A DNA stretch of 64,000 nucleotides from contig MU008179.1 in assembly GCA_010909165.1 (NCBI GenBank), positions 62,001 through 126,000 on the forward strand. The letters run 5' to 3'. This document shows positions 1 to 64,000 of this stretch, piece by piece; the first letter of the stretch is position 1, and each line of letters begins with the position of its first letter. The notes beneath the pieces were generated by a model. That model made no database searches. It was given only the letters and a program-made list of their open reading frames with translations, and was not told the DNA's origin. The DNA comes from Anthoceros angustus (lineage: Eukaryota > Plantae > Anthocerotophyta). The translations under genes were made by a program, and so were the position numbers.

Positions 1-286
1 CGACATCATCCGACAAGTGAAAACCTTGGTACCACATCCGGATGTGAACTCGCCTTGCCAGCAGCGATGTTCTCGCATGGCTGAACTCAGGTCGTGGCCT
101 GAAATGGCTGGAATTCTGGACTTGAAGGAGTAGGAACGCACCTTTGGAAGGCTCTGTGTCCATGTGGGTATGCCAATTTGCTTGGGAGAGCCTGGAAAAG
201 CCGCTCACCAGTTGCAGCTGCGCTCGCCTGTCCCGAGGCCGTAGCCTGTACAGGGCCGGACGCCGGAACGGGACGGACGGTGAGCC

Positions 287-326
287 GAGCTGAGCTGAGC
301 TGAGCTGAGCTGAGCTGAGCTGAGCT
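287..326. repeat. (CTGAG)n microsatellite
   Basis: About 8 consecutive GAGCT units, read directly. Confidence 0.95.
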
Positions 327-515
327 GGCTTGGTGTAGTAAACAAACCACGTCAGTGGCTGGCCGGGGATGAGCAGGAATCTTGTGCACATGCTGAGGGG
401 AAGCCTACTGCGTTACGCTGAGGCGAAGCAACTGGTGCGTTACGGTCAGGGCTCGGAATATCCGTGGCATCAGTTGCCCGTTGCAGATGGCCCTACCTGC
501 TGGCGCCTGTTCCCT

Positions 516-583
516 AGCCCGTCCCAGCCCGTCCCAGCCCGTCCCAGCCCGTCCCAGCTCCTCCCAGCCCGTCCCGTCCCGTT
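516..583. repeat. (CCCGTCCCAG)n minisatellite
   Basis: About 5-6 units of AGCCCGTCCC, read directly. Confidence 0.9.
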
Positions 584-1617
584 ACGCCCCTGCCACGTCT
601 CTGGTCCCGGCCGTGGTCCCTTCCCCCTCTTGCCTGTCTCGCCGGTCTACTGCAAGGCAGTGTCGTTCTGGCAGGCGGACAATCATGCGGTAGGTTTAAG
701 GGCCCCAGTGTCTCGGTCCGGACAGGCTGGGTCCCTCCTCGAACCGCGTCCACCCCACAGTGGGTCGCAGTACCGTAAAACTGCGTCATTGGATTCCCGC
801 GGCCTGCTGCCCGCTGCCCGCTGCCCGAACGTTCTGCGCGCAGAAGTTGCTTCAACCGGGTGGGGTGGGGCGAGATATTTTCCCCGCATAGGGACGGGAC
901 ATTCCGGGGCTAATCCAAGAAAAAGGCCGTGGTGTAAAGCAGAGAACCGGTATACATACATACGTAATTGCCTTGATGCCCCTGTGTTTTTCTTCTAGGG
1001 TAGATATTTACTCAATGAGTAAATACCTTGTAACTGAATTCCCGTGCAATGAGTTGTGAATTAATGTACATAGATTTGAGCTTTTTATAGTAAGGATGTT
1101 TAAACACCTTTGATAAAAATGAGGTTTCAAAATTAATTTCAGTTGTAACGGCTTGATAATGACATGTGATAGAAGGACCTACTTAGCAGGTCCCAGACTT
1201 TATTGATTAGCGAGGATGGAATGGATGTGCACGTGTAATGGACCATTGATAACATCAAGGCATTTCCAAAGCCGTGCAAGCTTCTACTGACTCTTTTCCA
1301 GCCCCCGTTTTCACTGTTTTCGGAAGCCGTGCAAGCTTTCATGGATTCTCTTTCAACCCCGGATTCCACGAACTCTTTTTGTACTTTGTGTGCGTGTATG
1401 CAACATGTACCCGACAAACTTGACAATTATCAAGGTTGTATTGGGTGTGCAATATATATGTACCCCACAACTTGACAATTATCAAGGTTGTATTGGGTGT
1501 GCAATATGTACAGTACCCAACAACCTGACAATTACAAGGTTGTAGTGGGCAACTGCACACGACTTGCACTTTGCAAAAACAACCTCATCTTCCATCCCGA
1601 ATTTTACCGTCGGCTTA

Positions 1618-1678
1618 ACATACTTACATACGTACATGAGCCAACCGTACGTTGGCCCATGTACGTATGTAAGTATGT
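1618..1678. other. Near-perfect inverted repeat (hairpin): 28-bp stem with one mismatch, 5-nt loop
   Basis: ACATACTTACATACGTACATGAGCCAAC-CGTAC-GTTGGCCCATGTACGTATGTAAGTATGT; the outer 21 bp pair perfectly. Confidence 0.9.
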
Positions 1679-1929
1679 ACAGACAAAAAGAATGGACTTT
1701 TAAGTCCGTGCACTTCCCAGACAATTTGACCAAATTCGCTTGGCTTGCATCTAGGTTAACTTCAACCAGGTTGTTTGTGTTGTGTAAACACAAAAAGGGG
1801 TTTGTCGATGGTATTTCCGACAGCAATAAATTAACCTATCTAATAATACTTTCGTCAGCATGTGGCCCTAGCCAGAACATATCCGTAACTGCGACTTTTA
1901 GCGCTAGAAAAGTCTTCTTGCGCAAGTAC

Positions 1930-2560
1930 GCCAAGCACGTACATAGCTAGGAAGGACATATGTTTCCGTAACTTGGACAATGACCGTCTCTAGAGTCAAC
2001 TCAAAAGTCTTCTTTGGAGAGTACGGCAAGCACGTAGCTAGCAAGGACATATGTTTCCGTAACTTGGACAATACGGCAAGCATGTAGCTAGCAAGGACAT
2101 ATGTTTCCGTAACTTGGACAATATGGCAAGCATGTAGCTAGCAAGGACATATATTTCCGTAACTTGGACAATGACCGTATGTAGAGTCAACTCAAAAGTC
2201 TTCTTTGGAGAGTACGGCAAGCACGTAGCTAGCAAGGACATATGCTTCCGTAACTTGGACAATCACCATATGTAGAGTCAACTCAAAAGTCTTCTTTGGA
2301 GAGTACAACAAGCACGTAGCTAGCAAGGACATATGTTTCCGTAACTTGAACAATACGGCAAGCACGTAGCTAGCAAGGACATATGTTTCCGTAACTTGAA
2401 CAATACGGCAAGCACGTAGCTAGCAAGGACATATGTTTCCGTAACTCCGACAGTACAACAAGCACGTAGCTAGCAAGGACATATGTTTCCGTAACTCCGA
2501 CAGTACAACAAGCACGTAGCTAGCAAGGACATATGTTTCCGTAACTTGGAGTAGAGTCAA
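1930..2560. repeat. Tandem array of ten ~50-bp units, three of them extended by a ~40-bp insert
   Basis: Core AAGCACGTAGCTAGCAAGGACATATGTTTCCGTAACTT at ~1952, 2044, 2094, 2144, 2234, 2325, 2375, 2425, 2475, 2525 (AAGGACATAT anchor). Insert GTAGAGTCAACTCAAAAGTCTTCTTTGGAGAG follows units 1, 4 and 5. Confidence 0.95.
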
Positions 2561-2657
2561 CCGATCCACCGAACGTCTATAGAGTTATGTGATCTGTTCA
2601 TTTGTTGAGCATCCGCTAAGTAGTCATGTTATGTAGTCCGCAATGTTGACCATGCCC

Positions 2658-3360
2658 AAAGTCATATGCAATCTACAACTATTCATAAAGTCATGCGGAA
2701 CCCGCAGTCATATGCAATCTACAACTGTTCTTAAAGTCATGCAGAACCCAAAGTCATATGCAGTCTACAACTGTTCATAAAGTCATGTGGAACCGTTCAC
2801 AGAGTATACGCAAGTGTTTTGTAAAGTCATGTGCAACAGTTTCGTTTCCGTTATCCGTTATTGTGGTGTACTTCCTGGTCATGTGACAGTTTGAGCAGTT
2901 GTCTGTCCCAGGAGTCCCGTAAAATCATGTACAACGGTATTCCGTTATTCTGGTTTACTTCTTGGTCATGTGATAGTTTGAGCAATTGTCCCTGGCGTCA
3001 ACTGGTTTTCCGTTATCTGTTGTTGTGGGGTACTTCTTGGTCATGTGACAATTTGAGTAGCTGTCCCAAAATTCCCGTAAAATCATGTGCTACGGTTTTC
3101 CGGTTTACTTCCTGGTCACGTGACAATTTGAGCAGTTGTCCCTCGAGTCACGTGCAATGGTTTTCCATTCTGTTATTCTAGTTTACTTCATGATCGCGTG
3201 ACAAACTTTGAACGACTGTGTGTAGAGATGGTTTTCCTTTGGGTTATCTTGGTCTACTTCCTAATCATGTTATTTGAACAATTATACATAGATATGTTTT
3301 TCTTTTCCGTTATTTTGGTTTACTTCTTAATCATATGCGCATGTGATAAAGTTTGAGCAA
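2658..3360. repeat. Two adjacent degenerate tandem arrays (~46-bp x3, then ~75-bp x6)
   Basis: AGTCATATGCAATCTACAACT.TTC.TAAAGTCATG x3 (2658-2795); GGT(T/G)TACTTC(C/T)TGGTCATGTGACA.TTTGAGCA recurs through 2860-3360. Confidence 0.8.
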
Positions 3361-4048
3361 CCATTCTACCTATTAAGTTTTTATCTATTATATTATAAAA
3401 TTATTTTCTGATTTCTTGTTTTTATAAAAGAACATTGCGAGCTGATGCTGAGATGCTTGGGAAGCGCTTTGGCGTATGTAAACATGTGTAGAAAGAAATG
3501 GAAGAGAAAAGAAGAGAAAAAAGAGGCAACTTGGCAATGGGGTTAGCCCTGACCCCGATCTTAGATGACAGGCTACGCCCGGGGTAGGCCGCAGTCTCTC
3601 TCTTCCCTCAAGGGAAGCGGGTTGCCGAGAGAGAGGAAGGAACGGGAGAGCTGGTGGGAGAGACGGCACGGACACACACACACCTCTGCGAGCGGAGGGG
3701 AGCTCGGGCGCACAGGAGGCGCTGCTACCGCGCTAGCTGCGCCACTGCATTCCGTTTTCAGGCGCTACCGACGAGTATCTTCGTGTTTGCAGGTGCCTTG
3801 ATTGCAACCCCAGCTTCTTCTGCGCCTTCGAATTTGCCCTGCTAGTTATGTGTTGCACACTCTTCCAACTTTGCTGAGCGCTGGCGCTTGCGATCCTGCT
3901 GCTGTTTGTGGTGTGAGTTCCAAGGATGTTAATTGTGTAGGGTCTGACTTAGCTGTGTTTGCGCGAGATCGACCTCTCGGTATACGTAGCGTGCTCATGA
4001 CCTCGGCTTGTTTGTAGGCTAGGTAATAGCCTGCAAAGGGAGAAGGAT

Positions 4049-4800
4049 ATGGCGGAGAAGGATGAATCCTACCGAAAATCTGTACGACGACCACGTGCAC
4101 GCGACAGGCATCCTCTTCTAGCCGTGCAACTGCCTTTGCAACCGCCATCTCCACAACAACCAGTGAGCGACGGCGCAGTGCTGCAGCCAGAAGACAGGGA
4201 GGGCGAGGTAACGTCGGCTCTGCTAAATCTGATGCGGCAGCACCAACAAGGACCCTCGCGGCTGCAGCTGCGGCTCATGGCCGAGCCTGATAATGCAATG
4301 GGCGTTCATGAGATCACCGCTCAGTGGCGTACCTGGGCTCGCTCTGAGAAGCGATCAAGGATTCGGGTCGGGCACCCCGACGGGATGGAGCCGGTATACC
4401 GTGCACACTTTCGTGATGTCCTGCCGCCTGACGAAGCCGTGGCGTTTTTCAGGAGGTTGAGCCTGGCAGAGGTAAAGGCTACCGTTTCCCTTGGCTACCC
4501 GGTGGACTCCACCAGCGGTACCGGTACCGCGGCTGGCCGCCCCTTTGTATCCCCGCGAGCTGATCATTTGATTACTGCTTTTACGTGTTGCACCACAGGC
4601 TCCTGCTCCTGCTGGGGGTCCGGCCCCGGACGCCCCGCTCATGACCGCTCAGGGAGGCTCTGGTGAGCCTCGAGGAGCGCAGGAAGGCTCTGATGAGCCT
4701 CGAGGAGCGCAGGGAGGCTCTGATGAGCCTCGAGGAGCGCAGGGAGGCTCTGATGAGCCTCGAGGAGCGCAGGGCAGCTTTGCTTCGCCTTCTTCTGGAG
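4049..4800 (+). CDS. Putative spliced gene of unknown function (first two predicted exons; 3' part unresolved)
   Basis: ATGGCG at 4049; exon 4049-4471 ends in phase 0 at GAG|GTAAAG. Pyrimidine-rich acceptor CCACAG|4599 continues in frame (APAPAGGPAPDAPLMTAQGGSGEPR...) to GGAG|GTACGT at 4800. No recognisable domain. Confidence 0.4.
4653..4773 (+). repeat. 30-bp tandem repeat x4 (GGSDEPRGAQ if coding)
   Basis: GGAGGCTCTGATGAGCCTCGAGGAGCGCAG repeated four times. Confidence 0.95.
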
Positions 4801-6044
4801 GTACGTACCTAGCTTGTTTCCATTTCTGGGCCAGCTATGAGCTTGCTTCCATGGCTTGGTATGGGTGCTGGCAGCTGCAATATGTTTTCAACGATGTATG
4901 ATGCATATGCATCATGTATGATCCCTGCGTTGAAACTGTTTAAGATCATCTTTGCGTGGATCCGGTGGCTGGTTATTTGTGAGATTGGCATGAATGGCTG
5001 CACAGTCTGCAGGCTCCAAGGGATGGTTCTGGATTTCCTTTGCTCTAATCATGATCCGTGGGTCTCCCTCCCGCATGCAGGCCCGCGTTAGGGACTGCAG
5101 CTTTTCCGAATGCGCAATTCGACTTTTGGTCTGTAACCTCGTCTAGGTGCAAGAGTTCCCAGCCATGGAAAAACTTCCGGGCCCGGGCTAGCTGGAACGG
5201 TCGACAGGTTCCAGTTCCATAAATTTGGACCTTTTTTTTTGGAGCTCAGACTCGTGTTTCGCATCGCACATGTAAATGTGGGATTACGCATAACATTGCA
5301 CGACTGGCGTCTGCTCATGAGAGCTCTTAAGCGCGGACAATCATGAAGTCCTTTTGGAATAGATCAAGTTGCAAGCGCCTGGGTCGTAGAGTGTGTGCTT
5401 TTTCTTGATCGATACGTAGTGTCATGTGCCTGCAGTGATGTCAGGCTGTGGGGCAGGAGTGCGCTGGCAACGAACTCTCCAAACAGCGAGGAGGAGTGCC
5501 AGTTTGCGTGGGGAGGTCGAGCCTGGGAAAGCCGGTGCTAAGCGCAGCTATCGGCCGTAATGATCTGCTATTTGACATATTGATCGGCCGCTGCTCAAGT
5601 CCACCAGCTACGGCAGGGCAGGGCAGGGGGGGCAAGCGACGGGCCTGCTCTGATTCAGCTCTTGCCCAGGGTCATGCACGCAATTCGACCAGGCCGGACC
5701 TCTTGGGCAGAGAGTAATGCACGGTAGACAGAGCCTTCAAGCTCATCCTTTCCTCAAACTCCACACTTGAGCGGTGGCCAAGCGCTAGAAACTATGTACG
5801 AGTTTTAATGAATGCGGCTGTCCCCTGCCAGAGAGCCACCTGCCCCTTGCCTCTTAAAGCGGTGTACAGCACTGAGCAGCGCGGAGTTCTGCCCATAGCC
5901 ACTCGTCTTGTCGTTTTAAATTAAGCAGCTCTGAGATGTGACTGCTCTTGCACCCGCTCAAGGGCGTGATTAATTCTATTCTTATGTGGGAGCCCGGACG
6001 CGGGAATCAACCTCTTTCTGCTCAGCATCGCTTGATTCCTTCCC

Positions 6045-6990
6045 AACTTCATCCGACAAGCGAAAACCTCGGAACCCATCCGGATCTGAACTCGCATTGC
6101 CGGCAGCAATGTTGCCACATGCCTGAAGTCAAGGACGAGGCCTGAAATTCGGGACTTGAAGGAGTGGGAACGCACCTTGGGGAGGTTCTCTATCCATGTA
6201 GCTAGGTACGTACATACATACATGAATACATACATACATACATACATACAGATGCGGTAGGCCAAGGCCAGTTTGCATGCGAGAGCCTGGGAGAGCCGCT
6301 CACCAGCCAGTTTCGTGGGAGACCCTGGGAAAGGAAAGCCGCTCACCAGTTGCAGCTGCGCTCGTCTGTCCCGAGGCCAGCACAGGGGCGGGACGGACAG
6401 TAATGCGCGACCTGGCTCGCTGTAGTAAACAAACCACCTCGGAGGCTGGCCGAGGATGAACTGGAATCTGGTGCACATGCGGAGGGGAAGCCTACTGCGT
6501 TACGCTGAGGGAGCCAAGGCTAGGAATATGCGTTGCATCATTGCTGATGCCCTCACGGTCCCGTGCCGTTGAACATGGCCGAAATCCTTTTCGTGCCTGT
6601 TCCCCAGGCCGTCGTCCCCTCCCGTCCCCGCCCGTCCCGTTCTGGGCCTGCCCCGTCGCTGGTCCCGGCCCAGGAGGCAGATGACGCAGTTTCCCGGTAC
6701 TGCGCCATAATCATGCGGTAGGTGTTAAGCGCCACAGTGTCCCGGTCCGGACAGGCGGGGCCCTTCCTTCAACCGCGTCTACTCCACAGTAGAATGCAGT
6801 ACCGGGAAACTGAGTCATTGGCCTGCCCGCTGCCCGCTGCCCGTCGCTCGTTGCCCGTTGCCCGAACGTACCCAGAGCACCCAGGCTGCTTCAAGCGCGT
6901 GGAGTGGGGTGGCATCTTTTTCGCGCAGGGGCATTGGACATCCCGGGATGAGCTTAACCGGCTGGTTAGAACCCGTAAAAAGAATTAGGG
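6045..6990. repeat. Copy B of the diverged ~1 kb direct repeat (partner at 1-960)
   Basis: Same colinear blocks as copy A; carries a (CATA)n tract at ~6208-6250 instead of the (CTGAG)n tract. Confidence 0.85.
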
Positions 6991-7699
6991 TTTGAACTTA
7001 GGGCGCGGGAGAGGAGGATGGTCAAACTCGTTCAAAAGCAATGGCAACGGAAGAGCGGCACCACTAAATGTGACGTGAGGCTTAGTGTGGCGTTTTACCG
7101 CGGGATCAATTTCGTACCCGTTTTCTCCCCTAGCGCCCCTCTCCTCAAGCCTCTCTCCTCTCTCCTCTCTCCTCTCTCCTCTCTGTTGGCGGCTCCCTCC
7201 TCTTTTGTCTCCTCCTTCCCTATTCCCCGTCATTCTGAAGCTCTGCCACTGAGCTCCCCCGAGTTCAGGGGCCTTGAGCTCCTGCATCGCCGGCCTGCAA
7301 CGCACTGCTCCAAGCTTCCACAGCCTGCTCCAAGCTTGCTCGACCACCAGGCATTCCCTCGGCCAGCTGTGCTCTGCAGCGGTAAGCAATTGGACTACAT
7401 ACCTAGCTGGTAAAACAAGGTCCTGAAGTTCTTCTCCCAGCCTGCTGTGTCCAGCTATAGCAAGCAGCTAATTACTCCCTTCGTTTCATCGCTTGCTTCA
7501 GGCTTCTCCCACTCCCGTGGAAGCGCTCCAGCATTCCGGATCTGTTCGCGCTCGCTTGGGAGCGTCAGGTAGCCTCGCATTCCGTGCTTTTCCTGCTGGG
7601 AGCTCGTGAGTGAAGTTATCAGGGGAAGGAGGCTTGAGCGATTGCCTTTGCTAACAGTATTGTTGGGCTGACTGCAGCTCCCGATATCCGCACGGGAAG

Positions 7700-10600
7700 A
7701 TGGCTCGAATCAGGAAGCCGCGGTCGGCAGTGAGACCCCCGGGAGCGGTGGTGCTTCCTTTGGTTCAAGCTGGTCTTGTTGCGGTTGCTCGACCCCGGCT
7801 CCATACCGCGGTGGACCTGAATCTGCAACCGGACGAAAACGATCGCCGCATTGCCGCATGGGAAGCTCGACAGAGGCGTGGAGTGGCCATCATGCGCGCC
7901 CGACCTTGGGGCCGCCTTCGAATCTGGAGGCCAAGGAAACATCACCCAGGTATGCGTAAAACAAAAGCACTTCCCCTGCAACCTCGCGTTCCTTTGCGTG
8001 ACATGAAGAAAGGTCGGGCGCGAGGTCGTTCTCGCCTTTTGCTGCGCCAGCTTCCCTCGGCGCCGGCGCCGGCGCCCGAGCCTGTGCCTGTGCCTGTGCC
8101 GGTGCCTCTCGTACCCCTCCCTCCGCTTCCCCCGCCTGTGGTCGTTCCGCCCAAACGCAGAAAGCTGCGCGCGCCAGCAGCACATCCCCATCCGCTTCCT
8201 CCCACTCCACTCCTTCCTCCACCGCCATCCCTCCCTGCCGAGCCCGCTCCACCCACATCTGGGGCGCTTCGCTTACCACGGGCTCACGTCGGGGCGGATC
8301 CCCAGCCTCCAGCTTCTGCTTCAGGTAATTCCTGCAATGTCTGCTTCCTCCTGCGCAGTTCAAGCCGATTCTGGATTTGCATTGCCCTGTAAAGGCCTGC
8401 TGATGATTTTGATCGTTTGCCCAACCTGCGCGCAGTGAGGAGAAAAGGTTCTCGTGCCCCGGTACTCGGCCGAACCAGACCCGGACCTCCTGCAACGACA
8501 GCTCCAAAGCCCCTTGGAGAAGGATCACCAGCAGCCGCTGGCAGCACGCGGAAGCGTACGCACAATGCCATTGGGAAGGTTTGTGGACTCACCTGCTGAT
8601 TTGGTGATTTGCAGCACACCTTACCTTGCTTCTAACAATCCGTCGTGAAATGGCCTAACTTCATGACCATGCACTTCACAACTGTGCAGCTTTCTTCATG
8701 ACTGCTGTCTTAAGCTTAAAATAAAATAATGCTTGTTTTGACGTCTCAGACTTCAGCATGACTCAGTTCAGGTTCGTCCAATCTTGATTGATAACTTGTG
8801 CAGGCGGCAAAAGCGAACGATGAGGCTTCGTCCTCATCACGGCCCATTCATATACACGGGCGAGCTATGCCGTCCTGTGAAGATGACACTGCGCTGATAT
8901 GGGCAAATAAGCGGACCCGATCTGGGTCCCGCCGACCGAGGAGAACTCCGTGTGAATCATATGCCACACGTCCAGTGCCCACGTCCAGATCCTCAGTTGG
9001 AGGGGTGGGGATCCAGCGATATCCCATCAGAGAAGTCAACTTGAACGACCCACGGGTATGTAACCAGATTCAATTAAGACTTTCCAGCCGGAGTTCTTCA
9101 ATTCAATGCATATTGTATAGCCCAGTCCTGTTCGCGAGACCGTGATGGATTTGTATGCACGTGAGCATCATTAAGCTTGCTGCATTGTCTGCTCTGTGCC
9201 CACTGCACGGAAATCTTGCAGTTCCCATATCCACGTTCTTATATGTGCTGGTCAACGATGTCTGTAGGATCCAAGCTCGTCTACAGGGCCTAACGTTATG
9301 GAACAAGATCAGGAAAGTTCATCCTCGAATGTAAGTCTATCCTCCGCTCTTCTCAAGCTTGTGCATCCCTGTCGGTGCATGTAGACTTGAGGTATCTTGG
9401 GATACTCTGTCGTGGAAACGATGAGTTTCTGTACATGTCGTGACCCTGTAGCTGTAAGACGTTTGTCAATTATGACCTTCTTGTTTCCTCGAGGTTCACG
9501 ATCATGGCAAGCTTTCAGAATTCGTCATTAATTCTTGGGTGGGAAGTATAGTTATGTATGCAGATTTTAATATGCGTGTATTGTGTGCTTTGCAGATAAT
9601 CTATGTCGATGTCGTGGTGTCACAAGCAGCTCACCCGGAAGCCGATGATATCCGGTCTGTGCCTGATGCGCCTCCAGCCACGTTTGTCCAAGTGCCTCTC
9701 TGCACGAGTACCAGCGCATGCCGAGGCAAAGGTGGACGATCTAAGTGGGACAGGCTCCCGGCTGGCCTGTTCAACGGCCTGCCAGGAACGACGCTGGCAG
9801 CAGCGGAGAAGACAGGAAATCTGTCTTTCTACCTAAGGTATGCCATTAGGGAGAGAACCTGGTTGCAAGACAACCAGCTAGCCCTTACCAAAGGCAAATG
9901 CTGCCCACCAAAGGACTCGCAACTCAAGTCAAGGAAGCTGGTATCTCGGAAGTCACAATTTCAGGGAGTGAATTGCTACAGACGCACCAAGAGATGGGAG
10001 GCACACATATGGTATGCAAACTACATGCTACCCTTCAAGCATGGGTTCCGACTTCCCATTGTTTTGCGCAAATCTGAACTTGTACATTGCATGGGGTATA
10101 ACTTTGAACCTTTTTGTTCTCTTTTGATACTTTTTAGGGAAACACCCAAGAAGCTAAATGGAAAACAGCAATATCTTGGTAGGCTTTCGTGCCTTCATTT
10201 ATAAGCCAGTTCTAACGCGTTACAACATTCATAGAATATCATGTTATATTATATAATTTTTAATTTTTATATTAAAATTTTATTTTTATATTATATTATA
10301 ATACAAATATTATTTTTAATATATACATAAAATATAATATTAAATAGATAGTCTCGAGTATACAACATCCCGAAAGTTTGACATGTTGTAGGACATGATA
10401 ATTCTAATACTTCATTAGTATACAATGTGTATGTTTCATTCAGGTTCATGTTACAACGAGCTAGAAGCTGCAAGGTACGTACTGGATTGAATATGATCCA
10501 TATGGTTTAAAAGACTCAGTACTTATGTATAGATGATACAAAATATTATTTCAAGTATGCATTCTGATTTGAATTTGTTCTAGATCAATGAGTTGTAGTC

Positions 10601-12407
10601 ATGTGATTTAAATTTGTTCTAGATCAATGAGTTATAGTCATGAGATTTATTGTAGTCAGAAGCATGCATGTATTGCAGTCAGTCACAAACATATGTGGCA
10701 GTCACTAATCTGAAGTAATCTATGAACCGTACGCACACTTGGGAATGTGCAGACATTATGACAGAGGGTCTTTGAAGTTTCGAGGGTCAGGAGCTCCCAT
10801 AAATTTCAAATCAAGTTCCTACGACGACTGCATCAAAGAGGTTTGCTTCAATTTTTCTTTTTGTGAGGCTTATAATATAGAAACAAATATATTATGGAAT
10901 GAGCTAATTAGTCATTACTTAATTCCTCTTTACTTCCATTGACTGGTTCTTTTTTTGTAATATAGAATAGTGCTCTAAATTGTTAAATGGCTTGGTTTGA
11001 AAAAATTCAATATCATAACTATGTTATATATTTGGTGTCCTACAGATTGAGCTGATGAGCAAAGATCAATTTCTTGAATGGTCTCGATGCATGGCGAAAC
11101 GATGTCTAGATTCAAAATTTTTTGGTACAAAATTTGAAGCACAAAGAAACAAATGGAAGACTGAATATAAGATTCAGAATCCATTTGCCAAAAAGTAAGA
11201 AGGCACATCTTTCCTACATTATATACATTGTTTGAGCATAGTTTGAAGTATCAGTATTTATAATATACTGTATCTCTTATTCCTAGGGATGCTACTTTGA
11301 GTCGAGGCTTTCACAATACTGAGGAAGAGGCCGCAAGGTATGTATAACGTATTTATGTGTATATCATTTGTGCAAGTATATATGATATTGTTATATCGAT
11401 GAGATTATGTATGCAATAGTGCTATAGTCTATTTCTATTTCCTAATTTCTAAGTTTGACATGATTACTTTTCATTATGATTTCAGAGCATATGATATAGT
11501 CTCTATAGAAGTTAGTGGAGCTAATGCAATCACCAATTATCACATCAGTGAATATGACATTGATTCCATCTTGAATAGATCGGCCTTGAACCGTAATGGT
11601 AAATCATTGGGACTGGTATAGCTTTTGAACTGCAACTTATTGGATCACTCTAGGAAAATTTTAACTTGCTTATCCCAATGTTTCAGGTTTACACCGTCCA
11701 GAACAAAAGAAGGCATTGGAACAAGCCCATTGGTTAAATGAGGAAAATATTGCAAATGTCAAGAATAGCAGAGGTATGGTTAGTTGTATTCATAAAGTTA
11801 TAGATATGAACCATGGCTATTAAATTTATTCTCATCTAACTTTCTAGTTGGTTTGGAAGCAGGGATATCTAGAAGGCAGATTGTTAAAGGTAAAGAGAAA
11901 GTCACAAGTAAGCAAGTGAGGGCGCCCACAAGTAATATCTTGCCTATTATGAGTGATGACCTATATGTTGCACAACGTCAACAACTAGGGTGTGCACGAT
12001 CAGATCCAACAATGACATTGGCCATTGCTGCAAATGCTTATGATATTCTTCATCAGCAACAACTTGCTCCATTGCCTTTGACATTACGACCAAGAGGAGC
12101 ACAAGATGTTGTATCTTTCAGAAGCCAACCCACAAAGGTAATGAAGCTTGGAGGAAGTGATAACCACAATCTGAGAGAGGATGTTATGGGTAGGTTTGAT
12201 GGAGCAAATACTCCAGGTCCTTCAAAAGTGAGTCAAGTAAGTGATGCTTCGGGGAGAAAGAATCATCCAAATACAACTTCGGGGCATCCAAATACAACTT
12301 CGGGGCATCCAAATACAACTTCGGGGAGAAAGAAGCGTCCAAATACAACAACCAATATCCTTGAGTGGACTATGAAGAAGAGTAGATATTGGCGACCTTA
12401 TCACTAA
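7700..12407 (+). CDS. euAP2-type transcription factor with two AP2 domains; 13 predicted exons, ~872 aa
   Basis: Exons 7700-8324, 8436-8578, 8804-9055, 9268-9330, 9596-10011, 10138-10178, 10444-10474, 10753-10840, 11046-11194, 11287-11337, 11486-11598, 11687-11773, 11848-12407. All junctions are GT-AG and phase-compatible, totalling 2619 nt. AP2-R1: SQFQGVNCYRRTKRWEAHIW|ETPKKLNGKQQYLG|SCYNELEAAR|HYDRGSLKFRGSGAPINF. Linker IELMSKDQFLEWSR. AP2-R2: SKFFGTKFEAQRNKWKTEYK...K|DATLSRGFHNTEEEAAR|AYDIVSIEVSGANAITNY. Intron positions and the 31- and 88-nt exons match euAP2 structure as I recall it. The N-terminal exons are less certain than the AP2 exons. Confidence 0.9.
12262..12345 (+). repeat. In-frame 21-bp tandem repeat (HPNTTSG x3 plus a degenerate unit) in the last AP2 exon
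   Basis: CATCCAAATACAACTTCGGGG repeated. Confidence 0.9.
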
Positions 12408-12639
12408 ACTCTTCATTTCATATTGATGGAGAACTTTATGATCGTAAAACTCTACATATGTGTGTAGCTAGATATCACATTTAGATAGAAGAATTTTTTA
12501 TAGTTATAAATTCATATTAAAAGTATTAAAATTTTAAGTAAATATTCAAACTTGGATATAAACCAATTAAAATGAACTTTATGCCCTAAAAGTTAGAAAT
12601 ATTTGTCTAAAGTTTGATATCAATGTATCGAGGAAAAGA

Positions 12640-12960
12640 AGACTTTATTATAAAAAAAGAGATGGGAAAAACCCATCCACCCCAAAAACAAAGGGGGAAA
12701 AACCCGACGAAGGGCACCATGCTAGGGGGACTAGCCACCATAATCACGCATTTCAAACTATCAACTGCCCGAAGAACTTCATAGTCAGGGATGTGAAAAG
12801 GTCTACTTACCACCGGTGTCGAAGAAGCTGCATCTCCCATGCTCGCTGTCGTTCTGTACACTGCGTTGGCCAATGCCCTCTGCAGAGCGATGGAAACCCT
12901 CTGCCAGAAGAGAGCAACAACACAAGAAAGGGGGAGAACAGCGTCTGTTTTGAAAGGGGT
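12640..12960 (-). mobile_element. Probable 5'-truncated 3' end of a non-LTR retrotransposon (CRE-like, REL-endonuclease type)
   Basis: Minus-strand FWQRVSIALQRALANAVYR resembles the conserved QR(L/V)S(I/V)ALQR..A C-terminus of CRE-type ORFs; AT-rich (TAA)-like tail near 12645. A single short motif only. Confidence 0.45.
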
Positions 12961-13015
12961 TTCTCCTGTCAAAAGGGGTTTTGGAAAAAATCCCAATCCT
13001 ATTTCACCGAAAACC

Positions 13016-13043
13016 CCTACTAGAAAAGGCAGCCTATGTTACA
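13016..13043 (+). repeat. Left TIR of the CACTA-type element
   Basis: CCTACTAGAAAAGGCAGCCTATGTTACA, exact reverse complement of 35976-36003. Confidence 0.95.
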
Positions 13044-14330
13044 CTTTATGTTAAGATTTGGACCCCCGGATGTAACACTTATGTTGCAATTTTGGGGTCA
13101 TGTAACACTTTTGGGCGCTTGTTACACTTTGGCTTGGAAACCAAACCGGAGTGTTTGTTGCAACCATGTTGCAAGTGTGTTGCAATTTTGTTGAGATGAA
13201 GTGAGGCGCTTTTGTCCTCTCTCAAGATTGCAACACAGTTGCAACATATAAAGTGTTACAAGAAAAGTCTTGTAACACTTTTGGAGGCTTGATGAACCTC
13301 CTCCCCATCTACCTTCCTCCTTTACTACATTTACCATATAGAATACTTGGTTTCCTTATTACCTCGTATGAATACATATAAATAAATACATGTATGCATA
13401 CACCTTATAGAATCTTGGTATTGGTAATATGCCATATCGATAATTTCTGACATACGGTTATATTTCATTTTGTATAAAACACATTTACACGCTACGTCGT
13501 AAATTGTACACGTCCGGGATACTATACTTTGTATTCATCATTCACGAAAACCATACGGATACATACATCCCACATTTCACCCAGCCTATTTTTGTGTCTG
13601 TCGTGTCGCAACCTACCTTCTCTAGCGGGCGTTACGTGCGGCTTGTCCCCATGCCCATCGGCTTCTTGCCATGGCTCGCCCACCCTTCTTATCGATTTAC
13701 TACTTTGTCCTTACGCCTAGGAGTTTGCTTCTTGGCCGGTTCTTTCGCTCCATACAGGCGCTTCTTCATTTCTAATTTCCTACTCCTCATCGTATGCATG
13801 AGAAGGAAACCTCCTACAACCCCTTTTGCGATTTTCTTCCTCCCTTCCTCTTGCGTTAATGACCGACTTTCCCTTTCCATCGCATCCACCTCCCTTCCTC
13901 CTCTTGCGCACCAGTACAAACATCGCAGCATGCCCTTGATACATGTGCAGCATATAGTGCTGTGACCTTCAATTGCTTACCTTCCCCATCTTTTCTTATG
14001 TACCTCTTGCCCATCGCTCCTTCCATCCTCGCTCTTTCCATGGCGCCTGCCCTGGTCACACGGCCCCTCATGCCTCCACCTCCCCGCTTTCCTCTTTCGG
14101 CCTCCACCTTTTGTCACGGTGGCGTAGCCTCCAATGGGGCCCATGGAGGTCCATGCTTCGGTCAGTCGCCGGTATGTGTCTGCACGGTTAGGCACGCCCT
14201 CAATGTCGTCCTTCCTCATACTCTGCGCCCTTGTTGTTTGGCGTTCGCCATCAACCCCTTTTGCCGCCTCTTTCTCCCTCCCCCTCGAAAATTCCCTCAT
14301 GGCTGCCACTCGCCTTTTGGCCCCCACCAC

Positions 14331-17300
14331 GACCATGGCTTCTGCTTGCGGACCCCCGCCTCTCCTCCATTCGCCACCTGCCTCTCCCTCTCCCACCCCC
14401 ATTTGTTCACAGCGCACGCTGGACACATGCCTGCCTTGGTGACGACACAATTGCCTCCCGCTGCGCAACAGAATTCTCATCCGGCCCTCCGATTCCATCC
14501 CTCATGTCTTTCACGGCCCTCGTCACTCCCTCTGACCCCATCTCCGTCCACAATGTGCGATTACGCGTCACTGGCGATGGCGGGCACCCTCAACACACGC
14601 CCTTTACCGGCTGCCCTCTTGACACACCCTCCTTCCGTGAACCGGCATGGCCTCTGGTGATTCCAAGTCCCTCCCCCCTTGCAGCCAAGGCAACTTGACG
14701 GTGACGGGCACACGTGTCGTGTCGTCACGGCCGCCTCTCCTACACATCTTCTCACACTCTCGGCATTCACACTATCACCGGCATGGGCGTTCCATCACCT
14801 TCGGGTGATCGTGGCGTCGTCGGCACCACGATCACATTGCCGTCATAGCCTCACTCGGACACTGTTTCCACCATCACCATCCACCTTCGTGGCGGACCAA
14901 GCTGCCCCTCCCTCCGTTTCTCTTTGTGTTTTGTCTCCTCCTCTCTCCCAATGCATTCTACTCCCACCGTCCTCCTACTTATCCCCCACATCCACACCAC
15001 CACCTCCTCGGTGCCTCATCTTCCATCCTTCGTCTCGGAAATGCCACGGATCTGGATCCATCTCCAATTCCATGTCGTTCAACAAAATTGTCATCTCCCT
15101 TGTCCTCCACAGCCACTTTGAACCTCGGGTGGTTCGGTTATTCCATGTCTTACCATGTATGAACTCGGGACGGACCCCGCCGTCACGAACCGCCCACAGA
15201 GGTTGCATGGAGATCGTCCTCTTCAGTCTCCCAAATTCAGCCTCCTCTTCGGTTGGGTACCTCCCATGCTTCTTCTCAAACCGAAGCACCCATCCAGCAC
15301 GCCCTCCCTTGCCCCAAGGGTTTGGCCCCAGCCCTCCGTTTTTGGCCAGCCTCTCTTTTGCTGCAAGTTCATACTTGATGGCTCGAACTTCCCGTTTCGT
15401 TGCAGCTCCATCCGAGCCCAGGCAAGGGCATCTTCCCACTCCTCCTCGTCCACCATGCTCGGCTTCTTACCCGCTCCTCCCCCCTCCTGCTCCCTCTCCT
15501 CTAATGCCGCTGCCTTTGCGGCCTCCACACATCGAGAATTGCGCGTGCGAGTCATCTGCGAGAAGTGTCGGCTTATGCTGGACTTCACCACGGTCGGGAA
15601 GGCTTCACCGATTTCACTAACGTCCCTTCTCCCCTCGGGCGTCGCGCCATCTTGCCATGTTCCCGGTTCATTCACAACCTTTGTCCTCACGGTTTCAGCT
15701 CTTCGTGCCTTGCTTCGGACCCCGAACAACATCGGATTCCCTTCCCTTCCTGTCCTTTGCTTTTGCATTGCCTCCTTGACCATTTCACGCCATTCCTTTT
15801 ATCAAGGTCACAAGTGCATCGTTGTCCACCTCGACACCACTCCATCGGCATCCGGTTCTGCACCTCCTCTCCCTTGTCATCACACCTCCCCTTGGCAACC
15901 GTCGCCATTCCTCATCCGATTCTTGTCGTTTGTCGGCGTGGGACCACTTGCGCCTGTCCTCGGTTTTGTTTGCCTTCGCGGTCCCAACCACCTCCCGTGT
16001 TGCCATGGGCTGCCTCCACATCTGCTGCATGAGCAGTGCCGGCATGCCAAGCAAGGTGCACATAGCGTCCGTAAGCGCATCAACGTGTGTACAAATTCTG
16101 AACAAGACGTTCTTGTCAATCCAGTCTCGAAACACCCACCTCATCTGATAGCAAAGCATCGTCACCCACTGCGTTCAATTCGCGAACGCAATGCTCCAAG
16201 TCCGCGTCTGTCGGGGCTGGGATATTCCACGTCTCCATGTCCTCAAATCTGCCATTGGTTTGGGCTGCCATGTTCCCTTGTCCCTCACAACTCTCGTGTG
16301 TCTATGTAGGACGCGGTGGCCTGGTGAGGCGCTTGGATCGGAGGTGTTAGGTGGGGTGGGGTGGATGGCGAGTAGCTCGAGGCAGCTTGCCCTCTCATCC
16401 TCCCCACCACGACCATGGCTTCGCCATGGACCCCGCCTCCTCCATTCGCCACCGCCTCCCTCCCCACCCCATTTGTTCACAGACACATGCCCGCCTTGCC
16501 GGTGACGACACAATTGCCTCCCCCGAATTCTCATCCGCCCTCCGATTCCATCCTCATGTCTTTCACGGCCCTCGTCACTCCCTCGACCCCATCTCCGTCC
16601 CACAGTGCCCGTCATTACTAGGCGTGACGGCACCTCCCAACACACGCCTTTACCTCTCTGACACACCCTCCTTCCGTGAACGCATGGCCGCCATACCGAT
16701 TCCAAGTCCTCCCCGCCACGCCAAGGCCGAACTTGAGCACACCCACTGTCCGCCACCCGCCGCCGCCTCTCCCTACACATCTTCTCACACTCGGCATTCA
16801 CACTATCACCGTGCATGGACGCTCCATCACCTTCGGTGATCGTGGCGTCGGCACCACGATCACATTGCCCGCCATAGCCTCACTCGACACTGTTTCCACC
16901 ATCTCGCACCATCCCACCTTCGCAAGTGCACTGCCCCTCCCTCCGCTTTCTCTTCGTGTTTTGTCTCCTCCTCTCCCAATGCATTCTACTCCCACCGTCC
17001 TCCTACTTATCCCCCACATCCACACCACCACCTCCTGCAGGCCTGCCTTCCATCCTTCGCCCCTAAATGCCACCGATCCGGATCCATCTCCAATTCCATG
17101 TCGCTCAACAAATTGTCATCTCCCTTGTCCTCCGGCCATAGCCTCGAACCTCGGGTGGTTCCGGTTATTCCATGTCTTACCATGTATGAACTCGGGACAC
17201 CCGCCACTTGTCGAACCGCCAGAGGTTGCATGGAGATCGCCCTTCGCCTCCCAAATTCAGCCTCCTCTTGGGTACCTCCCATGCTTCTTCTCAAACCAAG

Positions 17301-18646
17301 CACCCATCCAAAGACGCCTCCCTTGCCCCAAGGGTTTGGCCCCACCCTCCGCTTTTGGCCACCTCTTTGTGCAGTAAGTTCATACTTGATGGCTCGAACT
17401 TCCTGCTTCACAGCTCCATCCGAGCCTGTGCAAGGGCATCTTCCCACTCCTCCTCGTCCACCATGCTCGGCTTCACCCGCCTCCTCCCTCCTGCCCCTCT
17501 CCTCTAATGCCGCTTTGCCTCCACATCGAGAATTGCGCGCGAGGTCATTTAGAAGTGTCGGCTTATGCTGGACTTCACCACCGGTCGGGAAGGCTTCCGA
17601 CACCGATTTCACTAACCGTCCCTTCTCCCCTAACGCCGCGCCATCTTGCCATGTTCCCGCTCATTCACAACCTTTGTCCTCACTCCTCTCAGGCCTTGCT
17701 TCGGACCCCGAACAACATCGGATTCCCTTCCTTCCTGTCCTTTGCTTTTGCATTGCCTCCTTCACCATTTCACGCCATTCCTTTTATCAAGCCAAGTGCA
17801 TCGTTGTCCACCTCGACACCACTCCATCGATCCGCCTCGCACCTCCTCTCCCTTGTCATCACACCTCCCCTTGGCGAACCGCCGCCATTCCTCATCCAGC
17901 CAGGCGCTTGTCACGTCGGGACCGCCCACGCCCTTCCCTTCCTGTCCTTTGCTTTTGCCTTCGCATCCCAACCACCTCCCGTGTTGCCATGGGCTGCCTC
18001 CACATGTCTCTGCATGAATACCGCCAAGATGCAAGCAGCACTGCAACGTCGCAGAACCGTGCATCAACGTGTACAAATTGTGAACAAGACGTTCTTGTCA
18101 ATCCACAAACACCCACCTCATCCGATAGCAAAGCATCGTCACCCACTGCGTTCAATTCGCGAACGCAATGCTCCAAGTCCGCGGCCTGGGCTGGGATATT
18201 CCACGCACGTCCCATGTCCTCAACCGCCATTGGTTGGCCGCCATGTTCCTTGTCCCTCACAACTCTCCGTGTGTCTATGTAGGATGCGGTCGTGAGGCGG
18301 CTGGATCGAGGTTAGGTGGCTGGGTGGATGAGCGAGGTAGCTCGAGACGAGCTTGCCCTCTCATCCTCCCCACCACCTACGGATAGGCGTCGGCGGCGTC
18401 GGCGGCCGCGCGATGGTGCTCTAGCGGGGTATCGATGTCGCAAACTCGGCCGCGCCCTTCCCTTCCATTGCCCGTTCGGGCGCCATGCGCCATCTTGAAG
18501 GCATTGGCTTGCCCCTTCCGATAGTTGCCAAGCCAAGGGTCGCCGCCAAAATTCAAAGCTCTTCATATGGAAAGCCTTTGTTTGCAAACTCGGTGGATTT
18601 GTTGCTTCGGAATCAAGCGTCCTCACTGCCCTTTCTCCTTCGCCAT
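14331..18646 (-). pseudogene. TnpA-like (Ptta/En/Spm, Transposase_24-type) ORF2 remnant, present as a ~2.08 kb tandem duplication
   Basis: Likely ATG at 18646 (MAKEKG...). Fragments KKPSMVDEEEWEDALAWARMEL...NLQQKRG...GLGPNPWG...FEKKHGRYPTEEE resemble the P..v..eeW..l...W/N..NR...H..G/.gR.Pt..E pattern of CACTA ORF2. Region 14331-16410 repeats at 16411-18376. Many frameshifts. Confidence 0.65.
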
Positions 18647-18699
18647 AATGACTAGTGTTTTATATTACGACAACTTGTAGTCCCTTGCCCACAATTGAG

Positions 18700-21600
18700 T
18701 GCAGATCTAGAAGAGGTCATCAATGCATATTGCCGATAATCAGTGTCGTCATGTGAACACCGCCACTGAAGACCACGGTATTTAGTAGTGTCACGTTGGT
18801 TACGCTGTCTTCCAATGGAGCCACATTACGTTCGTCAGTAGTCCGGGAGGTTCTGCCCCATCTTAGTAGTGTCACGTTGGTTACGCTGTCTTCCAATGGA
18901 GCCACATTACGTTCGTCAGTGGTCCGGGAGGTTCTGCCCCATCCCTCGACGTCCATAGGCCACATGCCATGCGCTATATGGCTCCGTCCACTCGCTCCGT
19001 GTCCCTCCATCCCCTCGCCGGTGTGGGCACGGCGATGGCCCAGCCTATGTTTTCATCCCCCGTCTCCGGATGCATACCTGCGTCACTGCGATGGCGGACA
19101 AGCGGACCATCTATTGAGCGCACCACTGTACACAAACTTTCTCCGTGTTACAATGTCAAATCCGATTATCGACTTTCGCATCGATGGCCTTGTCCCTCCC
19201 GGTGACACTCGTACCATCTAACCTTCAACAAAATTGGCTTAAAATCATGCGAGAAGCTGCGGAGTATTTGTTCTATGTGCGTAGAACGGGCGCTCCTCTT
19301 CAATGTCGCCCGTCCCGATCATGAGAAACTTGCGCTCACCGCACTATCCTTTGTACTCCGGACGTTTGTCCGCCTCCACGCTCGAGGTGGCTGCCTTTGT
19401 TCCACATGTGGCTATATGCCTTGCACTGCAACGTCCGTGCGATCGCATCAACGTGTGTACAAATTGAACAAGACGTTCTTGTCAATCCGTCTCGAACACC
19501 CACCTCATCCGATAGCAAAGCATCGTCACCCATGCGTTCAATTCGCGAACGCAATGCTCCAAGTCCGCGTCGGCCGGGATATTCCACGTCTCCATGTCCT
19601 CAACCGCCATTGGTTCGGGCCGCCATGTTCCCTTGTCCCTCACAACTCCGTGTGTCTATGTAGGATGCGGTGGCGTGAGGCTGCCCGGATCGAGGTGGGG
19701 TGGATGAGCGAGGTAGCTCGAGACGAGCTTGCCCTCTCATCCTCCCCACCCACCCACGGATAGGCGTCGGCGGCGTCGGCGACGCCGCCGCGTGGGTGCT
19801 CTAGCGGGTATACGATGTCCGCAAACTCGGCTTCACGCCTTCCCTTCCATTGCCTGCTCAGACGCCACCGCGCCATGTCAAGGCATTGGCTTGCCCCTTC
19901 CGATAGTTGCCAAGCCAAGGGTCGCCGCCAAAATTCAAAGCTCTTCATATGGAAAGCCTTTGTTTGCAAACTCGTCGGCCGGTCACATTAATCGCTTTCA
20001 CAAATGGCCTCACCCTTTCTCCTTCGCCATAATGACTAGTGTTTTATATTACGACAACTTGTAGTCCCTTGCCCACAATTGAGTGCGATCTAGAGGTCAT
20101 CATTGCATATTGCCGATAATCGTGTCGCCATGTGAACACCGCCATCAAGACCACGGTATTTATGTCACGTTGGTTACGTTGTCTTCCATTGGAGCCACAT
20201 TACGTCAGAGTCCGGAGGTTGCCCCATCTTCGTAGTGTCACGTTGGTTACGCTGTCTTCCAATGGAGCCACATTACATCGCTCGCTGGTCCGGGAGGTTC
20301 GCCCCATCCTCGACGTCCATAGGCCACATGCCATGCGCTATATGGCTCCGCCCACTCCTCGTGTCCCTCCATCCTCGCCGGTGTGGGCAGCGATGGCCCA
20401 TTTATGTTTTCATCCCCGTCTCCGGATGCAAGATGCATCGACACCGCGATGGCACAAACGGACCATCTATTGAGCGCACCACACACAAACTTTCTCCGTA
20501 TTTACAATGTCAAATCCGTGTACGACTTTCGCATCGATGGCCTTGTCCCTCCCGGCCGACACTGCGTACCATCTAACCTTCAACAAAATTGGCTTAAAAT
20601 CATGCGAACTGCAGCGGAGTATTTGTTCTATGTGCCGTAGAACGGGCGCCTTCAATGTCGCCGCCACGCCCCATGAGAAACTTCGCGCTCACCGCACTAT
20701 CCTTTGTACTCCGGCGACGTTTGTCCGCCTCCACTGTTCTGAGGTGGCTGCCTTTGTTCCACATGTGGCTATATGCCACTGCTTGCAACGCAGGCCCATC
20801 CATGATTGCGGTCACTTCGTGGGTCATGCAAGGATGCCCATCCCATGCGTTCAGAGCCCTTCTTCCATATATCCACTGTCTGAAAGTCCGTCGACCATCC
20901 CGTGCACCGTTTGTCCTAACTTCTTCCTCGTACATGTCCGCGGCATGCATCGTCACTGCGATGGCGGACAAGCGGACCATCTATTGAGCGCACACACACA
21001 AACTTTCTCCGTATTTACAATGTCAAATCCGATTATCGACTTTCGCATCGATGGCCTTGTCCCTCCCGGCCGACACTGTACCATCTAACCTTCAACAAAA
21101 TTGGCTTAAAATCATGCGAGCGGAGTATTTGTTCTATGTGCGTAGAACGGGCGCTCCTCTTCAATGTCGCCGCCATCGATCATGAGAAACTTCGCTCACG
21201 CCGCTCCTTTGTACTCCGGCGTTTGTCCGCCTCCTTTACGAGGTGGCTGCCTTTGTTCCACATGTGGCTATATGCCGCGCGCAGCCCATCCATGATTGCG
21301 GTCACTTGTGGGTCATGCAAGGATGCCCATCCCATGCGTTCGAGCCCTTCTTCCATATATCCACTCGAAAGTCCGTCGACCATCCTGCACCGTTTGTCCT
21401 AACTTCTTCCTCGTACATGTCCGCGGCATGCATCGTCACTGCGATGGCGGACAAGCGGACCATCTATTGAGCGCACACACACAAACTTTCTCCGTATTTA
21501 CAATGTCAAATCCGATTATCGACTTTCGCATCGATGGCCTTGTCCCTCCCGGCCGACACTGTACCATCTAACCTTCAACAAAATTGGCTTAAAATCATGC

Positions 21601-24050
21601 GAGCGGAGTATTTGTTCTATGTGCGTAGAACGGGCGCTCCTCTTCAATGTCGCCGCCATCGATCATGAGAAACTTGCGCTCACCGCATCCTTTGTACTCC
21701 GGCGTTTGTCCGCCTCGCTCGAGGTGGCTGCCTTTGTTCCACATGTGGCTATATGCCGCGCGCAGCCCATCCATGATTGCGGTCACTTGTGGGTCATGCA
21801 AGGATGCCCATCCCATGCGTTCGAGCCCTTCTTCCATATATCCACTCGAAAGTCCGTCGACCATCCCCGTGCACCGTTTGTCCTAACTTCTTCCTCGTAC
21901 ATGTCCAAGAACGCGGCACCTGTGATACAACACATATGTATGCGCTGGCGTGCCTCCACGGCATCCATAATGTACGACGGCCGACACCGCACCTTCTCCC
22001 CTATACGTTCATCTGCAGTCCATGCTTCTCCCACGTGAGCATAATAACGGCGGAGAAATGTCATGCCGAAATGCAAACTCTCCTCACGCATGTACCCCAC
22101 CGCTATCTGGACTCGGGTCTCGCGCACTGTCGCGCCTTCACGGATCCTAAATACCTCTCCACGGGTACATCCACCTAGTGTGAGCCCAAGCGGCCACCTC
22201 GTCCACTAAGTGTAATATGAGGTGGGTTGATATATCAAACATCTTGAAATTGCTTCTCGAGAGCACATTACCCTCACGCCTCTTCGTGCTTGGATGTCCC
22301 GACTCGGTATCGTCCTGGCAAATCCACCAGAAGCGTCCTAGCTTTACAACCGCCTTGTACACCTCGGCTCTATGCACCCCGGAGACGATGGGGAATATGA
22401 TTTCCAACATAATGTGCGGCATGCGTCACTGCGATGGCGGACAAGCGGACCATCTATTGAGCGCACCACAAACTTTCTCCGTATTTACAATGTCAAATCC
22501 GATTATCGACTTTCGCATGGCCTTGTCCCTCCCGGCCGACACTGTACCATCTAACCTTCAACAAAATTGGCTTAAACTCATGCGAGAACTGCAGGCGGAG
22601 TATTTGTTCTATGTGCCCGTAGAACGGGCGCTCCTCTTCAATGTCGCCGCCAGGCCCCATGAGAAACTTCGCGCTCACCGCACTATCCTTTGTACTCCGG
22701 CGACGTTTGTCCGCCTCCACTGTTCTGAGGTGGCTGCCTTTGTTCCACATGTGGCTATATGCCGCTGCAACGCCATCCATGATTGCGGTCACTTCGTGGG
22801 TCATGCAAGGATGCCCATCCCATGCGTTCGAGCCCTTCTTCCATATATCCACTCGAAAGTCCGCCGACCATCCTGCACCGTTTGTCCTAACTTCTTCCTC
22901 GTACATGTCCAAGAACGCGGCACCTCCCTGTGATACAACACATATGTGTGCGCTGGCGTGCCTCCACGGCATCCATAATGTACGACGGCCGACACCAGCA
23001 CCTTCTCCCCATACGTTCATCTGCGTCCATGCTTCTCCCACGTGGCGTAATAACGGCGGAGAAATGTCATGCCGAAATGCAAACTCTCCTCACGCATGTA
23101 CCCCACCGCTATCGACTCGGGTCTCGGTCATCGCCCTTCACGGATCCTAAATACCTCTCCACCGGGTACATCCACCTAGTGTGAACTGGCCCAAAGCGCC
23201 ACCTCGTCCACTAAGTGTAATATGAGGTGGGTTGATATATCAAACATCTTGAAATTGCTTCTCGAGAGCACATTACCCTCACGCCTCTTCGCTGTGCTTG
23301 GATGTCCCGACTCGGTATCGTCCTGGCAAATCCAGTAAGGCGTCCTAGCTTTACAACCGCCTTGTACACCTCGCTCTATGCACCCCGGACGATGGGGAAT
23401 ATGATTTCCAACATAATGTGCGATCATGGCATTTCCCCAACTTTCCGCTTTCCACCTTAGGCTATGTTGGACCCATAGCCGCGCTTGATGCGTTTAATGC
23501 CCTCAATCACGGTCTTCAAGTCGATTTGGACAAAGCGTCGCGGCGCCGTATTGGCCATCGTCACCTACAGCCACAACCATCTTTTCCCCGCTTGCTACCA
23601 TGTCCATGCGCGAAGCAATGTCATCTCGCTCTCCGTCGGCGTGTGCCATATGGCCTCTGCATTGTTTTTCCACGTGCATCACATCCTTTGGCGCCCACAC
23701 AAGCATGTGACGCCGATGGCGGACTACGAACAAGGGCGACATTCTCGGTTCCAAAGTTGCCCGGACGGACGTCTGCGGTGTCGCGGCTTCTGCGTGCCAT
23801 ATCCGTCACAATATCATCGAACGTTGGCGGCTTTGGTTTGGGTCGGAGGTCCGATCCATCAAACCAATCATCCTCCCACCGTCATCATTGCATATTGCCG
23901 ATAATCGTGTCGCCATGTGAACACCGAAGACCACGGTATTTAACATGTCACGCTGGTTACTTGTCTTCCATTGGAGCCACATTACGTTCATCGAGTCCGG
24001 AGGTTACGCCCCATCTTCGTAGTGTCACTTTCCAATGGAGCCACATTACG
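18700..24050 (-). repeat. Tandem amplification of the 3' part of the CACTA TnpD gene (DUF4216-like unit x5 plus DUF4218-like unit x2, besides the native copy)
   Basis: Anchor CCATCTAACCTTCAACAAAATTGG at ~19214, 20569, 21081, 21564, 22547 and 24322. Minus translation AYSHMWNKGSHLRTVEADKRRRSTKDSAVSA...FYGHIEQIL...FKPILLKVRWY. Anchor GTCCACTAAGTGTAATATGAGG (FDISTHLILHLVDE...RWMYP) at ~22201, 23207 and 24996. Confidence 0.9.
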
Positions 24051-27050
24051 CTGGTCCGGAGGTTGCCCATCCTCGACGTCCATAGGCCACATGCCATGCG
24101 CTATATGGCTCCGTCCACTCGCTCCGTGTCCCTCCATCCCTCGCCGGTGTGGGCGGCGATGGCCCACCTATGTTTTCATCCCCGTCTCCGGATGCAAGAT
24201 GCATCTCACTGCGGCCACAAACGGACCATCTATTGAGCGCACTGCACACAAACTTTCTCCGTATTTACAATGTCAAATCCGTACGACTGTGATCGATGGC
24301 CTTGTCCCTCCCGACACTGCACCATCTAACCTTCAACAAAATTGGCTTAAAATCATGCGAGAAGCTGCGGAGTATTTGTTCTATGTGCAGAGAACGGGCG
24401 CTCCTCTTCAATGTCGCCGCCACCGCTCATGAGAAACTTGCGCTCACCGCACTATCCTTTGTACTCCGCGACGCTTTGTCCGCCTCCACGCTCGAGGTGG
24501 CCTTTGTTCCACATGTGGCTATATGCCACCGCTGCAACGCAGCCCATCCATGATTGCGGTCACTTCGTGGGTCATGCAAGGATGCCCATCCCATGCGTTC
24601 AGAGCCCTTCTTCCGTATATCCACTGTCTGAAAGTCCGTCGACCATCCCGTGCACCGTTTGTCCTAACTTCTTCCTCGTACATGTCCAAGAACGGCTGCA
24701 TCACCTCTGTGTGATACAGCACATATGTGTGCGCCTGGCGTGCCTCCACGGCATCCATTATGTACGCACGGCCGACACCCAGTACCTTCTCCCCCATACG
24801 TTCATCTGCAGTCCATGCTTCTCCCACGTGAGCATAATAACGGTTGAGAAATGTCATGCCGAAATGCAAACTCTCTTCCCGCATGTACCCCACTGCTATA
24901 CTGGACTCGGGTCTCTGTCGCCGACCGCTTCTGGATCCTAAATACCTCCACGGGTACATCCACCTAGTGTGAATCGGGCCCAAAGCGCCACCTCGTCCAC
25001 TAAGTGTAATATGAGGTGGGTTGATATATCAAACATCTTGGGGAAATTGCTTCTCGAGAGAGCACATTACCCTCATCGCCTCGCTACTGTGCTTGGATGT
25101 CCCGACTCATCGTCTACCGGCAAATCCAAAGGCGCCCTAGCTTTACAACCGCCTTGTACACCTCTCGGCTCTATGCACCCCGGAGGACGATGGGGAATAT
25201 GATTTCCAACATAATGTGCTACCATGGCATTTCAGCCAACTTTCCGCTTTCCACCTTAGTTGGACTTGGACCCATAGTGGCGCTTGATGCGTTTAATGCC
25301 CTCAATCACGGTCTTCAAGTCGATTTGGACAAACGACGGCGCTGCGGTATTGGCCATCGTCATCGCCACCGGTGCCACAACCATCTTTTCCCCGCTTACC
25401 ATGTCCATGCGCAAGCAATGTCATCTCGCCTCCCCGTGTGCCATATGGCCTCTGCATTGTTTTTCCACGTGCATCACATCCTTTGGCGCCCACACAAGCA
25501 TGTGACGCCGATGGCGGACTACGAACAAGGGCGACATTCTCGGTTCCAAAGTTGCCCGGACGGACGTCTGCGGTGTCGCGGCTTCTGCGTGCCATATCCG
25601 TCACAATATCATCGAACGTTGGCGGCTTTGGTTTGGGTCGGAGGTCCGATCCATCAAACCAATCATCCTCCCACCGTCATCATTGGTAGCCACCGACGCG
25701 ATCCGACATAAAGCGGGCTTTTCAAATCTCGGAATAGCGAGAATCAAGGTCCGACCAGATCGACACACGCCGCTTCCTCTCACTTGCAATCCGGTGAGGT
25801 ACCCAACCCGGTGTCGGCAATGATGTCGGAACAGCAGCGTAACTTGAAATGCCTCTTAGGATGGTTTACGGCATTGAGAAATCTTCCATGTCCACCCCTC
25901 CATAACTCTTGAGTTCATCTACCGGTGCCATGTACACATCGAAATTTTAACCATCCCGGCCGCACAATCGGAGGCATGATGACATGCGCGTCCTTTGTCT
26001 TTGGCCCAAGGTGGCATGTTGTGCACAAATACCAAAACCGCCATATGGACGTGTTTGACTGGCCAAACGGGTTGAAATACGTGGATAATGCAAACCTCAA
26101 GTTCCTCGGCTCATCGCCGAAACCATCAACTGCATCTAGTGCTCTCCATGCTGGGGTATCCGCCATCATGGACATGTCCCCATTCTCGCTTTGCCTCCCG
26201 ACATACCAAGTCATCAACTGTGCTATTTCCGCCATTCGAAACATGCGTTTCAGTCGCGGTTTCAAGGGAAAATGCCAGAGGACCTTCCGAGGACTCCCGG
26301 CCCGTTCATCAAACCCATCCCTGAACCGCGGCGTCCCACACTTTGGGCAATGGTTGCAGTCCCCGTACTCGCCCTGAGCGAGCGCGATCTTTCTCACAAG
26401 CATGGATTTTCTCATATCGGGGCCAAATAGGTGCGATGACTTGGCCTCGTACATGTCCTTGTAACTCGTTCGATCGGCAAAAATCCACACTTAAGATCTT
26501 TAAGAGGCGTGTCGGCGTCACGATGTCAAACATGGTTTGCCAAGACAACAACAACGATGTGGCGCTTAGCCGCTCTCTTCGCTTTCACCCTGTTCTCGGT
26601 ATAAAGGCGTCTCGCCGGGCGACAAGCGGCGGTTCGCGGTTCCCTCCGTGCCAAGTGCATGATCGATTGCTTCCGGCAAGTCGTCCACAGTGCATATGAG
26701 GTACATCTTCACGTTCCTCGTCCATGCTCTCCACATGTGCCACTTTGGTCGCCCCATTGCCTTATTGTCTTTTCATACTCCTCGGGCCGTTTCCGTGTCA
26801 TGTGGAGGCGCCTTCAAGGCCTCCGCCCGTCTGTCCAAACTTGGCTCCGCGATGCCCTCTGAATGCAAATTAGAGAGCAATGGCATGCAGCCGCATAGAG
26901 CTTACCGCGGCGGAGCCGTGGCACGCCAAAGCAGTCTTGAGATGTGCGCTGGAATCCGCCCACAGTCGCCACCGGGCATGGACAAAACATGTAAACCTCA
27001 TTTGCAAATCGGGCATCTTGCACGTGGTCCCGACCGGTGTCGACGACAAG
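24050..27050 (-). pseudogene. CACTA TnpD-like transposase (Transposase-associated, Tnp2/Transposase_21, DUF4218 and DUF4216 domains), frameshifted
   Basis: Colinear hallmark motifs across frames: YMFCPC; ETPLY; YEKIHAC; CPKCG..RF; PRKVLWHFPLKPRLKRMF; ADTPAWR; EPRNLR..LS; FNPFG; HNMPPW; DVMHVEK; FDISTHLILHL; RWMYP; SIAVGYMREE; G.HLR...D....T.DSAV; YGHIEQIL. Confidence 0.92.
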
Positions 27051-28160
27051 CAATCGAGGCATGATGACATGCGCGTCCTTTGTCTTGGCCCAAGGTGGCA
27101 TGTTGTGCACAAATACCAAAACCGGCCATATGGACGTGTTTGCGGAACATAAGCAGGTTGAACCGTCATGGATAATGCTAACCTCAAGTTCCTCGGCTCA
27201 TCGCCGAAACCATCAAGCGCATCTAGTGCTCTCCATGCCGGGTATCCGCCATCATGGACATGTCCCCATTCTCGCTTTGCCTCCCGACATACCAAGTCAT
27301 CAAGCGTGCTATTTCCGCCATTGAAACATGCGTTTGATCGCGGTTTCAAGGAAAATGCCGGAGGACCTTCCGAGGACTCCGACCGTTCATCAAACCCATC
27401 GAACGTCCACACTTTGGGCAATGGTTGCGTCCGTACTCGCCCTGAGCGAGCGCGATCTTTCTCACAAGCATGGATTTTCTCATATCCGGGGCCAAATAGG
27501 TGCATGATGACTTGGCCTCGTACATGTCCTTGTAACTCGTTCGGCGGCAAAAATCCACACTTAAGATCTTTAAGAGGGTAATGCGGCGTCAGCGATGTCA
27601 AACATGGTTTGCCAAGACAACAACAACGGTGGCGCTTAGCCGGCTCTCTTCGCTTTCACCGCTTTCACCGGTATAAAGGCGTCTCGCCGGCCGCGACAAG
27701 CGGATTACTGCGCGGTTCCCTCCGTGCCAAGTGCATGATCGATTGCTTCGGCAAGTCGTCCGAGTGCATATGAGGTACATCACATCCGTTCCCTCGTCCA
27801 TGCTCTCCACATCGGAGCTGCCACTTTGGTCGCCCCCATTGCCTTCGCTGTCTGCATTTCATACTCCTCGGGCCCGTTTCCGTATCCGTCTGCGGTGGAG
27901 AGACGCCTTCAAGGCCTCCGCCATCGTCAGTGTCCAAACTTGGCTCCACGGTCTGCGCGGATAAACCTCGAATGCAAATTAGAGAGCAATGGCAGTGCAG
28001 CATAGCCTTGGCGGAGCCGTGGCATGCCGCCGCAGTGCGATCTTGAGATGTCTGGAATCCGCCCAGGTCGCCACACCGCGGCATGGACAAAACATGTAAA
28101 CCTCATTTGCAAATCGGGCATCTTGCGTGGTCCCGACCGGTGTCGACGAGCGCAATCGAG
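27051..28160 (-). pseudogene. Tandem duplicate of the N-terminal ~1.1 kb of the TnpD gene
   Basis: ORF 26870-27601 reads YEKIHAC...PAWRALD..FGDEPRNLRLALS; the copy ends after HNMPPWAKTKDAHVIMP and jumps back to the CPC-containing N-terminus. Confidence 0.85.
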
Positions 28161-31079
28161 CGGCACGGGCAACCTATGAATGCGCAGACTCGCCGTGAAT
28201 TCATGTCCAATTCACAACGACCTCATACCGCACATTGTAGGTGCGGGCATCACGCTTCACGAGCGTCACCTCCGTCGAGAACCGGTCCTTCAACATTAGA
28301 GCACCTCGGACGATGAGCCGTCGATGGCACGGAGAGGAAGAATGCGGTTGTGGATTCACGCCATGTTCATCCCGGTGAGCGGCCGGATGGGATGAATCAT
28401 TGCATTGGCGGGATGTCACGGGCCTGAATAAACACTCCCGACATTGAGCGCCGTCGGCCGGTGGTGAGGTGTGGCTATTGAAAGGGAGGAGATGAGCGAG
28501 CTAGCGGTGGGCAGCAGCGTCGGCTCTGTCTACATGTGAGTCATTGCACTTGCAAACATGTGTTCAGGCTAAACAGATGCCCCACCTCCTTCACAATTTT
28601 ACATTCAAACCCGACGGAAGCGGTTGCATTGAAAGGCGGAAGATGCTCAAACGAGGCGCCCATCCTTGTGCAGCCACCTCCTTGATTTGCACCGTCCATA
28701 GCGAGGATAGTGTTGAGCTCATGCTCTCAAAGTCTCTATACAACTCCCATGTTGCGTGCGCCATTGCGGTGAAAGGCGGTGCACCCGGTGGCGCCTCGTG
28801 TTCCATGCCGTCTCTTCGCCGCCCCCAAGTCCATTCTTGAGGTGTGTGTAGCTTCACCATAGTGGCGCTTGGATGTGAAGCCCCACAAGCGGCGGTTGTT
28901 CTATCCGAAACAATCGACTCAAGTTCTGCGGCCTCCTCCGGATCGTGGCCTGCAAAAGTGTAGCTCCGTGCGACTTGCCTCTTCCTCCCATTGGGAAATT
29001 GCTGCAGTTCGGCGCGGGCGTGACAGCGCCGCGTCCCTGAGCCTCCCCAGCTTCCCTCTCCCTTCATCGGCATGGTCGGTGCGGGGAGTGTTGTGTCCCT
29101 TCCCTTCCCTCTCAACCTCCCTTTCGCCTTCAACTTTCGAGGCTTGCGAAAGTCCCGCCTCGTTCCACCTCGATCCATCACGGTTTGGAGGCGGACACTT
29201 GTATAGTTTGTCGGCAGTACTATCCGGAGGAGGGCAACGCGATGGCAAAGGATCCCAAAGTTTGTGAATCCATATGGCATCCATCGGCACACGGTGCACG
29301 ATTGACACGCGTCAAACATAAGTGACGTGGGTGGCGGTGACATGTCATGTCGCTCCACGGTATGGATGGGCACCAACCCCTATCCATCCATTCGCGAAGT
29401 GGACATGGTCATCGACTTTTATTGCGGTGTTGATGAGTAGTACACGTGGTACAAATGGAGGAATCACATTTCCCAACGCCGCCTTTAAGAATGGTGAAAG
29501 TACCCGAATGTGAGGTATAACTGGCCCCGAACACGGCGGCATGCCCAAGAGACGGCAAAAGCGGGGGCCAGCCGCCCTGCCTCGTCCGCCGTGGCGTGGG
29601 CGGAGAGCAACCTCCGTCCATCGCCGATGGCCATCGCTGCGAGGCTGCAGCCCTCTTCCTCGATGGCCATCGTCGATTCGCGGCCGTGTGGCGCAATATC
29701 CACAATCACGCAATGTTGCAAGCAACGCCGAAGGTGAGGAAATGAACGTTTGAGGCAACATATAAAGAAATCCAAACATCCACGAGGTTCAAAGAAATGA
29801 TCGCCCACAGTCACGGCTTGTGAAACGAGGTGTGACAACGATTTGTGCGACACCTTCCATGCCACATGAGGTTGGATACCATCGCCACTCGTGACCATTG
29901 GCAGACTTCCACATTGCCACCCCAATGGCGGATTCCCAGTTGCATGCACACGACACCGCCCCTAAGATGGGCGAGCAACGCCTCCAGCGCGCTTGGGGTC
30001 CTTGATGGCCATCGGCGTGAGGCGGGTGCGGAGATGGAGAGAACAACAAACCAATGGTGGTTCTCGGTTCCGATCGCACAGGCGCCTCCAACGTTGGTTT
30101 CCTACACATGCCCATGGCAATTGCAGACGGATGAAGAGGAGGAGAGGGCAAGGGTTGGGAGTTGTGCGCCTCCTCGACTATTCCACAAGGCGACCGCATC
30201 GCTTGGAGGAACAGCGGATCGCCACAACCATGAAGCGGAGGCCCGAGCAAGGTCATTTAAACCGTGCATGCGGATGAGGGCCGTGTGGCACCAATTGTGC
30301 GTCATGGCGAATGGAGGAAGCAGTCGAGGAATCTTTCATGTCGACCGTTCTGTAAAGGAAGCAGCATGGCGAGCTTTCCCGGCTATCGATTTCCATGAAT
30401 GACCACTATTGCAAGGTGCAATGAGGATGGCGGTCGGTTAGTGCGGGCATAGAGTGGCGCGGATTCCAATGCCAGTGCTCTGCGTGATATGAAAAAAAAA
30501 GGCCACAAACGTCCGTCTTCCCAGTGACGTGAGGGTTGTCGTCATTGCGATTTCACAATTTCAGCCATGTGTCATCCACCGCCATGTCTCCTAGTTGATG
30601 GTCGGTGGCCCGCCTCCGACATTATGCTCGAGCGCGCGATGGCGATCAGGATCTTATTTGCGATCTACTGGTTCGACATCTCTCTTAGGCTGGTCAAAGA
30701 GGAGCGAGCTCGACAAGTGCCATGCCGTGTGCGAAATGATGATCACGGTCTTCCTTACATCACGGGACATGGCCGCCAAATGCTACCGTCACCATCACTT
30801 ATTGGCAATGGCGCACTTTGGACATTAGCGGTATCTTCACTTTGATGAAGGCAACCAAGTCAAGTGGGTTTGTAGGATACATCATAGGGTTCGACCTACC
30901 ACTTGTCCTTTTGTCATGGCATATTGTATGCGGGCCATGTACTTGCAAGGATCATAATAGGCAGATGATGTTTATTGCCATTGTGGTTATAATGTCCCCG
31001 CAAAGGAAAGGCGGAAACAGAATGTAGGTGGCTGGATGATCTCCGCCCACTCTTCCTCCTCCACCCGTCACCACAAGGT

Positions 31080-31830
31080 TCGACGGGAGTGAAATAACTA
31101 CTTGGACCATGGTCATTCCGATTGCATTGCGAACAATGGTCCTTGGTTGAAAAAGTATTCAACATTGTTACCACATATGCATTAACCATCCTTGGACCAT
31201 GGTCATTTCGATTGCATTGCGAACAATGGTCCTTGGTCATTGAAAAAGTATTCACACTGATATGCATTAACCATCCTTGGACCATGGTCATTTGGATTGC
31301 ATTGAACAATGGTCCTTGGATCTCGAAAAGGTATCATGTTGAACACATGGTATTCGATTGCATTGCGAACAATGGTCCTTGGATCTCGAAAAGTAGTCAA
31401 CACTTTCCACCACATATGCAAGAACCATCCTTGGACATGGTCATTTGCATTGAACAATGGTCCTTGGATCTCGAATAAGTAGTCAACACTTTCCACCACA
31501 TGCATTAACCATCCTTGGACCATGGTCATTTTCACTGCAAACCAACAACATCCATGGCCCATGGGCATCCGCAGTTGCCAAATTCGTCCTTGGGTCACGA
31601 ATTATCGTACAAATCGCCGCCTATATGCTATGGGGACATGTCATTTGCATTCGAACAATGCTCCTTGGATCTCGAATAAGTCAACACTTTCCACCACATG
31701 CATTAACCTTGGACCATGGTCTTTTCAACTCACAAACCAACAACATCCATGGCCCATGGGCATCCGCAGTTGCCAAATTCGTCCTTGGGTCACGAATTAT
31801 ATACATCGCCTATATGCAGTATGGGGACAT
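31080..31830. repeat. Nested, palindrome-rich minisatellite inside the CACTA element
   Basis: Recurrent CCTTGGACCATGGTCA, GAACAATGGTCCTTGG, ACACTTTCCACCACAT and CATCCATGGCCCATGGGCATCCG modules. Confidence 0.85.
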
Positions 31831-34800
31831 GCCAACTTCGAACAAAAGACGAGGTGTGTGCGGGACATGGCTGGGGCGAGCCATGACGCCGACACAGACA
31901 ACACCATTCACCCATGGGCATCCGAAAGCATGCGCCAAATTGTCCCGGCTAAATCTGGCTATATATGTGAAGCACGGGACATGGCGCAGCGGGTAGGTGG
32001 CATGTGCGCCGCAGCAGGGCGGCGTCTTTGGAGCCAGTGGCGCTTATCTCGCACACTTGACATGAAGGTAAAACCACGATTCGGACGTGATGTTCGTCCG
32101 TGTGGCATTGCATGTTGAGCGGGCCATGGCGGCATGAATGACCATACAACATCCTTGGCACATGGGCATCGAGCTTTGTTACCAATTTCGTCCTTGGGTC
32201 ACAGTATTGTACAATTGCGGGCTATATATGTGAAGCATGGGGACATGGGAGCTTCGTTCAAAGAGGTGGTCATGCGCCAAAGACGGCATGGGGCATGCCA
32301 TGCGGACACATGGGTATTCGGGAGGCATGGAGCGTCTTGCGGAAACATGGCATCTTTGTGGCAAGGAGCCGTGGCATGTCCTTTCGTTACGCCCTCCCTC
32401 CCTCCGTCACCACAAGGTTACCACCTTCGGAAAACCCATATCGTCCTTGGGTTGCACTCGGCTTGTCGCGGTTAGGTGCAGGCGTCGCGATTGGCGTGGT
32501 TCGGCTATGGTTTGGGACGTGGACTTGAAGATTTGGGCGGTGACGTTTAAGCCTACAACCCGCTACCATAACCCGTGACTTGGATGGCGATCGTGATGGT
32601 TGTGGAAAACAGAGGACGGAGGGCCCCTTCATTTTGCGGTCGAGGCGGTGAAGGTTTGGAAAATGGAGAGGGCGGCGGCCGTTTGGTCAAGTGGAATTGG
32701 ACAACGGCCTCGGGGCGGGTGCCAAAGCCGAGGAACCGAGGCAAGCGATGTGGGCGTGTCAGCCGCCTCTGCAGAGGCGGGAGTGGATGCGGGAGGGTCC
32801 TTCCGTGGAGCCGAATGGAGGCATGGAGGGGCTTGGGAGGGAGGAGTTGCGCAGCAATAGTGGAAGGTGTTGCCGATGAGGAGGAGGCGGCAACAAATCC
32901 TCCTCATTCCACGTCTTGTCTCCAAGAGGTGGGCGCTAACGGTGGAGCTTGTGGGTGCGAGGGGCGACTGCGCGAGACGGACTTTGAAAGGGCCCTCCAC
33001 GTTGAAAATGAAATTGCCCGAGGTGCGAGGCCGCGGGCCGTGGGCATGTGGAGGACGGAGGTCTTGCCGAGGACGCGCACCTCTGGATGGCGGGAGGGAG
33101 AATAGGGCTCTTCTAGAAGAGCTTATTTTTGGTGACCATGGAGGACTCAAGGAGCGGGCGGGAGGTCTTTCGAGGGCAGCAAAGTGCGGCCTTTGGAGTT
33201 GATATTGCTTGAGGCCAGGGGGAGGAGGAGGCCACGAAACACCACATGGGTCGAGAGGCCTGGGGACGAGGACACCACCGGCACGAGGATGGTGAAAGCG
33301 AGGGAGGCGGAGTGGAAAATGGCTGGTGAAGAGGTGGGCGAGGACCTACCGACAACATTGAGGAGAGATAGGGGGCGAAAAGTTGGCGGTAAGCCACTTG
33401 ACGACATCATTGCCGTGTTGTGCTGCATGGTCGTGGGGGTTTACATGGGCGTGAGCCGTGTGATGGAGGGTGGGTGGAGAATGAAGATGAGGAGGAAGAG
33501 CCCACCGACGAGGAGGGACTGGTCCGAAGGCCTTCCAGGCGTGTTGGAGCTAGTGATGAGGCTTGATGGTACCATGGTCCACGGCGAGACTTTGAGGGAC
33601 AGTTGGTGAGGAAGGTAGAGTACGAGTTCCCTAGTGTAGATCGCGAGGATATCGTGTCCGGGTTTGCGCGGACAAGAAACCTAGCGTTGGCAAGAAGGTG
33701 CGACTGCGGTTATTTGGAGGAGAAGGGAAAGATGCGAAATGGCTGCACCCTCGACGTCGGCACCAAGGCGTGGAGGCGGGTGGAGCAAGGTGGTAACGTT
33801 GCACAAGCACGGTGGTGTGTGGCCAACCCCACAACAAGCGGCCGCAACATTTCGACTTGCAAAGCACGAGCATGGGACCAATCCATTTGGTCCCATGGGA
33901 GCAAAAGAGTTCGAGAGAAGGTATGTTCAGCGGTGGGGAAGGAGCGCAGCAAAAGAGTTGAAATGGGCTGCGAAACATGGATTGGAGAGCATGCGGGACT
34001 CTGGAGTGGTATGGCGATAGATCGGGGCCTTGGTTGAATAGCTAGTGGTCAAAAAGTGCGCATGTAGGACATGAAGGCGTGAGCGATGGCGATGTGTGTG
34101 CATGGCTGCGGTCGGAAGGAGAAGGAAAATAATGTGCGGTGAAGGGCACGAAAGATGGAAGGAACCATAGCATGTCCCAGGGGAAGGGAAGGGAAGGTGG
34201 AAGAGGAGGCATCACACTCGTGATGTCGGAGGCGGTGGGGATGGTGTGGAAGGTGGAGGTGAGTGTGTTGCCACCCACAAGGCGAATCACAAGATCTCTC
34301 CAAAAGTGTGAGTTTGGTGGCAATGGCGGGGATGAATTGAATGCGGATCATTTTGCCTAATGTAACTTAACGGTGAATATATAGCCTATGGGGCCGGAGT
34401 GCAAGGCACGAGCGTGGAGGTTAGTGGCTCGAATGCCGGGCTCAAAGGGTCGACATGGCGGGAGAAAGCAGGCGGAGGTGCTAGGCCAAAAGGGTCGAGC
34501 AAAAGGCAGCTATTGAAGATGCAGAGGAGTCGACTCGGATGACGCCGAGTAGGTGCCCGACCATGTGGTATGTGCAAGTCCATGTCGGCAATAAGCACGG
34601 ATTGATTTGTCTTGTGGGCGCTCGTGGATTTTGATGCGTTCCTTTCTTGCGTTGTGCAAAGCGGAGCAACGGCAAATGAAACACGCACGAGCAAGCGCAT
34701 GCGAGGACATTCACAACCGCCATCGCACGTAACGTGGTGGTGGAGGTGAGGGCGATATGACAACACACGCTTGATTGGTAGTCGTCGAGGGGCGGGTCTG

Positions 34801-35140
34801 GTCGATCCGAGCGATGAAGGAGATCGGCCTCATAGCACGCCACACATGTGGAGCGGGCATTCCATAGTTACGTAGCGTTTACATTGTCCTTCGATATGTT
34901 TTAGCGTTGTGGAATGAACCCGAAAACTATGGCATATGTCTTGCAAGCCGCACATGTTCGTATTTGCGGAAGTCTAGATAGGGAAAACGCACAAATGGGG
35001 CGTTTGAAGAAAGCGTAATGCATGTGTGCATTTGGTGGTAAATGTGATGAGGTATTTATTAATCTATGAGGTGTATACTTATAACTATGGCATGGTTAGA
35101 TATCTATGAATTTGTACCTATACATAAAAGTATGTATTCA

Positions 35141-35165
35141 ATATATATATATATATATATATATA
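35141..35165. repeat. (AT)n microsatellite
   Basis: Read directly. Confidence 0.95.
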
Positions 35166-35975
35166 CGTGTTCATCATGTATGTAGGATTATACAATACAT
35201 CGGCCTCAACCGTATATATAAATGGACATATAAATAATGTAGAATCCTACTATACATAATTAGCGATAACAAGGGTTTGTTGTGTATATGGGGCTTGAAA
35301 AGAAAACCGGTGTGGACATAGGGTGCATTGAAGAGGGAAGATGGAAAGAGAATGATACCTGAGGAGAGATAGAGTTCTTGGTAATTGCTATGTAGGAAAA
35401 GCAAGAAGGCAAGAATAAAATACCGGTGGGAGAGGGAGCTCATTGTCACAATCATATGGCAACACAAAGAGGGAAACAATAAAGAAATGGGTGTCATCTG
35501 GAGCATTAACTAGGAGTGTGAGGTGAAAGGTGAGACCAAGAGCATGTTGTTAAGATGGTAAGAGAAAGTGGAAAACAAAATCACAAACTTAACACCAAAC
35601 CAACAAACTTGATGACAAGCTCTTAATGGCGAGGTGTAAGGTCAAGAGACCACTTGCATGTTGTTAAGATGGTGAGAGAAGGTGGAGGGAAAATCACAAA
35701 CTTAACACCAAGCCACCTAACTTTTGGGTGTACCACATGGAAAGTGTTACATGAAATTGTAACAAAGGACTATAACATAAGCAAGTTTTCATTGTATATG
35801 TTTGAAATCATAAACAATGCTAGCGAGAGGATGTTGTACTTAGGAGGAGAGGTGATGAGAGAGAGCCGGGTTCATGTTAAGATGGTGACATGAGAAGGGA
35901 ATAGTGTCAATCTTAATACCAAGCCTAAATAGCATGTTGCAATCTGGAAGTGTTACATGAAATTGCAATAAGGAC

Positions 35976-36003
35976 TGTAACATAGGCTGCCTTTTCTAGT
36001 AGG
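35976..36003 (-). repeat. Right TIR of the CACTA-type element
   Basis: TGTAACATAGGCTGCCTTTTCTAGTAGG, followed by AAC. Confidence 0.95.
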
Positions 36004-37792
36004 AACCGTCGGGTTGGTTTGTTGAGTTTTGTAGGTGTTCATCCATCGGTTTGAGCGATCATGACTCAGCACCACTTCCTGTCGGTCATTTACAGTGGCG
36101 CCTTGCACTCGGGTTCATGGCTAATTGGGTGTGATGAAGGGCTGTGAATTCCTTAATAATTTGCATGTCGATTGTTTCGCAATTTGTATACATATGTTTT
36201 TGAATACGAGGGGGCTAAAGCAGCTTAAGTGCACGCTTAAACAAAGTATCTGCAAAAACTTGTCGCAAAACAAAGCAAGTCAAACATATCATTCGAGGAA
36301 ATATGTCTTTTGGAGGTGCAGGGATGTGGCGGAAGCCCGACATAAGAAGTTGCACATATCGGCGGACGTCACATAGACACACCTCATCTATCTATCCTAT
36401 GCTCTAAAGCTACGAAGAACACCTATCACCTTTCTATCCTCTCGTGTTTAGTCTCCTTGACGATGACCTTGTCTTGGGATCATCATCAAACATGCCTTCA
36501 AAAGCACCGATGCTCTCGGTTCCGTTTCCTCTACGCGGGTTCTTGTTGCGATTAGTGTCTGGAAATCGGATGTCTATCATCATCGTGCTTGTCGTTCTCG
36601 CACTCTTATTTGGGATTTTCATCCGAATCAACATTTTCCTCCATTGCAACTCTCTCTGGAAATGGGTGGTCTTCACGATATCTTCAACCTATTAACTTCT
36701 TGCCGGTGGTAGATGTTGAAGTTAGCTTTGTCTTGATGAGCTCACGTATGCGGACTTGTAGAGTGCTATCCTTGCAAAGAGAACCCAGATGCCAAAATAA
36801 ATGTCTCCGATATCAACAGTCGATCCAGATGCTTTGGTCGCTTCCTCCGTTGTCGCAAACCCTCTCTATCACTGTTGTGTGGAGCCAATATCTCCTCTGG
36901 TAGGTACCTTCCCTCAAACGCATTGCTATTCTAACAAGGTCTCCTAAGAAGTAGAGACGGCTCCTCATCTCTAATTTTGAGGGTGTGAAAACGGGGGTTT
37001 GTTTTCGGAAAACCGTGTATTAGGCTCTTTTTAAAATTCTACTTAAAAATGATGTATGAAGAATGAAGAGTTTTCAAATGAAACCAGGTGCATTTCAAGG
37101 TTTGTTTACTAATTTTTCCTTTTTCCTCTATACTATATGACCTACCCTTAAAAACGCAAGATTTGAAGATAAATACCCGTGTAGGTTACGTTTGCACATT
37201 TCACACCAATAAGTTTCAATAAGCGTTCACATAAGCGCTCACATAATAAATAGGAAAGTGTTTAGCGTTCACATCGTAAATAGGAAAGTGGTGGGAAGCG
37301 ATTCAACAAATGAAACGACTACCCGGACATCCGGTCTGGCACTGCCGTTCGGAGTCAAAGGGTTTTGATTTAATATCCGGACACACGGTGCAAGCAGCTG
37401 CCTGCGGTATGATGCCTCGGTACGGTGCTTGAGCTAAATCGTGCCTTTCCCCTGCTGTGGGACATGGCGGTCGTCTGCATCATTAGCCGTTGAATAGCAC
37501 GAATGTGTTCTGTACACTAATCTTGGAAGGGGTTAATATACAAACCCCTTCCGCTGTAAAACCCCACAAAAAGAAAAGACCTTAGAAATGCAAAATACGA
37601 TTGAATCCTCGTCAAGCACCATGCTAAATCGAAAGGGAAAAAACATTGATATTTCACAATTCATAAAAACGAGGGCTTTCTTGGCGCTGGCAGCTCAATA
37701 TCCTTGCCCGCTATGCTTTGACACAAGTAATGAAAGAAAATCACGATATCATTTCAAAACCCCTCTTCCGTCCCTCGAATATAGTCTTTCCT

Positions 37793-38900
37793 CTACAAAG
37801 ATCCCTCAGGCGGACTGATCTGAGACTCATACTGCGCTTGGGTGGCTTCTGAATCTAAAACAACTGCCAGGTTGCGCATGCGTTCCAATTCTACTACATC
37901 GAAGCTGTCAGTCTCTGCCAGGGCCTTCGCTTCATCATCTTCTGCGTTGTCGCCTTCGTCCTTGTCGCCACCACTCCCAGACTGGCACACAGTATCCAGG
38001 GTTTGTTGTCCTTCCTCTAGCAAGTCCCCTGTTTGCGTTTTCATCCTCCTTGCACTAAGTGGAACCACCTGAGCTTTCGAACAATTTTTTTCGCTAATAC
38101 AAACTTCTTTAGCCCAGAATTGTGCTGCTCCTCTCCGGTGGGCCTCGAATGTGAGCTCCTCTTTCCAGTCTGGCAAAACCTCGAAACCATGTATGCGTTG
38201 TGGGATATAACCAGCACAGCGGAGGTCAGCCTCTATTGCAATAGAATTGCGTCGAGCAATCTTGCGGTGTTGTTGTCCCACTTCCTGCGCAACCATCCAG
38301 AATCCAATCTCCTTCTTTGGAGAATGTTTTGATGAATTTCATCATCAACCCGAGAGGTCTTTGGTAGGCACACCACCATTTTGTCTTGAGACATGTACAC
38401 CTTCTTCACCACGGATCATGTGCAATCACGGATCGTCCATTGTTAAAAGTCCCTGCGTAATATTGGGCGTCATAGCCGCCTGTCTTGTTGCCTTCCTTCA
38501 CACACCAAGCAATTATGTACTCCACTCTCAAATCCACCCCTCATTACTCATGTTTGTTTTGTCCCAAACGAAGGACACCATTCCACCCTTGCCACATAAT
38601 CCACGCATGCACTCTCTCACAAGGTGAGCTTCTTCCACTCCGTGCATGACAATGAGCACAATTCTTCCCGTCGTCTTCTCCGAAGCTTTGGAAAAGCATG
38701 TTCATCATGCACCGCATCCAACCGACTATCCATAGGACCAATGTCAAAGCCTCTTGGGACATCCATAACGGAAGGGTATAAGCCGCGACAAGGAATCCCG
38801 CATCTCCATAATGTTTCTTTTTCCACTTGATAGTAACACTCTTTCTCGGACCACGGAGCGGTGAACAAGTGCGGTCGTCTTTCAAATCCTTGTCGTGATT
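37793..38900 (-). pseudogene. Beta-class (permuted) N6-adenine/N4-cytosine DNA methyltransferase domain (N6_N4_Mtase-like) with an acidic C-terminal tail; frameshifted as assembled
   Basis: One open frame from 38366 reads YQRPLGLMMKFIKTFSKEGDWILDGCAGSGTT (ILDGCAGSGTT at 38303-38271). After a 1-nt shift it continues RNSIAIEADLRCAGYIPQRI. This matches the consensus HP.qKP..L...li...s..gd.vLDpF.GSGTT..aa....R..iGiE.d..y......Rl. Upstream, in the expected order, are LIVMHG, EYMLLGVKEG (E.il.f.K) and a motif-IV-like L(V)FTAPW at 38865-38851, about 150 codons before the HP/QRP motif. Confidence 0.8.
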
Positions 38901-39686
38901 GCAGCTGCTCATCCTCAAGACTCTTCCGTTGTTAATCTCAAATATGAAGTTCTTGAAATCCTCGGCAGCTTTTGCAAATTCTCCACATCCTTTATTTCTT
39001 TGAGCGAAAGAAAAACGTTAGGCGAGGACACCACATTCCTATTGTATTCAAACAAGCGGTGGCGATGGCGAAGGAGGGTGTGAAAGGCGCACCCGGCGCC
39101 CGCCCACCCTCCATCGACAATTTTGAGCAGCATGCCCGCAGGCGGCCGGCGGCGCGCCGGCGACCCATCAGCGGCGGGCGGGCGAGCGAAGCGGCACATG
39201 GCGCCGGCGGCCGGCGCCCGTGCGACTGCGCATCCAAATAGTGGGAGGCGCGGCACGCGCCCTCCCCACTATCGTGCCATTTCTCGACAGAGCGTGGCGG
39301 GCGCGCCAGCGCCGCCTCGCAAACGAAACCAAAGCGACTCATTATGTGGTGACGGATCTCACCTTCCCAAAAAAGCCGTTTGAAACGAGCAATCATGTCT
39401 CCGTTGAGTGTAGAGGATATTCCTTCCTCACTTCCTCGAAGATGAGCACTCCGGATGTTTAGCCATGGCCACTTGAATAACATGCGGTTTCTTTCTTGAA
39501 GTAATTTCGTCCTCCATTCCTTTGAGATCGAGGATGCCTGTCGGTACCTTCCTGCGTGACAAGAATCTGCGCCCATTCACCATTGGTATACCGAATGATT
39601 TCCGTGGTTTTGAACATGTCTTCGGCTTGAAATACCGTTTCCACGTGTTTGGGATCATCTGTGACTTTCCTTTTCCCTTCCCTTTC

Positions 39687-41028
39687 TTCTTTGGAGAATG
39701 TTTTGATGAATTTCATCATGAGAGGTCTTTGGTGCGGGCACACCACCATTTTGTCTTGAGACATGTACACCTTCTTCACCACGGTATCATGTGCAATCAC
39801 GGATCGTCCATTGTTAAAAGTCCCTGCGTAATATTGGGCGTCATAGCCGCCTTGTTTGCCTTCCTTCACACCAAGCAACATGTACTCCTTGTCTCAAATC
39901 CACCCCATTACTCATGTTTGTTTTGTCCCAAAGGACACCATTCCACCCTTGCCACATAATCCACGCATGCACTCTCTCACAAGGTGAGCTTCTTCCACTC
40001 CGTGCATGACAATGAGCACAATTCTTCCCGTCTTCTTCTCGAAGCTTTGGAAGCTGTGTTCATCATGCGCATCCGACTATCCATAGGACCAATGTCAAAG
40101 CCTCTTGGGACATCCATAACGGAAGGGTATAAGCCCATGAAGAGAATCCCGCATCTCCATAATGTTTCTTTTTCCACTTGATAGTAACACTCTTTCTCGG
40201 ACCACAGGCGGTGAACAAGTGCGATCTCTTTCAAATCCTTGTCGGCGATTGCCTGCTCATCCTCAAGACTCTTCCGGTTAATCTCAAATATGAAGTTCTT
40301 GAAATCCTCCGGCTTTTGCAAATTCTCCACATCCTTTATTTCTTTGAGCCAGAAAGAAAAACGTTAGGCGAGGACACCACATTCCTATTGTATTCAAACA
40401 AGCGGTGGCGATGGCGAAGGAGGTGTGAAAAGGCCGACCGGCGCCTTCACCCTCCATCGACAAATTTGCGAGGCACCGCGATGCCCGCAGGCGCGGCGGC
40501 GGCGCCCGCCGGTGCGGCGAGGGGCGACGAGCGAACCGCGCCCGGCGGCGGCGCCGTGACATGTGCGAACTGCGCATCCGTAGTGGGGGGGCGGCGGCGC
40601 TCCACTATCGTGCCATTCTCTCAGGCAGGGGCGTGGCGGGCGCCAGCGGCGCGCCTGAATGCGAAACCAAAGCGACTCATTGTCGGTGGTGACGGATCTC
40701 ACCTTCCCAAAAGCCGTTTGAAATCGAGCAATCATGTCGTCAGATTGAGTGTAGAGGATATTCCTTCCTCACTTCCTCGAAGATGAGCACTCCGGATGTT
40801 TAGCCATGGCCACTTGAATAACATGCGTTTCTTTCTTGAAGTAATTTCGTCCTCCATTCCTTTGAGATCGAGGATGCACATCGTACCTTCCTGGTGACAA
40901 GAATCTGCCACATTCACCCATTGGTATACCGGAATGATTTCCGGGGTTTGCATGTCTTCGGCTTGAAATACCTTTGTTTCCACGTGTTTGGGATCATCTG
41001 ACTTTCCTTTTCCCTTCCCTTTCTTTGG
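39687..41028 (-). pseudogene. Tandem duplicate of 38313-39694 (pre-MTase domain plus catalytic half of the MTase, lacking the SAM-binding motif)
   Basis: ORF 39459-39881 (MLLGVKEG...VCPHQRPLMMKFIKTFSKE) stops short of GDWILDGCAGSGTT and jumps at TTCTTTGG (39687-39694). Confidence 0.85.
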
Positions 41029-41199
41029 TGCCGGTATGTGCCTATACACTCTGGTAACTTTGCTTCCCACTTTGAAAAGATCTTATCAATATTATCCCAT
41101 ACCTTGCCCTCCGCGAGATGCACGATGTGTGTCCACTTATCCACTTTGTTACCTTGTACACGCGTCATCTTGGCCTTCATCATCTTCAATTAATCCAAG

Positions 41200-41660
41200 A
41201 ACCTTATAAAGATTGAACTTCCATGACATGGTCATGACTCCATCCCGCCGCAATAAGAAGCTCATCTCGTAAATATCTTACATTCAATAAAAGACATTTT
41301 CTTCCGCTTATCGGACATTGTGTTATGGATGGGTTGCAAGAACTCTCATCTCGTGCACCGTAAGCCCACGTATACATGCGCTTCAACATATTGAAAGCAG
41401 GACTTCCGGAGCAATATCGCCAAGTGCTTCATAGCGACATATGTGTGGTTCCCCAAGTACACCCATAATATATTTCTTGGCAATTTACGATCCAACTTGC
41501 TAATATCGTTGCACTCCCGGTCAATCATGCATGTGCGAGAACCCCTTCTTCAATCCTTCCTTGAATAACTCGGGCTAGGTAGTTTGACCATGCCTCGTCC
41601 ACCCTCGATTTGGGCATCGGTGTAATAAAGATCTGGCTTCAAATTCTCAAGCTTTACCGA
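41200..41660 (-). pseudogene. ParB/Sulfiredoxin-like domain, N-terminal to the MTase on the same strand
   Basis: Across frameshifts: VKLENLKP...RVDEAWSNYLARVI...YLGNHTYVAMKHL...FQYVEAHVYVGL...EFLQPIHNTMSDKRKKMSFIE. This fits the ParB/Srx pattern i.l..L.p....R..d..v..L...i / .GnHr..A...l / ..vy.gl...e......N. Confidence 0.5.
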
Positions 41661-41699
41661 TCGTCTCGAACAACTTTCTTTGGCATAGGCGAGTCCCCG

Positions 41700-43478
41700 A
41701 TTATTGTCAATGGGTCGATTCCGGATGGCATCTTCAAGTCTTTCCTCATCTGTCACATGGGGCTCGCTATATCTGGTGGGCTTCACTCACTGTTTCCTTC
41801 CTGGATTTCTTCTTTCTCTTCCCCAGTGGAGCCTCGCTATGCGGTATGCCACATTAGGCGTGCCCACCATGCCTTGCTCTCCCACTCGAGTCCCTGTCTC
41901 CATACTCTCGGATCGGCGGACAGAGGTGCCTCAATAGAAGCTCGCACTCGCCCGCCCACCGCCACACCGTCTCTTCCACAATTGCAGTCGCAATCAGGCG
42001 GCCGGCCGGCGCAACCCTTCGATGTGCCTTGGGAACCCGAAACGGTTGGGGTGCGGTCGGTCTCCGGCCTCTACCGCGAGGCGCGGCCGGCCGGCGCCTC
42101 CTCCTCGAGATACCGAACAGGTACCTCCATGGAGGAGGAAAAGGAATGTCCAGACGGAGCATCCTTCCATCCTCTCGCCTCCCGAAAGTCGCCGTCGGAG
42201 TGGCCAAGGCGTCGGGTATACACCCATCCTCCTCATCGGATGGGCCGAGCTCACTAGCCTGCGCTCGGGTGAGCCCGTCATGCACATTCGCCGGCTCGAC
42301 TCGTCGTTGTGACATTTCCCTCCTATCTTTGGATGACGGATTCGGTAATCTTCCGCATATGGTCGTAATTAGTGCTCTAGCTTCGAGCATCGCAAAAAGA
42401 AAAAGTTGAGGAAAGGCAAGATAGAAGGCACAAGTCATGGAAACCAACATACAACGATTTGCATCAACGCCTTGAAAACCTTATTCCAAAGTTTTACTTA
42501 CGGTTGGGTACGCATAGCATTTAAAATCCTCCACGTTTGAAGGATCGCACTTGCTTTGGAAGCCATGTAGGTGACCTCATAAGCCTTGTACATGGTTTCA
42601 TCTTCGCTTATCCGATCAAATACCAAAGGCTTTGTTGTGCATGATCAAAACACAGCTCTCGTCCATCCATATCCGATGCCCATAGAACCCGGCCACTTGC
42701 TCTGGTTTGGCAAGGCCCCTTGAACCCTCGACCCACGGTTTCAATAGAGTCCAAAATTGTTCTCCTCCAAGGCTCCTCATCCTGTGTCAACATCCGGTCC
42801 TTCTCGGCGAGCAGTGGCCTCCACCTTGCTCCCCAACGCCGTGGCAGTATCCTCATAGTTAAATGGCGTTGGAATAGGCGCGCGATTGCTGTGGGGTCTC
42901 TTCCTCGGTCTCCTCCTGCAGCCTTCTCCTTCGTTGTCTTGGCCTTCCCGGATGTTAGCTGCCCGATTTCCCATGCCCAATTGACAAATTACCTCCGCTG
43001 GTGCTTGATGGCTGGTTGTATGCGCCCTCCACCGGGAGGTAGGCGTGCCTTCTCCAACATCCACACCGAAATTCACGCCGCATCCTTCTTCTTCTCTGGG
43101 CGGGATTTCTTGGTTTTGGGCATCGGGTCGGGATGTTGCCTCGTTCTCCACGTTCCTTCCTACTTTGCCTTCCGCCATCCTCAAGAGATTAGATACAATC
43201 GCCATAGGAAGCCAGTATTCAAAGAAGGAATCGTCACAAAGGAAATTTGCGGAGGAAGGGGAGGGCCATACCAAGACTATGTGAATCGCGAAGAGGAAAT
43301 GGCGGAGGATCGCAGCGTGGAGAAGTCGCGTCTTTGGGAGGCAGCGCCAAAAGTCCTTCCGAGAGGCTGTCTTGGCCGCCACGCCGTCCGTCAGGCTGGA
43401 AGAACTTGCTCGCCTCTCGGTTACTCTCCACCCGAAAGTATGGCGCCGTCGGGTCACGTCATACACATGTGCTGGCAA
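41700..43478 (-). pseudogene. Probable N-terminal part of the ParB-MTase gene; no recognised domain
   Basis: Minus-strand coding-like fragments (ORFs 42777-43478, 42608-42856, 41854-42450; FDRISEDETMYKAYEVTYMASKASAILQTWRILNAM) continue colinearly toward the ParB-like segment. Confidence 0.3.
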
Positions 43479-44299
43479 CCCTAACCATAAATGTGAATTA
43501 AGGTAATGCTTACATGGAAAACCATTTATAGGACCCTAAGTCAAAAGCCGTACATGTGAACCCCAATGCCGAGAAAACAATGAAGAGGCGGTGTGCCGCG
43601 CAGCCGCCAAGATCTACCGGTGAAGATCTTTCGGTTTATTTGCTCATAATGGCATTTCCACCTTACCTTCAGTCCACGGTCGCCTATGTCATGTCATACC
43701 ACGCTCTGTGAAGAGTGAGGACCATATTTCCAGACGATAGAGGTGCGGAGTCCTCAGGCCGGCGACAATGTTGCGCGCCACACACACATCAGTTGTCGAA
43801 GAGGTCAGAGTTTTTCGTCCACAAAGTTCATTCCGCACTTCGTTTGTGCGATCAAGGGGAACATGTACTTGAGAACAAGTGTTGGGTTTGCATCGATCTC
43901 ACCGTCTCTGTTGATCCATGTAATGACGACATTGATGTTGTCGCGAGAGCAGTGTGAGGAAGAGGGGTCTTTTGATTTCCGGATGGTAGGTGACTCTCTT
44001 GTGAGGAGAGGATGGTCTCGATGGGGCCCCGCGGCCTTCCGATCATGAGCAAGCGAGTCCGAACTCCAGGTTAGTTTGCCTTCAACAAGAAAGCAGCTTG
44101 TTTGCGGTGAAGACAATGTTGTGGCGAATAGTCCACCCCATCCGTGGATTCCATCTCATGCACACCGCGCAGTAGTATTGCGGTAATGCTCGTCGCCATC
44201 GACAAGCTCTCCGGCATTCGCGTGGGGTGCCCATGACCCCGTGAACTTGAACTTATATGCGCCATTGATGGGAATCATCGCGAAGACACCGGAAGGAAG

Positions 44300-47030
44300 G
44301 GAGATGGGGTGCGTTGGTGGTTTGTTCCGCCAAGGGCGATGTGCGAGGATGACCGCGGTGAGTTCTTCCACAAGCAAATGATCCGTGGTGAGGATGGGGA
44401 TGATGACTTTGTTCACCCTCCTCCTGGTGCATCTGGAACATTCCATCCCAAGCCTTTAAGTGAGACATTGATGACAACAAAGCTTTTCGGACAAGCGCGC
44501 GGCGCGGGGGTGTCTTTGCAAAAATGTGAATGGAGAAGGTGACGGAGACTTTCTTAAACCGTGTTGCAACCAAATGTGCATGCAGAGGTTGACCAAGCAA
44601 GGCCTTCGAGAGCAACGATATAGGTTCCTCACAATGTGCGAGCAAGAGAGACATTTCTTCAAAGCCTCGTACATCGGGACCCGAGTCAAACTAACAAAGA
44701 AAGAGTTTTTACGCATGTTATGGGATCGGTTCCTCTGCTGCGTGAAGGCCTTAAGAGTATATTGTATGGGGCTACGATCGAGGAATCGAAAGGGAGGGTC
44801 ATGAGGAATGCCCGTGGGATAGTGTTCGAACCAACCCAATTCATAAGTCCCGTCATGCACTTGGTGCTCTAGCGTGGATGGATAATGCTTTTACATTCAT
44901 GGTGAAAGACTTCGACGTGCAGTGTATAACGACACCCTACAAAGCGGAGATATGGTCATTGTACAACGGCGTGTCAAAAGCGCTCGTTTGAGTCGCGTGG
45001 TTTTGAAGTTATGGAAATCTAACTGTGAAGATTCCCAAATCCAACAGTTCTCGACACGCTCAATATGTGGTTAAAGACCACCATTCGAATACAACTCGGA
45101 AGGTTGATCAAGGTAGATATCACTCTACCACTAGTACAACCCATCTGGTGGGAGGAGTTTTTCGAGTTCATCCCATAGTTCGCGAATGAGCGGTGGTATG
45201 CGGATGGTTGGCTGACGGTGGCGCCGGCCGCACCCTCGGATGACCGTTGCGGTTGCTGAGTACCATGTTTGAAACTCGCAGTCCTTGTTCATGGATGGCC
45301 CCGGTTGTAGGTTTGATTGGTCGAGTTTGTGGGGCCCCCCCGGCCTGCCGGCGCCCCATCCACCTTCAAACTCGCCAACCATAATATATGACCTAGAAGG
45401 TGGACGTTTTGTAGATTTTAGATTGGGGAAGATGGTAAATGTATGTGTGAAGAGGTGATAGTCCACGACATCGGTTTGTTGTATGCAATGGGTTTCATGG
45501 ATTCATCTTCGCTTGTGGTGTGGAAGAAGCGTGTTTGTATGTGTGAAATTGGGAGCGTGAAAACTTGGAAGGATGTGACACTTGGAGCGTGTTTGGCGTG
45601 GCGAAAAAATGTCGGCGTTAGAGGCACGTCTGCTGCGAGGAGCGGGAAAAATGGCAAAACACCGTGAAAAGAGTTCTGAGGAACCGGATAAGTACATGCT
45701 CCTCGCTATAGGCGGAATGGACAAGAAGACCGAGATTCCACACTTTCTGCGTTGGCCAAAGAATCTTGATGAGGATGCCGTGTATCTGCGTAGTGGGTTG
45801 CATGATCCACAATTATACGTCTGTGCAAGAGTGTTTTTACTATGCCAATTTGAGGAACGATCGAATCGACAATCGTGATTATTCAAGATGTTATTCTTAA
45901 TTATAAAGGAGTGCTACCCAAAGTGCTCTATTTGCAGCTTGACAACACTTGCCGGAAAACAAGAACCAGCTGTTGTTTGTATTTGAACATGCTAGTTGAT
46001 ATGGGAACTTTTCAAGGTGAAGGTTGGGTTCCTCCTTGTTGGGCACACTCACGACCAAATCGACCAAATGTTCTCTTGCTTTTCCAAAAGCTTGAAGCAC
46101 AAGGAGGCACACACTCTTCCGCGTTGGCCGACATCTTGGTTCATGCATACACGCCTACCGGAGATCAAAGTTTTGCGGAGGTCCGGACTTGGGTCATATG
46201 TATGGCCGATTAGACAAGGCGATGGTCGCGAGCATATTCATCGGTGAGAAAATTGAACAACTTATCTTTCCAGCGCAGTTTAAAATCACGGAGAAGACAA
46301 ACCCTGGTAGGTGGTAGCGATGAGAGCAAGCAATATTCGACATCGATGTATTGGGAAACCGAAGCCGGGTTGGAGTTTTGAAATTTGTCCCTCAACGACA
46401 TACGTTGTGTCGGCCCTCGTCGAGACAAGAAAGGACGTCGGGGTTATCTCCGAAGGAAGTTTGAGGCGGAGTCAGCCGGGCTGCGGCCATATGTGAGACG
46501 AGAATATGGATGGTGGGAAGCATTACAGGTGGACCAAGAAGAAATCGCAATAATCGTGGAGAACAACATTGGGCTCGCACTAGAAGTGGAAATGGTTCTC
46601 TCGGGAATCGGAAGAAAGCAGCGCCACTCCAAGTTCCCGATGAAGCTATCCTAGAGGAGGCGTTAAGAGAACTCCCCAACGGATATGTACTTGGGGCCTT
46701 ACCGAGTTGGGAAGGCGCAGCAGGAAATGGCACGCTTGCATGGAGATGTAAAAGACATAAAGGAAGGGATGTTCATCGCAGATTTTGTACCGATACGCAT
46801 AATCGCCTTTCGGATTGGGAAAGTTAATCGTGAGGTTGGATGTGGAAGAGCCTCATTTCCGTTCACTGCACAGATCGAGCACAGATGCATATGAAGGCGA
46901 CGTGGAAGAATATGTGATTCCAGACCCATCCACTGAGACAGCTGGGATTGGAAGGAAAAAGGGTGGGAAGGCAAATTTCCCGAAGAATGTTCAAGAAGTC
47001 TTCATCAATAAAACTGTCATCTTGTATTAG
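44300..47030 (+). pseudogene. RNase H-fold DDD-type transposase of the DGMD / LDN..RENKN / GHTH.DIDQ.FS type (Sola1-like, DUF7869-like by recollection), frameshifted
   Basis: N-terminal CC..C....L...R..F (44560-44640); HLERV...KYMLLAIGGMD...IPHFLRWPK (45580-45770; first Asp reads as Gly at 45711); LPKVLYLQLDNTC-RENKN (45915-45970); VKVGFLLVGHTHDQIDQMFS (46015-46076); C-terminal GMFIA...IGKV (46765-46825). Confidence 0.85.
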
Positions 47031-47399
47031 GGTCTATGCACGCTTAGGTGCATCACTTCCATCCAATATTGGGAGTGATAACTTGCTTAGTACATGGTGG
47101 TAAAAACGGGGTTTTTTTTTAATCCGTTTCACATAGGCCTTCAAATATTTCGGTTTCGGGTGTAGCTGTGGTCCGTGGGTTTAGTTGTGGCTTACGCGCT
47201 TGCTTTTGTGGAAGTGGAGCGCGAGATAAAGGTGAGGTTGCCTGTGTTTGTGTGTGGGGTTTGGTCCGAAGTAGATGGGGGAATGCACGTGTGAGAATGG
47301 GGAAGTTGATGGTGGTGTTGGAGAATGGCGGGGTTCGTAGTGATGTGGGGAGTGTGGTTTTGCGGGCAGGTGGGAGGCATGCTATGGCTATGTGGGAGG

Positions 47400-50300
47400 C
47401 GGTGATGGGAGGAGGTAGGAGGGTTTAGGTGGGAGGAGGTGGGGAGGATGAAGGTGTGGAGGAGGTGGGATGGCGCCGTGGGAGGCGGTGGAGGTGTTGG
47501 AAGACGGGCGGCGGCTTAGGGTTGACTCACTACATGTGATGTGGACATGTCCTTGCGGACTTTGGCTCAGAATGGATCTGGACCGCCGAGGTGGAGCGAT
47601 TCCTGCCTCGCTGCCGAGTCCGCCCCTCGCAGCCCTCGTGGCTCCCATCTTTTCCGCCGCAATGGCAGTGGCTCGCGACAACAAGGGCCGCAGGGTGACA
47701 TGGCCAGCGGCTGCTCACACCTTCCAAAGATCCATTGCTCAAACGTCTGAACATACGCCGCCTCTGTGGTGAATTGGGAGGAGCCATAGTGGCGCCCGGT
47801 GTGGGAGGCGGTGGAGGTGTTGGAAAGGCAGCGGCGGCTTAGGGTTGACCTCGCTCACGGGACGAGGACATGTCCCTTGCGGACTTTGGCCGCTTTGTAT
47901 GGATCTGGCCGAGGTGGAGCAGGCTTCCTTTGCCTCAGCGTCGAGTCCCGGCCCCTCGCAGCCCTCGTGCTCTGTCCCATCTTTTCCCTTGTGTGGTGGC
48001 TGCGACAATGGCCGTGTGTGACGGCGGCAGTAGCGGCGTTCGCCACCTTCCGGCATCCGCTCGTCTGAACATCTGATTATCCTCTTCTTGAATTGGGAGG
48101 AGCCATAGTGGCGGTCCGTGGCGTAGAGCAAGTCTGGGTTTTGGCTTTTGTTGGGGAGTGACCACCATGTATGTGGTGGAAGTGGACTGGCCGATCGGGT
48201 TGATTGGACTTTTTCTTTTGCATTGCCAACTTGTATGGATCCTCACTCTCTCGCCTGATGGACTCATGAGGGCATGAAGGCTCGCCTTCCTGTTGTGCCT
48301 CCCTAACTCCACGAGGACTCACTTTGGCGTAGAGGCTCCCAGGCTCGGTACAGTCTTGGCGTGAAGATCGCAAGTGGATTGACGAGAGCTGAAATGGGTC
48401 CCCTCTCGAGGGAGCCATGATCATGGCGGAGGTGCAGGTTTTGGCCCCTGGGGAGTGGTAAGATTTACCGTGCTGGGCGCCGAATGATGTGGGAGCCGTG
48501 TGTGACGGCAGTGACGTTCGCCACCTTCCGACATCCAGTTCAGCGTCATCAGTGAACATCTGATTCGCCCCTCTTCTTGAATTAGGGAGCCATAGTGGCG
48601 GTCCAGTGGCGTGAAACGAGTCTGGGTTTTGGCTTTTGTTGAGTGGCCAGGCCTCACGGATGTGGTGGAAGTGGACTCGTCTTGATCGGGTTGATTGGAC
48701 TTTTTTTGCGGCTTGCCAACATGGATCCGTCTCTACGCCCGATGGACTCATGAGGGCACGAAGGTTCCTTCGCCTTCACGTGTTGTGCTCTCTAACTCCA
48801 CGAGGACTCACTTTGGCGTAGAGGCTCCCAGGCTCGGTACAGTCTTGGCGTGAAGATCGGTCACGAGGATTGGCGAGAAGCAAATGGGTCCCTCTTACGG
48901 AGGTCGGCCCTCTGAGATCATGGGCGGTGAGGTGCACGGCCTTATCGGTCCCTCGGGGAGTGGCAAAGCAGTCTGGTGGAGCCGGATGTGGGAGCCGCTG
49001 CCATGTTTTCGATGGCTTGACGCCACACAATTGGATGTGATCCGCTGGGACGGGGTGGCATGTTGTTCCGACCGCCTGCTTGATGGTGCGAAGGCGGCGA
49101 AATGCACGTTGCATGGAGATGTAAAAGACATAAAGGAAGGGATGTTCATCGCGTACCTTGTACCGGATCGCATAATCGGCCTTTGGATTGGGAAAGTTAA
49201 TCGGTGAGGTTGGATGTGGAAGAGCCTCATTTCACAGTTCAATGCATGACACCACAGATGCATATGAGCGGATATTGGAAGAATATGATTCGGACCCATC
49301 CGAGGCAATTTGGGATTGGAAGGAAAAGGGTGGGAAGGCAAATTTCGAAGAATGTTCAAGAAGTCTTCATCAATAAAAGCGTCATCTTGTATTAGGGTCT
49401 ATGCACGCTTGGGTGCATCACTTCCATCAATATTAGGATGATAACTTGCATAGTATGGTAATTAGTAAGGGTTTTGTCCGTTTCATAGGCCTTCAAATAT
49501 CTTGGTTTGGTGTAATGGTCCGTGGGTTTAGTTGTGGCTTCTGGCCTTTTTTTGTGGAAGTGGGCCTTGAGATAAAATGAGTTACTGTGTTTGTGTGTAG
49601 GGTTTGGTCCGAAGTAGATGGGGAATGCACGTGTGAGAATGGGGAAGTTGATGGTGGTGTTGGAGAATGGCGGGGTTCGTAGTGATGTGGGAGGCGAGCG
49701 GGGTTTTGCGGCGGTGTGGGAGGCATGCTTTGCGGCGATGTGGGAAGGCGGTGATGTGGGAGGAGGTAGGAGGGTTTAGGGTGGGAGGAGGTGGGGAGGA
49801 TGAAGGTGTGGGAGGAGGTGGGATGGCGCCCGGTGTGGGAGGCGGTGGAGGTGTTGGAAAAGGCGGCGGCTTGAGGTTGACCTCGCTCACGGGGCAGGAC
49901 ATGTCCCTTGCGGACTTTGGCCCTTTGTATTCTGGGTGGCCGAGGTGGGCAGGCGGGCTTCCTTTGCCTCATGGCGTCAGTCCAGCCCCTCGCAGCCTCG
50001 TGCTCTGTCCCATCTTTTCCCTTGGCAGTGGTGGCACTGCGACAGTAGCGGCCGTGTGTGACGGCAGTGACGTTCGCCACCTTCCGACATCCAGTTCAGC
50101 GTCATCAGTGAACATCTGATTCGCCCCTCTTCTTGAATTAGGGAGCCATAGTGGCGGTCCAGTGGCGTGAAACGAGTCTGGGTTTTGGCTTTTGTTGAGT
50201 GGCCAGGCCTCACGGATGTGGTGGAAGTGGACTCGTCTTGATCGGGTTGATTGGACTTTTTTTGCGGCTTGCCAACATGGATCCGTCTCTACGCCCGATG

Positions 50301-50560
50301 GACTCATGAGGGCACGAAGGTTCCTTCGCCTTCACGTGTTGTGCTCTCTAACTCCACGAGGACTCACTTTGGCGTAGAGGCTCCCAGGCTCGGTACAGTC
50401 TTGGCGTGAAGATCGGTCACGAGGATTGGCGAGAAGCAAATGGGTCCCTCTTACGGAGGTCGGCCCTCTGAGATCATGGGCGGTGAGGTGCACGGCCTTA
50501 TCGGTCCCTCGGGGAGTGGCAAAGCAGTCTGGTGGAGCCGGATGTGGGAGCCGCTGCCAT
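47400..50560. repeat. Modular repeat zone including a tandem duplication of the transposase 3' end and downstream DNA
   Basis: 46730-47400 recurs at 49105-49870. 48490-48990 is near-identical to 50050-50550 (offset 1556). GAATT(G/A)GG(G)AG(G)AGCCATAGTGGCG occurs at ~47772, 48090, 48580 and 50136, with a variant at 51010. Confidence 0.85.
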
Positions 50561-50939
50561 GTTTTCGATGGAAGCAGCGTCACACAATTGGATGTGATCC
50601 GATTGCGTCGGCAGGTGGGCATGTTGTTCAAAAGCGACTGCTGTTTGATGGTCTGGCACGGCAAGCACCTTTGAGTTACGCTGCTGTTCACGACTTGATT
50701 TGTTCCAACAACCATCACCGAGATGACATGCTAACGCGGGGATGGACAACATCAGACGCCCAGCTTTGAGAGGCCTCCATTGTCATTGCTTGCATGTATG
50801 AAACAAACGGCTTGTGCACTGACACCGCCACCATTGATTTCTGCACATGGTGATGGTAACGTGATGCGCATGATTGGGCTAATCATGTCCTGCTTTGGTT
50901 TTGTGTTGTAGAGTGAAGGCCACAGAATCATGGAGTGGA

Positions 50940-51170
50940 GGCCTTTGGGACGATGCTGCTTGGGACGATGCAGCGTTTGGGACGATGCTGTGGTGGCTCT
51001 CTTGTGTGAATTGGGAGGAGCCAGAGTGGCAATATGGAAGTTGGGTGTGCTGGGGTTTGAGGTGTGTTGGAGGTGTGCTGGGGTTGGAGGTGTGCCGGAG
51101 TTGGAGGTGTGCCGGAGTTTGTGTGCCAATGGTGGAGGTGTGCAGGAGTCTGAGGTGTGCTGGAGTGTGA
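50940..51170. repeat. Low-complexity short tandem repeats (GGGACGATGC; GGAGGTGTGC)
   Basis: Read directly. Confidence 0.8.
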
Positions 51171-54100
51171 GTTGCTGGAGTCATGGTCCTCCTTGTGGTG
51201 GATCGGGTTGAGACCGCCGATGTGGTGGCTTTATCGAGATGGACTCACACAGCCCGGGATGGACCTCTTTATTGGAGAGAAAGAAGTGACAGCTGAAGGG
51301 ATGTTGGTGGTTGCTGGAGAGAAGGGAGGAAAGATGGAAGGATGTTTTCTCGTTATGGTTGTTTTCGCCATGGATTTGATCCAATCCATCCGGTAGCTCG
51401 CGCTTAACTCGCTTTTCGCTGCAGCAGTTGGCGCAGTTAACAATATGGTTGACTTTGAAGAGGAGCTTGAGTTTGTTTCGAGGAAGGCGCTAAGAAGCCG
51501 GAGGTGCGTGAAAGGACCGAACATGTCAAGAAGTTGCAAGGAAAGCCTCGAATGTCTGGACCGAAAGAAGAAGATGGCACACCGGGCCGGGTTTCAACGT
51601 TAGGGACATTTCATACAATCGATATTCGAAAGATCTTATTGGGGTGACGAGTTCATCGTTAGGTGTTTGGGCCGATAGCGGGAAGAATGAAGGATTCAAG
51701 TGGTCTCAAACGTGTTGCAAGTTGCAAGGTGATTTCAGCGAGTGGGAAAGCATTGATGATTTGTGTTATGTGTGTAAAGCGCCCTCGAGGGAAGAAGTTC
51801 ATTCCTCGGAAGATGGCACTTGGAGTGCGTGGAGAAGTTGAAAGGTGTTTCCATTGATGGTTCACTTATGACAAGACAACGAAGGCACTTCAAGGGGTGT
51901 GGTTCAAGAGCGTAAAAAAAAAAGAAGATGCGTGCGAGGATGTTGTGGAGGACAACTAAGTTGAGGTACATATGTTTGTGGATGGCGGCGCGTAAGGGAC
52001 CTTCCGCGAGGAGAGTATTAGCCGGACACGCCTCATGCTCGAGAGTCCAAGGTGCTAGCCTCTTCAGAGAGTGATTCAGCAAATGAAGCCCATCCGGGAG
52101 GAAGAGCTTGAAACAAAGCAGCCATGGTGGAAACCACGCGACCAAAGATCCGTGGAGTCAACTTCTCATGATGAGGTTGCACTAATTCATACACGGATGA
52201 TAAATGTGGGGTGTGTGGCTCGAGAGCAAGTCTAGGACTTGGCCTATGTTTAGACGTCTGGCACCTTCCGGAAGGTTCTCTAGAGGATCTTGTAGTTGTT
52301 ACAGAAAGGTGTGAAGCATAAAGAGAAAGTTCTCTTGAGGTCTGTGAGGAAGTTGATGTCAAAAAGGGTTGGGCGAACTGGCCTTGAGAAGTATATGAGA
52401 GTCAACAACTCAAGAAGTGAAGACAACCAAGATTAGTTCTTTGGAGAAAAGGGAGGAGAGCTTGGTGTCTCGAATCTTGCCACTGGCGCAGGACGCTAAG
52501 GAGTCTGTGGAGATATGGAGAAAAGGGGTGGCAGCATGAGCAAGACATAGCGGCACACCGTGAACTATCTTCCTTGATGAGGCGACCAACAGGGCCTCTT
52601 TGGCCACCAGCTTGGATTGAAGCCCCGCTTGACTGTAGAGGTCCTCGGGAGTTGAAGCTGAATGCTTGTCCCTTATGTACCAGGTATGTTGCGTGATGAA
52701 GTTTGGCTGTCACCTCTTTCTTATCAATGGTCTGAATCCTAATTTTGGATAAATGCATAGTACACCATGTATACAGAATGTGCCGCAGTACGCATCGTGC
52801 TCGCAGACATTGCTTTGTTGTGCTACCTTTTTATGGTGTCGCATCGTGGTGGTCATGTGGATGGTGGTGATGGACCGAGTCGTGGTTCTATGATAGTGCC
52901 TGCTCAAGTGGATGGTGCTGCCAGGGCCACTAGCCGCCGTGGTTCGTGATAGTGCAGGTGCTCCAAGTGGATGGTGCTCAAGTGAGGTGGTAGTTATGGT
53001 GTCGATTATGGTGCTTTGGAGCACCTTCCACGTGATAGTGATAATTATGGAGCTGACCGGTTATGGTGTTGACCACCTTCCACCGCACCGCGGGAGTGCG
53101 TCATGGTGCCGCTTTGTAGTGGTCTAGGTTGAAGTGGATGCTTAATCAAGTGCATGTGGGTGAAGTAGAAGCGACCACTTGAAGTGGCCTTGTGTGTGGT
53201 ATGGGGCACATAACTTTTCATTCCTTCCTTGTGGACACTCCTACCACGACTTTTGCCTCTACCAAGATTTGAGGGAGAGCGCTCGTGCTTGCTCTTGTGG
53301 CTTAGAGGTTCCCGCACATGGTTGATGGCAAAGGTTGGGCTTCTAGTGCTACGTGTGTCATCTAACATGGTGAAGACCGGAAGCAGCTTGGAGGAGGTGC
53401 TGAATTTTATGACACTATTGTAGTTTTAGGCGGACTAGGAAGTCGGTGAGAGTGCGGTTCTTTGATGTTGCCAACACATCGCACGCAGGCATCACCAAAG
53501 GATGTTCTTCCCTACGGTTTTCGCCATTTCGGCGGCTCGACACACCAGGAACAGGGACACCGGGTGCACGCCAAGATCTCGGATTGCGATTCAGTTGAGC
53601 AGCCCGCCTCAGAAAAGTGGTGGCCAATTTGTGGCCTGGGGGAAATCGACTGACCATGTGTCCAATTAATCAAGAAGTAGTGATGGTGGAGCAGACTCCA
53701 TCTGATCAGATGATGTATGTGGGCAACCAAGAAAGGGCCACAGTGGGGGAGACTACGGCAACGCAGTTGCCGGTGAGCCCAGAGGTATTGGCTATTGGCG
53801 AGAAGGCGGTGGTGGATATGATGGCCGTTTTAGGAGGTATACACCATATGGAGAATCGCAATGATGGAGCATCGTGGAACATGTGGGTGATCAGAAGGCG
53901 CCAAAGATCCGGGTTGTGCCAAGGAGGAACAACCAGCCTCGAGCCCAAAGAATCCAAACTGGTGGTTGCACTTGAGGGGCCACATGAGCTATCCAAACCG
54001 GGTGGTTGCACTTGAGGGGGTCACATGAGTCGTCACAACCTCTCGGACCTAGCCGGTGTCCCGTGCACCATCACAATCTCAATGTAAATCGGGGACATAA

Positions 54101-56749
54101 TAGTAGTCCCTTCATCTCTTGAGCCCCACGCATCTAGGGATGTGTTGCCCAATACCATGCACATTCGCAGCATCCATGTGCCAGTGACCATACACCACAC
54201 AAGTTGTGGTGAGGTCGCACTGGCCGAGCATCCCACATCGTAGCTATCGGCAAGGCATGCGCGAACAAGAGTGTCACCGACCATGAGAAGGCGAATCAGA
54301 GCTATTGCCATCTGCTCCCGAGGAAGTTGGTGCACATGTCCATAGTGTGAAGGCTCCTTCATGCAGCCATTGCTTACCTCTGCTCCGATGTTGGAGAACC
54401 CATGGCCGGGCATCAAGGATGTAGCGTGGTGGACATACATTGGACACGAGGTAGGTCACCGCCTTTACCGGTGGAGCAAAGCGCAAATCAGAGGGAGCTA
54501 GAAGGTACCACGGAAACAACATAGACAAGAGGAGGAAGAAGAGGCAAGATGAAGAGATTGAAGAGGACTACTCGCGGCATACAGGGACAACTTTGCAGTG
54601 TTGGCGAAATGCAAGAAGGCGATCGAACCGCTTTACATCATCAAATGCAACAAGCGCCTATGGGTGACATGATGGGTCCGTGTGGTATGAAGGGCAATCG
54701 CCGGGCGAAATGGTTGTTCGGGATCTACTATGAGCGTGAAGGGGAATAAAGGAGTTTACAAACTGTGAATGACAAGCCTCCTTTGCTTGTTTTGCCTGTG
54801 TATGATTATCTTGCAAGGTTTGAATTCAAAGTGCCACCTAGACATAGAAATGCTCGAAGAAAGGGAGGTCAACGTTGTTGGTTGGAGCCCAAACGAGGAA
54901 ACGCCTTGAAGAATCAGATTTACAGTAGAAGCTTGTGCCCGGCATGGTTGGTTGGTTTCAGCTCCGTATGTTAGTTGATTATGTTGACATTTACTGGTTG
55001 CTGCTTGTTTCTATTTGCAGAGCAGCAGAAGATGACAACTCTGTGCGGAGTCCGTGGCCACCTTACATCAGAGATGATTGAACCCCGCCCACACTCCTAG
55101 CATGAACAGTCAAGAGGAAGAGTGTGGAATACTAGGAGATTGCGGTGGTTTTGCTATGTGTGGGAGTCAGTGACTCCCTGTGTGTTTAGTCTTCGCTTTG
55201 GCTTGGTTTCAGCAGGTCGTGTGTTGGTATTGTGTGCTTACTTGTAGCGGAGCCGACTCTCCCGGAAGGGGAATCAGAATAGCGGCATCAAACGTGAAAC
55301 TACCAAACTACCAAATGACTCTTCGTCATTGTTTTTAATATCCACAAGATCCACTCATCGCATACATCGGTTTGTTGCGCTACACACGGTCAACATGGGA
55401 ATGCGGGTAGTGTGTCAGACCATATATTGGAAATATGATACCGATTATTCTTTGTACGCTCACCCTATCGATAATGCAGCACGAAACACCCCCTAGTATG
55501 GGAACACCCCCTAGTATGGGGCATAAACGAGTGAACCTGCAAACGGCTGCTAGGCCAAACCCGCCTGCCAACCATGCCCAGTATCAATGACGACAGTAAT
55601 ACAACAGCAGTCCTTCCTCAATTACTCCGAGGCCGGACGCTAAGGTTTCTTCCTACAACACCCAAAGCCAGGTTTGAACAAAGCTCTCAACCTGTCACTC
55701 CAGAACATGATGAGGAGGTGGGCTCTATGGGGATAGGAGCAGTCCATGAAGCCGAGCTCTTTCTTCCGCCGGATTGTTCTCATCGTTCGCGCCACCGCCA
55801 ACACCGACATAGTAGTCGTGTCATGCTGCCTCTCGCAATGATGCCCAACATTTCACCGATTTCGTGAAGAGAAGCCGGTGGAGTTGCCTTCCGAGTCCTC
55901 TTGTTTCCTCTATCGGCAAGGTTCTCTTCCCCAATCCCACCATGTTCTTGCCCTACCACGCGGCCCTTCCCAGCCGCTGCTCGCCACTCTCCCTCATATC
56001 CCTGGGGGTGGAAGATCACCTTGAGTCGATGTGAGCCGTGCTCGTGAACCATCCTCCGCCTCGATCGCAACTTGTAAGTTCCCTGATGTTGACCTAGCAT
56101 GCGAGGGAGTTAGCGATGCCACTGCCGACTGCTTGCCGGAAGCCATGAGAGCTCGCCTCGTGGCGCAGCGAACGAGTGTATAACGATCGGGTCAATAGGC
56201 GACGATAGGCACCACCGTTGCTGGGAGGGTGAAGGGTTATCGAGCAAAGTGGTGCTGGAGGAACGCCATGCTGGTGGCTCATCCCGTGAATATAATCGAT
56301 GATTGAAACGTTCAATCTACGCGGTATGATGCCCAGCCCAAACTCGTGCATCATTTATTGAAGCTATGGTTGTGGGGTATGGTCAGATGTGATAGGAGTA
56401 TAATGTGACCGGACGAAATGACGTGTTCGCAAAAGACGGTATCGATCCATCGCATCAAGCATCGAGGTGGCATGGCCTAGAAAGGGCTATCCGTGTAGAA
56501 AATGGTGCATATGAAGCAACAAAGTGAAACTGTAATCGTATCAACGGCGTCACAGTGAATGCTTTTACCAGCTTTAGAAACGCACAAATAGAAACCCGAG
56601 GTGATGTGGAAGGTAATCTCCGGTGCGCAAATCTTCCAATCGACAAGCAGTAATCGATTACGATAAGGCACAAACAATTCCTATCCGGTCTCACCAAAAA
56701 TTCAAAGAATCTTTTCCCATTTCATTCCTCCCCGCATCGATCGTTGCTA

Positions 56750-58620
56750 TGGTCTCTCACCAAATCTCAAACGTCTGGACAAGGTCGTGGCACATCAGAC
56801 ACCACCGAATCTCCTTTGCGTGATAGTGAGGTCAAACTTGCATGTCACCACTGCTCAGAGAAAGGATGCATTCGGCATGCCCTGTGTCTAGTGTGTACCG
56901 GAAACCGCCTCCTGCTCATTGTCGTAATACCCAAAGACCACTATGTCTCCAAAGAATAAACCTATGTCCGCCTAAGGACATTGTCGCCAGGAAGGCGGTG
57001 TGGTCCTTGCACATCGATGAGGTAATAGGTTGCACCTCATCTCGCAACCTCTCGCAAACACAAGGAAATTATCACCCACTTCCAAAGATCTCCGCCATGT
57101 TGGTGACATCTGACTCGTCTTCAACATCTCGCGACATTGCTCTACCGGCATGGCTTCCACAACCGGAAAGGTATCCGCCTAAGTTGTCGCCTGTTCGAAC
57201 ACGTAATTGAATCTCGAATGTGGACGACAGATGTCTTCCCACAATCCGCATGTGGTACCGATTCACACCGCATGATTGCCGCCTATGCATGCGCAAAAAG
57301 CATGCCAGGCGCATTCTCGCTTTTGTTGGGTCACAGATCGTAGCTATAAATGCTATGACAACTCTTGGAGCCCGGAATGGCATCACAAGCCCATTTTGCC
57401 CGGTTGACATCATTGGGCCCAACAAGCGAACGCGGTGCACTCCGTGCACCGCACGGGATACGGCCGCCGCCTCCGATATTGTGGAGCCAAGAAATGCAAC
57501 AACGTCGAAAGATTCGCATCTGCCGTGCTCCGAGACTCTTCGCAGAGCACGCTCAAAATGGCTCCAGCTCCATCGTGTTCACCCTTCCCATGGCCACTAC
57601 CAAAATAGACCATAACATGTTGCACCTCGTTATACTTGGATACCGCCACATAGTACGATGGTCGGCATGCCTTGAATCGACGCGCCATCGACCATACCTG
57701 TTCCCGAGGCCTCGAAACCCGAGTCCGCATCCACGCCAATGGAGACCCAAGCAATGCCGCAAAAAGGGTATCGTAGCATGTCGTCACTAACAAAAGTGAT
57801 AATACTTGTGGATACCAAGACAAATGTTAGGGATCAACCTCCGTGTCCGTCTCAGAAAACAAGGACCAAAATTGTAACTTGGTCGTTATACCAAAGGCAT
57901 TGACTGGATTTCGCTCACACCAAAGGCGTATAGTTTTGTGAGAAGTCCAAAACGCGACGACAACATCTTTGGGAAACAATTGCACACAGTCGAAATTCCG
58001 TGCCCCGCCACCTTTGCCAAATCATGCAAAATAAAAGCCCGCAACTTGTCTTTCAAGTACGTAACCATGTCATGGGTGTGTCTCCATGAAGCCCAACTTA
58101 ATACGCTTGTCACCACCTCCACCGCTTTTCCCACAACTTGGTAATCGAAGCACCTCCAATTCATGGTAACATTCGGCATGACGTCAATGCTGGTTTCGGG
58201 ACAAAATAAGACCGACTCCATAACGCGGCACGGTTCGAAAGGCAATCGTTGTGCCATTCGAATCCACCTCTTTGTCACAAAGCCTGAGTCAATGCTCACC
58301 GATGAATAGCTTGATGAAGACGCACCCGAGGTCGCGCATCCGCAGGCGACAAACGCCGCAATCACATGGGCAGCCTCCACGAGGGTGTATTCGAAATGGT
58401 ATGTCGAAACTGCTCAACAGATCCTTTAGAAATGCCATTTCCACGTGATACCGCAGAACAAACATTCCTCTCCGCAAGCTCTTCACAAAATATGGCTTCA
58501 ACTTCTCAAATGCACGTTGTCCAACTGGATGCTGTGATGCCGTTCTCTCGAACCAAGAAAAATTCACCGCCATCCACCATGCACCCAAAAACTTGTTGAT
58601 CGCCATCATTGGCCACCGCT
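56750..58620 (-). pseudogene. Sola2-type DDD transposase remnant
   Basis: Colinear motifs: VGQRAFEKLKPYFVK...YHVE; C.CG.C; W.CFDY; FILH; DFSQNY (57947-57930); EIQS; VSDD..HD; WSDGA..FK (~57690); YFGSGHGKGEHDGAG (57595-57563); AIPGSKSCHS; R.LACF. The DFxENY / SD...QyK / HGKG..DG.G triad is the Sola2 signature as I recall it. Confidence 0.8.
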
Positions 58621-59200
58621 CAACTCCATTATAAGTGCCACCACCACCCCAGGAGGCTCCCTATTCACCGAAGTTTAACACCACCCTCGACTATGAGGCC
58701 CACCACCGCATGCCTGGAAAGACCAGCTTCCACTAAGGGAGACTAGAATCCTGCACGAGGAGGCCACCATCCACTATGAGGTAGACCACCATCCGCTGAG
58801 GCTCACCACCATGCACTAAGACCCACACCTCCATCCACTATGAGGCGCACTGCCCCACCGAGAGGGAGACCTGTAATCCTCTATGAGGGAGGCCACCAAC
58901 CACTTAGAGGCCACTAATCCTCTATGAGGTAGACCACACCTGTGAAGGTCACCAGTGCACTAAGACCCACACCTCCCTCCACTATGAGGCACACTAGCAT
59001 CCACTTTGTGGCAAACCACAATCCACCAAGACACACACCACAAACCACTAAAAGGGAGACCAACATCCACCAAGAGGGGCCTCCACTCGAGTCATGAAGA
59101 GGGTCATCACATACACATGGATGGTGGTGACCACCATACACTAGGACCCACCAACATCCACTAAAGGCAAACCCCAACTACATGAACGGCACACCATCAT
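58620..59200. repeat. Degenerate minisatellite (CCACTATGAGG / CCACCA-rich) upstream of the Sola2-type ORF
   Basis: (C/T)CTATGAGG at ~58690, 58772, 58834, 58880, 58920 and 58980; GCACTAAGACCC(C)ACACC twice. Confidence 0.8.
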
Positions 59201-61214
59201 CCGTAATGAGGGTTGCCCACCATTCACTAGTTCTACACACCAATGTCCATCCACCAGAAGCACCAGTATGGTACTCAGAGAGTCGGACGTCGATCCACAA
59301 TCGCCACACTTGTAAGTGAGGCACCACCATGTACATTCGGATCGAAGCATCATACCGTTTCCCACAAAGAATTGACCAAACAACAAAAGGTCGCACATAT
59401 GCGGGATGTAGATTTTCCTAGGCTAGTGCTCGACGCTACCTTCCACCTGTGGTATCCCATCCGGGAAGCAACGCTGTACGTGTGGAAAGCCTATGAAAAT
59501 GCTCAGATATGGCAAAGGCAACAATGGAAGTGAACACCAAAGTACCGGAGTGAAGCAAACAATGTGGTATAATGAAGCAATAACTAGCGACGGTTGGCGT
59601 TGTCACTGACATGTCCAGAAATGGACTATGTGTTTCTCAAACGCCTTTGGGGCAATTCTCATGCGCTTGGCATCCTTGGTGTTTGAGGAGGGCGGCTTGC
59701 AAGCTCCCAAAATTTCTTTACGATCTCGCACTTGTGACAACACATCGATCGACGACGCTCCACCCCAAAATATGTGGCATGTAATCCTCGCACTCGAGAT
59801 TCACCGCCGAACGGATCACACGCCTCCCACACCAATGGCACGACCAAGGATAGATTGCAAACCGAGGTCCGACCGACAAAATTATGTTGAAGAACGCTTT
59901 CCTTGCCCGCAAGTGGTCTCGTGTGGTGAACATTCTTCAACTGTGAATGTGCGGCCTTCATGTTCTTCAACAAGAAGACATCGCCTTCATCTCTTTGGGC
60001 TCCAGAATGGAACCCGGCTTGCATGCCTTCAGCATGGGCAAGGTCAACAAGTGTTGCGTAATATCGGCTCTGTGTCGATGTGTATTTTGGGTCCGCTCCG
60101 AATACGAGCCCAATCTCGAGCTAGTTGACTTGCCCGCTTTTCCCACACGCTGATGTGCCGGCAATCTGCCGGCAAGGCCGAGCTCGCCAAGCCCGAACGC
60201 TGCTCGATGATGAAGGCGAGCTGGCCCATCACCACCGTCTGTGACGGGCAAGAGCCCAGCCATGTCCACGTTGTCTGGGGGAAAGGAACTTAGGTGGCCC
60301 CTCCGGGGTACCTGTGGTCTGACCACGCCTCCGACACGGAGGAACCTCCTCCTTCATGTGGTGAAGGAGAACTAGCATCCAAGCCCCAAAGAATTTGCGC
60401 ACCATCCACACGGAGCTGGCACTTCTTCTAGCCGAGGGTGCACTTCACCCCCCAAGCGACACCTCCCTTGGGCAACCCGCCTTGCTAGCAACTCCTCACC
60501 GCCCGAATCCTCGCCTCGACGCAATCTTCTCCGCGGCCTTCCTCTCGCCTCAATGCCCACGGGCGGCCTTCTCGGCGACTGCACGGGGCTGTTGGTTGAA
60601 GGCGCCATGGTGAGTTCTAAACAAGGGTCACCGTGAAAGCTATGCCCTAGGCTCACCAACTGCTCACGTGGCTTTAGGTCAACTTTCAAAAATTGTGAAA
60701 GCCAAAACTTCGACCAAAACCTTCATTTCAAAAGGACACCAATCGAGCGGTCCATAAGACATCTCCCTTACCATGGTCAAAAGGGTAGAACCTAAAGCCA
60801 AGCACTAGGAGGTGCGGACTCTTTCTGTGATCTAGTGCACCCCTAGAAAGCTAGGTCCACACCTCGCATTGATTGCTCTCAATAACGGAGCAAGCAGCTA
60901 GCGAACCTGCAAGCCGCAGCAACGACCACACGGGACATCTTGAAGTTTCAGAAAATTACATCTTGAGGTCCTCCTCACGGGCGTGCACATGGAGTGAAGA
61001 AGCCAAGTGCCGCACTAAGCAACATCGGGATGTCTGTGTGGCGGAGCCAACATGTCCAGGTACTGCTCAATATGCTAATAGGCCCTATGTCAAACAGCCT
61101 CAAGGCAAACATCACATTGTCACACTAAATGAGTGTGCTTGCCTCTCAAGGCTCGTGGTTACATAGAAGTAGCTAGTTCTTTGTGGGACCAGTTAAGGTC
61201 ACACCGCTGTACAC

Positions 61215-62137
61215 ACTACACACGAAGAACAAGGCCTAGAAGCTCCACTTCAAGCTCTGACAACTGCTGATACCACCGTCTAGACCGACAGCTGCTTCCA
61301 ACTTGTCCAACAAAATCCTGTACGCTACCTGCTCATCTAACAGCCATTCCCACACACGTTTGTATGAAATGCGGTTGTACTATTCGTACTCATACTAAGC
61401 CAGGTTGACAGGTAGGCGTGATCTTGCGGCCCCACAAGCACTCCTTGTCCTTCGCATCCGTCAAGAATACTCTGCAGCCCAAAGCCACGCCGATGGCGGC
61501 GGGCTTGTGGCGCCTGGATGGTGAGGAAGAAAATGGTCGAGAGCATATCCGTCGCACGTGCATTCTCACCCGATGTATGCCATGAAGATATTGTGGCACT
61601 CCACCGTGAACATCTTCTTGCCTTCTATGGCCTAACCGATTGAGACAAACAAAGAAAATGTATGTAGTCGCAATACGTACATGGTATGCTTGGCTGAGCC
61701 ACCATGCGTAAGATATCTAGCAATCGTGAGGCTGGCGCGCGGAGCTTTACCACTCACTTGACGCCACTGATTTCCCATGCCCATCCCGGCCAAGGCCGGA
61801 CATGCAATTCCGGCGGTGTTCATCAACAGCTGGAAAAAACTCAGGAAGGAAGGAAGGTTGAAGTTTCTGCCAATGGCAAAACAATGGATTTCCAACAAAC
61901 CTCTGAATGGAGCAACAAACCTCAATGGAAATGACCAAGAGGTTGTGAAAATGACCAGTAACAACCGCTTGCCTCAAGGCTCTGGCGTAAAATAGCGAGT
62001 TCTTAAGACCTCAAGGTCACACCGCAAAGACACACTACATTAATAAAGAACAAGGCCTAGAAGCTCCACTTCAAGGTCCGACAACCGCCGATACCACCGT
62101 GATAGACCAACAATGCCTCCAACTTATCCAACAAAAT
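61215..62137 (+). repeat. ~100-bp diverged direct repeat pair (61215-61316 and 62040-62137)
   Basis: AAGAACAAGGCCTAGAAGCTCCACTTCAAG...GATACCACCGT...CCAACTT.TCCAACAAAATC in both copies. Confidence 0.85.
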
Positions 62138-62589
62138 CAGACGCGACCTCATCTAATGACCATTCCTCGATTGACACTCTAGTCTTCTTGTCAACACAGC
62201 AATGACCTGCAATTTACGTGATTCATCCCACGAATACTTCTTTTCTAGCTTTAAGAGCTGCCTCAGCTCACTATGACTTGGCAATGGATGTGTTGACAAA
62301 TGAAGGACTTTCCTTTGATGACGTTCCACCCGGTGAAGGGCACTTTCATCCTCCTTCTGCACCTTCGATTCTTCCAATCCCTCTGACATTTCCTCAAAAC
62401 CCACGAGCCACCTCCTCGGTGCCCAAAGGGTCCCCACGGTTTGGGGCCTACCCACAAGACATCTTTAATGGTCTCGGTCGAATTGACGACTGTGGTTTTC
62501 TGTCAGGACTCTACATTGTTCGCCATCTTCCTCCCCACAAGCTACCCTCCCTCACAGATGCTAACCCTCTCCTAGCACGTCCCACCCGG

Positions 62590-62815
62590 CGCATGGAGTC
62601 ACACCACCGCCCACGCACACCCGCACCCCACACACACGCACCCCACACCCTAAAACCCGCACTCCGCACTCACACACCAAGCACCCCACACCAGAAACAC
62701 ACACCCACTCCCACCCACACCCACACCCACACCCGCACCACACACACCCACACCCTAAAGCCCAAACACCCGCACCCCACACCCACACCCACACCCGCAC
62801 CCGCACTGCACTCCG
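62590..62815. repeat. CA/CCA-rich low-complexity tract
   Basis: (CACACC)n-like run; the Pro/His/Thr-rich ORFs over it are compositional. Confidence 0.85.
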
Positions 62816-64000
62816 CTGAAGCTTCCGCCACCGTCACATCCGAGGCCCCGCCTCCCACTTCACATGACGGCGAGCAATCGCTGCCGCCATACAAAATCTA
62901 TCTCCAAAACAAGGATTGGCCAAACGAACCTCTTTATCACCACTCACCCGGTCAATGACCACTTTCTTGCCCTTTTTCATACACTGTGGTTAGCTCTCAC
63001 CTTGCAATTAATTTTTATACTATGACTTTTATAGAATACATATTTTTCATATACATTCCCATGTATGTAAAACTCTTTTAACTTCACTTTTCATTAAATC
63101 TCATCACATATATTTTTCTAAAATTATTTTAGCCAAGGACATGATTTTCTCAAGAAGTAAATCATCCTTAATTTTTACTGGTGAATCATTTTTCACATTT
63201 TCTTTTGCTAATTCTATAGACCTCAACACTATCTACAACTTTGCTTCACATTGTACATGTAAAACTCGGAATGAAGGTCCTTCTTTTCAAATCCTTGTAC
63301 TAAAACTATTTATGAGCTTTGTCATTTTTATATCCTTCATGCTCCATCCAATGAAGATGAGACTTGGTAAGTGTTTCATACTACCTCTTGAGAGCACTCA
63401 AAAATAGGGAGTCTAATATTGTTGTCATTTGAGATATTTTAAATTCTTCTAAGGGTGACAAAAAGTGACACGTGTCTCTTGTTTCGTCTACACCACTAAT
63501 AGTGAATAACCAAACCATGCATGGACCCATTATGGGTTCAGTTTGAATTCCCGTAAACATCTCTATTCCATTGACAAAAAGCGATTAGGGATAAGTTGAA
63601 TGAATGCTGGGCTTCATCGAGCCACCCAAAGTGCACCAAGACAGTGTGAAAGAGCGGTGAGGACATCGGGCCCTTGGACATGGAAGGTGTCAATTCGGGA
63701 GATGAGTGAAAAAGATGTATGAAGTGGAGGCAAACATCGGGTGGACACTAGACAAGAGGGTTTGCTCTCGACCGCCGGGCGGTGGCCGACCGCCATGTTA
63801 GGGTCAAAGTGGAGCTCAAGCGTTAGTGATAGGAATGACGTTGGTGCTATCATTGTGACTGGAAGTTGAAGAAGCAGGAGTCACTCCCCCGTCAGAGGTT
63901 GCGTGTCGGTGACATGGTTCACGGAGTAACCTCACTCGCTTAGGGTTTACCCCTGGTAGTTTGTGGTTAGTTTAGTTAAGTTAATTATTCAAGGGTCACT

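Follow-up and report, generated by a model that had tools for sequence, protein, structure and literature searches.

The minus strand of the 64-kb window analysed here (the whole stretch of DNA that was searched) probably holds a decayed pseudogene of a phage/plasmid-type, permuted methyltransferase of the PF01555 family, which forms part of a multi-copy repeat and most likely travelled as cargo of a DNA transposon with a DUF7869 transposase. To our knowledge, eukaryotes very rarely carry PF01555 amino-methyltransferases, and each of the two cases studied, bdelloid N4CMT and Marchantia MpDN4MT1, began a new chapter in eukaryotic epigenetics. The locus shows that a gene of this kind came into a genome of the plant lineage and multiplied within a repeat, probably a DNA transposon, which suggests a route for prokaryotic methyltransferases into and through eukaryotic genomes and parallels the retrotransposons that carry C5-DNMTs. 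To judge from its sequence, the gene copy at this locus is dead and unable to methylate, with nothing functional left; what it offers is a marker for its family and the caution that the catalytic loop (DVPRG) could depart from the canonical form.

Motif I and the rest of the domain

By profile and translated searches, the sole statistically secure methyltransferase segment of the locus is the AdoMet-binding block (Table 1), which carries the PF01555 hallmark, a motif I (D.F.GSGTT) that follows a (T)QKP helix block. It matched PF01555 with an E value of 2.3e-4 (21.6 bits, profile positions 170-195 of 221), three PHROG DNA-methyltransferase families (phrog_67, 6.2e-8; phrog_18293, 1.3e-7; phrog_3008, 2.5e-7) and the CcrM model (6.5e-3), and it was the only one of 2594 stop-to-stop pieces of the window to match significantly a custom phage Dam-like HMM built from 121 sequences (1.3e-8). 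Searches with tblastn returned phage and plasmid methyltransferases with 49-65% identity over 31-45 amino acids, from genes annotated as 'adenine-specific' or 'site-specific DNA-methyltransferase'. The motif I claimed in the original prediction is thus borne out by the PF01555, PHROG and custom-HMM matches. The check that it proposed against PF01555 came out in part: motif I matched, but its score is below the gathering cut-off of 26.7 bits, as expected of a fragment of a broken pseudogene, and the other pieces had no PF01555 match.

Table 1 Features of the methyltransferase locus and its neighbourhood (positions in the window)
Feature	Position	Strand	Remarks
Transposase_21 remnant	25.9-26.5 kb		
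C-terminal tail to stop codon	37793-38191	minus	Acidic, frame uncertain; ORF 37793-38296
Post-motif-I block RNSIAIEADLRCAGYIPQRI	38192-38251	minus	Counterpart of R.fIGiE...A..Ri; one frame off motif I
AdoMet-binding (motif-I) block YQRPLGLMMKFIKTFSKEGDWILDGCAGSGTT (QRP...EGDWILDGCAGSGTT)	38271-38366	minus	Profiles and tblastn
Copy 1 domain body	38369-38830	minus	Three-frame translation; at least five frame changes
VEYIIAWCVKEG	38490-38525	minus	Copy 1 counterpart of (K)EYMLLGVKEG
(K)EYMLLGVKEG	39858-39890	minus	Copy 2
GRIVLIVMHG	38639-38668 (copy 1), 39999-40028 (copy 2)	minus	
VMDVPRG	38749-38769 (copy 1), 40100-40120 (copy 2)	minus	Candidate motif IV; aligns to lcDLPYG of phage relatives
LFTAPW	38851-38868	minus	Motif IV of the original prediction
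Duplicate unit 1 (3' unit)	38340-39740	minus	Direct repeats D1-D9, spacing 1338-1371
Duplicate unit 2 (5' unit)	39710-41100	minus	Methyltransferase body 39684-40120
GC-rich block	39050-39330 (twin 40400-40680)	minus	About 66% identical between copies; inside 194-aa ORF
Upstream segment with GNHTYVA (41433-41453)	41100-41790	minus	No coding frame or domain established
DUF7869-type (DDD-like) transposase pseudogene	45582-46247	plus	Frameshifted; PF25273

All peptides quoted in the prediction were found on the minus strand where it had placed them. In the body of copy 1 we recognise the blocks DVPRG, GRIVLIVMHG, SFVWDKTNMS, VEYIIAWCVKEG and GGYDAQYYAGTFNNGRSVIAHD, each of which, like every block other than motif I, lies singly inside the null range. 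In an anchored, frameshift-aware alignment, copy 1 reaches 70.9 bits over profile columns 27-238 against a null of 62.9 ± 4.05 (a score attained by 24 of 504 constructs) and copy 2 reaches 41.1 bits over columns 27-196 against a null maximum of 40.3 (0 of 528). Under stricter penalties, copy 2 keeps 25.1 bits (reached by 5 of 528 null constructs) and copy 1 shows no extension. There is, then, modest support for collinear similarity upstream of motif I over most of the domain, and it hinges on gaps and frameshifts being penalised leniently. On the other side of motif I, adding RNSIAIEADLRCAGYIPQRI through one frame change raised the frameshift-aware score from 48.2 to 51.2 bits and carried the alignment to column 238 of 245; alone, this block is not significant. 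We infer that the whole catalytic domain is present and collinear, in the order DVPRG ... GRIVLIVMHG ... VWDK ... EY..L..KEG ... QRP..GDWILDGCAGSGTT ... RNSIAIEAD, and this order fits the permuted (beta-class) arrangement that had been predicted.

The remaining pieces returned little. The C-terminal tail matched nothing in Pfam, PHROG, NCBIfam or PDB. When the 194-, 157- and 128-aa ORFs were compared by hhalign with an alignment of 24 methyltransferase sequences, nothing significant emerged, and PDB sequence searches with the pieces other than motif I yielded chance matches only. Look-alikes of two methyltransferase pieces in the Atlas were uninformative. A second degenerate methyltransferase-like domain ('region A', 39391-39670 and 40730-40938) was considered and dropped as unproven: depending on copy and penalties, its score is attained by 2 to 34 of 340 null tiles.

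A pattern search of the coding strand within the gene found no canonical (D/N/S)PP(Y/F/W) motif. The best candidate for the catalytic motif IV is DVPRG, which is identical in both copies, is non-canonical in having R in place of the aromatic residue and precedes GRIVLIVMHG by 33 amino acids, compared with 29 in the enzyme of phage Phc; its own score of 10.3 bits equals the null median and is not significant alone. The LFTAPW proposed earlier is probably not a catalytic motif: it stands 67 amino acids upstream of GRIVLIVMHG rather than the roughly 29 of the relatives, has no profile support and is not conserved in copy 2, which reads LVHRLW or TCSPPVV at that position. If active, the ancestral enzyme would have produced N6-methyladenine and not 4mC; the latter is unsupported, since the motif-IV candidate has D as its first residue and the nearest relatives carry adenine-specific annotations, whereas MpDN4MT1 has TSPPY.

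Farther upstream, the ParB domain of the original prediction could not be recovered. For the 67-aa piece that contains GNHTYVA (41349-41549) and for its neighbours, Pfam gave nothing even at E ≤ 10, and PHROG, NCBIfam and tblastn against phages gave no match either; a search for the pattern G.HR..A found nothing, the arginine of the ParB box (GxxRxxA / DGhHR) being absent from GNHTYVA; and between this motif and the methyltransferase body lie about 1.3 kb of sequence without explanation. The segment belongs to the repeat, because the depth of contigs from X1, a small DNA run that may stem from a related sample rather than from the sequenced individual, is high there, and it gives no clean ORF after the majority indels of X1 are applied. 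The AP2 locus named in the prediction likewise finds no counterpart, as a search for the AP2 signature across the window came back empty.

Tandem duplication, decay and repeat status

The duplication that had been claimed is real in the assembly: about 1.35 kb is repeated in tandem within the locus, and the alignment of unit 1 with unit 2 (A1) shows 91% identity and 38 gap events. The methyltransferase body of unit 2 stops at ...FIKTFSKE, where the microhomology CCAAAGAA forms the junction with unit 1, and motif I is thereby cut off in the upstream copy (copy 2). That copy keeps a single continuous frame, DKEYML...FSKE (39687-39893), across a stretch in which two shifts are private to copy 1. 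The 194-aa ORF that holds the GC-rich block had no family match in PHROG, NCBIfam or hhalign searches.

Three-frame translation confirmed the predicted frameshifts: within 600 nt the frame changes five times or more and several stops occur, at intervals of 40-130 nt. These, and the duplication that truncates motif I in one copy, are why we regard the locus as inert, and with them falls the earlier proposal that the gene could write 6mA or 4mC. Nor did we find a protein of the family: the 140-aa ORF of copy 2 had no match by phmmer among 1.84 billion representative proteins or in a word-index protein search, a 69-aa in-frame piece had no relative in metagenome and viral contigs (IMG/VR), an exact 23-nt DNA pattern had no match in metagenome contigs, and a search for RNA runs listed none. 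A protein search with a Transposase_21 remnant likewise returned nothing.

Run X1 yielded 237 variant contigs on 5.5 kb of the stretch, and at 37.9-38.5 kb and 41.0-41.8 kb their word depths add up to 100-380. Because so many variant contigs occur at such depth, we take the stretch to be a multi-copy repeat.

Transposon setting and alternative explanations

The transposase pseudogene matches PF25273 in two pieces in different frames (E values of 2.1e-14 and 9.5e-6, 45875-46247) and contains the blocks GGMDKKTEIPHF, LYLQLDN and GFLLVGHTHDQIDQMFS; its look-alike clusters, among those listed in the Atlas, are all eukaryotic. It lies on the opposite strand, with about 3.8 kb between its first recognisable ORF and the upstream limit (~41790) of the repeat on the methyltransferase strand. 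Together with the Transposase_21 remnant it makes for a transposon-rich setting, which upholds the claim of a prokaryote/phage-type PF01555 sequence in eukaryotic DNA. The transposon class tested was DUF7869, or 'Sola-like' DDD cut-and-paste elements, the equivalence with Sola being putative. An inverted-repeat search of 34000-54000 found no convincing terminal inverted repeat (TIR) pair and no target-site duplication around the methyltransferase-transposase pair, so that adjacency is what links the two in a shared element; the copy may be truncated.

The history that we propose would begin with an enzyme of the 'DLPYG' family, the orphan Dam-like methyltransferases of phages and plasmids, whose gene a cut-and-paste DNA transposon with a DUF7869 transposase would have carried as cargo, the methyltransferase perhaps marking the transposon's own DNA or that of the host. 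The present copy would then have decayed through frame changes, stops and the 1.35-kb duplication that truncated the upstream copy at ...FSKE. More tentatively, and with a chance that we put well short of even, the locus could be a dead member of an unreported streptophyte DNA-transposon family that carries a phage-derived beta-class methyltransferase with a non-canonical D-(V/L)-P-R-G catalytic loop. Intact members elsewhere in the genome would then be expressed, and they would either write N6-methyladenine or bind DNA with no methylation, and so mark or shield transposon DNA. Such a family would be the DNA-transposon counterpart of DNMT-carrying retrotransposons.

Among other explanations, it seems unlikely that the real genome has an intact gene, with the frameshifts, the scrambled GC-rich block and perhaps the duplication as mistakes that a noisy long-read assembly made in a repeat. 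Artefacts could account for some of the frameshifts, because 1-2-nt indels dominate, more as in sequencing or assembly noise than in ordinary decay: outside the GC-rich block, the copies differ by 28 indel events versus 54 substitutions. The GC-rich block itself has 161 matches versus 83 substitutions (alignment columns 440-700) between flanks that are about 95% identical, and one X1 contig joins 39162 directly to 40623, a form without the duplication. Yet many inter-copy indels fall outside homopolymers, and the X1 contigs, from an independent run, carry differing indels of their own (1 nt missing at 38085, for instance) and restore no frame; record 8 still has stops. A frame-restoring X1 consensus at 38284 was ruled out, since the majority lack 1 nt there, the rebuilt sequence thereby loses GSGTT, and the contigs have breaks of their own. 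The protein libraries searched, which held no member of the family, also argue against an intact gene. We rate as improbable that the sequence was left behind by an endogenised large DNA virus (chlorovirus-like NCLDV, virophage or Polinton-like), or by another cargo-carrying element, rather than being cargo of the DUF7869 transposon; chloroviruses encode many PF01555 methyltransferases (PMC7248222), and no TIR ties the methyltransferase to the transposase, but no viral hallmark gene appeared in the pieces scanned and IMG/VR held no relative.

That the locus is a functional, intron-containing host gene, acquired horizontally as a writer of 6mA or 4mC, is highly improbable. The methyltransferase blocks do follow each other in the correct order on one strand, and a 167-aa open tail follows motif I, but the frame changes cannot be introns, because they lie inside conserved blocks, 40-130 nt apart, with overlapping reading frames; the truncation of motif I by the duplication, the lack of any database protein matched and of any RNA run listed also count against it. 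Equally hard to credit, and in our view barely worth entertaining, is the reading that the locus stems from contaminating bacterial or phage DNA or that the contig is chimeric: motif I does have its nearest recognisable relatives in phages and plasmids, but at identities of just ~50-65% over 31-45 amino acids, and the gene is heavily decayed, internally duplicated, part of a multi-copy repeat in X1, flanked by eukaryote-type transposase remnants and surrounded by no intact bacterial ORFs.

Relation to known methyltransferases

The nearest known relatives of the probable transposon cargo are the 'DLPYG' enzymes of Enterobacter phage Phc (QYU38217.1), Synechococcus phage ACG-2014f (AIX44018.1) and plasmids of Enterococcus, Bacillus cytotoxicus and Burkholderia. 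They share the QKP...EGD.(I/V)LD..(M/A)GSGTT block with the 49-65% identity given above and, in a domain of about 220-250 amino acids, the weaker blocks D.P.G, G.IVL, VWDK, E..L.F and R.fIGIE in the same order and spacing; outside the motif-I block, the kinship is weakly supported. Unlike them, the copy here is eukaryotic and decayed, its DVPRG candidate is without the aromatic residue, and it has about 1.5 kb of extra unexplained same-strand sequence upstream and a long acidic tail downstream. It also departs from the ParB-methyltransferase fusions of phages and plasmids, in which the two domains are directly adjacent, as it gives no ParB (PF02195) signal and its putative motif lies ~1.3 kb away.

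With bdelloid rotifer N4CMT, a single-copy, intron-bearing, expressed host gene that is fused to a chromodomain and writes 4mC (PMC8885841), the locus has in common that a permuted PF01555 amino-methyltransferase, bacterial or phage in origin, sits in the genome of a eukaryote. Whereas N4CMT is such a host gene, the present locus is multi-copy, transposon-associated and dead, with a D-type motif-IV candidate and no chromodomain found. Marchantia MpDN4MT1a/b has a TSPPY motif and high sperm expression and makes 4mC (bioRxiv 10.1101/2021.02.12.428880); compared by description, both are prokaryote-type beta-class amino-methyltransferases in a streptophyte, and it is again by description that the copy here, a pseudogene without SPPY, is set apart.

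Methyltransferase genes on mobile elements, in many copies of which many are inactive, are a further parallel. DNMTs are carried by LINE and DIRS elements of Symbiodinium and Gypsy elements of Klebsormidium (PMC5890265), DIRS1 retrotransposons have an inactive PCIF1-derived methyltransferase domain, and Dam copies lie near transposons of Trichomonas (PMC4738411). Those cases are C5-DNMTs or group-2 and group-3 amino-methyltransferases, mostly on retrotransposons, whereas here a PF01555 group-1 (permuted) enzyme lies beside the transposase of a DUF7869 DNA transposon.

Identity of the methyltransferase

The original prediction had proposed a gene for a ParB plus beta-class N6A/N4C DNA methyltransferase, and all the peptides it quoted were found on the minus strand within 37793-41790. 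The methyltransferase part stood for the AdoMet-binding motif-I block (YQRPLGLMMKFIKTFSKEGDWILDGCAGSGTT), while no other piece was individually significant in Pfam, PHROGs, NCBIfam, PDB or hhalign. In Pfam, this block matches PF01555 (N6_N4_Mtase) with an E value of 2.3e-4 (21.6 bits, profile positions 170-195 of 221), which is below the family cut-off of 26.7 bits because it is a fragment. It also matches three PHROG DNA-methyltransferase families (6.2e-8, 1.3e-7 and 2.5e-7) and the CcrM NCBIfam model (6.5e-3). When a custom HMM of 121 phage Dam-like enzymes was run on the whole 64-kb window, cut into 2594 stop-to-stop pieces, the block was the sole significant match (1.3e-8). Its tblastn matches are DNA methyltransferases of phages and plasmids annotated as 'adenine-specific' or 'site-specific', with 49-65% identity across stretches of 31-45 residues. 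The closest recognisable kin are orphan phage and plasmid beta-class Dam-like enzymes with DLPYG.

A ParB domain is not supported in this copy, although intact sister copies may have one. The GNHTYVA piece and its neighbours have no match in Pfam (even at E ≤ 10), PHROG, NCBIfam or phage tblastn, and no clean frame emerges when the majority indels of X1, a small public DNA run whose contigs we compared with the window, are applied. Unlike in phage ParB-methyltransferase fusions, the segment lies roughly 1.3 kb from the methyltransferase body.

Coordinates of the features discussed in the text
Feature	Position	Strand	Remark
Motif-I block	38271-38366	-	sole secure methyltransferase block
Candidate motif IV VMDVPRG, copy 1	38749-38769	-	paired with lcDLPYG by the aligner
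Candidate motif IV VMDVPRG, copy 2	40100-40120	-	paired with lcDLPYG by the aligner
Tandem units	38340-39740 and 39710-41100	-	
GC-rich block in the two units	39050-39330 / 40400-40680		
Segment upstream of methyltransferase body	39391-39670 / 40730-40938	-	
67-aa piece containing GNHTYVA	41349-41549	-	originally read as ParB-like
DUF7869 (PF25273) transposase-like pseudogene	45582-46247	+	split over different frames (E 2.1e-14 and 9.5e-6)
Transposase_21 (tnp2/CACTA-type) remnant	25918-26490	-	E 1.5e-5

Duplication and decay of the locus

A unit of roughly 1.35 kb occurs twice in tandem, with nine collinear repeat families at a spacing of 1338-1371 nt and 91% identity over an alignment with 38 gap events. 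We refer to the methyltransferase bodies in the 3' and 5' (upstream) units as copies 1 and 2. At the junction, the upstream copy's ...FIKTFSKE meets the unit start at the microhomology CCAAAGAA, which leaves copy 2 without the last part of motif I. Three-frame translation of 38190-38830 requires at least five frame changes and contains several stops; as these changes fall inside conserved blocks where the reading frames overlap, they are not introns. From DKEYML to FSKE, copy 2 keeps a single frame and copy 1 has two private shifts; the 140-aa copy-2 ORF has no similar protein among 1.84 billion representatives, and a search for RNA runs listed none. With this many lesions, the locus cannot encode the enzyme that had been proposed as a possible writer of 6mA or 4mC, and is a dead member of its methyltransferase family.

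The frame changes could instead be assembly artefacts in a gene that is intact in the real genome, which we consider unlikely. Outside the GC-rich block, the copies carry 28 indel events against 54 substitutions, and identity falls to roughly 66% within the block compared to roughly 95% in its flanks. Natural decay rarely looks like this, and either noise in the assembly or an uncommon pattern of mutation may be responsible. The X1 contigs, however, carry different indels and still do not restore the frames, so that the artefact is retained only as a minor alternative to a decayed gene. Copy differences outside the block are mostly 1-2 nt indels.

Extent of the catalytic domain and candidate motif IV

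We aligned the methyltransferase profile to the DNA with a self-written local aligner that allows frameshifts, scoring against real genomic tiles from the window. Unanchored, the top upstream block was SFVWDKTNMS (16.7 bits, roughly the 95th percentile of this null). We then fixed the motif-I segment and substituted other tiles for the true upstream DNA. Under lenient gap and frameshift penalties, copy 2 aligned over profile columns 27-196 (VMDVPRG to ...FSKE) with 41.1 bits, above the null maximum of 40.3 (0 of 528 constructs), and copy 1 reached 70.9 bits against a null of 62.9 ± 4.05 (reached by 24 of 504). Under stricter penalties, copy 2 scored 25.1 bits, reached by 5 of 528 constructs, and copy 1 gave no extension. 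Downstream of motif I, one frame change leads to IAIEADLRCAGYIPQRIH, and the alignment ends at profile column 238 of 245. Together, the anchored alignments and this extension lend modest support to a predicted collinear order DVPRG - GRIVLIVMHG - VWDK - (K)EY..L..KEG - GGYDAQYY... - QRP...GSGTT - RNSIAIEAD, a reading that rests on lenient penalties and two non-independent copies. Further upstream, another segment bears a weak likeness to columns 33-111 of the profile (IIRYTNGEWAQILVTQEG..., MLFKWPWLNIRSAHLRG); its score was reached by 2-34 of 340 null tiles, depending on copy and penalties. Either chance or a degenerate second domain of older date may explain this likeness.

Motif IV of amino-methyltransferases reads (D/N/S)PP(Y/F/W). 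LFTAPW (38851-38868), originally proposed for this role, lies 67 residues upstream of GRIVLIVMHG and is replaced by LVHRLW or TCSPPVV in copy 2. VMDVPRG occurs unchanged in both copies, 33 residues ahead of GRIVLIVMHG; in the phage Phc enzyme, the catalytic DLPYG precedes the equivalent strand by 29 residues. As the VMDVPRG match alone scores at the null median, we treat it as a candidate rather than a finding. The leading D of DVPRG and the adenine specificity of the nearest relatives favour 6mA over 4mC as the predicted ancestral-type product. Catalytic activity of a DVPRG-type loop is doubtful, given an arginine where the motif has its aromatic residue. Marchantia MpDN4MT1 has TSPPY (bioRxiv 10.1101/2021.02.12.428880).

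Known systems and genomic surroundings

Eukaryotic PF01555 enzymes include N4CMT of bdelloid rotifers (PMC8885841) and MpDN4MT1 (bioRxiv 10.1101/2021.02.12.428880), both single host genes with a 4mC product. Retrotransposons carrying C5-DNMTs are known (PMC5890265), as are an inactive methyltransferase domain on DIRS1 and Dam near transposons in Trichomonas (PMC4738411). In the literature we searched, no PF01555 gene had been reported in association with a DNA transposon in a plant-lineage genome; given this and the known methyltransferase-carrying mobile elements, we rate the family as new in part.

The DUF7869 pseudogene retains the DDD-type blocks GGMDKKTEIPHF, LYLQLDN and GFLLVGHTHDQIDQMFS, and its Atlas look-alike clusters, among the matches listed, are all eukaryotic (rotifers, arthropods and sponges). 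No TIR pair surrounds the methyltransferase and this transposase, a protein search with the Transposase_21 remnant returned no relatives, the largest ORFs of the window have no family match, and the AP2 locus originally placed here left no AP2 signature in the window. X1 contributes 237 variant contigs over 37000-42500, and its summed word depth of 100-380 over 37.9-38.5 kb and 41.0-41.8 kb marks both as multi-copy repeat in its organism.

Elsewhere, 31101-31800 holds tandem repeat arrays (periods 85-195 nt, TRF scores 286-628). Strongly skewed, proline-rich low-complexity stretches at 13900-18300 (+) and 47000-51000 carry long overlapping ORFs in several frames, without a Pfam match, and internal repeats (for example, 48077-48751 versus 49969-50307). 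An unrelated repeat array spans 19000-25500 (+), its several repeated units sharing the recurring ORF text …YHLTFNKIGLKSCE…, with …YINPPHITLSGRGG… on the opposite strand.
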